Origin: Promethearchaeota archaeon | GTDB taxonomy: Archaea; Asgardarchaeota; Lokiarchaeia; Sigyniarchaeales; Promethearchaeaceae | Reading direction: 5' to 3' | Assembly: GCA_016933055.1 (NCBI GenBank) | Contig: JAFGBS010000028.1 | Span: 240,001 to 272,000 of the forward strand | DNA length: 32,000 nt | Shown: positions 1-32,000 of the stretch, piece by piece | Layout of the letters: every line of letters starts with the position of its first letter | Numbering within the stretch: position 1 is the stretch's first letter | Program-made: the position numbers and the translations under genes | Notes under the pieces: generated by a model | Seen by the model: only the letters and a program-made list of their open reading frames with translations | What the model was told of the DNA's origin: nothing | Databases searched by the model: none

Positions 1-3000
1 TGGACAAAATATGTTAATCGCGAGTTAAACAATCAAATCCGATGCATAGTGTGGATCATTTTTCAAGTTATTATATCCATTTCCGTTGCTTTATTACTAG
101 AATTAACGTGGTATGGTCGAATTCTCCTTTTTCTGCAAATTTATTCCATATTAATGCCCCCATTAAATTATTTTTTAAAAAATGCAGGATTTAAAGTAAT
201 AAAATGGACAGAACGCACTGAGGAATTTACAAAATTACTAATGGTTATTACATCGACCGCATATTTAGCCAATCTCTCCTTAAGTACATTCTTCATCCAT
301 TTACATTCATCTACAACAAAGATCTTAGGATATGTCCCCTTTTTATTGCTGATAGTTCATATCATATTCCATATCACCTATTTTCGGAAAGAAACATCCC
401 TTAAACGCTTTTATCGAACCTACAATTTATCATTTCCCTTTATCATGATCAGCCTGTACTTAATTAGATACCAAACACAAATATACGAACTTTTTCCACC
501 TTGGGTGCCGGTTCTTTCTATAATTTCTCCGATTTTATCTGTTATATTGTTATGGTTTGCGTTATTCTATTATTATTCCATGGTTAAACAATTCAATATT
601 ATTCTGAATTTCTTCTACCAATTTATTCTTATTTTTATTGGGTCTATCTATATTCTTCACTTAGTCATAATTCCCCTAAGCACTCAGTATGGTTATGGAT
701 ATTTACATACTGATCAGATATTGGTAAGTTGTGCTATAACGTTTATTGGTTTTTACTATATACGTAAGGCAGCATATTTCGAGATATACAAAGGCTTTTT
801 GCAAGAGGAACCTGTTCGATTCCGCTCTATAGGGATTATTGCTGGAATATTGCGTACTGTAGGAGTTATTTTATTCGTTGGTTCTATCCTAAGATTAGTA
901 AATGTCATCTTTAATATCGCAATAACTCGTTGGACTATAACAACTTTAAATCTCTGGCAATTATCATTAATAAATTCCATTTTTAATTGGTCATTGGCTA
1001 GTTTTCTAGGTCTATTTTTATTTCTCTTCTTCTTAAAAGGATATTTCAAAAATTTTGACCAATATTCTTATAATTCTCGATTTATAATTCGCATTTTTAC
1101 CGTGCTTGCAGCATCTTTTGCAGTAGGAATGACAGTTATTCTTTATGAAACTACATATTTATTTGCATTGCCGCCTATATTAGTCGGTTGTTATTTTTGG
1201 CTATATTTTATTCAGAAAAAGAATCCTTATAGAGCAAACTTAACCATAGGCGCAGCAAAATCCATTCTGGTCTTTTTCTTCGTCTTCTGGACGTTGCATC
1301 AATATATTTTCAGATATTTATTTGGATCAATACTTATTTCTTCATCTCTTCTAACTACCATAGAATTATTACTATCTGCTGGCATCACTGGATTTGTATT
1401 TTCCCGGACCTTCCAAAATATTATCCTAAAAGGAAAAAATACCTTCTCCTGGATATTATTAGTGAGTTCAGTTAGTGCTATTTGTTATAGTTGCTTTCTT
1501 TCTTTGGATAATCTTGGACTTATAATTTCAGAACCGACAATAGAATTGGATTTCACCTTAAATTTGACTCTTACTCTTAATTTTGGGATTTTATTATTGT
1601 ATCTAGCTGTGGCTGTCCATCAATGGAAAATATCAAAAAAGATTTGGGATGTAGCATGGTGGTTATGGTTGTTCCTACCAATAATTAACTTCACGATTAT
1701 TTATCAATCTATAAGGGGTATAGATACTATTACAGAATCATTTTTTGTATTTGGATTAGAGGTTTCTGGTTCCGTATTATTAACAATAATAATATCTACA
1801 TTACTATATTTACCCATTATTTTAACCAAGTTTCAGAAAGCATACAAATGGTTTTTCTTTTTAACATGGATTGAAGCGATTCCCGTATGGATCTGGCTAG
1901 CTCCAAACATATTTCGAGATCCTAATTCTATATATTTATCTCCCTTATTTGTAACTGGATTATCTTTAATTTCTGCTGTTCCACTTCTATTTTCATTAAA
2001 ATATTGGAGAATAATTGCGGGAGTATGGATATTAATTGCTCTAATAAATGCGATGTTTCTTTCTATTTTGATTGACATTAGTTTTATCCCAGACATGATT
2101 ATGGATGTTTTTATCCATATCACTGTTTATGGTTTGTACATTATCATTTTCATATCTAACCCCCTCATAAGAGAAAGCTGGAAGAATTATGATTATGGGA
2201 TCCTGGTAGGATATCTATTGATGATTATAGGTGCATCCGTAGTAGTATTCGGATTTTCGTATGTGCTTACCCTTGATTATTTATACGCAATCAGCATCTC
2301 TGCTTTTTTCACCGGGATAATCATGATATCTGGCAGATATGTCAAATTAATCCATAACAGACTCAATCCTTATGCGGTTTTACTAATGGCAGCAGGTATT
2401 GGATTAGGATCTTTTCTATTTTTATACGAATTTAAGTTATTTCCAGTTAATCTTGATTTTACTTGGACTTTCCTTAATCAAACACTCCAAAATACCGTTT
2501 TTCCATTCTCCATAGCATTGATTTCATCCGGCGGAATTATACTGCTAGCACAAGCCCGTCAGTTAATAAATAAAAAACACTGGCGTTTAATGTATGCTTT
2601 TTTTGCTGTTGGAATTGGGGTTGCTATTGGTTCAGTGTTAGATAGTCTATTAGATTTGCCGAACCCTTTATTTGCAGCCATTGTGACTTTTTGGAGTGTA
2701 TTATCCTCATATCCAACATTTAGATATAAAAAACCAATCTTTTGGGGTCTATTTCCCCTTTTTATTGCATCATTGTCTGTTTATGGCTTTGAACAATTGA
2801 ATATAGGCTTTAATTGGTCATTTCACACCATTATTGGTGTGAACTACACATTTTGGATATTTTCCTTCAGTCTAGCGTCTCTTATTATTCATAAAGTGGT
2901 TAGTTTGTATTTCATGAGAAAATACCTCAAAGTTACAAGAGAATTAACTGATATGGGGATTTCAGATTATAAAACACTTCCGTTCGATGATGAGGACGAT

Positions 3001-6000
3001 GTATTGATGATACAGCAAAAGGAAATAGCAGTAAATTTAATTCAATCCTTGGAAATTTTACCACAATTTTACACTACCCCTCGTAAAATAGCTTCCTTAT
3101 ATTCTCTATTTTTATCTTTATCTCTGTATTCACTAAGTTATTTCATTTCTTTTATTACACCAATACCGTTGCTATTTCAAATTGAAGTATTCATTTTTTT
3201 GATTTCAGTCAGCACATTCATTAATCTAGCATACATTAAACGAAATGATATCTTTCAAAATCTGCATACTATTCGTTTTATTCGATTTATTGCTACGAAC
3301 TTGTTGTACGCTTCCATTTTGTACGGAATCATTATTCTTAATCGAATTATAATTCCGATTATCCCTGAATTAGTTAGCGGATTTTCCCTCACTGCAAATC
3401 TTACACTTTCTTTGAATATAGCATTAGATAGCATATTTTTTTATGTGATATTCATCATTTTAAGTCAATGGATTGCTTTTTATAACAAATTAATCACATT
3501 AATGGTTAAAATTATCAGTTGGATAACTTTTATTACTGCTATTAGTTATTTCCTCTACGCAATCACCTCTTTTACATACATTGTAGTTTTAATCGTAACA
3601 ATTGGAAGTTACCTTATTGTGATCCATTTACGCAATTTTCATAAGCATTATGCTATGACTTTGCGATTGTTGACTGATACCCTCTCTTCATCATCAGAAA
3701 AAATGACCGCACTGGAAGATTATGAAGAAAATGAATATTTAGAAGCACAATCAAAAGTACTGGGAATTGATTCTCCCATCCCCATTCCCCCTCCTTTGGA
3801 AATTCACTACGAGGATCTAGCAAGTGAGGCTGACTTTATGGAAGTAAAAGAAGTTTTAGATGCAATTTTACCACTAGACTCATCAGAAATGCCCTTTACT
3901 GCAGATTCACTATCATCTCAAATATCATCCAAGAAATCCCTATCGGACACTCTTGAATTAAGAGCAAAGCAAGAAAAACGGAGTAAGATCTTATATTCTA
4001 TTATCGGATTTTTTGATGCTTGGATTAAACAAGGAATTATTTTAGAACTTTCATATCTTGCAAGCTTAATATTCTCTAATATGTTCCCAAATATTAATGA
4101 GATCTCATTATACCATGTTTATGTCTTCAGATTGTTTATGTTCCTGTGTATCGCAACTACATTTTATAATTTTAAGAAATTGATTCCTGCAAACTATCGA
4201 TTAGTAGTTGTACAAATATTATCAACTCTGTTTATGGTTACGACCATATTAACTCCCTTTTCAGTGATTTCTGTGTATGGAACAGAGCTGAATCTTATAA
4301 TTGATCGATATTACTGGTCAAATATTATGTTCCTAGTATCCATTACCATATTTCTTCTTTTACTGCAAATTCAGCTTGTAATAAGAAATTATGTAGAAAC
4401 CAAAAATGTTCATCTGCGTCAACTAATAATCGATAAATGGAATGATGTCATTCAACCAATGCTTCTCATCTTAGCCGCTTACATTATTGCAAATATTATT
4501 TCCATCAATACACCACTTATCACACGACTTATAATAGCGGCCTTAATCCTATTTACCGAAGCCATTATTGAAAAGTATATTTTAAAAATATTTAATAGAC
4601 TGACTCGTGCACGGCTTCTTCTTTATTCTTGGATTCTGATTAATATATTGGGCATAATTCAAGTCGTTCAATTCCTTCCAACCTTGAAATTCTCATGGAC
4701 GTTAGGTATATTAATGCTACTAATTCTCGCATTCCTACAATACATAACTCTATATCTCTACTACTCACTAAAGAACGAAAAAATCATCCGAACCTATAAT
4801 ATTAATCCAATAGTTTTAAACCACTTTCTATTTCGAATGATGAATAGGCATGTTGACTGGGCTAAGAAAAGGAGTCCTAAGCATCTATATCAGCAGTATG
4901 AGCATTCAGAAAAACTAATCACATATAATGATTTCATCAAACCGAAATATAATTTCATGGCTTTAATAACTTATATTCTTATTAGTGCACTGCTTTCCGC
5001 TTTAATTTACGAATCATCTATAAAATCATTCATTTTAGGATATATCACAGAGTTAAAAGCTTTGGGGGTTAGTATTAATAATCTTTCTGCTTTATGGAAC
5101 CATCCCACAGGATTGCAGCTTCTAATTTTAAGTGGATTACCTATAATCATTGCTATAATTCTATCATTTGGGCTATTTTTTCAAGATAAATTTACGTTTA
5201 GAATTCTTCATGCTATTACGCGAGATATTTTCTTGATACTTTTATGGGTTTTGATCTCTGGAGGAATTTTATTCTATTCACTCGCGCTTTTGCAATTGTG
5301 GAAAGGAATTACGTATTCAAATTTATTAACCCCTGGCATGATAGCGATCATTTCAATCGCACAATATTATACAATCTATCTTATAACCGATATCGCCATT
5401 CATTCTACGAAAAATATAGACAAATTGGAATCAGAATTTTCTTCAATTAACTTAGAGACAATGAGTCATAGTGATTTAATGGAGTTATTGGCTAAAATCG
5501 AACCAAAACGTCTGAAAATTATTAAAAATCTAAACATGATATTAGGAATTATTATATACGGTACATTATCTGTGATAGCATATTTAATCGTTTATATATT
5601 CTCTCAATCTATCATTTTATCTCTTAGTGGAGCATTATTAATAGTATACGGTCAGTCAGAATTAAATTACTACATTCTAAAAGCGTTTCCCTCCAAGATC
5701 AGTTTCTATTATTCCTTAATGTCATGGATCTGTTTCAGTGTTTTAATATCCTTTAGTATCCCAATAGTATTTTGGGGAAATAATCCTGAATGGGTAGTCA
5801 ATTCTGATTTAAATATTGTGGTGTATATTACCAACGGATTTTTCGTTTCGACGTGTTTTTGCATTTTTAGTATTTTGTCTTTTGCTACACTCTTTATTTT
5901 AAAACGAAAATACTCCGATTACACCATCAAATTTCAATGGATGAAATATTTACGAATAGGAACTTATTTTACAATAACGGCAGTAGTTTTTGTATTGTTT

Positions 6001-6966
6001 ATTCCTACTTCGATTATGTTTGCATCATTTCTAAGTAGTCTTGTGTTATATTTGGAGATGGTAGGAGAGAGATATTTTCCAATCTTTATGAACAAAATTA
6101 CTCGTTTAATCCGTAGTATTAGTGCATTTATTATTTCTATTATTCTATGCTATTGGATCTATTCCTATATGGAAAATACATTTAATTTTGAAATCGCTTT
6201 AGCTGTTTCGATTCTTTTATTCACAATTTTAAGCCAATTAATATTCAATCCTTGGGAGTATAAAAAAGTCGCCGGTCCAATATTTTGGGGTTTTATTTCT
6301 GCCGAAATCGGATATCTAATCAGTAATATTGTCATAGTAAATAATATTCTACTTGGGATCGCTTCTGGACTGATTTTAATGGGATTGTATCCAATAATTT
6401 TTGAATTTTCACGCTTTGTGGACTTTTTCAGAAATATCGTAGAAAATATAAGAATTTTCTACCAGAAAATCATCTATTTCTTCAAAAACTTCTGGATTAA
6501 TCTAAAAAACTTTTATACGAAAAATAAAATATGGTTGACTCTTATCATGGTGTCGGCCATGTTTACAGGATTATTATTCGGGCTACGAATCCTCCTTCCT
6601 TTATACCAAGCAATGTTTATTAGCGCTTCGATAGCGTCTACATTTCTATTTCCGATCTTCATCACTCCAAAAGCTTTGAAAGACGAGAAATCGTTCTCCC
6701 GAATGGTTTATTATTCCGCAATTATCTATGTATTTGCAAACATCGCGATTTTTTCATTTGTGAAGATTAATATCATCTGGTTTTTGCTCTCATTAGTTTT
6801 ATTCAGTTCGATCTTATTAGTAGTGATTTATCGGCAAGAGACCCTATATAATTTATCGGTGCGCTGGAGATTGATTGGGTTGATAATAACGATATTATCT
6901 GCGGTTGTTCTCGTCTCCATGGTAGTTTTATATGTTATTGGGTTGATTTCCATAAAGTTTTTCTAA
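1..6966 (+). CDS. Giant polytopic membrane protein of unknown function, 5'-truncated at the window edge (>2320 aa)
   Basis: The frame of the 49..6966 ORF is open from base 1 (TGG ACA AAA TAT GTT AAT CGC... = WTKYVNRELNNQIRCIVW), so the true start lies upstream. It has dozens of hydrophobic 20-25 aa segments with short basic loops and no recognisable catalytic motif. Confidence 0.85.
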   Translation, partial: WTKYVNRELNNQIRCIVWIIFQVIISISVALLLELTWYGRILLFLQIYSILMPPLNYFLKNAGFKVIKWTERTEEFTKLLMVITSTAYLANLSLSTFFIHLHSSTTKILGYVPFLLLIVHIIFHITYFRKETSLKRFYRTYNLSFPFIMISLYLIRYQTQIYELFPPWVPVLSIISPILSVILLWFALFYYYSMVKQFNIILNFFYQFILIFIGSIYILHLVIIPLSTQYGYGYLHTDQILVSCAITFIGFYYIRKAAYFEIYKGFLQEEPVRFRSIGIIAGILRTVGVILFVGSILRLVNVIFNIAITRWTITTLNLWQLSLINSIFNWSLASFLGLFLFLFFLKGYFKNFDQYSYNSRFIIRIFTVLAASFAVGMTVILYETTYLFALPPILVGCYFWLYFIQKKNPYRANLTIGAAKSILVFFFVFWTLHQYIFRYLFGSILISSSLLTTIELLLSAGITGFVFSRTFQNIILKGKNTFSWILLVSSVSAICYSCFLSLDNLGLIISEPTIELDFTLNLTLTLNFGILLLYLAVAVHQWKISKKIWDVAWWLWLFLPIINFTIIYQSIRGIDTITESFFVFGLEVSGSVLLTIIISTLLYLPIILTKFQKAYKWFFFLTWIEAIPVWIWLAPNIFRDPNSIYLSPLFVTGLSLISAVPLLFSLKYWRIIAGVWILIALINAMFLSILIDISFIPDMIMDVFIHITVYGLYIIIFISNPLIRESWKNYDYGILVGYLLMIIGASVVVFGFSYVLTLDYLYAISISAFFTGIIMISGRYVKLIHNRLNPYAVLLMAAGIGLGSFLFLYEFKLFPVNLDFTWTFLNQTLQNTVFPFSIALISSGGIILLAQARQLINKKHWRLMYAFFAVGIGVAIGSVLDSLLDLPNPLFAAIVTFWSVLSSYPTFRYKKPIFWGLFPLFIASLSVYGFEQLNIGFNWSFHTIIGVNYTFWIFSFSLASLIIHKVVSLYFMRKYLKVTRELTDMGISDYKTLPFDDEDDVLMIQQKEIAVNLIQSLEILPQFYTTPRKIASLYSLFLSLSLYSLSYFISFITPIPLLFQIEVFIFLISVSTFINLAYIKRNDIFQNLHTIRFIRFIATNLLYASILYGIIILNRIIIPIIPELVSGFSLTANLTLSLNIALDSIFFYVIFIILSQWIAFYNKLITLMVKIISWITFITAISYFLYAITSFTYIVVLIVTIGSYLIVIHLRNFHKHYAMTLRLLTDTLSSSSEKMTALEDYEENEYLEAQSKVLGIDSPIPIPPPLEIHYEDLASEADFMEVKEVLDAILPLDSSEMPFTADSLSSQISSKKSLSDTLELRAKQEKRSKILYSIIGFFDAWIKQGIILELSYLASLIFSNMFPNINEISLYHVYVFRLFMFLCIATTFYNFKKLIPANYRLVVVQILSTLFMVTTILTPFSVISVYGTELNLIIDRYYWSNIMFLVSITIFLLLLQIQLVIRNYVETKNVHLRQLIIDKWNDVIQPMLLILAAYIIANIISINTPLITRLIIAALILFTEAIIEKYILKIFNRLTRARLLLYSWILINILGIIQVVQFLPTLKFSWTLGILMLLILAFLQYITLYLYYSLKNEKIIRTYNINPIVLNHFLFRMMNRHVDWAKKRSPKHLYQQYEHSEKLITYNDFIKPKYNFMALITYILISALLSALIYESSIKSFILGYITELKALGVSINNLSALWNHPTGLQLLILSGLPIIIAIILSFGLFFQDKFTFRILHAITRDIFLILLWVLISGGILFYSLALLQLWKGITYSNLLTPGMIAIISIAQYYTIYLITDIAIHSTKNIDKLESEFSSINLETMSHSDLMELLAKIEPKRLKIIKNLNMILGIIIYGTLSVIAYLIVYIFSQSIILSLSGALLIVYGQSELNYYILKAFPSKISFYYSLMSWICFSVLISFSIPIVFWGNNPEWVVNSDLNIVVYITNGFFVSTCFCIFSILSFATLFILKRKYSDYTIKFQWMKYLRIGTYFTITAVVFVLFIPTSIMFASFLSSLVLYLEMVGERYFPIFMNKITRLIRSISAFIISIILCYWIYSYMENTFNFEIALAVSILLFTILSQLIFNPWEYKKVAGPIFWGFISAEIGYLISNIVIVNNILLGIASGLILMGLYPIIFEFSRFVDFFRNIVENIRIFYQKIIYFFKNFWINLKNFYTKNKIWLTLIMVSAMFTGLLFGLRILLPLYQAMFISASIASTFLFPIFITPKALKDEKSFSRMVYYSAIIYVFANIAIFSFVKINIIWFLLSLVLFSSILLVVIYRQETLYNLSVRWRLIGLIITILSAVVLVSMVVLYVIGLISIKFF

Positions 6967-6994
6967 TTTGCCCAATACATTGTTTAAGGTAATA

Positions 6995-7717
6995 ATGAAA
7001 GACTCTGATTTCCATATGCATTCGAATTATTCGGATGGTTTTAACTTGATAAGAGAAATGGTGGAAGCTGCAATTGATCGAGATTTAAAAAATATCGCAA
7101 TAACCGATCATATAAGTGCATCGGGTCATTTTTTATATACATTTAGCAAATCCCGCCTATCGTTAGAAAATTATCTCGATGAAATTACTCGCCTAAGAAG
7201 GAAGTATGAAAAAAAAATACATATTTATGCAGGAGTAGAAATCACAGATGATTTTGTACATACTCCTAAATCCCACCTTCTGGAAAATAAGTTGTATGAG
7301 TATATAGATTTTATCTCCCTTATCTTGATCGAAACAATCTTAATCGCAGAACCCGTCAGAACTGCTCTTAATGTGCGAGAATATTTGAATCAAATTGGAG
7401 ATGAACAGATTTTGGTGGTATTTGCTCATCCCGATTATAGCGCCATGAATTTTTCCACTTTTCAATTGCTTTTAAAGAACCGTATCGGTTTCGAATTAAA
7501 TGAGAGTAAATTATCAGAGAGAGATGCTGCTTTCTTTTTAGAATTTGTAAATCAATTAAGTCAAAAAGAGAAGAAGGATTTACTCATTACCGTCGGTAGT
7601 GATGCTCATCGTGTTAAAGATGTAGGAAGACTAAATTTTGTTTTTTCAATAGTTGAGGATAATAATTTATGGAAATATGTGATCACTCCTCCAAAAGTTC
7701 AAGATTTCATTCTATAA
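6995..7717 (+). CDS. PHP-domain phosphoesterase (HisK/PolX-PHP-like)
   Basis: All PHP metal motifs are present: DFHMHSNYSDG, AITDH, GVE, HPD, GSDAH. ATG at 6995 preceded by AAGGT is preferred over TTG 6968. Confidence 0.88.
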   Translation: MKDSDFHMHSNYSDGFNLIREMVEAAIDRDLKNIAITDHISASGHFLYTFSKSRLSLENYLDEITRLRRKYEKKIHIYAGVEITDDFVHTPKSHLLENKLYEYIDFISLILIETILIAEPVRTALNVREYLNQIGDEQILVVFAHPDYSAMNFSTFQLLLKNRIGFELNESKLSERDAAFFLEFVNQLSQKEKKDLLITVGSDAHRVKDVGRLNFVFSIVEDNNLWKYVITPPKVQDFIL

Positions 7718-7830
7718 TAATTACTTATGATGATTAGACTTTAGTTGTAACAGAATTAACCAGAAAATTTTTAACTCTGCTTTAATTGTAGCAAGAATAT
7801 TATTTCTATATTTAACCACAGTAAATTACT

Positions 7831-7837
7831 GGGGTGA
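7831..7837 (+). promoter_or_regulatory. Shine-Dalgarno site for the UPF0147 gene
   Basis: GGGGTGA lies 4 nt before TTG 7842 and matches the archaeal SD consensus GGAGGTGA. Confidence 0.6.
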
Positions 7838-7841
7838 TTTT

Positions 7842-8129
7842 TTGCCTCGAAAAACTAAAAAGCAGATTCAAGAGGAAATAAATGAAATCCTCGAGCAAGC
7901 GAATTATTTATTAGATCAGATATCAGCAGATAATTCTGTACCACGTAATATTCGTCGTGTTACGGGAGAAGCAACGGAAGCAATCAATGATACAGAAGAG
8001 TCTCCTGCAGTGAATGCAAGTAACGCTATATCCCTATTGGATGATTTATCGCAAGATCCAAATTGCCCATTGCATACACGAACCCGAATTTACCAGATCT
8101 TATCCTTACTCGAACAAATTAGAGATTAA
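7842..8129 (+). CDS. UPF0147 family archaeal protein
   Basis: 95 aa helical protein with the family signatures DNSVPRNIRR and DPNCPLHTRTRIYQILSLLE. Confidence 0.85.
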   Translation: MPRKTKKQIQEEINEILEQANYLLDQISADNSVPRNIRRVTGEATEAINDTEESPAVNASNAISLLDDLSQDPNCPLHTRTRIYQILSLLEQIRD

Positions 8130-9649
8130 GTTTTTTCTTTTTCTTTTTCGTCTTTTTTTTGAATGAATATATCAAGTCCAATTGTTACGAGACGCGGACC
8201 AAAGGTGACGATAACAAACACATTCTCCCTAGATCCTCGCTCTATTCTACCATCTCTAATAGAATAAAAAATTGTTCTCTGGCCATATGTACTCGCAAGA
8301 AGGTGGTCTGGAAAATTAAAATCTGCTCGAAATTCTTCGGCAGCATGAGTATGAAGATTATATTGAGAATCTTCCATTGATTTTTGAACAAAAAAATAAT
8401 GGAGATCAAGAAAGTTGCCCATTTCATTCTCATTTATAACAAGACTCGTTGTTGTATGATTTGATTTAATCGTGATAAATCCCGATTTCATGAGGGGGAA
8501 TTGTTCTTTAATTTCTTTCATTATGTGATCGATGGTATCTTGGATAGAAATAAGTTGAGTGATGCAAAAACTCTGAACTTTTATATCATACCCTAAGTGA
8601 ATCTGATGGGAATTGTCAAATTCGGAATCTAATTTGTATGTAATATAGTTTTCTATAGGTTTCTTTTTGGATACGATTCCAAAGAATCGATTTGCATTGC
8701 GAAAAGCCCATATTCGCAATAAATTTTTAAATTTAAGATTTAGTATCTCGGTAGCTTCATGCCACCCGCGAACTAGTTGGGAAGATTCAAGAGTAGGGGC
8801 ACCACTCGCTAATATAATTCTATTCCACCAATTTTGTATGAAACCTGGGATTTGAAATAAGCGAGTAAAAAAAGTGGTTGGAGTTTCTCCTCCCAACATT
8901 CTGAGATTTAATTCCAAAAAAACATTTGATTGAAATTTGTATTTATCAATATTAAGAATAAGATCATTCCAATTTCCGCTGGCAATAATTAATGGATGAG
9001 TAACATCTAAGCTGGAAGTAATTTTAGCCATAGAATTAGCAATATTGCCGTTATCCAGAAGTGGAAGAATTCCTAAATGTAAATTAATAAAATCAATTTT
9101 TAACGGAAGATTCTGGATTTTTATCCATTTAATAAATTCTTCAAAATCGTCAGATCTTAGGTATTCTGCTTGATACAGAGGATATACTACGATTCCAACT
9201 ATTTTTGCTTTATTTTTTGAGTAAAATGCCTCTAATTTGTTTTGTCCATTTTTTTCAGGGTAGATTGAGGCAAGCATTTTCGAAGATGAGATAACTTTAC
9301 CCATTTGTAGGGTGAAATCGTTCGGAATTCCGAATTTTTCATTCAATTCTATCGCTTGTAGGATTGGTAGGTGAATTGTACTGGATTCCAGTTCCAATTC
9401 TAATTGTTGATATGTTATTTTTCTTCGATAAAATACGGGATGACCATGGATTTTTAGTTTCAATAATTCTTGTACAGGTTTTGGAAATGAAATTTCATCG
9501 AAAATGGGCCAAATCTGGCCATCAATGTTTGGAAGATAATAGGGGTTTGAATAGTTTATTCCAAAAATGCATGAAAAATTAGGACAATATAGTTTTTCCA
9601 TATAATCCACCGATCCATATAAATAATAAGGGATTATGGGAGTAAACAC
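8126..9649 (-). CDS. Fusion protein: degenerate amidohydrolase_2-like TIM barrel + C-terminal YjbQ (UPF0047) domain
   Basis: N-terminal part has IVGIVVYPLYQ, NVFLELN, RIILASGAP and RNANRFFGI, echoing GIKLHP / NVYFDTS / RILFGSDYP / ENAARLFGL. C-terminal part has NHTTTSLVINENE, DHLLASTYG, DGRIERG and TFGPRLV, echoing YjbQ HTTA..INE / SHIKASLLG / DGPR. The exact start is uncertain. Confidence 0.65.
   Translation of the reverse strand: MFTPIIPYYLYGSVDYMEKLYCPNFSCIFGINYSNPYYLPNIDGQIWPIFDEISFPKPVQELLKLKIHGHPVFYRRKITYQQLELELESSTIHLPILQAIELNEKFGIPNDFTLQMGKVISSSKMLASIYPEKNGQNKLEAFYSKNKAKIVGIVVYPLYQAEYLRSDDFEEFIKWIKIQNLPLKIDFINLHLGILPLLDNGNIANSMAKITSSLDVTHPLIIASGNWNDLILNIDKYKFQSNVFLELNLRMLGGETPTTFFTRLFQIPGFIQNWWNRIILASGAPTLESSQLVRGWHEATEILNLKFKNLLRIWAFRNANRFFGIVSKKKPIENYITYKLDSEFDNSHQIHLGYDIKVQSFCITQLISIQDTIDHIMKEIKEQFPLMKSGFITIKSNHTTTSLVINENEMGNFLDLHYFFVQKSMEDSQYNLHTHAAEEFRADFNFPDHLLASTYGQRTIFYSIRDGRIERGSRENVFVIVTFGPRLVTIGLDIFIQKKDEKEKEKT
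8130..8160 (+). terminator. Probable oligo-T intrinsic terminator after UPF0147
   Basis: The T-rich tract GTTTTTTCTTTTCTTTTTCGTCTTTTTTTT directly follows the stop. It is also the Lys/Glu-rich tail of the convergent gene. Confidence 0.4.
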
Positions 9650-9671
9650 TCATAAAACTATAGGTATAAAT

Positions 9672-10505
9672 TCATTCATCATCTTCATAAGTTTGACTTG
9701 AAAAGAATTTCTTCTTATCTTCGGTTGTATACAATTCCAAATAATATCCTCCACGACTGAATCCTAAAGCGGTCAATATATTACCGATTAATCGGATAAC
9801 GTTAATCATTAGCTGAAACGATGTATAGTAGGAAGGTCCCAAAGGTATAAAACCCAAGAATAATCCAACAACCAAATAAAAGATATATAAAATAGCACCA
9901 TAGACCATTAAACGCATTTCCTTAGGAAAAGGTGCTTGAGCTTCCTCTTCTAATCTATCTCCAACAAAATTGATACCCCATTTACGTAAAAGTATATACC
10001 CCACGATCCCGAGAGAGGGAATTGCAATCTCTATCAACTTAATCCAAAAAGCAGCTGTATTTAATAGGTTGTATGTATAAAATATTGTTGTTAAGGAATT
10101 CCCTGCTGAAAACTGGCCAGATAGCTCCTCATATTTCACAATTACTACTATTGTTCCTGTAAGGACCACAATACTTTGTAATATTAACATTCCAAGTAGT
10201 GCAAAATAAGCTTGACGTAAAAAAAATCCTCCATATTCGGTTTCAGATCGCTTTAAAGCTGATAGAAAATCAATTAAATACAGAATTTCTACTATTGCGA
10301 ATATATACAGTATTATCATTGCTGCTGTAATAGGATTTACGATGATATCAAATATGAATATACTCGTAAGAAAGTTAACTATCATAATAACAAGCAATGT
10401 GTTCCCGTACATTCGCATTTTTCGTCCCATACGTGCCAAAACAGCGGAATAGGGAGAGAAGGGGGAATTATCACTGTCTAAGGACATAAAAGAGAGAATT
10501 GACAA
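9672..10505 (-). CDS. Hypothetical multi-pass membrane protein
   Basis: 277 aa ORF with about 6 hydrophobic helices and an acidic C-terminal tail. Confidence 0.7.
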   Translation of the reverse strand: MSILSFMSLDSDNSPFSPYSAVLARMGRKMRMYGNTLLVIMIVNFLTSIFIFDIIVNPITAAMIILYIFAIVEILYLIDFLSALKRSETEYGGFFLRQAYFALLGMLILQSIVVLTGTIVVIVKYEELSGQFSAGNSLTTIFYTYNLLNTAAFWIKLIEIAIPSLGIVGYILLRKWGINFVGDRLEEEAQAPFPKEMRLMVYGAILYIFYLVVGLFLGFIPLGPSYYTSFQLMINVIRLIGNILTALGFSRGGYYLELYTTEDKKKFFSSQTYEDDE

Positions 10506-10547
10506 TATGTTATAAAGATTTACAAAATAAAGAATAGAAGGATTTCA

Positions 10548-11810
10548 TCATAATATTGACTTAACCATGTCTCTAAGTGCTCTACTGGTTAAAATCAATT
10601 GAATATTGCGAGATCCCCCTATAATTTCTTGAACATGACTCACTGCAAGTGCTTTTTCAACTCTTAGATTGTCAGTAAATGCAATCCCTCCTATCAATTG
10701 CTGCATTTCATAATTGATTTTATGGGCTAAATTGGAGGCCAAAAATTTTGTTCCCGAAGAAAAAGCTGCATTATATTTATGTATGTCTGCTTTATCCGGA
10801 TATTTTAGAGTTTTTCGATATTCATCACCAGTTTGGAGTCCTAATTCGGTAGCAGCCATCAATTCCGTAAATAATTGAGTTATTGGCATATAAATACCTT
10901 GGAATTGATATATTCTCTGCCCAAATTGTTCACGCAGATTTGTATAAATTAATGCTGTTATGGCTGTTAACCATGCCACACCTAAACTAGACCCCACTAT
11001 TGCATCCCTTTCAGCAACTAATCCAGTGAATAGGTTAGTGTACCCACCACCACGCCCCCCCAATACATTTCCTTTGGGAACTTTAACATTTTTAAAGATT
11101 GATTGTCCAATTTGCACGCGTGGTATTGAAGTTATTCCTAAACGGTAGGTTTCAATTCCTTCAAATTCCCTTTCTACAATAACTTGATACATAGTTCCAC
11201 GTGGATTCTCAATGTCAGTTACGCCATAAACAATGAAATAATCAGCTACCGGTCCATTTGTGGTATAGACTTTCTCAGCATTAAGTAGTAAATAATCTCC
11301 CCTCTCTTCAATCGTAGATCTCATATGGACTGCATCTGAACCCCTTTCCCGTTCAGTAATGCAGATACAACCTATTTTTTCTCCTTTTAATACCTGATCT
11401 AAAATCTCTTGTACGTGTTTATTTCCTCCATACTTAAAAACAGGATTCCCAAAAATTACACCCGTGACGACACGGGCAAGATCTAACTCAGGATCTACGA
11501 TTGAAGTAGCCATAGCAAGCAATAGTTCATACCTCATTCCATACCTGCCAGATCCAGCGAGATCTCCATAGGGATTTAATCGTTGAATGTAGTTCTTTTT
11601 ACCTAATATCTTAAATAACTCGTATACATCCTTATCAAGATTAATACTAGGTTCAATCCGTTCCAACATATAATCCTCAACTTCACGAAGGAATTCCCGT
11701 TCATCGTTACTTATCATAGGAAAAATGAACTGATTGAAAATCCGGTAAATGTTTCGTGTTGTGAGTTTTGATTTTATTTCATCAGAAAGTATATTTACTC
11801 CTTTTTTCAT
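10548..11810 (-). CDS. Acyl-CoA dehydrogenase family protein
   Basis: Motifs CICITERERGSDA, LNAEKVYTTNG, F.NVKVPKGNVLG..G.G, REQFGQRI, QLIGGIAF and IIGGSRNIQ. Confidence 0.92.
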   Translation of the reverse strand: MKKGVNILSDEIKSKLTTRNIYRIFNQFIFPMISNDEREFLREVEDYMLERIEPSINLDKDVYELFKILGKKNYIQRLNPYGDLAGSGRYGMRYELLLAMATSIVDPELDLARVVTGVIFGNPVFKYGGNKHVQEILDQVLKGEKIGCICITERERGSDAVHMRSTIEERGDYLLLNAEKVYTTNGPVADYFIVYGVTDIENPRGTMYQVIVEREFEGIETYRLGITSIPRVQIGQSIFKNVKVPKGNVLGGRGGGYTNLFTGLVAERDAIVGSSLGVAWLTAITALIYTNLREQFGQRIYQFQGIYMPITQLFTELMAATELGLQTGDEYRKTLKYPDKADIHKYNAAFSSGTKFLASNLAHKINYEMQQLIGGIAFTDNLRVEKALAVSHVQEIIGGSRNIQLILTSRALRDMVKSIL

Positions 11811-11890
11811 ACGAAATGTTTACACCTTGATTCTATTAAAGATTCACTCCTCGTTTATAGTATATTGGGCATAAGTTCCCACACTTAGGT

Positions 11891-11921
11891 GATGATAAAA
11901 AATAGAAATACTTTTATCATC
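11891..11921. repeat. Perfect 10-bp inverted repeat, possible operator upstream of the acyl-CoA dehydrogenase
   Basis: GATGATAAAA (11891-11900), an 11-nt spacer, then TTTTATCATC (11912-11921). Confidence 0.5.
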
Positions 11922-12242
11922 GTTAATAAGAGCGAAAACCTAGTATACAAAATACACCACATCATCTTGCGATACTTTTAATTTCTTGATTATTGAACTA
12001 TACCGAATCCCCGGTACTCAACAGTTTAGCAATAATATCCTAGAGGATATACGAAAAAAGTCTCTTTGCCATATCTATTCCTATACACATAATGCATAGT
12101 ATCCCACAGGAAAATCGAGTTCAATCCCATTTGGTAGAGGTTTAATTTGATTAAGGCGGAATAAATAGATAAATACAGTTTTCTAGGTGCTAATTAGTGT
12201 ATTGTTAGATATTTGAAGAAAAAAGGGATAAATTTAGGTTTT

Positions 12243-13004
12243 TTAATCTTCGTCTTTCTTCGATGTGAGTTGACTCAACCAGATTAAGATAGGTGATATT
12301 GTCCATATAGTATAACCAATAGCGGTTATCCACCACGCGTATATATTTGGAATACCCACTAATATAAAATACAGCATACCAGCGGGTATAAATGCAATTC
12401 CAATTGTCAGAAGAAACATTTTTTTCTTAAGTTGTCTTTTATCAACCTTGCGAGTTAATAATAGCAACATTATAACCGTATAGATAAATAATGCAAACGG
12501 TACAGCGGATAATATTAATGTCATTATGCCTACATCGGGTTGAACGATGTAGTTTGTTCCTGGGGGTGGTAAGTCCTCTGGAGGAATTAAATTATAGGAT
12601 AAGTCATAAACCTGAACACTGTCAATAATTACAAGCCAGACTGCAATTATTGCGAAAATACCAATTTCAATGTATAATCTGGTTTTATTTATTGAATCTT
12701 GACCTCCCTTTATTATATCATATGATTTGTATATCAAGAATGCCATCGCTAAAACCGCAATTACGCCGATATCTCTTAATCTGTTCCCTATAAAATGTAC
12801 TGCTGGTGAAATTGGGAGTAATACAAAAACAAACGCGTCTGCTATAATATACACTACCCAACATAAGAATGCAGCAAAATACATTTTATTAAGAATATAA
12901 TCTCGTTTTTGTCGGAGAATCGCAAAAGCTGATATTGTAAATAACAAAATATTTACTAATTTAGCAATAAGAGCAAACTGCTCCACTGGATTGATGTATA
13001 CCAT
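12243..13004 (-). CDS. Stand-alone seven-transmembrane protein (HisKA_7TM-like sensor-type domain without a kinase)
   Basis: Seven hydrophobic helices counted by eye. ATG at 13004 (MVYINPVEQ) is preferred over the ORF-track start at 13070. Confidence 0.65.
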   Translation of the reverse strand: MVYINPVEQFALIAKLVNILLFTISAFAILRQKRDYILNKMYFAAFLCWVVYIIADAFVFVLLPISPAVHFIGNRLRDIGVIAVLAMAFLIYKSYDIIKGGQDSINKTRLYIEIGIFAIIAVWLVIIDSVQVYDLSYNLIPPEDLPPPGTNYIVQPDVGIMTLILSAVPFALFIYTVIMLLLLTRKVDKRQLKKKMFLLTIGIAFIPAGMLYFILVGIPNIYAWWITAIGYTIWTISPILIWLSQLTSKKDED

Positions 13005-13069
13005 AGAGATCTGATTGTGATTCAGACCTAAATATATGGGGAAAATAAGAAGAAAAAAAAATAGTTTCA

Positions 13070-14389
13070 CTATTTTCTGTAATAACCATATTTTTTGACC
13101 GCATTTTCCATTGCAAGAACATTTTCGTGCCGTGCTTCATCCGGAATGCCTGCAATCGCCCCATCAATAAGGTAGCCCCCACCTTCGGAACAATCTTCTA
13201 TATTTTGCCTAACATACTCCTCCACTTGTTGAGGAGTTCCTGCAACTAATAAAGAAGCGGGAACATTTCCGCGGATACACACATATTGTCCCATCATCTC
13301 CTTTACTTGCTTCATATCAATATCGTGGAACCAATAAACCATTTTTCCTTTATGTTTTTTAGCAAACTCTGCCAAGTACTCTAATCGATCACTATAACAC
13401 CCTTCAAAGAAAGGAACTGGAATGATTTCACGCTCTATCATGCCTTCCATCATCATAGTAAGACTTGGCCAATAGAATTCCTCGAATTGTTTATTATTCA
13501 TAAATCCATTGGCGCCTCGATGTAAAGGAATAAAACACAGTCTAGGTACACCCTCTGAGTCATCTGATTCATAAATACTTTTCCCAGAGTCAATACTTCT
13601 CAATGTAGCCTTTGCTAGGATATCACAGAGTCTTTTTAACTCATCAGGTCGTCGATACATATCCAGCATGGTCCCTCTCATACCCCTAACTGAATCCGAG
13701 ATTCGATCAAATGAAGCCATATATAATCCACCCCCCATACCCCCAAGAGGAAATCCAAGAGATTCCATCTTTTTCTTATAAGGTCCCAAGGTTAGTAAAT
13801 ACGGAAGCAGTTTAAGCTTGCTCAAATTAACTTTTCTAACCATTTTTAGAAAATCTTTATCAATTAGGAATAATCCCAGGTCCATTCCAGAACCCATAAA
13901 TGCAAATTTGTCCAAACCTGGGAATTTACTGAAGGCACTAAGACCTACATTCTGTTTTGCTACAATTTTTCGAAGGAAAAATCCCGTAGGATCATCTAAA
14001 CACTCATCATATTCATCTTGTTTCATCCATTCTCCTTCAACGGCTTGAAAAGGTCGATTATCAGGTAGTCGAGAGTTGGGGTCTTTTGCTCCCGGCCATT
14101 TGAAATTTTGTATTCCAAGTACATCATAAAAATGTCCAAATCCATTTTGAGAGACTCCAGGATATAAATCCCAATCATACCGTTTACAGATTTTTATAGT
14201 CGCTAGTAAATTCTTTCGTCCACTATACCAAACCTCTTTTTGACTGAGTCCAGCTTGATTAGAAATAAAAAACGGGTTCATCTGCGGTGTTAATGGTACT
14301 CTATCTGGTTCTTTCAAGTTTATGGCATCATTCACTCTTTGGATTCTGTCTTTAAATAATTGCTTTTTGTGTTTTGACATATTATTCAC
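13070..14389 (-). CDS. Uroporphyrinogen decarboxylase (URO-D)/MtaA-like methyltransferase family protein
   Basis: Motifs INLKEPDRVPL, FDRISDSVRGMRGTMLDMYRRP, FIPLHRG and CIRGNVPASLL..GTP..VEEY..GGGYLI. Adjacent to a corrinoid protein gene. Confidence 0.85.
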   Translation of the reverse strand: MNNMSKHKKQLFKDRIQRVNDAINLKEPDRVPLTPQMNPFFISNQAGLSQKEVWYSGRKNLLATIKICKRYDWDLYPGVSQNGFGHFYDVLGIQNFKWPGAKDPNSRLPDNRPFQAVEGEWMKQDEYDECLDDPTGFFLRKIVAKQNVGLSAFSKFPGLDKFAFMGSGMDLGLFLIDKDFLKMVRKVNLSKLKLLPYLLTLGPYKKKMESLGFPLGGMGGGLYMASFDRISDSVRGMRGTMLDMYRRPDELKRLCDILAKATLRSIDSGKSIYESDDSEGVPRLCFIPLHRGANGFMNNKQFEEFYWPSLTMMMEGMIEREIIPVPFFEGCYSDRLEYLAEFAKKHKGKMVYWFHDIDMKQVKEMMGQYVCIRGNVPASLLVAGTPQQVEEYVRQNIEDCSEGGGYLIDGAIAGIPDEARHENVLAMENAVKKYGYYRK

Positions 14390-15005
14390 TCATCCATTCA
14401 TTCGCTATTTTGACAGCGGTGACAGCTGAGTCTCCAAATTTATCGGCTCCAACATATTCAACGATTCTTTCATCAATAGTACCTCCACCAATCATGATTT
14501 TAAGAGAATCTCTAAATCCTTCAGCCTGTAGTTTTTCTATAATTTCTTTCATGGAATCAAAAGAAAGCGTAAGGAACCCGCTTAATGCTAATATCTTCGG
14601 ACTGTGTTCTATAATAGCTTTTATAAATTTTTCCGCAGGAACATCCACACCTAAATCAATAACTTCATAGCCATTTATATCCAGCATAAATCGAACTATG
14701 TCTTTACCAATGTCATGTATGTCTCCCGCAACAGTTCCAAGTATTATTTTGCCTTTAGATTCAGTCGCAGCCCCTTCTTTTAATTTTGGTTGCAGGAGTT
14801 CGAAAATTTCCTTAAGAATTTCTCCTGACATAATGAGTTCAGGCAAAAAATATTCGCGTTCACTAAACTTATCCCCAATGATCTTCATAGCGGTTTTTAC
14901 ATCAGTTAAAATTGCTAGTGGGTCCTCGTCACTATCCAATCGCTTTTTTAATAGTTCATGGACAACATCTTCATTCAAATCTACTAATTCATCGATAAAT
15001 CCCAT
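14382..15005 (-). CDS. Corrinoid (cobalamin-binding) methyltransferase protein, MtaC/MttC-like
   Basis: Cap domain (IGDKFSEREYFLPELIMSGE), B12 motif GTVAGDIHDIGKDIV, LALSGFLT and IMIGGG. Overlaps the URO-D gene by 8 bp. Confidence 0.92.
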   Translation of the reverse strand: MGFIDELVDLNEDVVHELLKKRLDSDEDPLAILTDVKTAMKIIGDKFSEREYFLPELIMSGEILKEIFELLQPKLKEGAATESKGKIILGTVAGDIHDIGKDIVRFMLDINGYEVIDLGVDVPAEKFIKAIIEHSPKILALSGFLTLSFDSMKEIIEKLQAEGFRDSLKIMIGGGTIDERIVEYVGADKFGDSAVTAVKIANEWMSE

Positions 15006-15537
15006 AAATTTTCACATTTTAAGGTTATTAAAGAAAATTTGTTGAAATACTATTTAAAGGAGATTTTCCGCTATTCACTCTTGAGATTAGTTACACACAA
15101 ATTGGTATCATTGTGGGATATACCTAAGTATGGCTATAATACACATAAGAAGACGTGAAACAGCAATTTCACGAAGAATTAATGTGAATTCTTGGTATGA
15201 TACAACGAATAATAAATCAAATTTGTTATGTCAACACCTATTCTACCCTTTAGAACGATCGGCGAAGCCGAGGTAAACGCTTTAACGTAAAACTATGATG
15301 AAATAGCGTGATATGTATAAATCAAAACCAGATTACGAATTTTTACCAATTTAATACCCGATCAGATGTAGAATACTTAAGTCCTTGGTGCAGGAACGTG
15401 GTCCAATTGGAAGATCCACCATCATGTGTTCGTTAGAACACGCCAAAGCCGAATGCGAATAGATATTGATTCTTTAAAAATTTCAATCGATATAGAATTC
15501 TTCTTAATTAATAGATTTATATCTTTGTTCAACATAA

Positions 15538-15837
15538 ATGAAGGAGAACAAATTTAATACTGTGAATGTAATTTCAACAAGTATGGATTTTAAGCAAAGG
15601 ACGATAATTCGATGGATAATTGGTGCAATTGAGTTTACCTGTATTGTCGTCGGTATCATCTTATTGTATTTGTGGATAAACATCCCACGTATAAATACAC
15701 GTCCTTGGTTTATTTTAGATGCTGTTGTGTTCGTACTAGCAATGCTTGTGCTGTTTATTTTGGAAAATTTCGTATTTAAAAGTGATGAGGATGAACTGAG
15801 GGATGTCTATGGTAATGGTCCTATTGCTGCCGGGTAG
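15538..15837 (+). CDS. Small hypothetical two-TM membrane protein
   Basis: 99 aa ORF with two hydrophobic helices. It may start at ATG 15583. Confidence 0.5.
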   Translation: MKENKFNTVNVISTSMDFKQRTIIRWIIGAIEFTCIVVGIILLYLWINIPRINTRPWFILDAVVFVLAMLVLFILENFVFKSDEDELRDVYGNGPIAAG

Positions 15838-16050
15838 CATACCAATTTATTCAAAAAATATTGCGATTAGAAAAGAAACCCGATCATTTCTGCTTCTTAG
15901 GGTATATTCTCTGTCTCTTACTTCCCTTTTACCTCTTTCCCTTGTATAGTCTATCTCCTAATAGCTTGAATTTAATTCCGATAATCACGATCCAAGTTTT
16001 TATTGTCTGGCGATCAATGATTACGAGGAAATCATAGGTACCAAAAGTCA

Positions 16051-16704
16051 GTGGAGTACACAATAATCGATGGATCAACTGCTCACCAAGGTGTTGGTAT
16101 CGATGGGGAAATATTTCTTGCTTCGATGGTAGCAAATGCATTCGAAATTTCAAATATACAGACATTAATTAGATTGTCGTTAAAAATGCTTCCTAAAGCA
16201 ATTGAGTATCGGAAATTCATCGAGAAATGTTTTGAAATAGATAAAAATCATTCAAAATGGAGGGAGGGGAGAGCTTCCGTGCTCAAGCACTAGAATAAAA
16301 AGCGATTACGTTTACAAAAAGAAGCAATTTCATGGTATTGTAAAATACACTATTTAGGATTTTGGGACTTTCTACATGTACTTCCGAATGCTAGTATAAT
16401 AACACTTAGTATGCTATACGGGACGTATGATAAAATGGATCCATTCAGTCGACCTATATGCTTAGCAGCCATGATGGCTTTAGATACGGATTTCAATTGT
16501 GGAAATATAGGAACGGTCATGGGTACCATTTTCGATGCTGAGAACATCCCTAAGAGATGGATTACTCCCTTAAATAATGAATTTTACACCTATGTAAAAG
16601 GATAAGAAGATAGGAAAATTACTGAACTAGCCAACTGAATAACTAAAATGGATATAAAATTAATAATAACAAAATGTGCTGAGAGAATCATCGAGGAAAT
16701 ATAA
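16051..16704 (+). pseudogene. ADP-ribosylglycohydrolase (ARH/DraG family) pseudogene
   Basis: One continuous frame reads STAHQGVGIDGEIFLASMVANAF...HVLPNASIITLSMLYG...DTDFNCGNIGTVMG....ENIPKRWITPLNN...ITELAN. It is interrupted by TAG 16291, TAA 16603 and TGA 16636 and ends at TAA 16702, 3 nt before the ribokinase ATG. The N-terminus is missing or frameshifted. Confidence 0.75.
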
Positions 16705-16707
16705 AAT

Positions 16708-17646
16708 ATGGTAAAAATTACAGTATTAGGAAGTTATAATCAAGATATCACAATGATTACCCCTAAGATTCCCCAAAAGGGAGAGACTGTCAGTAAAGCG
16801 ACGATGCATCTAAATCCTGGTGGCAAAGGAAATAATCAAGCGCATGCCGCTCATAAATTAGGAGCAGAGGTACTTTTAATTGCGAAAGTGGGAAAGGACT
16901 TTTTTGGAGAATCAGCCCTTCATTATCTCAAAGCGGAAGGTATAAGCACCATCGGAATCCTTCAAGATGAACAACATCGAACTGGAACTGCCACAATTTT
17001 GGTAGATGAACAATCGAAGGATAATATGATCGTAGTTGCACCGGGAGCAAATCACCATATTTTAGTGACTGAGTTAGATAAGTTAAGTAGTCAGATCCAA
17101 GCCAGTGATATATGCATTTTTCAATTCGAAAACAACATTGAAGCAATTCTGCGCGCGATGGAAATTGCTGACCATGGAAATTCCACAATTATTTTAAATC
17201 CCGCTCCTATGGTTCATCCATTTCCCCAAAAAGTTTTCAACTATATTGATATTCTGATTATGAATGAAATTGAAGCATCCTTAATTGCTAAACAAGAAAT
17301 AAATTCCAAAAAAACCGCTATGTCAGCTGTTAAGTCTATCGCAAAAAATCACAAAATTATTGCCATTATCACTCTCGGAAGTAAGGGGGCTATTGCTTGG
17401 GACGGAAAAAAGGAATATTATCAACCATCCTATGAAGTTGAAGTGAGAGATACAACAGGGGCAGGGGATGCATTTATCGGAGCTTTCGCTGTGGAATATG
17501 CTAAAAATCAAGAGGTGGAAAAAGCTTTACAGTTTGCTACAGCTGCAGCTGCGATAAATATCACACGAATTGGAGCAAGTGCAGCAAATCCAAATATAAA
17601 AGAGGTTGAAACTTTCTTAAAAAGAAGAAAAAATAAATTCACATGA
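16708..17646 (+). CDS. rbsK: Ribokinase (PfkB family)
   Basis: Motifs GSYNQD, GGKGNNQAHAAHKLG, LNPAP, ILIMNEIEA, ITLGSKG and DTTGAGDAFIGAF. Confidence 0.9.
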   Translation: MVKITVLGSYNQDITMITPKIPQKGETVSKATMHLNPGGKGNNQAHAAHKLGAEVLLIAKVGKDFFGESALHYLKAEGISTIGILQDEQHRTGTATILVDEQSKDNMIVVAPGANHHILVTELDKLSSQIQASDICIFQFENNIEAILRAMEIADHGNSTIILNPAPMVHPFPQKVFNYIDILIMNEIEASLIAKQEINSKKTAMSAVKSIAKNHKIIAIITLGSKGAIAWDGKKEYYQPSYEVEVRDTTGAGDAFIGAFAVEYAKNQEVEKALQFATAAAAINITRIGASAANPNIKEVETFLKRRKNKFT

Positions 17647-17803
17647 AAGATTCAAAAGTGGATTATAAGTTCTTTAGATGGTGCGACTATTTGCTTAAAA
17701 TCGAAAGAATTTCAAGAGTTAATAATGCAATCATGACTTTTTTCATAATTTCTAATTTAATATTATATTATGATTTTTTTAAGGAAGACCCATTGTAAGA
17801 CTA

Positions 17804-18484
17804 ATGGATACGATGGATAGGATGTCCGATCCCATTTTTCAGAAATACCCCAATGCATCAAGAGTAAAAAATAGAGAATATCATTTGCAAATCCCACTTA
17901 CTAAAGACGTTAGTATTTTTATCAATTTCAAGCGATATCCTTATCCTCCAAATGTGAAACTCGTAAAAGAATCGGGTGAGAGGTTTCGTCTTACTACTGT
18001 TTTATCCCATCTAAGGGATTGGAATGTGAAAGAACCCTTTAGTTTAGTTTCAGTTATAGATGAAGTTTTCTTATTAGTAGAAAGTATCATTAATCGGCAG
18101 ATTCCTTTCACAGAATCATGTTTTCAAGGATTAATCGACATATGTAAGGAAAATCATCCGAGAAAAATACAAGGAGTTTTATCCGTTCATCAAGGAAAAG
18201 TATCACAGCTTATTATTCCTGCAATTGAATGCTCGGAACCAGAGAATAGGATTAATTATGTCAATTTTCAATCTATGTGTGTTCTTCCTTTCGATTTATC
18301 CTACGAAGGAACATTTATTTCTCGACCCGATGGAAATTTAAGCATAAATAGGAGACTAAATCGAGTGTTTCGGAAACGAAGATTTACAATGCTTCTTGGT
18401 CATCCATATGATAATCCGGAAAATGTGAGATTATTTGATCGGGATGGAAGAGAATTAAGTTATGTCATTTTAAGTAATAGATAG
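17804..18484 (+). CDS. UEV/UBC-like (BRE/BRCC45-like) domain fused to a catalytically inactive JAB/MPN domain
   Basis: N-terminal part has YHLQIP..IFINF..YPYPP..LSHLRDWNVKEPFSLVSVIDEV with no catalytic Cys. C-terminal part has HPRKIQGVL, GTFISRPDG and LLGHPYD..NVRLFDRDG, following archaeal JAMM proteins but without the E/H/H/D residues. Confidence 0.65.
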   Translation: MDTMDRMSDPIFQKYPNASRVKNREYHLQIPLTKDVSIFINFKRYPYPPNVKLVKESGERFRLTTVLSHLRDWNVKEPFSLVSVIDEVFLLVESIINRQIPFTESCFQGLIDICKENHPRKIQGVLSVHQGKVSQLIIPAIECSEPENRINYVNFQSMCVLPFDLSYEGTFISRPDGNLSINRRLNRVFRKRRFTMLLGHPYDNPENVRLFDRDGRELSYVILSNR

Positions 18485-18499
18485 TGAAATTTTTTCAAG

Positions 18500-19642
18500 T
18501 CATGGTTCAAAGTTATTCACAATGTCTCGGATTCGTTCTAATTTTGTGATATCTCCATTAGGACTTAGCTCATCTGATACTCCTAATATTAAATTTGGAG
18601 AAAAGGTTTCAAGAACTTTTCGTGTATAATTTTCCACATATTCCAAGGAGTATTGGGGTAAAAATAGAATTGAAGGTACACCATCTAGCAAAATTTTGTC
18701 CCCAATATATTGACTTAATTCATCAATGGTCACATCTCCTTGTGGATCACAAGTTAAAGCTTCTAGTCCATCGAATGGTAATTTTTCAAAATAAGGGAGA
18801 AGTTGCTTGAATGAACCATCTATGTGGATATGAGTAACAATACCAACATTTCTTAATTGTTTAACTCGCTTTTCATAATAGGGAAGTAAATATTTTTCGA
18901 AAATAGGTGGAGGGGATAGGTTCGCATCAATATTTTCCCCGAAATTAACAATACGAACTGGAGATTTTTCAACTAGATTGTACATTTTGTCATCCCATTC
19001 TTCCATATAAGCCATGAAATCTATCATTTCATTCGGTTTACGTTTTAGTAGTACAGTTGTCCTCGTAAATCCCATAATTGTTTTTATTAATCGCTGGTAT
19101 GGCGTTGAAAATACATAGAGACTTGCTATACCTCGTGATCCTAATAATTGTTCAGCTTCTTCGAAATTTTCTTGATTAAACTGAAATTCAGTATTGTCTA
19201 AAATATATTTCATAATAGGGATATCCTCAATCGATTTTACAGGAAATTCAATATAATGGGCACCAAGACCTCCCCCAATTGCCTTAGTTTCAGTTAGAAC
19301 ACCTAGAGGGGTTGAATAAACTGTAATAGTTTCTCCCTTTTTAGATCCTCTCTTGGATCTTATGTGGATTCCAGCTTCTGGTTTAATTTTAGTGCTTAGA
19401 ATCGGTAGATATAGAGTTTCTTCTGCATATCGGGGACTAGCATCCAACATATCATATATTTCTAATTGGGTTTTTCCTATGAACCTATCAGGAACTGGTC
19501 CTTTGAGATATTTATCAGGCTTTTTAACCAGTAAATTATTTCCCAGGTACCAATAATAAATTCGAGGACTATATACAATTCGGTTTATTGAAGTATGGGA
19601 AAATGTATCCCATAATCGATCCCGCAGAGATTTTACAGCCAT
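18500..19642 (-). CDS. Second URO-D/MtaA-like family protein
   Basis: Motifs YSTPLGVLTE, EFPVKSIED, NFGENID, FEKYLLPYY, HIHIDG, GLEALTCDPQGD and GVSDELSPNGD. Confidence 0.8.
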   Translation of the reverse strand: MAVKSLRDRLWDTFSHTSINRIVYSPRIYYWYLGNNLLVKKPDKYLKGPVPDRFIGKTQLEIYDMLDASPRYAEETLYLPILSTKIKPEAGIHIRSKRGSKKGETITVYSTPLGVLTETKAIGGGLGAHYIEFPVKSIEDIPIMKYILDNTEFQFNQENFEEAEQLLGSRGIASLYVFSTPYQRLIKTIMGFTRTTVLLKRKPNEMIDFMAYMEEWDDKMYNLVEKSPVRIVNFGENIDANLSPPPIFEKYLLPYYEKRVKQLRNVGIVTHIHIDGSFKQLLPYFEKLPFDGLEALTCDPQGDVTIDELSQYIGDKILLDGVPSILFLPQYSLEYVENYTRKVLETFSPNLILGVSDELSPNGDITKLERIRDIVNNFEP

Positions 19643-19693
19643 TTTCTCGCCAATAAGTGTTAATTATTTGTACAAACTTTACCAGAAAATAGA

Positions 19694-20797
19694 TTAAAGT
19701 AAATCTTCTGGAATTTCTCCTTTATAATATTGAGGACGTGTGACCCAGGATTTCTGAAAATCGGGCAAACTGCTTAATATCGAACCGCCTATCCAACAAG
19801 AAAAAAATCGTTGTTTCGGAGCAATAATTCGTGGCTCTCGCATTTCCTTTCCTCTCTGGGCCAATTCAATTTCCAATTCATTTTGTAACCGAAATTCTAA
19901 TTGAGGTATAATAGAAGTCCCTCCAGACAGAAATATATTTTCTAACAGTTCATTTCGTGTATCTAAATCACAATTATCAATAACATCCAAAATCGCAGTG
20001 TGCAGTGGTTTCTCCTCCAGATTAAATAATGCAGGCTTAAACAGTAATTCAGGTACCGTGAATCGTTCAATCCCGAGTTCGATCATAGATCCATCTGGAA
20101 GTCGAAATTCCTTATTTTTTACATGGTATTTATCTTGGTTGTAATCTAACGAAACAAAACAAGCCCGTTCCTTCAGAACTCTGCCAATTTCCCTACGAAC
20201 TGAAGAATCGGTTGAGAATCCTGCATTTTGAAGTTGTTCATACATAAAAGTATCAAGAACTGTCCCCCCTATTTGAAGAATCTCAATAGCATGACTTAAC
20301 ATATATCCTTGATAAATTGGAACAATTCTAATTGAGCTTGCACCCATTTCTACCACCAATCCCGTTTGAAAACCTCCGGAATACATTGTTAAAAGCGAGT
20401 CTAGGATTGGATAAAATCCCATTACTTGATATTTATCAAAAAATAATTCAAAAAGCCGTCGTTTTTCTTCAGTAGAAAGCATAGGATGATAGGAATAAAG
20501 AACATTTACTATGGAAGGGTCTATGCGTAAGGTATAAAACACATAATCCAAAATTTGCTCAAAGAAATTCCAATCTTCGATTCTCCCTCCTATGATAGGG
20601 TGATGAATTTTGTATAGTCCGATTGAACTTGAAATTTCATTTCCAACATAATATTGCTTTTTATAATCCATTTCGATGTCTTGGTATTTAGGTTCTCCTA
20701 CAAGTGAATAGAAATTGTTGCGTGGTTCATTTTCTCCTGCAAATCCAATTTTACTAGAAAACTCTCCGATATCTAGAACAATTGTGATATTTGTCAT
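19694..20797 (-). CDS. Actin-family protein (divergent Asgard actin/ARP-like)
   Basis: Colinear with actin: IVLDIGEFSSKIGFAGENEP, YVGNE, EDWNFFEQI, TGLVVEMG..IRIVPIYQG, LPDG, ERFTVPELLFKP, NIFLSGGTS, IIAPKQR and WIGGSILSSL..FQ..W. Confidence 0.93.
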   Translation of the reverse strand: MTNITIVLDIGEFSSKIGFAGENEPRNNFYSLVGEPKYQDIEMDYKKQYYVGNEISSSIGLYKIHHPIIGGRIEDWNFFEQILDYVFYTLRIDPSIVNVLYSYHPMLSTEEKRRLFELFFDKYQVMGFYPILDSLLTMYSGGFQTGLVVEMGASSIRIVPIYQGYMLSHAIEILQIGGTVLDTFMYEQLQNAGFSTDSSVRREIGRVLKERACFVSLDYNQDKYHVKNKEFRLPDGSMIELGIERFTVPELLFKPALFNLEEKPLHTAILDVIDNCDLDTRNELLENIFLSGGTSIIPQLEFRLQNELEIELAQRGKEMREPRIIAPKQRFFSCWIGGSILSSLPDFQKSWVTRPQYYKGEIPEDLL

Positions 20798-20812
20798 ATT
20801 ATCAACCGTAGG

Positions 20813-21565
20813 TTATCCTAACAAGATCTTCAAGGGAACATACTCCGTTAAGGGTATAAAAGCTTCTCCGTAGTCACAATTAATTTCGTTTCCCCGTATC
20901 GTTGCAGTATCTTTTGCCCATTCCAATACTCGATCTAAGACTTCTATTTGAGATGCATATATTTTTTGGAAAATTTTTTGTTTTTTCTCCCAATATTGTG
21001 AAATATCTACAGTAATAAACACATTTGCATCAACATATTGAAATTTACAACTCGGACTTTCATAACAATACACTGCGGAAGGCATAAAATCTTTCCCGAA
21101 ACCACCATAGGCTCGTCCTGTAGCAGTATGATAGATTGCTTCTCTTACTATTTTTGCAAGCTTGCGATGAGTACGATGTACATCTGTTGGATGGGGAAAT
21201 AGAATAACTTGAGGTTGGTGTTTACGAATAAGATTAGTGAATTTTGAAATTAAAGGTCGTGTAACAGTTATTTCCTCGTACTTCATCTCGATAAAATCAC
21301 ATTTCAAATATTTAGTTACTAATTCAAATTCTTTCGCTCTCATTTCCGCAATTTTTTTTTTTTCGCTCGCTTTCGCATATCCTCCCAATCCACTGGTAGC
21401 TACAACGGTAGTAATATTTGTTCCCAATTCTGAATATTTTAAAATTGTACCTCCTGCTGAAATTAATTCATCATCAGGATGACCACAAAAAATCATCATG
21501 GACTCCGGAACTACTAAAGGAATATTATCCGGTTTGGCACGTACTATATTTGGAAGATCGGTCAT
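20813..21565 (-). CDS. PIG-L/LmbE family N-acetyl-sugar deacetylase
   Basis: Motifs GHPDDELISAGGT, MRAKEF, IRKHQPQVILFPHPTDVHRTH, VDISQYWEKK, YASQ and YGEAF. Confidence 0.88.
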   Translation of the reverse strand: MTDLPNIVRAKPDNIPLVVPESMMIFCGHPDDELISAGGTILKYSELGTNITTVVATSGLGGYAKASEKKKIAEMRAKEFELVTKYLKCDFIEMKYEEITVTRPLISKFTNLIRKHQPQVILFPHPTDVHRTHRKLAKIVREAIYHTATGRAYGGFGKDFMPSAVYCYESPSCKFQYVDANVFITVDISQYWEKKQKIFQKIYASQIEVLDRVLEWAKDTATIRGNEINCDYGEAFIPLTEYVPLKILLG

Positions 21566-22143
21566 AGAATTTTCAACTGGAATGGTAACTTGAAATAGGG
21601 AGTGTCAAAACCCATATGAGATTTGAGATAATCAATACGAGGTTCAAAAACTTGAAGAAAAGGTACATCTTCCCCCTCTTTTATGACGGAAAGGAAATAA
21701 TGCGGGACATTTTCAGGGACTTTAATGCACATTCCATCGACATATTCCACTGCAACTATATCTCTCGGAGTTATCTCATCCAACTTTTGTTGTATTATTT
21801 GGATACGGGCAGCAAAATTCTTCCGAGGAAGTGTTTTTTGAATGAATTTTTTGGGTAATATTGGGAATATTGCGTATGATTTTCCTGGATGCTTTAAAGG
21901 TTGGCATATTTTAATTACCCATTCGGGGAAAGGATGAACCTCAAAATATTCCGTAATTTGTTCATGTAAGTTTAAGTCTCCTAAAAATAAGGTTCCCGCA
22001 ACGGAGAATTCATCGTGGGTCTGCCATGTTATCGTTTCAGGAGGTTGTTGGGAAATTTCGAATAGATGATGAAATTTGTCTTTGTGAGAAATGTATTCAT
22101 GGATATTGATGATGTTCTCAGGAATTTGGTATTCTATACTCAT
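21562..22143 (-). CDS. Hypothetical protein with a cupin-like C-terminal motif
   Basis: GMCIKVPENVPHYF resembles cupin motif 2 (G-x5-P-x-G-x2-H). It has a 4-bp ATGA overlap with the PIG-L gene. Confidence 0.55.
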   Translation of the reverse strand: MSIEYQIPENIINIHEYISHKDKFHHLFEISQQPPETITWQTHDEFSVAGTLFLGDLNLHEQITEYFEVHPFPEWVIKICQPLKHPGKSYAIFPILPKKFIQKTLPRKNFAARIQIIQQKLDEITPRDIVAVEYVDGMCIKVPENVPHYFLSVIKEGEDVPFLQVFEPRIDYLKSHMGFDTPYFKLPFQLKIL

Positions 22144-22149
22144 AAAAAA

Positions 22150-23187
22150 CTACTCCTTAACGGATTGTAAAAGCCTGATATGGCATATTAATTCTTCTGT
22201 GGATATTTCATTTTTTTGAAAGCGTTTTCCCAGTTCGCTAATAATATATAAGGGAGTAAATGTGAAAAAATGGATTTCTGAAAGGGGATAGAGAAAATCT
22301 TCTACCTCAATTATTAATTTCAGATCTCTGAGTTTTTGATAGGACTGGATATCTTGGGAGATCATATCTAAAAAGCGTCCGCGTTTTAGTTTATTTTCAT
22401 ATAAAATCTTTAAACTGTTGTAAATTTGGGAATCGCTTAACAGTTTAGAAATTTTCATCAAGTTCTCTTCATCATCTTTTTCAGGTCTATAAGTATTAAA
22501 AAATTCGATCAAATAAGATATATATTTTTTATCCATATCATCATTACTTTCTAACAACGCATGATATAAGTCATTTGGGGGAATTCGACCCCCATATACA
22601 TCCTTTATCATGTAAAAATTGTTCGATCCATGTATTGTGTTTTCTGTAACCAATCCTAAATGTTGGAATGGAGTAATTAAAATATCGAAATTTGTCTCAG
22701 CAAGACCATATCGTGTATTTAGATTTTGACATAAGTTGTCTTTGCTAATTACCCCCTTTCGGAGGGAATTTAATATAATTAATTTATGTTTATCCTTGTA
22801 AAGGTTGAAAAATAGTTGATCTCGATTCAATTTGGAATAATCTTCAATCATGGAGTAGGTTTCAGATAAAATTCGGGAAAAATTAGGTTTTCCGATAGCA
22901 TTAAACAAAGTGGGTGATAAATTAAGGAAAACATCTTGGTATTTGCTGGAATTTTCTTTAATGTTTAACTCTAATAATGAGAAATAGAATTCATTGTGTG
23001 ATTTGTACATGATTGATAAGTAATTTTGATGGTCTTCGACAAAATTAACTATTGATTCATTATTTAGCTCATGTAATGCCCAAATGCGAAGGAGTATTTC
23101 CTTTTTGGGAAATTCGAGATCTGGAGGATATTGTCTGATAGGAGCGGGTCCAAGTTGATGGTCCCATTTAAAAATAGATAATTTCAC
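22150..23187 (-). CDS. Longin/uDENN-like N-terminal domain protein (paralog of 30622..31701)
   Basis: N-terminal FKWDHQLGPAPIRQYP matches the uDENN-type first strand and GP..YP turn. It has winged-helix-like segments (LNSLRKGVISKDNL) and is colinear with the 359 aa paralog. Confidence 0.6.
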   Translation of the reverse strand: MKLSIFKWDHQLGPAPIRQYPPDLEFPKKEILLRIWALHELNNESIVNFVEDHQNYLSIMYKSHNEFYFSLLELNIKENSSKYQDVFLNLSPTLFNAIGKPNFSRILSETYSMIEDYSKLNRDQLFFNLYKDKHKLIILNSLRKGVISKDNLCQNLNTRYGLAETNFDILITPFQHLGLVTENTIHGSNNFYMIKDVYGGRIPPNDLYHALLESNDDMDKKYISYLIEFFNTYRPEKDDEENLMKISKLLSDSQIYNSLKILYENKLKRGRFLDMISQDIQSYQKLRDLKLIIEVEDFLYPLSEIHFFTFTPLYIISELGKRFQKNEISTEELICHIRLLQSVKE

Positions 23188-23327
23188 TTATTTTTCCACC
23201 TCTCGCCCCAGTATTATTAATTTTGTACAACTAGTGAAAATGTCACCTAAAAAAAATATCGATCCCTTGTTGTTTTTCGTCGAGAATATGAAGAAATTGA
23301 GGAAAAATATTAGACTAATAATCGTTA

Positions 23328-24407
23328 TTATGATTTGGTTTCGATTTTTTCATAGTCATCTTCTTCTTCATCTTCTTCCTCTAAAGCTTTAAGACGCTGC
23401 TCAACCCGCTTATCTTCATCCTCGATGATATTTTTCTTTTTTTCTTCCAATTCTTTTAATTCCAGTTCTTTTTCCGCTTTCTCCAACTCTGCTCGTTTTC
23501 GATTGATCTCCAATTCTTGTTCTAACATTTCGGCTTTTTGTTTGATCATTTCCTCTTGAATTTCTTTCTCTTTCTCTTCGACTAGTAATTTTGCTTCCTT
23601 GAGCGCTATTTCCTTCTCACGAAGTGCTTGTTCTTTTTCCTCTATTTCCTTTTTCTTCTGATCAAAAAGGTTTTCTTGTTCTTTGCGTTCTTTTTGGTGA
23701 GCAACTTCTTCCTCACGCTTTTTAATTTCTTCTTGCTTTAATTTTACTTCTTCTTCGGTGAGATCTTTTTCTTTCTTATCCAGAACTTTTTTCTGAATTT
23801 CAAGATGCTTTTTCTCCATTTCCTCAGATTCTAGATTTTTTACGTTCACTATTTCCTTTAACACTATTTCTGCATTCTCATGTGTTTGCTCATCGGAAGT
23901 AGATTTAAGAAAATCCAAAATTTTATCCTCAACTTCCAACTGGCAATGTTTTCCTAGTGTTTTCAGAAATGCTATGGCTTTTTTTTGTACAAAATCCATT
24001 TCATCAGCTAACATTGATACAACGGTATCAATTAGCGATTTGGTATCATTTGGATGGGCGTTTGCGGTAAAAGTCAATAATTGGAGCATACTTTCACGGG
24101 TATTTGCATTATCCGAAACAAGATATTCTTTAGCGAAAGGTAAGATAAGTTGGGGATCTTTTTCAGATAATGTCTTGAGTGACAATATTAAGGAATATCG
24201 TAGAACATCATTCTCAATACCTATAAGCTTTAACAAGGCAGGATAGATTGCTTGGATGGTTCCAGGATATTCAGCGACAATACGATTGAGATTGTGTATT
24301 AAATTCTCTACAAATTCATCATTATTAACTTCAGACAAACGTTCCAATATTTGATCTATGGCTGTTTGGGTTTTTTCTTGTCCCAACAGCGTAAAGATTT
24401 CTTCCAT
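23328..24407 (-). CDS. HEAT/ARM-repeat protein with a long charged coiled-coil C-terminus
   Basis: Repeats such as LLKLIGIENDVLRYSLILSL, YLVSDNANTRESMLQLL and MLADEMDFVQKKAIAFL, then about 150 aa of E/K-rich heptads and an acidic tail. Start is at 24407 (MEEIF) or 24431. Confidence 0.75.
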   Translation of the reverse strand: MEEIFTLLGQEKTQTAIDQILERLSEVNNDEFVENLIHNLNRIVAEYPGTIQAIYPALLKLIGIENDVLRYSLILSLKTLSEKDPQLILPFAKEYLVSDNANTRESMLQLLTFTANAHPNDTKSLIDTVVSMLADEMDFVQKKAIAFLKTLGKHCQLEVEDKILDFLKSTSDEQTHENAEIVLKEIVNVKNLESEEMEKKHLEIQKKVLDKKEKDLTEEEVKLKQEEIKKREEEVAHQKERKEQENLFDQKKKEIEEKEQALREKEIALKEAKLLVEEKEKEIQEEMIKQKAEMLEQELEINRKRAELEKAEKELELKELEEKKKNIIEDEDKRVEQRLKALEEEDEEEDDYEKIETKS

Positions 24408-24420
24408 ACTATTCTCTCTT

Positions 24421-25413
24421 CTATATTTCATTTAATAGATTTATACTTTCGGCTTCCATTAGGGTAGATAATTTATTAAATACAAAATTCACATCGTCAA
24501 ATGTAGAATTTTTATTAACTTCGACGCTTACCTGTAAATCTAATTTTTCAGTAAAATTGAAGGTAGTGCGAGGAAATTTGGGACTTAAATCTTCAGTTAT
24601 TTGACTAAATCTTTGATCTAATTGTTCATCCTCAATTTGAATGATATTTTTTCGTTTAATTCCGATTTGTAATAATGTTTCTTTACCAGAAACGGCATCC
24701 AAATCGATTCTAAAATCTTTTCCCTCAGCATACAGCGGAATTATGAGATCTAAAATCTCCATGGAGTCAATCTGTTCTTTATGAGTGTTGCAAATTGCAT
24801 ATCCTTTATGAAGATCTGCTATAAAAAGTGTGTTCGATCTCCAGATAATAAAGTAATTAGAACTTACGTCATAAATAAAGGAACCTTCTCGAATCATTTT
24901 TTCCCTTTTCAAAATCGTGCGTAATATACCCGGTCGTTCTTTGCGGGTTTTACTGTAAATCGCTGGTGTATTGGATTTTGAAATGATTTTATTGATAGTT
25001 TTGATTCCTTCTTCATTAAGTCCTTCTACCCCTAAATCTCTGGTCAATTTGAGGAGTTCTTGGGCATCCCGTCCAAAAAATAACTTAAAAAAATCCTCGT
25101 TATAAATTATCACATCAACAGGAGTAAAAAGAGTGGTTTTTCCTTCAATGAACCGGTTTATGTTTGATAGTACTTGATTGTAGCAAAATACTGGTAATTC
25201 TTTTAAGCTACTTCCTGATAATATACGAACGTTTATTAGAAATCGACGTCTACACATTGGATTTAAGACATTATTCATACGATCTGAAACACATTCATTG
25301 CATAAATTGTCAATATACTCCTTAAGATATCCCATCATGATCTGCTGTTCACGAGGGCGTATGTTCTTAAACACCTTGTGGAGATTTTCTGGAGTAAATG
25401 ACATATTTTTCAC
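24421..25413 (-). CDS. Hypothetical soluble protein with an N-terminal Cys cluster
   Basis: 330 aa ORF containing LCNEC...PMC....FC. Tightly packed in the minus-strand run. Confidence 0.7.
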   Translation of the reverse strand: MKNMSFTPENLHKVFKNIRPREQQIMMGYLKEYIDNLCNECVSDRMNNVLNPMCRRRFLINVRILSGSSLKELPVFCYNQVLSNINRFIEGKTTLFTPVDVIIYNEDFFKLFFGRDAQELLKLTRDLGVEGLNEEGIKTINKIISKSNTPAIYSKTRKERPGILRTILKREKMIREGSFIYDVSSNYFIIWRSNTLFIADLHKGYAICNTHKEQIDSMEILDLIIPLYAEGKDFRIDLDAVSGKETLLQIGIKRKNIIQIEDEQLDQRFSQITEDLSPKFPRTTFNFTEKLDLQVSVEVNKNSTFDDVNFVFNKLSTLMEAESINLLNEI

Positions 25414-25427
25414 CGATTTTGGTATTT

Positions 25428-27143
25428 TTAGGAGCGTTGTATATATTTTTCCCTTTCTTCTATTTTTTTAACATAGAGATTTGCTGCATTCAGAATATCT
25501 TGCTCATTTAGAATATCTTTATTGAGTTTTAATTGAATTTGTTGAATAAAGGTACGACAATTATCTAAGCTCAGATTTCTACCGCGTTCTTGGATCGTCT
25601 TGTGTAATAACTCTGCCTCATAATTTAATCTTTCTTCTTCTGTACCAACAGAAATTTCCTTTATTGGAGGAGGTAACGGTTCAGCAATAGGAGGATCCGT
25701 ATGTGTAAACATATCATGTAGGAAAGATTGTTTTTCTTGCTGTTTTTTTTCTTGAAATTCCGTGTATTTGTCCACTGTTTCTTCTCCCTTCTTATCCGCG
25801 ACATCTGTTTTAGATTTTGAGGACTCCTTTGGTTTTAAACCTACGATGTCATTTTTCACAAGTGGAGATCGTTCAAAAGTAAGTTTTTTGTCTTTAACTC
25901 CTGCGAATTTTCCTGATCGAGGAATTTGTGTCGTTTCTCGTTTTCTTTTTAAATTAGTGGGATCTTCAGTTAATGAGCTTATAGAAGGTATTTCAATTTT
26001 TTGCCCAGATTTTTGAGTACCCAAACCATCGAGAGATTTTACAGTAATAACGTCTTTGAAGGTGACCCTTTGAGGTGCCATAAACGTTTTCTCTGCTGGT
26101 TTTTCTTCTATTATTTGGTCTACAGGGATTTCACCTTTTAATTCCATGACTTTTTTTCGGAATAGAGCTACATATTCTAGTTCTTGATATTCTTCCGCAA
26201 TTTTGATAAGTTGTTCTATGATTTTTATTGCTTGGGGGTAATCATCTTTCTCAATAGCTTTGTTGCTCTCAACTATGAGATCTTTGAATCTGGGGGGTAA
26301 TGAACGTTTTAACTCTAAATGTCTTTGTAATAGCTCCTTTATCTGAGTGACCTTTTCATCGTCTGTTATATCATATACAAAAGACTCCGATTTTAATTCG
26401 GTGGAGTATTGCTCTTGGAATTTGTTTACTACGACTGCATCTAAATTTTTAGAATGGGATAAGAGAAATACCTTTCTCGTAAAAGGAACTTCTCGTTTAA
26501 ACAAATTAATAAAATTCTCAATTTTTCTGGTGCTTTTTTCAAACGAATTGAATACAAAAACAACCAAATCCGATCCTCTTATATAATTTCCCCATAATGG
26601 AGAAAAATCATCTTCTAAGATGAAATCCCATAAATCGAAATATAAATTTCCTAATTGGATTTTGTGTACCCTCGCAAAATCCATTATGTCTCGTGTTTCC
26701 TCTCCTTTTTTAGATAATCGTTCTGCTAAAGCTGTTTTTCCACTACCCCAGGGTCCAATAAGCGTAATTTTGGGATGTAGAGAATAATGAATTTCTTCAA
26801 TTAATCCATCGAGTTCTCGTTTATTTTCCATTTCGGATACAAGATCTTCCACATTTAAACCACTCCCGGATAATGTGTTCGATAGAGTTTTTATCTCATC
26901 TTGGACGCTCTTAGATTTATCGCCTGTATCTGTCACAAATATATAGAAGATATCATTTAATTGTCCAAAAACAATTTGGAAATTAAAAATTGGTCGGTGA
27001 AACAGTTGATTCTGAGCGGGCTTTACGATAAACTCATTAATTTTATCTAGAACTTGCTCAAACTCTTCACTCGTATACGCTAGTGCAAAGCTTCGCCTAT
27101 AAATTACTTTTTTGTCTTTAAGTAAGAATACTTGTCTTAACAT
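25428..27143 (-). CDS. Longin-domain + small GTPase-like (degenerate G3/G4) + helical/low-complexity protein
   Basis: Longin-like N-terminus (RQVFLLK..VIYRRSF ... FYIFVTD), P-loop GPWGSGKT, LWDF..F..LW.NYIRGSDLVVFV, a helical hairpin (KAIEKDDYPQAIKII) and a charged linker. Confidence 0.8.
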   Translation of the reverse strand: MLRQVFLLKDKKVIYRRSFALAYTSEEFEQVLDKINEFIVKPAQNQLFHRPIFNFQIVFGQLNDIFYIFVTDTGDKSKSVQDEIKTLSNTLSGSGLNVEDLVSEMENKRELDGLIEEIHYSLHPKITLIGPWGSGKTALAERLSKKGEETRDIMDFARVHKIQLGNLYFDLWDFILEDDFSPLWGNYIRGSDLVVFVFNSFEKSTRKIENFINLFKREVPFTRKVFLLSHSKNLDAVVVNKFQEQYSTELKSESFVYDITDDEKVTQIKELLQRHLELKRSLPPRFKDLIVESNKAIEKDDYPQAIKIIEQLIKIAEEYQELEYVALFRKKVMELKGEIPVDQIIEEKPAEKTFMAPQRVTFKDVITVKSLDGLGTQKSGQKIEIPSISSLTEDPTNLKRKRETTQIPRSGKFAGVKDKKLTFERSPLVKNDIVGLKPKESSKSKTDVADKKGEETVDKYTEFQEKKQQEKQSFLHDMFTHTDPPIAEPLPPPIKEISVGTEEERLNYEAELLHKTIQERGRNLSLDNCRTFIQQIQLKLNKDILNEQDILNAANLYVKKIEEREKYIQRS

Positions 27144-27300
27144 TTGTATGTGCCCACTGAAATGCAGTTTGTGTAAAAGCTATATGCTATATGGTTATTA
27201 CACATTTATATCCATTTTCCCATTTACATCCTATTAATCGTTTATCGTAACATTTTAAATTTCATTCATGTAATTTTTGCTTATAATCGAGAGGATAGAA

Positions 27301-28614
27301 ATGGTATTAGTAGTGATAGTTGGTAATGGAGCTAGAGAGCATGCTATAGCACGGTCATTAGTAGAAGGAGGCGCTAGGTTAAAAGCATTTATGGGGTCAA
27401 ATAATCCCGGTATCGCAAAGCTTGCTAAAGATAATGTGAAGATATCTAATTTGACGAATTTTAAAGAATTAGTTGAATTTTCAAAAGATGCAGATTTTGT
27501 TGTGGTGGGACCAGAAGCCCCATTGGTAGTTGGGGCTGCAAATGCATTAAAGTCTGCTGGTATTTCGTGTATAGGCCCGTCTATTGAAGCCGCTCAACTG
27601 GAGGGATCAAAGATATTCACTAGAGAACTTTTACAGAATTATAATATTAGATCTAATATTGAGTTTCAGGCATTCAATGCGATAGACAATGTAGAAACTT
27701 GGGTTGAAAAGTTAGGATTAGAAAATGTGGTTGTGAAACCTGATGGATTAACTGGGGGTAAAGGGGTTAAAGTATTCGGTGAACATTTGCATTCAAAATC
27801 GGAGCTTTTCGATTATTGTCACCAACTGTTGGATAGTCATAGTGGATTTGTCATCGAGGAAAAACTCAATGGTGAAGAGTTTACCTTACAAACATTTGTG
27901 GATGGATCCAATGTCACACCTACTCCATTAGTACAGGACCATAAACGAGCATATGAAGGGGATGAAGGTCCTAACACAGGAGGGATGGGCTCCTACTCTA
28001 TGACAAATCATGTTATGCCTTTCATTACTCATGAAGATGTAAAATTTGCCCTGTCGGAGATGAAACAAACAATTTCTGCTCTCAAGAAAGAAACAGGTGC
28101 AATATACAAGGGATTTTTGTATGGACAATTTATGAAGACTAAAAAAGGTATCAAATTAGTCGAATATAATGTTCGATTTGGAGACCCCGAAGCCATGAAT
28201 GTTCTTAGTATTATGGAAAGTAATATGGTTGCCTTATGTTTCCAAATTCTGGAGGGAACTTTACCTGATGATCTTCGATTTAAAAAAGCCGCAACAGTTT
28301 GTAAATATATAGTCCCCGAAGGATATCCAACAAATCCTGTGAAAAATCAACCTATTCAAGTGGATGAGAAGTCATTGGACGAATTGGGAATATTATATTA
28401 TTACGCTTCTGTAGATAAGAGAGGAGAAAAAGTTGTCACAACTGGATCGCGAACTATGGGATTATTAGGAATTGGTTCAAGTTTAAACGAAGCAGAAAAA
28501 AAGGCCGAGCTTGCCACACAATTTGTGAAAGGACCTTTATACCACCGTAAAGATATTGGTACCCAAGAATTATTGGAAAAACGGATTGCCCACATGAAAA
28601 AAGTGATAAAATAA
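27301..28614 (+). CDS. purD: Phosphoribosylamine--glycine ligase
   Basis: Motifs VGNGAREHA, VVGPEAPL, AQLEGSK, VVKPDGLTGGKGV, QDHKRAYEGDEGPNTGGMG and EYNVRFGDPE. ATG at 27301. Confidence 0.97.
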   Translation: MVLVVIVGNGAREHAIARSLVEGGARLKAFMGSNNPGIAKLAKDNVKISNLTNFKELVEFSKDADFVVVGPEAPLVVGAANALKSAGISCIGPSIEAAQLEGSKIFTRELLQNYNIRSNIEFQAFNAIDNVETWVEKLGLENVVVKPDGLTGGKGVKVFGEHLHSKSELFDYCHQLLDSHSGFVIEEKLNGEEFTLQTFVDGSNVTPTPLVQDHKRAYEGDEGPNTGGMGSYSMTNHVMPFITHEDVKFALSEMKQTISALKKETGAIYKGFLYGQFMKTKKGIKLVEYNVRFGDPEAMNVLSIMESNMVALCFQILEGTLPDDLRFKKAATVCKYIVPEGYPTNPVKNQPIQVDEKSLDELGILYYYASVDKRGEKVVTTGSRTMGLLGIGSSLNEAEKKAELATQFVKGPLYHRKDIGTQELLEKRIAHMKKVIK

Positions 28615-28625
28615 AAAAAAAGGAT

Positions 28626-29315
28626 TCAATCAAAAGGAAACTCATCCACATATTGGCCTTCCTTTCTTTTTGCCTGTCCATAGGTTTGCTTATAATATTT
28701 CCTTCCTCTAACAAGAAACAAAATGCTCCGAATGTCTCTTACAGCCATGTATCCCCAGAAAATAAGTGCGATTGCAAGTAGGATAATTCCCCAAATACTG
28801 CTAGCTATAAACACCATTGCGTACGAGAAGAATAAATAAATAGAAATAAGGAAGGAAAGAGTAAAAAAAATAATCCTGCGTCGGGTATTGGATAGGAATG
28901 AGTCATCTTCTAAGCTTGAGAAACAGTTACAGCAAACCGTCGGGATCTCTACATGATACTTTTTTTTGTTATAAAGGCTATACATAATGGTTAATGGTCG
29001 ATCTATCGATCCTCCACATAATTTGCATGAAAATCGATATGATAATCGATCACGTTCGATGTTATCAATATCCTCTTTTGGAAAATAGCATGTATCATTC
29101 TTATAATGTAAACACGTTTTGCATGTCAAAATCTTTTCTAATTGTTGCGTTTCTTGAAATGCAGGTATATCTGATAAGGAGGATAAGGCTCTAATTTTTT
29201 CTATCTGACTGTGTGACTCGCAAATTACCCGGCGAGCATCATCTACGTAAAATGATGGCTTAATAATTTGAAATTTCTTTCTTTTTTGTGGTTCAGTTGA
29301 GCTTTCTTCAGTCAT
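28626..29315 (-). CDS. Cys-rich (putative Zn-binding) protein with two C-terminal TM helices
   Basis: CKTCLH..DTC, CKLCGG and CCNC motifs, followed by two hydrophobic helices. Confidence 0.7.
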   Translation of the reverse strand: MTEESSTEPQKRKKFQIIKPSFYVDDARRVICESHSQIEKIRALSSLSDIPAFQETQQLEKILTCKTCLHYKNDTCYFPKEDIDNIERDRLSYRFSCKLCGGSIDRPLTIMYSLYNKKKYHVEIPTVCCNCFSSLEDDSFLSNTRRRIIFFTLSFLISIYLFFSYAMVFIASSIWGIILLAIALIFWGYMAVRDIRSILFLVRGRKYYKQTYGQAKRKEGQYVDEFPFD

Positions 29316-29417
29316 CCAGATCCCTAATGTGTCTTAGTACAAATTAAGAGGGTAGAAAATATATGTTTTCTGCTTAATTTTTATCAAAATTCATTCGTGA
29401 TCTAACTTTGAGATAGT

Positions 29418-29972
29418 TTATGGTCGAAACCATTTGAATCCGTAATAGGTATGATTCAATGCGTTTGCAATAATGAATTTCTTTTTAACAGAGTTCGCTA
29501 ATCTTCCCGCTCGTACAATATCGATTGCAGTAAGATTTGCATGTTTAGGAAGAACTTGAATAAGGTAAGGACTATGATCTATGCCAGGACCTTGCTTGTA
29601 AACAGCGAAATCTGCTCCAAACTTTAATCCGGGACGAACTACATATCCTTTATCCCGTAAATCTTCATAAATTTCATATTTTGAAAGGAAATTATCGTAA
29701 TATTTATCCGCAATTTCTTGCAGTTCTTCAGCAGTAATTGATCTGTCTCGCTGAGGATCGTATATATCGATTTTATCTTTTTTTAAAAGATAAAAGCCCT
29801 CAATTAAGGATAATTCTAACGGTCGATCATAGAACTCATCTGGCTTAGGTTTGCGAACACCGATTGGTTTACCAAAATATCGACCTCCCGTATATAAAAA
29901 AGTAGCCGCCTTATGATCAAAAACAATGATGGAAGATTCTACTAATTTACACTGGATTTTTGATTCCGGCAT
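29418..29972 (-). CDS. endA: tRNA-intron (splicing) endonuclease catalytic subunit
   Basis: Motifs LELSLIEGFYL, YEDLRDKGYVVRPGLKFGADFAVY, DHSPYL, VRAGRLANSVKK and W.RP, with the Tyr/His/Lys triad present. The single-unit size suggests the alpha4 type or an alpha subunit. Confidence 0.93.
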   Translation of the reverse strand: MPESKIQCKLVESSIIVFDHKAATFLYTGGRYFGKPIGVRKPKPDEFYDRPLELSLIEGFYLLKKDKIDIYDPQRDRSITAEELQEIADKYYDNFLSKYEIYEDLRDKGYVVRPGLKFGADFAVYKQGPGIDHSPYLIQVLPKHANLTAIDIVRAGRLANSVKKKFIIANALNHTYYGFKWFRP

Positions 29973-30001
29973 TTCTAAGCAATCCAATCAAGCATAGAGT
30001 A

Positions 30002-30571
30002 TTAATTTTTCTCAATGAGAAAGCAGAAAATTTCGTTTTTATCATCAATGATATACTGATATGATACGGATAAGCTATTTAATATACTTCTAGGGTGGAC
30101 AGCAGGGGGATGATATGGTGAATTTTTGCTTATTTGCTCAATTCGTTTTTTCGTATAGTCAAATAATATTATTTTACCCTCTTGAGTTAGGACTCTTAAT
30201 ATTTCGTTAAAAACTCGATCTTTGTCTGGTATATGGTGTAAGCTTCCTAATAAGAAAACATAATCAAAATTTCCATCAGAAAAATCCAATTTCTGTGCAT
30301 CTATACGCTGATAATTGATTTTTTCAAATACACCTGCAATTTTTGCGTTATTCTCCCATTCTGCCCACTTATTTGGTTCCCCAGTAATTACGTTATATCC
30401 ATGGAGTGCGAGTAATATAGCCATTTTGCCCCATCCTGTTCCTATATCTAAAATTCTCGAATCATGGGGCATATTTAATGATTGAATAATCTTTGAAATG
30501 AAATCTGAATCTAAAACAATTTTGTCTCCCAATTTATTTAATATAGATAACTGCATAAGGACGAAATACAA
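30002..30571 (-). CDS. Class I SAM-dependent methyltransferase (Methyltransf_11-like)
   Basis: Motifs ILDIGTGWG, DAQKLDFSDGNFDYV, SLHHI and EILRVLTQEG. Confidence 0.88.
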   Translation of the reverse strand: MYFVLMQLSILNKLGDKIVLDSDFISKIIQSLNMPHDSRILDIGTGWGKMAILLALHGYNVITGEPNKWAEWENNAKIAGVFEKINYQRIDAQKLDFSDGNFDYVFLLGSLHHIPDKDRVFNEILRVLTQEGKIILFDYTKKRIEQISKNSPYHPPAVHPRSILNSLSVSYQYIIDDKNEIFCFLIEKN

Positions 30572-30621
30572 AGAAATAACAAAAATCGTTGTATTAAGAA
30601 AAAAAAGAAGAATTTAGGAAA

Positions 30622-31701
30622 TTATTGAACTTTATAAGCATCCTCTAGAATCGAAAGATGTTCTACTAAGACCATGTCATTTTTAACTTTATCATTGTAG
30701 TCTTGTCTTATGACATTCAAGATATATTCTGGAAAAATCCTCTTAATGCAAATGTCCGATTTTAAAGCATAATACTCGTTACCTGCTGGATCTTGCATTA
30801 CAGATAAGAAATTTGCGTCCCATAGGTTCTTCAAAACCATTTCCAAGTCCTCAACCCCTTTCTTCTGAAGTTTTTCCAGATCATCGCGAGTAACAATGGC
30901 TTGCCTCATTAATTTTACAGCCTCATAGGTTTGAGGATCTAAGAGCGTTTCGACCATCACTAAATTATCCTCTTCGGTAGGATTGTATGATTCGAAAAGG
31001 GTCTTGCATTCGGTCAAATAGTCCTCGGTAAGTTCAATGGGTAGTCCTCTCGCATTGGGATTTTTTAATAGGGTCACTACAGGTTGTCTGTATATCATAA
31101 TATCACCACTGAGAAAGAGTGTTTCTACAGCAAGTTGCTTAACTGATATCTGCTTGACAATCCCAATTTTTACAAAATTTGATACTACGCTTTCAATATC
31201 GATAAATCCAGTTTTATACAGATCTTTCAACCACACAGCTACCTCGGAACGTGCCACTGATCCCTCTTCCCGCAATCTCTGGATTAATACTCGTTTTGTT
31301 TCATCGAAATACAGCATCATTAAGCGCTGTTCTTCATCCAATTTGGGATAAATGGATACACGTTGAAATAACGAGGGAAGTATTTGCCTATACGCCTCTC
31401 CATCCATATTCTGTACGACAACTCGGCATACGTCTGCTAAACCGTCCTCAAAAGTGTCAGGATCCTCATCTACTGTTAATACAAGGATCACATAAAGACT
31501 ATGATCTGGACCGCTAAAATAACTTGCAATAGTAGACGCTCCTGCCATAAGACTGATCATACCTGCTTCTTGATTGTATTCGTGGGTACTATAAACTTGC
31601 ATTAAAGTCTTATCTGTAACTAAAAGTTCTTCCGGATATTTCGCTAGTGTTTCTGCACCAATTCTTTCATCCCATCTCATCAATACGATTCCAATAGGCA
31701 T
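30622..31701 (-). CDS. Longin/uDENN-like N-terminal domain protein, Asgard-type
   Basis: MRWDERIGAETLAKYP, followed by a longin-like strand/helix pattern (IASYFSG..YVILVL..DEDP) and winged-helix-like regions. TAATG stop/start overlap with the upstream gene. Confidence 0.65.
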   Translation of the reverse strand: MPIGIVLMRWDERIGAETLAKYPEELLVTDKTLMQVYSTHEYNQEAGMISLMAGASTIASYFSGPDHSLYVILVLTVDEDPDTFEDGLADVCRVVVQNMDGEAYRQILPSLFQRVSIYPKLDEEQRLMMLYFDETKRVLIQRLREEGSVARSEVAVWLKDLYKTGFIDIESVVSNFVKIGIVKQISVKQLAVETLFLSGDIMIYRQPVVTLLKNPNARGLPIELTEDYLTECKTLFESYNPTEEDNLVMVETLLDPQTYEAVKLMRQAIVTRDDLEKLQKKGVEDLEMVLKNLWDANFLSVMQDPAGNEYYALKSDICIKRIFPEYILNVIRQDYNDKVKNDMVLVEHLSILEDAYKVQ

Positions 31702-32000
31702 TATTCATTACCTCCTTCGAGTTTTTCAGAATCCATATATGATTCTGAGGATTTGGATTTACCCTTGCCTTTCCCGATTTTCTTATCTTTAAGAGATAGC
31801 CCTAATAAGGAAAAAGCACCTTCTGCATTGTCTGCAATCAATTCATCCATGGATCGGGTGATTTTGGTTTGTGTAAATCGAGATTTCTTCTTAATAGATT
31901 TCTTTGTAGCAGTAATCTGCTTAATTATCCATGGAATTCGTGCATATTGGATTCCTTTGGTTATGGCAAATGCTCCCAAAGCAAGTACCGCTACACCCCC
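31701..32000 (-). CDS. C-terminal end of a membrane-anchored protein (partial, runs off the window)
   Basis: The frame is open to base 32000 (GGVAVLALGAFAITKGIQYARIP...): a TM helix followed by a basic cytoplasmic tail. Confidence 0.7.
   Translation of the reverse strand, partial: GGVAVLALGAFAITKGIQYARIPWIIKQITATKKSIKKKSRFTQTKITRSMDELIADNAEGAFSLLGLSLKDKKIGKGKGKSKSSESYMDSEKLEGGNE

Follow-up and report, generated by a model that had tools for sequence, protein, structure and literature searches.

The giant open reading frame that enters the window from upstream lies in the genome of an uncultured Promethearchaeota (Loki-type Asgard) archaeon. It encodes an orthologue within a family of giant polytopic membrane proteins, single-copy and so far undescribed, which belongs to one Asgard class. 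The window is the whole stretch of 32,000 nucleotides analysed here (G000:C2:240001-272000 of a 354-kb contig), and the final two-thirds of the gene lie in it. Family membership and domain architecture can together be regarded as nearly certain. The architecture is colinear family-wide and runs from an N-module (conserved) through an N-arm (variable), a Trp-rich core of 400 aa and a C-arm (variable) to a C-module (conserved). As no relative, domain or fold was detectable, the function of the protein is likely not yet catalogued in membrane biology.

Gene and reading frame

Frame 1 of the plus strand runs without stops from base 1 until the stop codon at 6964-6966. The sequence-only reading had noticed this frame and that it begins before the window, and both observations hold; the protein is, however, bigger than was stated there. 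Recovery of the upstream contig extends the frame by 3,561 nt, back to an ATG at C2:236440, which opens an ORF of 3,508 aa. This start is genuine, since the ~120-200 residues that follow it match relatives at their extreme N-termini. The features are as follows:

G000:C2:236440-246966 (= L002:8440-18966), plus strand: full gene, 3,508-aa ORF
Upstream of the window: residues 1-1187, i.e., the N-module (aa 1-200) and most of the N-arm
1..6966, plus strand: part of the giant ORF within the window, C-terminal 2,321 codons and stop
1..1359, plus strand: distal N-arm, aa 1188-1640, polytopic
1360..2619, plus strand: family-wide conserved core, aa 1641-2060, 14 predicted TM helices
1606..2367, plus strand: most conserved core stretch, aa 1723-1976, contains the three Trp motifs
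2620..5883, plus strand: C-arm, aa 2061-3148, polytopic, conserved in close kin only
2908-3153, plus strand: hydrophilic insert of the C-arm
3625-4101, plus strand: hydrophilic insert of the C-arm, 159 aa, acidic and S/T/P-rich
4759-4953, plus strand: hydrophilic insert of the C-arm
5386-5535, plus strand: hydrophilic insert of the C-arm
5884..6963, plus strand: C-terminal module, aa 3149-3508, conserved family-wide, 11 predicted TM helices

The gene occurs once in its own genome, and the nearest homologues of its product are 56-58% identical. A profile alignment of its own subfamily (1-3502) with a sister family (1-3072) runs end to end (E 3e-106), and the protein also matches orthologues from closed genomes colinearly over the full length; the ORF is thus not an assembly chimera, a possibility that the sequence-only reading had raised. 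Among relatives, dN/dS (pairs with dS < 1) is 0.10-0.13 in the core and 0.20-0.26 in the arms, and purifying selection acts on every region there. The idea that there is no functional gene here at all, i.e., that a chance hydrophobic frame, a pseudogene or a chimera has been mistaken for one, can draw on the T-rich coding strand (AT skew -0.06 to -0.19) and on a composition that by itself gives ~58 hydropathy peaks, but it has practically no chance of being right in view of 3,508 stop-free codons (10.5 kb) in a genome of 31% GC, intact frames of 2,500-4,900 aa in >100 genomes, closed ones among them, the low dN/dS and the colinear homology.

Helix content and architecture

That this is a single real polypeptide with exceptional TM content has been borne out, and the earlier count by eye of roughly 50 or more helices turns out to be a minimum. 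Kyte-Doolittle hydropathy picks out 50 segments in the window part and 77 across the whole protein, a weak line of evidence, because shuffling with composition kept still yields 58 +/- 3.5. Uncharged runs of at least 18 aa number 70, versus 41 +/- 3.7 in shuffles, and the loops alternate between K/R-rich and acidic or neutral. Hydropathy segmentation misses the Trp-rich helices, and the Hessa dG scale was discarded because, of the 14 core helices in the model, it recovered no more than 5. In the two confident AlphaFold models, those of the core and the C-terminal module, 25 TM-length helices are found in 780 aa; extrapolated, this would amount to ~95-100 helices in the whole protein and ~63 in the window part, an estimate with no dedicated TM predictor behind it. 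The chain is an almost unbroken succession of TM hairpins (period ~63 aa), which make up ~85% of it, without a soluble domain. In keeping with the sequence-only reading, neither an NBD nor an enzyme nor a large extracellular domain emerged, with zero Pfam/NCBIfam matches at E<=1. Six hydrophilic inserts of 50-159 aa are present despite the lack of a large domain.

Within the core, the stretch aa 1723-1976 is the only part that plain BLASTP finds in distant family members, and thirteen core residues are invariant: W1736, W1743, P1747, N1750, G1777, S1778, P1792, W1810, W1819, W1856, W1863, F1873 and P1908. Another six are near-invariant (D1762, K1797, E1812, N1823, N1870, Y1925), among which E1812 is substituted in 2 of the 23 aligned sequences; there is neither an invariant His nor an invariant acidic pair. 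The three Trp motifs to which the sequence-only reading drew attention (IWDVAWWLW, YKWFF..TW, YWRIIAGVW) are all present and cover five of the six family-invariant Trp (W1736, W1743, W1810, W1856, W1863), and PIFWG indeed occurs twice in the translated sequence. In the AlphaFold core model, E1812 lies mid-helix and N1870 likewise inside a predicted helix, and the conserved outward loop of ~27 aa, flanked by K/R-rich loops, carries a predicted beta-hairpin. The protein matches the core profile with E 7.9e-115 and all 13 of 13 invariant residues, a value that is not independent, as the protein is itself one of the 23 rows from which the profile was built; independent support for membership comes from its BLASTP matches to relatives.

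Colinear with the core, the N-module sits at the extreme N-terminus and the C-module at the extreme C-terminus, where C-module matches always lie in relatives. The C-module, a conserved part of ~300 aa in the family architecture, is predicted to contain, besides its TM helices, a K-rich amphipathic helix of ~39 aa. Near-invariant in its family alignment are F3321, F3358, E3467 and R3477, and its motifs YPIIFEFS and YRQETLYNLSVRWRL compare with the family consensus YPFIFxLEEL and E..xKISIKWRF.

The arms are long and evolve fast: the distal N-arm is 56% identical to the nearest relative and 23-28% to subfamily members, being conserved in close kin only. In relatives, the arms lengthen or shorten by whole ~62-aa hairpins and ~250-aa blocks, with indels of 62-68 aa and 250-254 aa. 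The earlier suggestion of a repeat-built protein needs to be divided. It is supported for the family, as sister-family proteins contain significant internal repeats of ~125/250 aa (E 1e-10 to 1e-7, recent duplication masked). In the protein itself repeats are not demonstrable, as the best self-match of its own subfamily (E 6.7e-5, six full-length sequences) equals that of a reversed-profile control (E 7e-5), and no repeats are claimed there. BLASTP of the protein against itself found none at E<=10, and hhalign windows on a 3-sequence MSA of the protein reached 64% at best. K/R periodicity lies at 62/125/190/250 aa in the sister family and at 65/135/192/251 aa in the protein itself, where directly visible ~125-aa periodicity is only modest. 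The ~125-aa unit possibly corresponds to ~4 TM helices. Modular arm growth of this kind offers a natural case study for the evolution and insertion of extreme polytopic proteins.

Distribution and comparison with known proteins

A survey of homologues across Asgard genomes finds the family confined to one class. The core profile matches 116 of 154 genomes of the order; outside it, the only match among 240 genomes is from the same class (1 of 7 from sister orders, 0 of 233 from other Asgard classes). Among 1.84 billion representatives, 56 family clusters were found, without a weak tail. Members are 2,500-4,900 aa long and almost always single-copy per genome; the shortest full-length one retrieved is a frame of 2,545 aa. 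Two genera of the order lack the gene even where genomes are well assembled, as judged by the core and C-module profiles alike, so it is dispensable; in one of these genera, 9 of 10 genomes are without it.

Orthologues are present in cultured Promethearchaeum syntrophicum MK-D1 (DSAG12_00898; QEE15075.1, 3,940 aa) and cultured Ca. Lokiarchaeum ossiferum (NEF87_002906; UYP46621.1, 3,146 aa), the latter with an additional paralogue of 4,908 aa, and Ca. Harpocratesius repetitus has a member of 4,296 aa (MCF2139232.1). These members match the core profile with E 1e-112 to 1e-125 and carry N-module, core and C-module in the same order. In length, they range from 360 aa below to 1,400 aa above the present protein, and their arms do not align with its arms by single-sequence methods. 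All of them are annotated 'hypothetical protein', and neither the family nor its locus tags turned up in the literature searched. With two species in culture, it is already practicable to study expression, to localise the protein by cryo-ET and to determine its structure.

In agreement with the sequence-only reading, no characterised family was matched: the whole protein has no hit in Pfam and NCBIfam at E<=1, the 23 cores give scattered single Pfam matches only (E>=0.014), and a search of PDB sequences with the core profile returned nothing meaningful. Fold searches with the core and C-module models matched no solved structure, which is no proof of a new fold: for the core, the best Foldseek row has E 0.22 (TM-score <=0.21) and the best VIA-align row Z 8.6, which covers nothing but helical hairpins and falls under the noise level stated for models made of helices; for the C-module, the best values are E 0.84 and Z 10.6 (three-helix bundles). 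In the ESM Atlas the best score was 0.81, below the useful range. A tandem fusion of transporters is not supported, as no MFS, APC, DMT or other transporter domain occurs along the chain in Pfam/NCBIfam (E<=1). GT-C families (PMT, STT3, ArnT-type) are matched neither by the whole protein nor by the cores in Pfam, and no GT-C chain appears in the Foldseek or VIA rows of the core, a missing match that does not exclude a GT-C fold.

Some known systems resemble the protein in part. Piezo1 and Piezo2 have 38 TM helices per chain, with nine 4-TM units per blade. Like them, the giant protein is a very large polytopic chain in which a conserved module is joined to long, less conserved TM arms, with a possible ~4-TM (~125-aa) unit in its family. 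However, its ~95-100 predicted spans in one chain would be ~2.5 times Piezo's 38, its conserved part is central with two arms and not C-terminal, it lacks a large extracellular cap, and it is archaeal, whereas Piezo is eukaryotic. No Piezo Pfam family matches the whole protein at E<=1, and Piezo is absent from the fold-search rows of the core and C-module, the only two parts modelled. NuoL/ND5, the antiporter-like subunits of complex I and Mrp, share modules of 14 TM helices and conserved intramembrane Lys/Glu, but the giant protein has no Pfam Proton_antipo_M match; several NuoL/ND5 chains among the weak Foldseek rows of the core are at noise level (probability <=0.21, TM-score 0.16-0.19).

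Candidate functions

The preferred reading, which is tentative and draws on residue conservation and the core model, is that the protein might work as a polar hub with two large arms in the membrane coupled to it. The results do not separate the channel, mechanosensor and scaffold roles offered by the sequence-only reading. Within the bilayer, the core would form a polar site or pathway of small size, with the near-invariant mid-helix E1812 and the near-invariant N1870, together with the outward loop (near-invariant Asp, invariant Gly-Ser) and helices that would be kinked at invariant prolines. The two arms would provide a very large in-plane footprint, linking the core site to membrane tension, curvature or lipid packing, a logic that would recall Piezo, to which the protein has no homology. 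The arms are modular, as judged from the repeats of the sister family and the block-sized indels, as well as constrained. However, the conserved polar residues of the core could equally be explained by folding or lipid contacts, no fold match of the core or C-module supports any function, the gene is dispensable, E1812 is replaced in some members, and repeats are not demonstrable in the protein itself. A bolder extension of the hub-and-arms reading, which we consider improbable, is that the ~100-helix chain may be a new in-membrane machine, in which two extensible arms of 4-8-TM units would report or impose tension or curvature on the polar hub; the machine would help to build the cell architecture of Loki-type Asgard archaea, with its many protrusions and no wall.

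A passive in-membrane scaffold is a rather unlikely alternative. Here, ~50 TM hairpins would stiffen, shape or partition the bilayer, e.g., along thin Loki-type protrusions, with no conducting or catalytic site and with conserved modules that serve folding or self-association only. This would suit a chain that is largely TM hairpins, arms that vary by whole blocks yet remain under purifying selection, and the lack of any conserved operon partner across the neighbourhoods compared. The best, non-significant Foldseek rows of the core are alpha-solenoid/TPR arrays, a hint of an extended stack of antiparallel helices. Polar residues in predicted helices, the outward loop motif and the strong constraint on the core nevertheless exceed usual packing needs.

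It is less plausible still that the core represents an enzyme or transporter that has escaped recognition, e.g., one for lipid-linked glycans or for polymers of the cell surface on the outer side, to which the arms would be accessory anchors. The placement of the conserved loop motif between two TM helices, a conserved Lys at the inner interface and the mid-membrane Glu are consistent with such a role, and at this locus a gene for a PHP/CpsB-like phosphoesterase begins 2 nt after the stop of the giant gene. However, this neighbour is kept beside no relative's giant gene, and the lack of any Pfam/NCBIfam, PDB sequence or fold match and of an invariant His or acidic pair argues against catalysis or transport.

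By analogy, a protective role is conceivable, if quite doubtful, in which a field of TM helices would sequester or buffer damaging lipids (e.g., lysolipids) or block membrane-attacking toxins. Among proteins whose function has been studied, only one is of comparable design, namely Arc3A (DUF2339, PF10101; P. aeruginosa PA5114), which has 35 TM helices, no catalytic residues and a species-variable TM number, and whose function was tied by its authors to TM density (PMC8926400). The giant family too has dense TM helices in variable number and no catalytic motif. However, the DUF2339-like relationship suggested by the sequence-only reading does not hold at sequence level: PF10101 is found neither in the whole protein (E<=1) nor in any of 21 genomes of the order, its own included, with two control genomes positive. 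Arc3A is moreover a bacterial defence gene product with an Arc3B partner, and none was matched among 10 neighbouring proteins scanned at the giant locus, although such a partner is optional even in bacteria (PMC8926400). The giant gene is near-universal and single-copy, unlike patchy defence genes. Ester phospholipases are not known to act on the ether lipids of archaea, which also counts against this kind of protection.

Downstream of the giant gene, a Liv-type ABC operon was observed in one genus, as local synteny only.

A single reading frame and its family

The + strand carries a frame without a stop codon from window base 1 to the stop at 6964-6966, which the sequence-only reading had described and which ORF listing and translation confirmed; the Trp and other motifs quoted in that reading were all found in the translation. 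The source contig measures 354 kb (the window being G000:C2:240001-272000), and reading the DNA upstream of the window, as had been proposed, carried the frame on to an ATG at C2:236440 (L002:8440 on the gene's own locus), giving a single ORF of 3,508 aa. GC content around the gene is 30-34%. Since stop codons are common in such DNA, a stop-free stretch of 10.5 kb is very unlikely to arise by chance, and the idea that the ORF is an artefact has next to no credibility. One of the parts of the protein conserved across the family, the one from which a profile for genome searches was built (alignment A1), is the following:

Core: aa 1641-2060, window 1360-2619, + strand; defined by family-wide conservation

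Among 5.8 billion proteins, a word-indexed search found three relatives of similar length (56%, 58% and 28% identity), and both named ones among them come from Promethearchaeota MAGs. When 1.84 billion representatives were searched exhaustively with HMMER, only 56 proteins matched, every one at E<=1.4e-11 and with no tail of weaker hits. The survey of Asgard genomes that had been suggested established the family as real: by six-frame search, the core is present in 116 of 154 genomes of the window's order (28 of the 39 high-quality ones), nearly always in single copy and within open frames of 2,000-4,900 aa with 0 internal stops. Outside the order, 1 of 240 genomes matched, and none of the 233 from other classes. 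The one positive genome is from a different order within the window's class (E 9.6e-32, frame of 2,615 aa); its core, at L063 (G123:C195:3923-5065, - strand), is divergent and may represent the deepest branch of the family. Two genera of the window's order have neither the core nor the C-terminal module (C-module, aa 3149-3508) in well-assembled genomes, so the gene is dispensable there.

Exact look-up identified orthologues in the cultured Promethearchaeum syntrophicum MK-D1 (DSAG12_00898, 3,940 aa) and Ca. Lokiarchaeum ossiferum (NEF87_002906, 3,146 aa), as well as in Ca. Harpocratesius repetitus (4,296 aa). All are annotated as 'hypothetical protein', and literature searches found no account of the family or its locus tags. 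Ca. Lokiarchaeum ossiferum has a second member, a paralogue of 4,908 aa; in its closed genome (G137), the two genes (L061:826-10266 and L062:778-15504) lie about 240 kb apart. Two core matches occur in five genomes, both full-length only in G137; the rest have a single copy.

Searches against known families were negative: Pfam and NCBIfam gave 0 matches to the giant protein at E<=1, and a PDB sequence search gave none. Fold searches with models of the core and C-module returned no significant match; the rows returned show helical hairpins or bundles of a generic kind and fall under the noise level that the tool states for helical models. The earlier likening to DUF2339 fails at sequence level: no match was obtained with the giant protein or in 21 genomes of the order, while control genomes were positive.

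Fixed modules, variable arms and helix count

Window-wise profiles of the protein's own subfamily (six sequences) identified three blocks common to the whole family, namely residues 1-200, ~1600-2000 and ~3200-3508, the first always matching at the relatives' extreme N-terminus and the last at their extreme C-terminus. The N-terminal peptide (..NEKIKKLTDALWRFWW..; in relatives ..SEE+I+KATELL.K.WWF..) is recognisably conserved. Aligned profile to profile over their full length, the own subfamily and its sister family (22 sequences) follow one colinear path (1-3502 vs 1-3072, 2,787 columns, E 3e-106).

Thirteen core residues, including six Trp, are invariant across 23 diverse sequences. Its predicted model (pLDDT 80.8, pTM 0.67) contains a TM hairpin flanked by two K-rich loops, which would be cytoplasmic by the positive-inside rule. 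N1750, D1762, a beta-hairpin and the invariant G1777-S1778 all fall in the outer loop of this TM hairpin (~27 aa). E1812 sits in the middle of a helix, N1870 inside another predicted helix, and helix breaks coincide with the invariant P1792 and P1908. In the C-module model (pLDDT 83.3, pTM 0.50), one amphipathic helix is long and K-rich, and the last helix is preceded by a conserved E...SxxWR motif.

A Kyte-Doolittle scan yields 77 segments in the giant protein and 58 +/- 3.5 in same-composition shuffles; hydropathy-derived helix counts need care here. Charge clustering is better evidence for TM helices: there are 70 uncharged runs of at least 18 aa vs 41 +/- 3.7 in shuffles, and K/R-rich loops alternate with acidic or neutral ones. 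Of the AlphaFold models, that of the core has 14 TM-length helices in 420 aa, and that of the C-module has 11 in 360 aa, besides one amphipathic helix. Applying this density, with about 500 aa of hydrophilic inserts excluded, extrapolates to roughly 95-100 TM helices for the whole chain and about 63 for its window part, in keeping with the "roughly 50 or more" estimated by eye.

Orthologue pairs whose dS is unsaturated show a dN/dS of 0.10-0.13 for the core, and of 0.20-0.26 for the arms that separate it from the terminal modules; by this measure, the arms are under constraint and not filler. The giant protein and its nearest relative have diverged too far for dS to be used; their amino-acid identity is 66% in the core and 54-56% in the arms, and the C-module shares 69% with that of the second-nearest relative.

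Repeats and growth of the family

The proposal that the protein is built from repeats found support in the sister family but could not be demonstrated in the giant protein itself. In the latter, BLASTP self-comparison found no repeats, and hhalign, applied to windows from an MSA of three sequences, found nothing convincing. The best full-length self-match with six sequences (412-1220 vs 2519-3111) reached E 6.7e-5; because a reversed-profile control gave E 7e-5, the repeat claim is withdrawn for this protein. In the sister family, windows match one another at up to 99.9% probability. Part of this signal is a recent tandem duplication in the N-arm of one orthologue (L029:6944-16165, genome G189; aa 602-799 vs 854-1045, 198 bits), whose block of ~250 aa (about 8-TM) is present as an extra block in 10 of the 22 aligned proteins. 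With this duplication masked, off-diagonal alignments still reach E 4.6e-10 to 6e-7, compared with only E 5e-4 for the reversed control, and on profile comparison the internal repeats of the sister family are real.

The off-diagonal offsets lie near 125 and 250 aa and also connect the N- and C-arms. Sister-family proteins differ in length mainly through indels of 252-254 aa in the N-arm and 250 aa in the C-arm; several others measure 62-68 aa. The K/R autocorrelation of sister proteins has maxima at 62, 125, 190, 250, 314 and 380 aa, while in the giant protein they fall at 65, 135, 192 and 251 aa. For an a-priori period of 125 aa, 9 of 400 (hydropathy) and 6 of 400 (K/R) block shuffles reached the observed harmonic statistic. 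From sequence comparison, we conclude that the family grows by duplication of units that leave the topology intact, be they hairpins, ~4-TM units or ~8-TM blocks. The giant protein probably shares this repeat origin, on the basis of colinearity and modest periodicity and not of detectable repeats.

Candidate mechanisms and genomic neighbourhood

The leading candidate, which we put forward tentatively, is a hub-and-arms device: the core would provide a small polar site or pathway, two extensible arms would give a very large in-plane footprint coupled to that site, and the protein would act as a sensor or transmitter of the bilayer's physical state. The polar invariants and low dN/dS of the core, and a fixed centre with variable yet constrained arms, speak for it. 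Against it, two sequences have lost E1812, some genera do without the gene, and the giant protein has no similarity to any channel. A passive scaffold is somewhat less probable, an unrecognised enzyme or transporter within the core is doubtful, and membrane protection of the Arc3A kind (PMC8926400) is slightly less likely again.

The neighbours of the giant gene are unrelated housekeeping genes that are not kept across the family. A 249-aa PHP-domain phosphoesterase, also weakly CpsB/CapC-like, is encoded at window 6968-7717 (+); its start 2 nt past the giant gene's stop suggests co-transcription. It adjoins the giant gene at none of 13 loci of relatives and is specific to this locus. Directly upstream of the giant gene's start, and divergent to it, are genes for a soluble protein of 391 aa (L002:6761-7936, -) and a membrane protein of 134 aa (L002:7914-8318, -), neither with a Pfam match; a rhomboid protease gene adjoins this pair. 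Downstream, a 507-aa protein (window 8126-9649, -) matches UPF0047 (YjbQ-like) over its C-terminal ~110 aa, preceded by a long N-terminal region without a Pfam match, and two further ORFs, of 277 aa (9672-10505, -) and 275 aa (12243-13070, -), encode predicted polytopic membrane proteins.

Follow-up and report, generated by a model that had tools for sequence, protein, structure and literature searches.

We analyzed a 32,000-nucleotide stretch of a Promethearchaeota genome (hereafter, the window; G+C ~33%), in which the gene at positions 17804–18484 on the plus strand encodes a protein of 226 residues followed by a stop codon. As had been predicted from the DNA itself, the frame is open throughout; it offers alternative starts at M4 and M7, and the public gene call uses M7, which yields a product of 220 residues. 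The gene is flanked by a PfkB kinase gene and, directly downstream on the opposite strand, by a URO-D-like gene (18500–19642, minus strand), the second of its kind in the window. Another URO-D-like methyltransferase gene adjoins the gene for a B12-binding corrinoid protein at 13070–15005 (minus strand), and these URO-D-like and corrinoid genes are probably methyl-transfer modules. The window also contains an actin-family gene (19694–20797, minus strand; Pfam Actin, E 4.5e-78), which lies within a co-oriented minus-strand run, and an open frame of more than 2300 residues (1–6966, plus strand) that extends past the window start. The low G+C and the actin gene mark the window as Asgard DNA.

We compared the surroundings of the gene in the window with those at four other loci carrying it. 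These loci had no neighbor in common, and no ubiquitin-system gene was a conserved neighbor at any of the five loci. Because the flanks differ at every locus compared, no operon partner can be named.

The C-terminal half is an MPN domain with a replaced JAMM site

A word-indexed search retrieved 103 relatives of the protein, mostly ~222 residues long, which come from Lokiarchaeota/Promethearchaeota metagenome bins and are unnamed or annotated as hypothetical. With an E cut-off as loose as 10, neither Pfam, including its JAB and Prok-JAB profiles, nor NCBIfam matched the protein, and a PDB search with its sequence alone found no match. An alignment of 53 orthologs, with identity to the query down to ~34%, contains 37 invariant columns, and an AlphaFold2 model of the whole protein built on this alignment reached a pLDDT of 84 and a pTM of 0.76.

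Structure and profile searches identified residues 100–226 (18101–18481, plus strand) as an MPN domain of the minimal AfJAMM type. Foldseek matched residues ~99–226 of the model best to AfJAMM/AF2198 (E 6e-6; TM-score 0.85 by target), followed by Rpn11, Rpn8, CSN5/6 and the Caldiarchaeum Rpn11, and the AlphaFold DB clusters matching the model were JAB/MPN proteins. In parallel, the profile of the 53 orthologs matched AF2198/AfJAMM by sequence (E 1.3e-6, profile positions 100–221). The agreement of profile and fold indicates that the likeness to JAMM proteins is not due to chance, and bears out the MPN assignment made for this half in the original prediction. AfJAMM (PDB 1OI0 and 1R5X), the best match by both sequence and fold, shares the same compact fold of ~120 residues without the eukaryotic insertions; however, its E...HxH...S..D zinc site is complete and it lacks an N-terminal domain, whereas in the protein described here all five of these residues are replaced and a UBC fold stands in front.

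In the profile alignment to AF2198, K121 occupies the position of the catalytic Glu, I172 and R174 those of the two His, and R184 that of the Asp. A joint alignment with active homologs gave the same mapping and placed N182 at the Ser position. Thus, as originally proposed, all JAMM residues have been replaced: the protein has none of the catalytic Glu, HxH, Ser and Asp, and the replacements are fixed in its orthologs, which we refer to as dead forms. The Lys at the Glu position lies within HPRKIQG (residues 118–124; 18155–18175, plus strand) and is present in 100% of the dead forms, while 96% of the active forms have Glu. ISRP (residues 172–175; 18317–18328, plus strand) stands in place of HSHP, with Ile for the first His in 98% and Arg for the second in 100% of the dead forms. 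In N182-R183-R184 (18347–18355, plus strand), Asn replaces the Ser in 100% of the dead forms, and the zinc-binding Asp has given way to Arg here and to Lys in 70% of the orthologs. Both motifs, HPRKIQG and ISRP, start exactly where they had been placed, with N182 and L185 following.

The absence of every catalytic residue might by itself point to a decaying copy, or pseudogene, of an active protein of the same architecture. However, the frame is intact in ~100 orthologs, the substituted residues do not vary and dN is much lower than dS, with dN/dS of 0.14–0.33 in the dead family for pairs with unsaturated dS. Moreover, the close orthologs, down to 35% identity, likewise lack HxH. Since the same replacements recur in ~100 orthologs, the loss of the JAMM residues is not decay. 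The conservation data refute the pseudogene reading, to which we assign a negligible probability, and show that the dead family is retained under purifying selection.

Conservation is equally evident around the former active site. The clade-specific invariant pair C143 and C159 (18230–18280, plus strand) flanks a lengthened loop at the Ins-1 position. C143, C159, E168 and T195 are invariant among the dead forms and are not the residues most common at those positions in the active clade; a basic stretch preceding R193 is retained as well, and SYEGTFISRP, the strand of the former active site, hardly varies. Conservation this strong, combined with the two new invariant Cys, hints that the site has been rebuilt. 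H118, K121, C143, C159, E168, R174 and N182 would then form a new Cys/His metal or catalytic center, making the protein a neo-enzyme; such a center might be built from C143, C159, H118 and E168, or K121, R174 and R184 might replace the zinc and sense the free C-terminus of ubiquitin. Six of these residues (C143, C159, E168, K121, R174 and N182) occur in 100% of the dead forms and are unlike the commonest residues of the active clade, and the loop that the two Cys bracket and the near-invariant strand fit the same picture. On the other hand, no known motif was matched, the dead family has no Pfam, NCBIfam or PDB sequence matches other than JAMM, and the loop between the two Cys (residues 144–160) was modeled with pLDDT below 50. 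We regard a rebuilt site as improbable; if true, it would constitute a new functional class of MPN domain that evolved within Asgard archaea.

The N-terminal half is predicted to be an inactive UBC fold

Residues 1–99 (17804–18100, plus strand), modeled alone with AlphaFold2 on an alignment of 34 sequences, gave a pLDDT of 91.6 and a fold consisting of a helix, a four-strand meander and two helices. A VIA-align comparison against 48,161 chains returned the UEV of Tsg101 (Z 8.8), the UEV-like domain of VPS37A (8.7) and the UEV of Vps23 (8.4), followed by many E2s, residues 268–375 of BRCC45 (7.9), the double RWD of FANCL (7.2) and the RWD of GCN2 (6.9); the best 50 rows were nearly all members of the UBC superfamily (Z 8.8–6.2). 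Foldseek likewise listed E2s almost exclusively among its best 50 matches, though with E values of at least 0.06. By sequence, Pfam UQ_con, UEV and RWD matched neither the protein nor any of 34 related N-domains, and the N-domain profile found no PDB sequence at E ≤ 10.

The sequence hallmarks on which the original prediction relied are present in this half. YPYPP (residues 45–49; 17936–17950, plus strand) corresponds to the YPxxP turn of UBC and RWD folds in the alignments, and its P46 is invariant across both the dead and the active clades. The segment from W73 to E87 (18020–18064, plus strand) reads W73-x4-P78-x2-L81-x2-V84-x2-E87, and W73 is invariant throughout the family. Residues 1–105 contain no Cys, and the HPN motif is absent. 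Taken together, the UBC-fold structural matches and the lack of both Cys and HPN indicate that the N-terminal half, as modeled, is a catalytically inactive UBC fold of the UEV/RWD-like kind, in keeping with the fold originally assigned to it. Its best structural matches, the UEVs of Tsg101/Vps23 and VPS37A and the RWDs of GCN2 and FANCL (Z 8.8–6.9), share with it a Cys-less UBC fold, the YPxxP turn and the lack of the C-terminal E2 helices. They differ in context: the domain described here is joined to an MPN domain rather than to ESCRT-I, kinase or RING modules.

The N-domain recurs in the same genome. Its profile matched repeats 2–3 (E 2.6e-12) of a 618-residue protein encoded on the minus strand of contig 22. 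This protein comprises four UBC/RWD-like repeats and a C-terminal finger rich in Cys and His; its first and fourth repeats match Pfam UQ_con (29 bits, past the family's threshold) and RWD, which links the N-domain to these families only indirectly. With hhalign, the N-domain profile aligned to the UQ_con-positive repeat at E 0.065, in register at YP...W, while the alignment to the RWD-positive repeat (E 0.09) was not meaningful. Frames resembling this four-repeat protein, 550–590 residues long, occur in many genomes of the order.

The N-domain had been likened specifically to the first UEV of BRE (BRCC45), a claim that goes too far. The UEV-type fold is common to both, and the YP...W register matches. 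Pfam BRE (PF06113) was the sole family that recurred among the 34 N-domains, in four of which it scored below threshold (best E 0.021; 13.2 and 11.6 bits for the two relatives with scores listed, against a cut-off of 25.8), and these subthreshold matches fall on the YP...W stretch of BRE's first UEV. However, Pfam BRE did not match the protein itself, and the likeness is generic: BRCC45 ranked seventh in the VIA-align search, with 6% identity, though within 1 Z unit of the top matches, and several other UBC-fold proteins match the N-domain better. The architectures also differ, as BRE has two tandem UEVs and no MPN domain, whereas the protein here has one UBC-fold domain followed by an MPN domain. 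We therefore treat the BRE-specific likeness as a weak lead and not as evidence of membership.

The dead form arose by one duplication from an active isopeptidase

An exhaustive phmmer search recovered distant homologs (20–32% identity) with the same length and two-domain layout, which we call UEV-JAMM, and in almost every one the HPxE ... HSHPSGNxxPSxxD site is intact. Whole-genome searches recovered this two-domain family from the window's own order alone, with JAMM-only relatives elsewhere in the phylum. When the N-domain profile was used to look for longer, fused forms among the 8000 proteins with the most words in common, it recovered no protein outside the family. Most genomes of the order encode the active form of ~220 residues without the dead one. 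By comparison, seven genomes belonging to two genera yielded the dead form: the window's genome, its congener (G206) and five genomes of one genus in a sister family (G071, G083, G113, G171 and G153). Six of the seven, namely the window's genome and the five of the sister family, also encode an active UEV-JAMM paralog, and the seventh is 76% complete. The dead and active genes were never adjacent in the genomes compared.

We built a maximum-likelihood tree of 61 sequences, including 26 dead forms, rooted on JAMM-only relatives. The dead forms constitute a single clade (SH-aLRT 100), which lies inside a clade (support 99) shared with the active forms of one family of the order (f2). This nesting of the dead clade among active forms indicates that the site was lost once, after duplication, and shows that a single duplication of an active UEV-JAMM isopeptidase of the same order gave rise to the dead form. 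The protein had also been proposed as a possible ancestor of eukaryotic MPN+/MPN− complexes. This part of the original prediction does not hold, as the dead clade is nested in an order-specific active family and was recovered from two genera only, which makes it a late and independent development. Common descent with the eukaryotic MPN-minus subunits is likewise unsupported, given that the nearest solved relative is AfJAMM and not Rpn8 or CSN6. The dead form is thus an analog, not an ancestor, of Rpn8, CSN6 and Abraxas.

Two further homologs deserve mention. In P0110, a metagenomic homolog from the active clade, HPKE is kept but the site is partly eroded (LISH..., with Thr in place of the Ser and Glu in place of the Asp); judged by its sequence, the site is possibly being lost here a second time, independently. 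The other, an active UEV-JAMM homolog, is encoded on contig 1 (1667564–1668202) of G216, a genome in a single contig from the same taxonomic family; of two matches there, the longer contains a single in-frame TAG.

The genome encodes a ubiquitin system and further MPN proteins

The window's genome contains a ubiquitin–E1–E2–JAB operon and a second ubiquitin-like gene. It encodes six active JAMM proteins, five of which are MPN proteins with an intact JAMM besides the operon JAB, and all of its Pfam JAB and Prok-JAB matches are to active proteins. Its MPN proteins also include a coiled-coil-tailed pair encoded on the plus strand of contig 2, ~184 kb before the window, in which the genes for an MPN+ protein (HSHP...S..D) and its MPN-minus sister (SSRL...N..N) overlap by 19 nt. 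This MPN-minus sister belongs to an unrelated lineage, yet shows the same replacements of the second His by Arg and of Ser by Asn as the protein in the window.

The only active UEV-JAMM found in this genome is the C-terminal module of a 486-residue protein (contig 17, 498098–499555, minus strand; Pfam zf-AN1 and Prok-JAB), in which an AN1 zinc finger and TPRs precede the UEV-like domain and the intact JAMM and which ends in ...NIYV. Searches of 60 other genomes of the order turned up no protein that matched this fusion over its full length. A complex prediction for the dead protein with the UEV-JAMM module of the fusion (residues 241–472), run without controls, gave a score of 0.02, which counts neither for nor against an interaction.

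Pairs of active and dead MPN domains are a hallmark of the deubiquitinase machines of eukaryotes, namely the proteasome lid, the COP9 signalosome and BRISC/BRCA1-A, in which Rpn8, CSN6 and Abraxas/ABRO1 are the MPN-minus partners of Rpn11, CSN5 and BRCC36. The dead form resembles these subunits in being a conserved MPN domain, free of zinc ligands, that is kept beside an active MPN+ paralog in the same genome. It could accordingly heterodimerize with the active UEV-JAMM or with another JAMM, activating, positioning or stabilizing it. As in the eukaryotic pairs, the two paralogs are equal in length and architecture, and their co-occurrence in all but the incomplete genome fits such a partnership. 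However, the active form occurs alone in most genomes of the order and so does not need a partner, the two genes are never adjacent, and the only active UEV-JAMM of the window's genome is the very divergent AN1–TPR fusion, which sits on a long branch of the tree. Unlike Rpn8, CSN6 and Abraxas, the dead archaeal form originated independently and has no helical tail, PCI or coiled-coil partner; its heterodimer is putative, and its active paralog is widespread without it. We consider an activating partnership of this kind unlikely, and an obligate one in the manner of Rpn8 has less in its favor than conjugate binding or modulation of the active enzyme, given that the active form often occurs without the dead form and the genes are never linked.

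A role outside ubiquitin signaling, in which the domains would serve as protein–protein or nucleic-acid binding modules like the MPN domains of eIF3f/h or Prp8, has some appeal, since ubiquitin-system genes are absent from the neighborhood and the protein is basic (pI ~9), with an invariant KKRRF stretch. However, the active sister clade is equally basic (median pI 8.7), such that the two forms cannot be separated by pI. Moreover, both domains come from superfamilies of the ubiquitin system, the isopeptidase site of the parent protein is intact, and the N-domain recurs in the 618-residue, E3-like protein of the same genome. On balance, we judge such a role to be rather unlikely.

Discussion

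Our tentative explanation, to which we give somewhat less than an even chance, is that the protein is a pseudo-deubiquitinase, which would bind ubiquitin-type conjugates without cleaving them and thereby tune their removal by an active paralog. It would have kept the substrate-recognition scaffold, namely the UEV-like domain and the MPN groove, and could thus bind ubiquitin or ubiquitin-like conjugates while being unable to cut them. As a reader, protector or competitor, it may then modulate the active UEV-JAMM or another of the six active JAMMs. The cationic or polar K121, R174, N182 and K/R184 could fill the former metal site and, more speculatively, might still contact a carbonyl or carboxylate of the ubiquitin tail. 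The ligand need not be ubiquitin, since the JAMM-only proteins closest to the family belong to a kind of minimal archaeal enzyme known to act on SAMP-type modifiers. Against a pseudo-deubiquitinase speak the lack of a conserved ubiquitin-system neighbor at the loci compared and the conservation of the former active site and the two new Cys, which is stronger than is usual for a passive scaffold.

UBC-fold and JAB domains have previously been found together in prokaryotes. Bacteria encode E2–E1–JAB triple-module proteins, and polyUbl operons encode inactive E2/RWD-like proteins, whose Cys-less E2-like domains were proposed to bind Ubl (Iyer, Burroughs and Aravind 2006, PMC1779556). Those systems resemble UEV-JAMM proteins in combining a UBC fold and a JAB in one protein or operon; however, they have an E1 in between, an active JAB and conserved operons, whereas the protein described here is a direct fusion with a dead JAB and no operon. 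UEV-like and RWD-like domains have also been reported in Asgard archaea (PMC6601020). In the literature searched, we found no description of a UEV-JAMM fusion or of a dead derivative, and the fusion scaffold is to that extent previously undescribed.

The tree places a eukaryote-style evolutionary move, datable by its branching, in the archaeal group closest to eukaryotes: an active isopeptidase was duplicated, its whole zinc site was lost once, and the product was then retained for a long time. The finding also adds to the evidence for elaborate ubiquitin signaling in Asgard archaea, as a single genome combines six active JAMMs, two independent MPN-minus lineages and multi-UEV RING proteins. 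Being small, soluble and composed of two domains, the protein offers a model for what pseudo-deubiquitinases do, and because single-contig genomes from the same taxonomic family encode the active parent form, experiments on the enzyme side may also be within reach.

Follow-up and report, generated by a model that had tools for sequence, protein, structure and literature searches.

The window analysed here is a stretch of 32,000 nucleotides of DNA from a Promethearchaeota archaeon. Its ORF list contains eight minus-strand ORFs within positions 18500–27143, here termed g1 to g8, with the spacings reported in an initial annotation. From g1 to g8 the gaps are 14, −11, 140, 6, −4, 15 and 51 bp, the second becoming +13 if g3 starts at Met9 (position 24407), as in the ESM Atlas record and as is probably the case. 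Based on a crude whole-genome ORF call (3041 ORFs of at least 100 aa), there are 36 same-strand runs of at least eight genes in this genome, 15 of them with every gap ≤150 bp, and the run belongs to the upper tail of the genome's runs, yet is not exceptional. The genome also encodes ~55 small GTPase genes, and with a share of eukaryotic-signature proteins (ESPs) of ~4–5% of genes, as in L. ossiferum (PMC9834061), a rough binomial estimate gives a chance expectation of ~0.3–1 eight-gene stretch with four ESP-type genes per genome.

The first gene, g1 (25428–27143, 571 aa), encodes a longin domain (aa 1–118) fused to a divergent Arf-like GTPase (aa ~123–280), and the longin plus small GTPase of the initial annotation is thus borne out by both Pfam and the fold model. 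A helical region comes next, and the tail holds a conserved short motif at ~aa 355–375, a variable disordered linker and a conserved C-terminal domain of ~60 aa. Pfam matches a Roc/Arf/Ras GTPase over aa 123–232, the Arf model scoring 30.9 bits against a cut-off of 22.3, and a profile from 24 orthologs (alignment A2) has Arf6, Arf1 and Arl proteins as its best matches in the PDB (E 3e-10 to 4e-8). The N-terminal 120 aa are modelled as a longin fold (AF2 pLDDT 86) with the elements E2–9, E12–18, H25–40, E46–52, E55–62, E65–71, H77–94 and H105–119. Its top Foldseek match is to AP sigma subunits (TM 0.72, E 4e-6); VAMP7, SRX and zeta-COP are matched also, and every one of the 29 PDB matches at E ≤1e-3 is a longin or roadblock protein. 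The P-loop (G1, GxxxxGK[ST]) is intact as GPWGSGKT, with G130, G135 and K136 conserved throughout alignment A2 save in the copies of genomes G004 and G011. The G3 motif (DxxGQ) reads WDFILE, its Gly-Gln being absent from all 24 orthologs, and G4 (NKxD) is lost, reading SHSK here and T-H-x-x in family f1, and is kept in f2 and f3 orthologs only. An Arf-type N-terminal amphipathic helix is not present in g1, the 118-aa longin standing in that place.

The second gene, g2 (24421–25413, 330 aa), is an orphan whose family occurs as a single copy and was detected in 142 of the 201 Asgard genomes. Its helical N-terminal half carries the family's conserved cysteine motif, C-x2-C...(C)...P-x-C-x2-R...P-x-F-C, and g2 probably binds metal. 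The C-terminal alpha/beta domain shows a likeness to the type III secretion chaperone/YbjN fold, and besides this generic domain no recognisable fold or family was found. This gene, which the initial annotation overlooked, is the constant third partner of g1 and g3.

The product of g3 (23328–24431, 367 aa) consists of ~190 aa of HEAT repeats and then a ~170-aa E/K-rich coiled coil. Of the alpha-solenoid with coiled coil that had been claimed for it, the solenoid is borne out by Pfam matches of its orthologs, the copy in the window reaching only a sub-threshold 19.7 bits for HEAT_2. Among 32 orthologs, HEAT matched 21 and HEAT_2 20 (best E 4e-9), Cnd1 15 and Adaptin_N 5; CAND1, GCN1 and Integrator models match as well, the HEAT matches being generic, and the nearest entries in an Atlas feature search are HEAT/Cnd1 clusters of Promethearchaeota. 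An AP/COPI adaptor large subunit, taken as an Adaptin_N trunk of ~500–600 aa plus an appendage, was considered for g3 and rejected, since the HEAT part spans only ~190 aa before the coiled coil and Adaptin_N touches few orthologs. The tandem g2–g3 pair is probably co-translated.

A gap of 140 bp (23188–23327) separates g3 from g4. It contains a T8 tract at 23249–23256, followed by an AT-rich box, TTGTACAAAATTAATA, at 23215–23230 and a GAGGTGG-like ribosome-binding site ahead of the GTG start of g4. A near-identical box, TTGTACAAATAATTAA, lies ahead of g8 at 19660–19675, the motif's count within the window being no higher than chance. Read from these signals, the gap is likely a terminator plus an internal promoter; the T8 tract, which is also kept in the corresponding gap of the same-genus genome G001, together with the AT-rich box suggests at least two transcription units with their boundary here.

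Although g4 (22150–23187, 345 aa) had been labelled uDENN GEF-like, this label is probably wrong. The protein is a GAP-type longin followed by tandem winged-helix domains, and it bears the motif W8-D9-H-Q-L-G13-P14. All of 17 orthologs share G13 and P14, and W8 is at least 90% conserved among them. The GP motif of GAP-type longins is reported to be absent from DENND/DENN proteins (PMC12290439). Pfam and a PDB profile search gave no hit for g4, to uDENN or to any other family; the structural neighbours of its Atlas model (pLDDT 0.84) are Asgard hypotheticals, ArsR-type wHTH proteins and Npr2/NPRL2 (TM 0.38–0.40), not DENN. No invariant or nearly invariant Arg that could serve as a catalytic finger occurs in the conserved columns of the longin (alignment A4), and judged from its sequence g4 would at best be the counterpart of the non-Arg (C9orf72-like) partner.

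Of the remaining genes, g5 (21562–22143, 193 aa) matched no Pfam or NCBIfam family and was found in 16 of 41 genomes. The PIG-L deacetylase claim holds for g6 (20813–21565, 250 aa), a PIG-L/LmbE-family protein with 78.7 bits to Pfam PIG-L and metal-binding HPDD and HxxH motifs in its translation (GHPDDE, HRTH); its nearest NCBIfam model, BshB1, lies below the cut-off. Likewise, g7 (19694–20797, 367 aa) is indeed an actin paralog, of the Asgard ARP group, with 263 bits to Pfam Actin over aa 5–357 and PDB actin matches at E 1e-73 to 1e-82, eukaryotic actins and an archaeal 'HC1 actin' being nearest. Of the three actin-family genes in the genome, the canonical Lokiactin scores 435 bits, and g7 orthologs are 50–59% identical across f1 and f3, against 40% to Lokiactin. 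Finally, g8 (18500–19642, 380 aa) is an MtaA/CmuA-like member of the URO-D superfamily by below-threshold matches (Pfam URO-D 28 bits; NCBIfam mtaA_cmuA 29 bits, far under the cut-off), and is probably unrelated to the rest of the run.

Conservation of Gene Order

Synteny was compared in 40 relatives from families f1 to f4 (41 genomes with the present one), which are non-independent samples, a few genera supplying most of the f3 genomes. The complete g1 to g7 order recurs in G001 only, without g8; there the ortholog of the window gene at 17804–18484 directly follows the actin gene. In the 40 relatives the run splits into three units, namely unit A (g1 with g2→g3), unit B (PIG-L→actin paralog) and unit C (g4→g5).

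Unit A forms the core. Of the 36 relatives having both g2 and g3, 35 carry them as adjacent tandem genes, with all four families represented and spacings of −32 to +71 bp, and both genes are absent from the same four genomes. In 24 relatives at most one gene separates g1 from g2, the arrangement being head-to-head with g2–g3 in nearly all of them and tandem here and in G001, where the g1–g2 gap is ~400 bp. As orientation varies and flanking genes have changed while the neighbours were kept, the g1–g2–g3 linkage has survived rearrangement, and this core is kept together across the whole order of Loki-type Asgard archaea. The link is dispensable in part of the family, since g1 is found 10 kb (G004) and 88 kb (G011) away from g2–g3, with a degenerate P-loop in both. 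Family f4 has g2–g3 without a clear g1 ortholog nearby. Outside the order, no g1-like gene was found within 6 kb of g2, which pairs instead with a giant protein that, in other Asgard classes, starts with a TrmB-type winged helix and continues with long helical repeats; homology between g3 and this giant partner could not be shown.

Orthologs of g4 are present in all 40 relatives, but at other loci, 19 other genomes carrying them amid unrelated genes (VTT, EamA, ABC, CPSase, radical SAM). Unit C is limited to two genera; G001 and G007 are the only relatives in which g5 adjoins the g4 ortholog, and in G036 it adjoins the actin paralog. Paralogs of the g4 and g1 families are nonetheless adjacent at six f3 loci in six other genomes, and in the present genome contig C16 carries, in order, a 615-aa longin-GTPase, a 351-aa protein with weak coiled-coil-type Pfam matches only, a DUF498 protein and a 135-aa WD-GP longin. 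This repeated side-by-side arrangement makes a GTPase-regulator link of the g1 and g4 families plausible.

Unit B was found in two families, PIG-L being in tandem and upstream of the actin paralog at 11 f3 loci and in G001, and convergent in G003. In this genus and in f3 it is PIG-L that lies upstream of the ARP; among other f1 genera a Ras-like GTPase takes this place, directly upstream in five f1 genomes, and another small GTPase gene adjoins Lokiactin in the present genome. To our knowledge, a conserved upstream partner of the Lokiarchaeia ARP has not been described before. A link of the actin paralog to the g1 GTPase is not supported, as the two lie from 13 kb to several hundred kb apart in every other genome placing both.

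Discussion

The idea of a single module thus stands in part: the g1–g3 link is upheld at the level of the order and the g1–g4 link at the level of families, but the full gene order, confined to one genus, and the actin link are not. We consider it reasonably probable that three older units, each conserved separately, came together in this genus to form the run, with a core of g1, g2 and g3 acting together, and that it is not one ancestral operon. Under such a scheme the three core proteins would function jointly and may bind one another physically. With g1 as a nucleotide-dependent switch, or possibly a pseudo-GTPase scaffold where G4 is lost, as in its own family, g1 would recruit or organise a g2–g3 complex, whose coiled coil could dimerise or tether. 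Having come to lie beside g1–g3 within this genus, g4 may regulate g1, as a GAP, or pair with it through its longin; paralogs of both families being neighbours elsewhere makes g4 the likeliest candidate for this role. No tie to unit A was demonstrated for its neighbours at this locus, unit B, g5 and g8.

That all eight genes instead form one operon for a proto-trafficking or membrane-cytoskeleton machine (GTPase, regulator, coat/tether, actin and glycan remodelling) could be argued from six of the seven gaps being ≤51 bp, from the sister species keeping g1 to g7 in order, from the family-level association of g1 and g4, from two f3 genera in which triad and actin paralog share a contig 13–37 kb apart, and from the small GTPases that flank actin genes elsewhere (the five f1 genomes, and Lokiactin here). 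We regard it as very unlikely, since the order is not conserved outside the genus, where g4 occupies unrelated neighbourhoods in 19 genomes and, in closed genomes, the actin paralog is ~150–330 kb from the triad, and since even G001 lacks g8 at this position and has the ~400-bp g1–g2 gap, while the 140-bp g3–g4 gap contains the T8 tract and a promoter-like box. A chance juxtaposition of functionally separate neighbours, for which an ESP share of ~5% suffices to place four such genes in an eight-gene run, would agree with the estimate of 0.3–1 such stretch per genome, with the 15 tight runs and ~55 small GTPase genes of this genome, and with the report that GTPase genes of MK-D1 do not as a rule share operons with regulators (Tran et al., 2024, PMC10933270). 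It is nevertheless an improbable account, as it cannot explain why g1, g2 and g3 stay linked through four families although orientation and flanking genes have changed, nor the repeated adjacency of g1- and g4-family paralogs, or the recurring PIG-L–ARP pair.

A role of g2–g3 in chromosome or nucleoid organisation, with a condensin-type HEAT protein g3, a metal-binding partner g2 and the GTPase as a lineage-specific addition, also has to be weighed. The 15 of 32 g3 orthologs matching Cnd1 (condensin subunit 1) and the likewise-named nearest Atlas clusters point this way, as does the pairing of g2 with the giant protein in other Asgard classes, the TrmB-type winged-helix fold commonly serving DNA binding. 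However, the HEAT matches are generic, Adaptin_N, CAND1, GCN1 and Integrator models matching too, no SMC or kleisin gene was found in the loci examined, and g3 could not be related to the giant partner, which leaves this role quite unlikely. The genus-specific joining of three units, with g1–g2–g3 as the functional core, is accordingly preferred.

Comparison With Known Systems

The architecture of g1, a Rag/Arf-like GTPase core with a longin, is shared with Asgard longin-GTPase fusions reported previously (PMC10933270). No partners were assigned to those fusions, whereas g1 has the conserved neighbours g2–g3, and it differs further in its long tail with a conserved C-terminal domain, in a G3 without Gly-Gln and in the loss of G4 in its own family. 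In the same way as the three ARPs found beside Lokiactin in L. ossiferum (PMC9834061), g7 is an actin paralog distinct from Lokiactin.

Among GAP longins, the closest known to g4 include the 'GP-motif' longins of Asgard archaea (PMC12290439). Its W-D-x3-G-P at the beta1–beta2 loop has the spacing of C9orf72 W33-D34...G38-P39 (PMC12290439), and the C9orf72-SMCR8-WDR41 complex (CSW) acts on Arf GTPases, g1 here being Arf-like. The likeness to GATOR1 (NPRL2-NPRL3) is a weak match of the g4 Atlas model to Npr2/NPRL2, at a TM of only 0.38–0.40. In contrast to CSW, GATOR1 and FLCN-FNIP, g4 is without a conserved arginine finger, and its longin is followed by winged helices with no DENN or NPRL C-terminal module.

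With respect to AP/COPI (Arf1-gamma/zeta-COP, PDB 3tjz, 2vgl), the HEAT part of g3 is only ~190 aa against ~600 aa in adaptins, the mu-homology domain, appendage and beta-propeller are all absent here, and the g1 longin matches VAMP7, SRX and TRAPP nearly as well as sigma. The locus does, however, likewise join an Arf-like G domain, a sigma-like longin and a HEAT protein, AP sigma subunits being the best match of that longin, and the pairing of the AAGAB pseudoGTPase with a sigma subunit (PDB 9ddt) can be compared to the sigma-like longin and G domain of g1. It is conceivable, if unlikely, that g1, g2 and g3 make up an archaeal adaptor or tether complex of minimal composition. In it, the sigma-adaptin-like longin, covalently joined to the Arf-like G domain, would dock on the short HEAT solenoid of g3 via a zinc-binding g2 and be regulated by g4 as a C9orf72-like longin protein; the Arf1-gamma/zeta-COP or AP core would then have an analogue, and possibly a relative, among prokaryotes. 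In a more modest form, g2 with a long coiled-coil partner may represent a phylum-wide, undescribed Asgard scaffold to which GTPase control was added in Lokiarchaeia.

Gene Content and Conservation of the Run

The eight consecutive minus-strand ORFs described in the initial annotation at 18500–27143 were recovered, with gaps of 14, -11, 140, 6, -4, 15, and 51 bp, and are referred to as g1 to g8 in order of transcription. In the Pfam search, g1 (25428–27143) matched Roc/Arf/Ras at aa 123–232, g6 (20813–21565) PIG-L (79 bits), g7 (19694–20797) Actin (263 bits), and g8 (18500–19642) was URO-D-like (28 bits), a sub-threshold MtaA/URO-D-like protein. No Pfam family was found for g2 (24421–25413), g4 (22150–23187), or g5 (21562–22143), only a weak HEAT match was obtained for g3 (23328–24431), and g1 to g5 were without any family in the NCBIfam search.

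The window is positions 240001–272000 of contig C2, and its close homologs carry the source names Lokiarchaeota or Promethearchaeota. The assembly of this genome (3.76 Mb, 36 contigs, 91% complete) encodes about 55 small GTPases, eight members of the g4 family, and three actin-family genes. A crude whole-genome ORF call (3041 ORFs) gave 36 co-directional runs of at least eight genes, 15 of which have all gaps ≤150 bp. By a rough binomial estimate, with the share of ESP-type genes set at 4–5%, four such genes would fall by chance within one stretch of eight about 0.3–1 times per genome, so co-orientation and gene content alone are not significant, and conservation must therefore decide.

Queries from g1 (aa 1–290), g2, g3 (aa 1–200), g4, g5, and g7 were searched against 40 relatives from four families of the same order (f1 to f4, the window belonging to f1), and the ORFs of about 90 loci fetched from them were labelled. 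The run had been read as a candidate proto-trafficking module, but as a single operon of eight genes it does not hold up. The full order from g1 to g7 is kept only in the same-genus genome G001, at 65–82% identity, and g8 is missing even there, the actin gene directly preceding the ortholog of window gene 17804–18484. Outside the genus, in 19 genomes, the g4 ortholog (∼33% identity) has VTT-domain, EamA, ABC-transporter, CPSase, or radical-SAM genes for neighbors, so the eight-gene order is a genus-level arrangement. The g5 gene is present in 16 of 41 genomes and adjoins g4 only in G001 and G007. Of the proposed module of GTPase, GEF, coat or tether, and actin, the link between the GTPase and the HEAT/coiled-coil protein is real and deep, and that between the GTPase and g4 is plausible at the level of families, the genes for actin, PIG-L, and URO-D being passengers in the genus-specific arrangement.

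As judged from sequence features, g1-g2-g3 and g4 to g7 probably form two transcription units, with g8 possibly separate. Between g3 and g4, the 140-bp gap holds a T8 tract (23249–23256), conserved in G001, and an AT-rich box (23215–23230), and a GAGGTGG-like site stands before the GTG start of g4. A near-identical AT-rich box precedes g8, but its sharing by the two upstream regions is not significant (4 against 2.6 expected in the window). A scan for sigma-70 promoters and intrinsic terminators, the models of which do not apply to archaea, gave counts at shuffle level.

A GTPase Gene Linked to the g2-g3 Pair

The g2 and g3 genes are single-copy in 36 of the 40 relatives and missing from the same four, and in 35 of the 36 they form a tandem with g2 first and a spacing of -32 to +71 bp, the one exception being split by contig ends. 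In 24 relatives the best g1 match adjoins g2 or, in three f1 genomes, is next but one. In nearly all linked relatives g1 and g2 are head-to-head across 150–330 bp, g1 being upstream of g2 in tandem in the window and in G001; in G001 the gap between the two is about 400 bp. The flanks of this triad also vary, with an M32 carboxypeptidase in f3 and purD in the window, G021, G036, and G014. That the linkage survived an inversion and changed neighbors argues for selection. In the closed 6.04-Mb genome G009, for example, the triad lies on contig C1, with g1 at 130749–131615 (-), g2 at 132864–133535 (+), and g3 at 133851–134423 (+). The initial annotation was right about the association of the GTPase with the HEAT/coiled-coil protein, which is conserved across the order, but it missed g2, the constant partner. 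In family f4, g2-g3 are present with no clear g1 ortholog nearby.

The window's purD (GARS, three Pfam domains) is at 27277–28614 (+), divergent from g1, and its occurrence near the triad in the other three genomes is probably left over from an older synteny. A conserved protein of 366–472 aa that is absent from the window is encoded, in five f1 genomes, immediately before g1 in the same orientation (L054:5652–6752, -; L055:5041–6459, -; L056:7576–8898, +; L057:17172–18494, -; L059:4257–5405, +). Its N-terminus appears AbrB/SpoVT-like by eye (G-x-I-T-I-P-K-K-I-R-E), it is without a Pfam family, and it gave no HMM match to the g4 family.

The first 120 residues of g1 are predicted to fold as a beta2-alpha-beta3-alpha2 longin (pLDDT 86), for which Foldseek returned 29 PDB matches at E 1e-3 or better, all of them longin/roadblock proteins, headed by AP-1/2/3 sigma subunits (TM 0.72), VAMP7, SRX, and zeta-COP. 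The profile of 24 g1 orthologs has its best PDB match in Arf6/Arf1/Arl. In the alignment of orthologs, the P-loop is intact in the window copy, G3 is WDF without Gly-Gln in every ortholog, and NKxD is retained in families f2 and f3 and lost in f1, the window copy reading SHSK. Beyond the G domain, conservation extends over a helical region, a short motif (K-K-F-x2-P-x-K-I-x-F...V-K-P-L-P), and, after a linker that is variable and disordered, a C-terminal domain of about 60 aa. In G004 and G011, where g1 has moved 10 and 88 kb, respectively, from g2-g3, the P-loop is decayed (GPHDKDRQ and GPNYTDRQ in rows L057 and L059), which hints at a stepwise decay toward a pseudo-GTPase in family f1.

In g3, some 190 aa of HEAT precede an E/K-rich coiled coil, and g3 orthologs match the Pfam families HEAT (21/32), Cnd1 (15/32), and Adaptin_N (5/32). 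The g2 family is covered by none of the family libraries searched; by profile search it is a widespread, single-copy, cysteine-rich Asgard family, present once per genome in 142 of 201 Asgard genomes (41 of 59 genera), with its Cys motif retained. In other Asgard classes, a protein of 836–1308 aa directly follows g2 on the same strand in 11 of 20 loci (L091–L110, e.g., L095:2455–6348, -; L092:6911–10837, +). Long apolipoprotein-like helical repeats were found in all six of these giants that were scanned, and a TrmB-type winged helix at the start of five. Homology between g3 and the giants is not claimed, because the g3 coiled-coil HMM found no matches among them. Since giant partners occur in these classes with no g1-like gene within 6 kb of g2, the old pair, which spans the phylum, is g2 and a long helical partner, the link to the GTPase being specific to the Loki order.

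When g1 (1–400) and g3 (1–200) were modeled in complex with g2 as partner, ipSAE values of 0.01 and 0.24 were obtained against a mark of 0.32, which count neither for nor against binding. Physical interaction within the triad is offered here as a proposal from the conserved gene linkage.

The g4 Family and Longin-GTPases

The g4 protein had been called uDENN-like, but it is better described as a C9orf72/NPRL2-like longin with winged helices. The structural neighbors of its ESM Atlas model (pLDDT 0.84) are Asgard hypotheticals, ArsR-type winged-helix proteins (aa ∼56–343), and Npr2/NPRL2 (aa 1–270/304, TM 0.38–0.40), and its profile found nothing in the PDB. Among 17 orthologs, the N-terminal W8-D9-x3-G13-P14 has invariant G and P and at least 90% conserved W, and there is no conserved arginine finger. 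A GP motif before beta2 is reported as specific to the GAP-type longins C9orf72, SMCR8, FLCN, and NPRL2; the longins of DENN, adaptin, and TRAPP proteins lack it, and a class of Asgard longins has it too (PMC12290439). The spacing in g4 equals that in C9orf72, where the essential W33-D34 stands before G38-P39.

At six f3 loci, the gene for a g4-family protein comes after that for a giant protein, with overlapping stop and start, and faces a 345-aa g1-family longin-GTPase. A second cluster in the window's own genome (contig C16, 218001–232500) has on one strand genes for a 615-aa g1 paralog (7550–9397, -, within that locus), a 351-aa protein (6345–7400, -), DUF498 (5941–6303, -), and a 135-aa longin (5436–5843, -). 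The first is a longin and Arf-like GTPase with a G domain more canonical than that of g1, the second has only weak coiled-coil-type Pfam matches, and the last is a stand-alone longin with the W-D-x3-G-P motif. The cluster has a PLD-like gene as neighbor. For both own-genome genes matching the g1 longin profile, a g4-family gene thus lies no more than 3 kb away, for which we estimate a chance of about 1% each (eight genes in 3.76 Mb). The adjacency of paralogs at the f3 loci and on C16 speaks for a functional connection of the two families, even though in other genera the g4 ortholog proper is found at other places.

In f3, the g4 ortholog has on the same strand a VTT-domain (DedA/Tvp38/TMEM41-type) membrane protein before it and a conserved 252-aa protein after it (L017–L031, e.g., L025:11392–12234, -). 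The VTT-domain neighbor is in keeping with the tendency of this longin family to pair with membrane proteins. A single hhalign comparison of g2 with the VTT-domain neighbor cluster was negative.

The Actin Paralog

Clear g7 orthologs (50–59% identity) occur in families f1 and f3. PIG-L then g7 recurs in tandem in 11 f3 loci, the pair being convergent in G003. PIG-L's place directly upstream of the g7 ortholog is taken in five other f1 genomes by a Ras-like GTPase (142 bits; L086:7726–8295, -; equivalents in L080, L082, L089, and L090). The canonical Lokiactin gene of the window's genome likewise has a Ras-like small GTPase gene next to it on the downstream side (C6:298955–299398, -, beside C6:299695–300807, -), so that GTPase–actin adjacency recurs. 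An actin–GTPase module at the locus itself finds no support: the triad and the actin paralog lie on one contig 13–37 kb apart in eight f3 genomes (two genera), and 150–330 kb apart in closed f1 genomes.

Comparison With Known Systems

The initial interpretation is partly supported, and the components belong to kinds of Asgard protein that are already known. The g7 protein, distinct from Lokiactin (40% identity), corresponds to the ARP-type paralogs of L. ossiferum (PMC9834061), and longin-GTPase fusions of Asgard archaea have already been described (PMC10933270). In the literature searched, no description was found of the conserved triad, of the g2 family that spans the phylum, or of the recurrent pairing between longin-GTPases and GP-motif longins. 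Asgard genomes encode dozens of small GTPases and longin proteins, almost none of which can be matched to partners, a task hampered by the absence of operons (Tran et al., PMC10933270). This locus offers two concrete, testable assignments: g2-g3 as the conserved neighbor of an Arf-like GTPase fused to a longin, and GAP-type longins carrying the GP motif as recurrent partners of longin-GTPases. Should the three proteins of the triad bind one another as proposed, they would offer a simple setting in which to ask how scaffolds under GTPase control worked before there were eukaryotic coats.

Follow-up and report, generated by a model that had tools for sequence, protein, structure and literature searches.

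Pseudoenzymes with an origin in signalling enzymes typify the regulatory complexity of eukaryotes. Among them, the RGK proteins (Gem/Rad) and Rnd are pseudo-GTPases of the nucleotide-binding kind, with G4 and G5 in place and guanine nucleotides as ligands. AAGAB belongs to class i, with no P-loop and no nucleotide, and its pseudo-GTPase domain (psGD) binds a sigma-type longin subunit, AP1 sigma3, in trans via the face opposite the switches (PDB 9ddt; PMC12490416). In the literature searched, pseudo-GTPases have been described from bacteria and eukaryotes, and none from archaea. Asgard archaea encode fusions of a longin domain to an Arf-like GTPase, which have been published by Klinger et al. 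2016 (as cited in PMC4917890) and by Tran et al. 2024 (PMC10933270), and N-terminal longin domains have also been reported for the 'AArf' proteins (PMC11914678). The literature searched on these fusions, in which the 2016 study is represented by what the citing article relates of it, makes no mention of motif decay.

The protein described here (571 aa; 25428..27143, stop codon at 25428-25430; ORF list and translation) is encoded on the minus strand of the window, the whole 32,000-nucleotide stretch of Promethearchaeota archaeon DNA under analysis, and all the features located below lie on that same strand. Its ORF opens with ATG, MLRQ is the N-terminus in all orthologues, and 15 full-length orthologues show 29-70% identity. 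From the N- to the C-terminus, the protein consists of a longin domain, an Arf-like G domain, a helical hairpin, a disordered linker of ~160 aa and a C-terminal three-helix domain, whose boundaries in the full-length AlphaFold2 model (pTM = 0.51) are 1-121, 125-275, 284-336, 342-500 and 502-570, respectively. The model agrees with the original prediction, made from the sequence, of a longin domain followed by a hairpin, a linker and C-terminal helices. More than 100 representatives align across aa 1-295 with longin and G domain co-linear, and on sequence the window protein can be assigned to the Asgard longin-Arf-like GTPase fusion family; a longin-GTPase match was obtained in 118/121 genomes of the class.

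The longin domain (aa 1-122, 26778..27143) is modelled with a pLDDT of 90 and displays the topology of a longin, namely two strands, a helix, three strands and two helices. Its best Foldseek matches are the AP2/AP1/AP3 sigma subunits (TM 0.70), the VAMP7 longin reaches a TM of 0.68, and COPI zeta and SRX are also found among the matches. When a profile of 33 N-termini was run against the PDB, the only significant matches were the VAMP7 longin (E 5e-4) and AP2 sigma (E 9e-4), and the Pfam family Clat_adaptor_s matched the region below threshold (E 0.013). It was already present in the ancestor of the entire family, to which working GTPases also belong. The same holds for the helical hairpin (aa 276-340, 26124..26318; AF2 helices 284-298, 302-318 and 322-336), which is ancestral to the family because its jackhmmer matches span the degenerate proteins and 38 canonical relatives.

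The Arf-like G domain (aa 123-275, 26319..26777), degenerate at G2-G5, scores above the Pfam thresholds for Roc and Arf. The best 60 PDB matches of the G-domain profile of the clade are all Arf/Arl chains (Arf6, E 5.5e-12), and the Foldseek and VIA matches over aa 117-279 are Arf, Arl, Rab and Rag (VIA Z 15-18); these fold matches, together with Pfam, identify a P-loop NTPase G-domain fold, which is retained in the structure model. By translation and alignment, the G1 motif or P-loop, GPWGSGKT (aa 130-137, 26733..26756), is intact. In HMMER alignments to Arf1/Arf2, D155 occupies the place of the G2 Thr within a switch I remnant that reads I-M-D-F-A (aa 153-157, 26670..26684). This place is P-T in 66/66 canonical relatives versus M-[DN] in the degenerate clade, where M154, F156 and A157 vary little or not at all; the canonical relatives have P-T-I-x-G. 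At G3, WDFILE (aa 172-177, 26613..26630) falls on the WDVGGQ of Arf1/Arf2, keeping the Asp and carrying Leu176 and Glu177 for Gly and Gln, which MAFFT finds opposite these two residues in 66/66 and 64/66 canonical relatives, respectively. The G3 Gly is missing throughout the degenerate clade, with the exception of P0009 (WDEVG). The G4 position, LSHSK (aa 228-232, 26448..26462), lies at the end of a strand (224-229, AF2 model), and MAFFT sets S229-H230-S231-K232 against N-K-x-D, each residue of which is present in all 66 canonical relatives; the window's subclade has [ST]-H here (His in 23/25), whereas the sister subclade and the canonical relatives have NKxD. At G5, Y-D-I-T stands opposite the canonical [VI]-A-[TI]-D, in a region where the alignment is less certain than at G1-G4.

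The intact G1 and the broken G3 and G4 had all been proposed at these positions in the original prediction, and they persist in the HMMER alignments and in the MAFFT alignment, which took in 66 canonical relatives; the losses are moreover common to the orthologues. The breaks at G2 and G5 are additions to that list. Canonical motifs masked by misalignment are excluded by the agreement of HMMER against Arf with MAFFT and the 66 canonical relatives. A G4 displaced into 'SKNLD' and a switch I Thr displaced to T150 were also considered and excluded, given that K232, D235 and T150 lack conservation in the orthologues. The residues that have turned invariant in the switch and interswitch regions are M154, F156, A157, W172, S181-W184, G190 and D192.

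The comparison set comprised 117 relatives, with 66 canonical and 45 degenerate representatives, the latter split into 25 of the window's subclade and 20 of a sister subclade. In the resulting tree (FastTree, midpoint-rooted, motif columns included), the degenerate forms make up one clade of 46 rows, with a support of 100 and a stem of length 1.06, placed within the 66 canonical relatives, every one of which keeps G1-G4. Nested subclades carry the G1-G4 states 1001, then 1000, then 0000. The order of loss reconstructed from these sequences starts with G2 and G3 on the clade stem, continues with G4 in the window's subclade and ends with G1 in a single sublineage, with G5 apparently lost, though with less certainty, at the same step as G4. 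The pattern GxxxxGK[ST] persists in the window's subclade (22/25 representatives) and in the sister subclade (18/20), and its overall retention (40/45) argues that binding of phosphate or nucleotide still matters in most lineages, so that part of the protein's behaviour may depend on nucleotide. The P-loop is lost in a three-member sublineage (P0013, P0014, P0030; sequence GPSPFDRQK), whose members have nevertheless preserved the longin and C-terminal domains, the two linker motifs and the residues IMNFA and FSPLW.

The disordered charged linker (aa 341-500, 25644..26123; pLDDT 31-55) is the least conserved part of the protein, with 57% identity within the genus, and the orthologue alignment reveals two motifs in it. 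One of them, A-P-x-[KR]-[IV]-x-F (APQRVTF, aa 356-362, 26058..26078), has A356, P357 and F362 invariant or nearly so, and its pattern is present in 22/45 degenerate representatives but in none of the 66 canonical ones. The other, LTFERSPL (aa 421-428, 25860..25883), shows the same degree of conservation at L421, T422, E424, S426 and P427, and the strict pattern is limited to the window's subclade (17 of the 45 degenerate representatives) and missing from all 66 canonical representatives. The C-terminal three-helix domain (aa 501-571, 25431..25643; AF2 pLDDT 79-90) gave 45 jackhmmer matches, none in canonical relatives, and is specific to the degenerate clade, on whose stem it arose. Searches with it returned no PDB sequence match with E <0.1 and no Atlas match; the fold searches with the full model were filled by GTPase matches and did not reach the C-terminal fold. 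Its profile detects a single copy in 40/43 sampled genomes from the two families of the order, and beyond the order 158 genomes of the phylum yielded one marginal match, which contains stop codons. Relative to the orthologue from the same genus, the individual domains have dN values of 0.13-0.35 with a saturated dS, so that only 'dN far below dS' can be claimed; on this measure, the gene is under strong purifying selection.

Adjacent to this gene lies that of a 330-aa protein with conserved Cys residues (24421..25413), which is found ≤2.5 kb from the pseudo-GTPase gene in 87/92 genomes, a figure that overstates the number of independent observations since the sampled genomes are related to one another. 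The two genes are head-to-head in 86 of those 87, and the median spacing between the matched segments of the pair is 234 bp. Such an arrangement could reflect shared regulation and not a complex, and the Cys cluster of the 330-aa protein could be the zinc finger of a regulator. No relative of this protein was found in Pfam, PDB or Atlas, and a longer fused form was looked for and not found. An older origin of the gene pair was rejected, as in four genomes that belong to other orders within the class the 330-aa homologue has no adjoining longin-GTPase. The next gene (367 aa, 23328..24431) encodes HEAT repeats and an E/K-rich coiled coil, shares 11 nt with the 330-aa gene at the stop of the latter and directly follows it in 5/5 other loci examined. 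Its orthologues score above the Pfam HEAT_2 and HEAT thresholds, and its N-terminal part resembles the HEAT repeats of CAND1 (E 4e-4). The only indication of an adaptin is a single sub-threshold Adaptin_N match in one orthologue (23.8 bits, cut-off 37), and the neighbour is treated here as a generic HEAT protein. A wider eukaryote-like run of genes (345-aa longin-like, 193-aa, PIG-L and actin) was discarded as part of the module, being conserved in the same genus (L013) only and, in the two loci whose flanks extend far enough (L016, L017), not seen downstream of the HEAT gene.

We propose, with a probability of roughly 0.7, that the protein is a pseudo-GTPase whose Arf-like domain comes from a working Asgard switch and would now act as a permanent, nucleotide-independent interaction module. 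The protein is conserved and combines a GTPase fold with altered G motifs, from which impaired binding or hydrolysis is predicted. It should be kept in mind that motif loss predicts, without proving, lost hydrolysis or switching. As it has neither a Thr nor a Gly that could sense the gamma-phosphate, the domain would be unable to toggle between two states, and the former effector face would probably be frozen in one conformation, allowing constitutive partner binding. The sigma-adaptin-like longin would offer a second platform, for dimerisation or GTPase binding, and the disordered tail with its two short motifs would, together with the terminal helical domain, recruit further partners. Going by gene neighbourhood only, the products of the 330-aa and HEAT/coiled-coil genes are the most likely partners or co-regulated components. 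With its P-loop and the G3 Asp left, the window protein may retain a structural cofactor, either nucleotide or phosphate, with no base specificity, or else be nucleotide-free, the odds being about even. The 'probable pseudo-GTPase' of the original prediction is borne out by motifs that are broken on alignment, the sharing of these breaks with orthologues, the kept fold and the single nested clade. Of the two options that it offered, a non-switching scaffold and an altered-specificity NTP binder, the scaffold is favoured; that the longin would be the protein's own regulator does not follow, because this domain is ancestral to the family as a whole.

The main competitor of a nucleotide-independent scaffold is an NTPase that is still active, with a base specificity that is relaxed or altered and with non-canonical catalysis, in which Walker A and the G3 Asp would bind Mg-NTP and His230 or the acidic E177-D179 stretch would stand in for the missing elements. 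Such activity would be in keeping with the retention of both GxxxxGK[ST] and D173 in 22/25 representatives of the window's subclade and with the conservation of His230, at the former G4 Lys position, in 23/25; the three P-loop-less representatives also carry D173->N, hinting that both sites work together. However, this covariation is imperfect, as the D-to-N change also occurs with an intact P-loop (P0054, L020), and switch I is devoid of any conserved Ser/Thr. The G3 Gly, a gamma-phosphate contact, has moreover given way to bulky or charged residues that differ among orthologues (E, L, Q), and the P-loop-less orthologues keep every other feature. Because that sublineage preserves the longin, the switch residues, the linker motifs and the C-terminal domain, the function shared by the clade presumably cannot need nucleotide. 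The scaffold is the favoured interpretation of these sequences, and we consider an altered-specificity NTPase unlikely.

A different role for an inactive domain would be that of one half of a longin-mediated heterodimer with a working longin-GTPase paralogue, which it would tune or localise, in the manner of Rag-type dimers and other pairs of active and inactive GTPases. The same genome does contain a canonical paralogue, located on contig 16, with 25% identity and GFSG in the P-loop region, and dimers of MK-D1 longin/roadblock-GTPase fusions have been predicted with AF2 by Tran et al. (PMC10933270). Yet the two genes sit on separate contigs and were never adjacent in the loci examined, and the conserved neighbour is the 330-aa gene, which is no GTPase; we regard this pairing as decidedly improbable. 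It is compatible with the scaffold and does not exclude it. Even more doubtful is a stable complex of the pseudo-GTPase with the 330-aa and HEAT/coiled-coil proteins, in which the longin and the frozen Arf-like domain would be held on the HEAT solenoid. If true, the Arf-sigma-adaptin core, or else AAGAB-type assembly chaperones, would have a pre-eukaryotic counterpart in this complex, and 'dead-switch' scaffolding of trafficking-type modules would have arisen in Asgard archaea. Finally, the long stem branch of the clade and the disappearance of several G motifs could be read as plain erosion of a decaying gene, or as an annotation artefact. This has practically no chance of being correct, as the frame is intact in every orthologue translated, the gene occurs once per genome almost throughout the order, its dN is far below the saturated dS, and new invariant residues, motifs and a domain have been gained.

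The protein is most likely a permanent docking scaffold and would constitute a well-supported archaeal case of the 'dead enzyme' regulators that are common in eukaryotes. A single-copy gene of one order provides a natural series in which G2 and G3, then G4 and then the P-loop are lost, with canonical paralogues alongside, and in which it can be asked which properties of an Arf-like domain outlast the loss of switching. The literature searched yielded neither this series of motif decay nor the pairing with the 330-aa gene. The nearly fixed head-to-head partner makes the pairing of orthologues trivial for co-evolution analysis, and it names concrete candidates for pull-downs in cultured Lokiarchaeia. 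A word of caution also follows, namely that not every Asgard 'small GTPase' should be counted as a working switch.

Among described systems, eukaryotic Arf1/Arf6/Arl8 provide the best sequence matches of the G domain and have in common with it the interswitch W172 and the switch II signature '...PLW..Y..G.D'. In contrast to them, the window protein has a longin in place of the N-terminal amphipathic helix and is without the G2 Thr, the G3 Gly/Gln, the G4 NKxD and the G5 Ala. The SRP receptor (PDB 1nrj, 2fh5) also pairs a longin-type domain, the SRX of SR-alpha, with the Arf-like SR-beta, and the long charged linker that follows recalls SR-alpha; in the fold searches, SRX ranks 10 for the longin model and SR-beta 31 for the G domain. 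SR-beta is nevertheless a working GTPase, the pairing takes place between two chains, and the window protein has no SRP-type NG domain or membrane anchor. RGK/Rnd proteins (Gem at rank 7 in the structure search, Z 16.0) resemble it in their intact G1 and non-canonical G2 and G3, a description that best fits the sister subclade with its NKxD, whereas the window's subclade has lost both G4 and G5. AAGAB, which sets a precedent here, likewise brings together a dead G domain and a sigma-adaptin-type longin, and shares the succession of pseudo-G domain, linker and small C-terminal helical domain as well as HEAT-repeat partners; its sigma chain, 9ddt_B, ranks 2 in the fold search with the window's longin model. 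The window protein differs in its fused longin and in its intact P-loop, which sets it apart from class i. No specific sequence relationship to AAGAB was seen among the best 60 PDB matches of the G-domain profile, all Arf/Arl, and the likeness is taken as an analogy only. The closest relatives remain the Asgard longin-Arf-like fusions, among which the window protein nests and with which it shares the N-terminal longin, the Arf/Rag-like G domain and the helical hairpin; unlike the canonical fusions, which keep G1-G4 in 66/66 cases, it has lost G2-G5 and gained a C-terminal domain, linker motifs and a fixed neighbour gene.

The window is poor in GC (~33%) and comes from a Loki-type Asgard archaeon; orthologues of the gene studied here carry the names of Promethearchaeota or Lokiarchaeota MAGs. 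The ORF list and translation establish that the reading frame at 25428..27143 (-) is real, encoding 571 aa from an ATG, and MLRQ is the N-terminal start in every orthologue. The original prediction of a longin-fused, probable pseudo-GTPase placed its motifs exactly: GPWGSGKT (G1/P-loop) at aa 130-137, WDFILE (G3 position) at aa 172-177 and LSHSK (G4 position) at aa 228-232. HMMER alignment against Arf sets WDFILE on WDVGGQ and D155 on the G2 Thr. With aa 1-300 as query, 1.8 billion representatives yielded 196 relatives, more than 100 of them co-linear over the longin and G domains, and 66 are fully canonical in the joint alignment (GFSGVGKTT, HIPTITGD, WDFAGQEQF, NKQDL). Where these have the G2 Thr, preceded by a Pro in 66/66, the window protein has Asp155; the G3 Gly (66/66) and Gln (64/66) are replaced by Leu176 and Glu177, each position of the G4 N-K-x-D (66/66) by S229-H230-S231-K232, and the G5 Ala by Ile. 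The G3 Asp (D173) and the entire P-loop are retained. Since both alignments show the breaks, canonical motifs masked by misalignment are ruled out. The intact P-loop and the broken G3 and G4 were thus correctly predicted, in a list that was incomplete because G2 and G5 are also lost, and the pseudo-GTPase reading is supported.

In the full-length AlphaFold2 model, built from 16 orthologues (pLDDT 69 overall, >80 in folded parts), a longin-topology domain (aa 1-121) is followed by the G domain (aa 125-275), a hairpin of three helices (aa 284-336), a disordered stretch (aa 342-500) and a three-helix bundle (aa 502-570). Modelled alone from 33 sequences (pLDDT 90), the N-terminal domain best matches the AP2, AP1 and AP3 sigma subunits in the PDB (TM 0.70), followed by COPI zeta, the VAMP7 longin, SRX, TRAPP and NPRL/LAMTOR chains, and a profile of the 33 N-termini is significant against the PDB only for the VAMP7 longin (E 5e-4) and AP2 sigma (E 9e-4). 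Together, the modelled structure and the profile matches identify it as a longin domain of sigma-adaptin/VAMP7 type. The G domain passes both Pfam Roc and Arf thresholds and superposes on small GTPases with Z 15-18, and the best 60 PDB matches of the clade profile are Arf/Arl chains only (Arf6, E 5.5e-12). The helical hairpin (window 26130-26300 (-), aa 282-338) is common to the degenerate clade and its canonical relatives; its sub-threshold Pfam matches to Vps54_N (E 3.5e-4) and COG4_N (0.1), N-terminal coiled-coil regions of tethering-complex subunits, probably reflect mere coiled-coil-like composition. The C-terminal helical domain is confined to the degenerate clade (45 matches, 0 canonical), its profile finding one copy in 40/43 sampled genomes of the order's two families and, in the other 158 genomes of the phylum, a single marginal match with stop codons. 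Of the linker motifs, APxKIxF is restricted to the degenerate clade and LTFERSPL to the window's subclade. In one genus (G005:C117:6212-6382, G037:C186:7498-7650, G024:C223:2160-2309; genome, contig and positions), the C-terminal-domain match crosses one or two TAA codons, which may mean a prematurely terminated protein or a domain in decay.

A FastTree phylogeny of 117 N-terminal regions, with motif states marked on it, gathers all degenerate forms in one clade amid the canonical relatives (46 rows, support 100, stem length 1.06). A subclade of 19 rows keeps G1 and G4 and lacks G2 and G3 (IMNFA, WDFQLKDNF); one of 26 rows, which includes the window protein, has lost G4 in addition, and within it a 3-row sublineage has also lost the P-loop (GPSPFDRQK), with D173 changed to N. 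The two subclades match two families of one order, genome by genome, and their sequences are orthologues, not paralogues. Read from these nested states, the order of loss ran from catalysis and switching through base recognition to phosphate binding, new parts being gained meanwhile.

In Ras-superfamily GTPases, the Thr of switch I and the Gly of switch II sense the gamma-phosphate and allow two-state cycling. With both missing, the window G domain is predicted to be unable to sense this phosphate or to cycle between two conformations. No part of the protein is better conserved inside the degenerate clade than the former switch region, where M154, F156, A157, W172, S181, L183, W184, G190 and D192 are invariant or nearly so. 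W172 and Y187 align with Arf1 W66 and Y81, two residues of the hydrophobic effector-binding patch; F156 falls on Arf1 I49, beside a one-residue gap facing F51, an uncertain equivalence. Compared with the same-genus orthologue (69% identity), the window gene has a saturated dS and a dN that is lowest in the longin domain (0.13) and rises through the hairpin (0.16), the C-terminal domain (0.22) and the G domain (0.24) to the linker (0.35). That the conserved function would need no nucleotide is argued most strongly by comparison: in orthologues without the P-loop, the longin and C-terminal domains, the two linker motifs and the conserved residues of the switch region all persist. On the same grounds, the protein is read as a scaffold or adaptor with three elements: an Arf-like face, frozen and constitutively binding; the longin domain as a platform; and a flexible tail carrying two short docking motifs and the terminal helical domain. 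That D173 and GxxxxGK[ST] (the latter in 40/45 degenerate-clade representatives) have been kept for so long suggests that most members still bind a phosphate-bearing ligand as a structural cofactor; with G4 and G5 lost, this putative ligand could not be guanine-specific in the window's family.

On the same strand, the pseudo-GTPase gene is followed by a 330-aa gene (24421..25413 (-)), in which translation may really begin at the ATG of residue 4. A HEAT-repeat and coiled-coil gene (23328..24431 (-)) comes next and overlaps the 330-aa gene by 11 nt. Among 92 genomes of the class with both of the first two genes listed, these lie at most 2.5 kb apart in 87 and head-to-head in 86 (median gap between matched segments, 234 bp); the tandem arrangement is found in the window's own genus only. 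The HEAT gene comes next after the 330-aa gene in 5/5 other loci examined, and its orthologues pass Pfam HEAT thresholds; an adaptin identity was rejected, the similarity being sub-threshold only. These neighbour products are obvious candidate partners of the pseudo-GTPase; equally, the head-to-head pair may reflect shared regulation. In four genomes of the class's other orders, the 330-aa homologue is not beside a longin-GTPase, from which the pairing seems to have arisen together with the degenerate clade.

The 330-aa family is present in 106/121 genomes of the class. For the window's 330-aa protein, Pfam, the PDB sequences and the Atlas contain no detectable relative, and no longer fused form was found. 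It has conserved cysteines (C35-x2-C38, C51, C74, C205); homologues of other orders carry a tighter C-x2-C-x6-C-x5-C cluster, which points to a putative zinc-binding N-terminal domain. At four loci from those orders (L040-L043; genomes G002, G010, G014 and G008), a 1245-1722-aa protein with a helix-turn-helix-like N-terminus ('...LTYLTILNYGPLTMGEIS'), clipped by the contig end in L042, follows the 330-aa homologue in place of the HEAT/coiled-coil gene. At L014:15044-16459 (-) in genome G105, a 472-aa gene without Pfam match lies between the pseudo-GTPase gene and the divergent 330-aa gene. The genus with P-loop-less orthologues (G018:C56, G054:C1, G019; loci L008, L012, L015, L017) is also the one with broken pairing, its two genes being 10 or 87 kb from each other or on separate contigs. 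Downstream eukaryote-like genes (345-aa longin-like, PIG-L, actin) are linked within the genus only. The 345-aa (22150-23187 (-)) and 359-aa (30622-31701 (-)) window proteins are distant paralogues (~20% identity, tblastn), and the canonical longin-GTPase paralogue of contig 16 has a third relative of theirs ~2.6 kb away (L019:3455-3820); members of this longin-like family may be associated with the working GTPases, not with the dead one.

The fusion of longin domains to Arf-like GTPases of Lokiarchaea goes back in the literature to 2016 (Klinger et al., cited in PMC4917890), such fusions of MK-D1 have been modelled (PMC10933270) and longin domains have been noted in 'AArf' proteins (PMC11914678), so that the architecture itself is not new. 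The available passages of these three accounts do not mention motif decay, and a full-text literature search for pseudoGTPase and archaea gave two reviews only. What the present analysis adds is a graded series of losses, a domain and motifs specific to the clade, and a conserved gene pair, of moderate interest for Asgard cell biology and pseudoenzyme research, and the pseudo-GTPase reading is open to clean biochemical tests. The nearest functional analogy is AAGAB (PMC12490416), which has a class i pseudo-GTPase domain that binds sigma-adaptin, together with a linker and a small helical domain at the C-terminus. Among the best 60 PDB matches of the clade profile, nothing links the two G domains in sequence; the likeness lies in the shared order of pseudo-G domain, linker and small C-terminal helical domain, and the sigma chain of the AAGAB complex is the second-best match of the window longin domain. 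The SRX/SR-beta pair is a second analogy.
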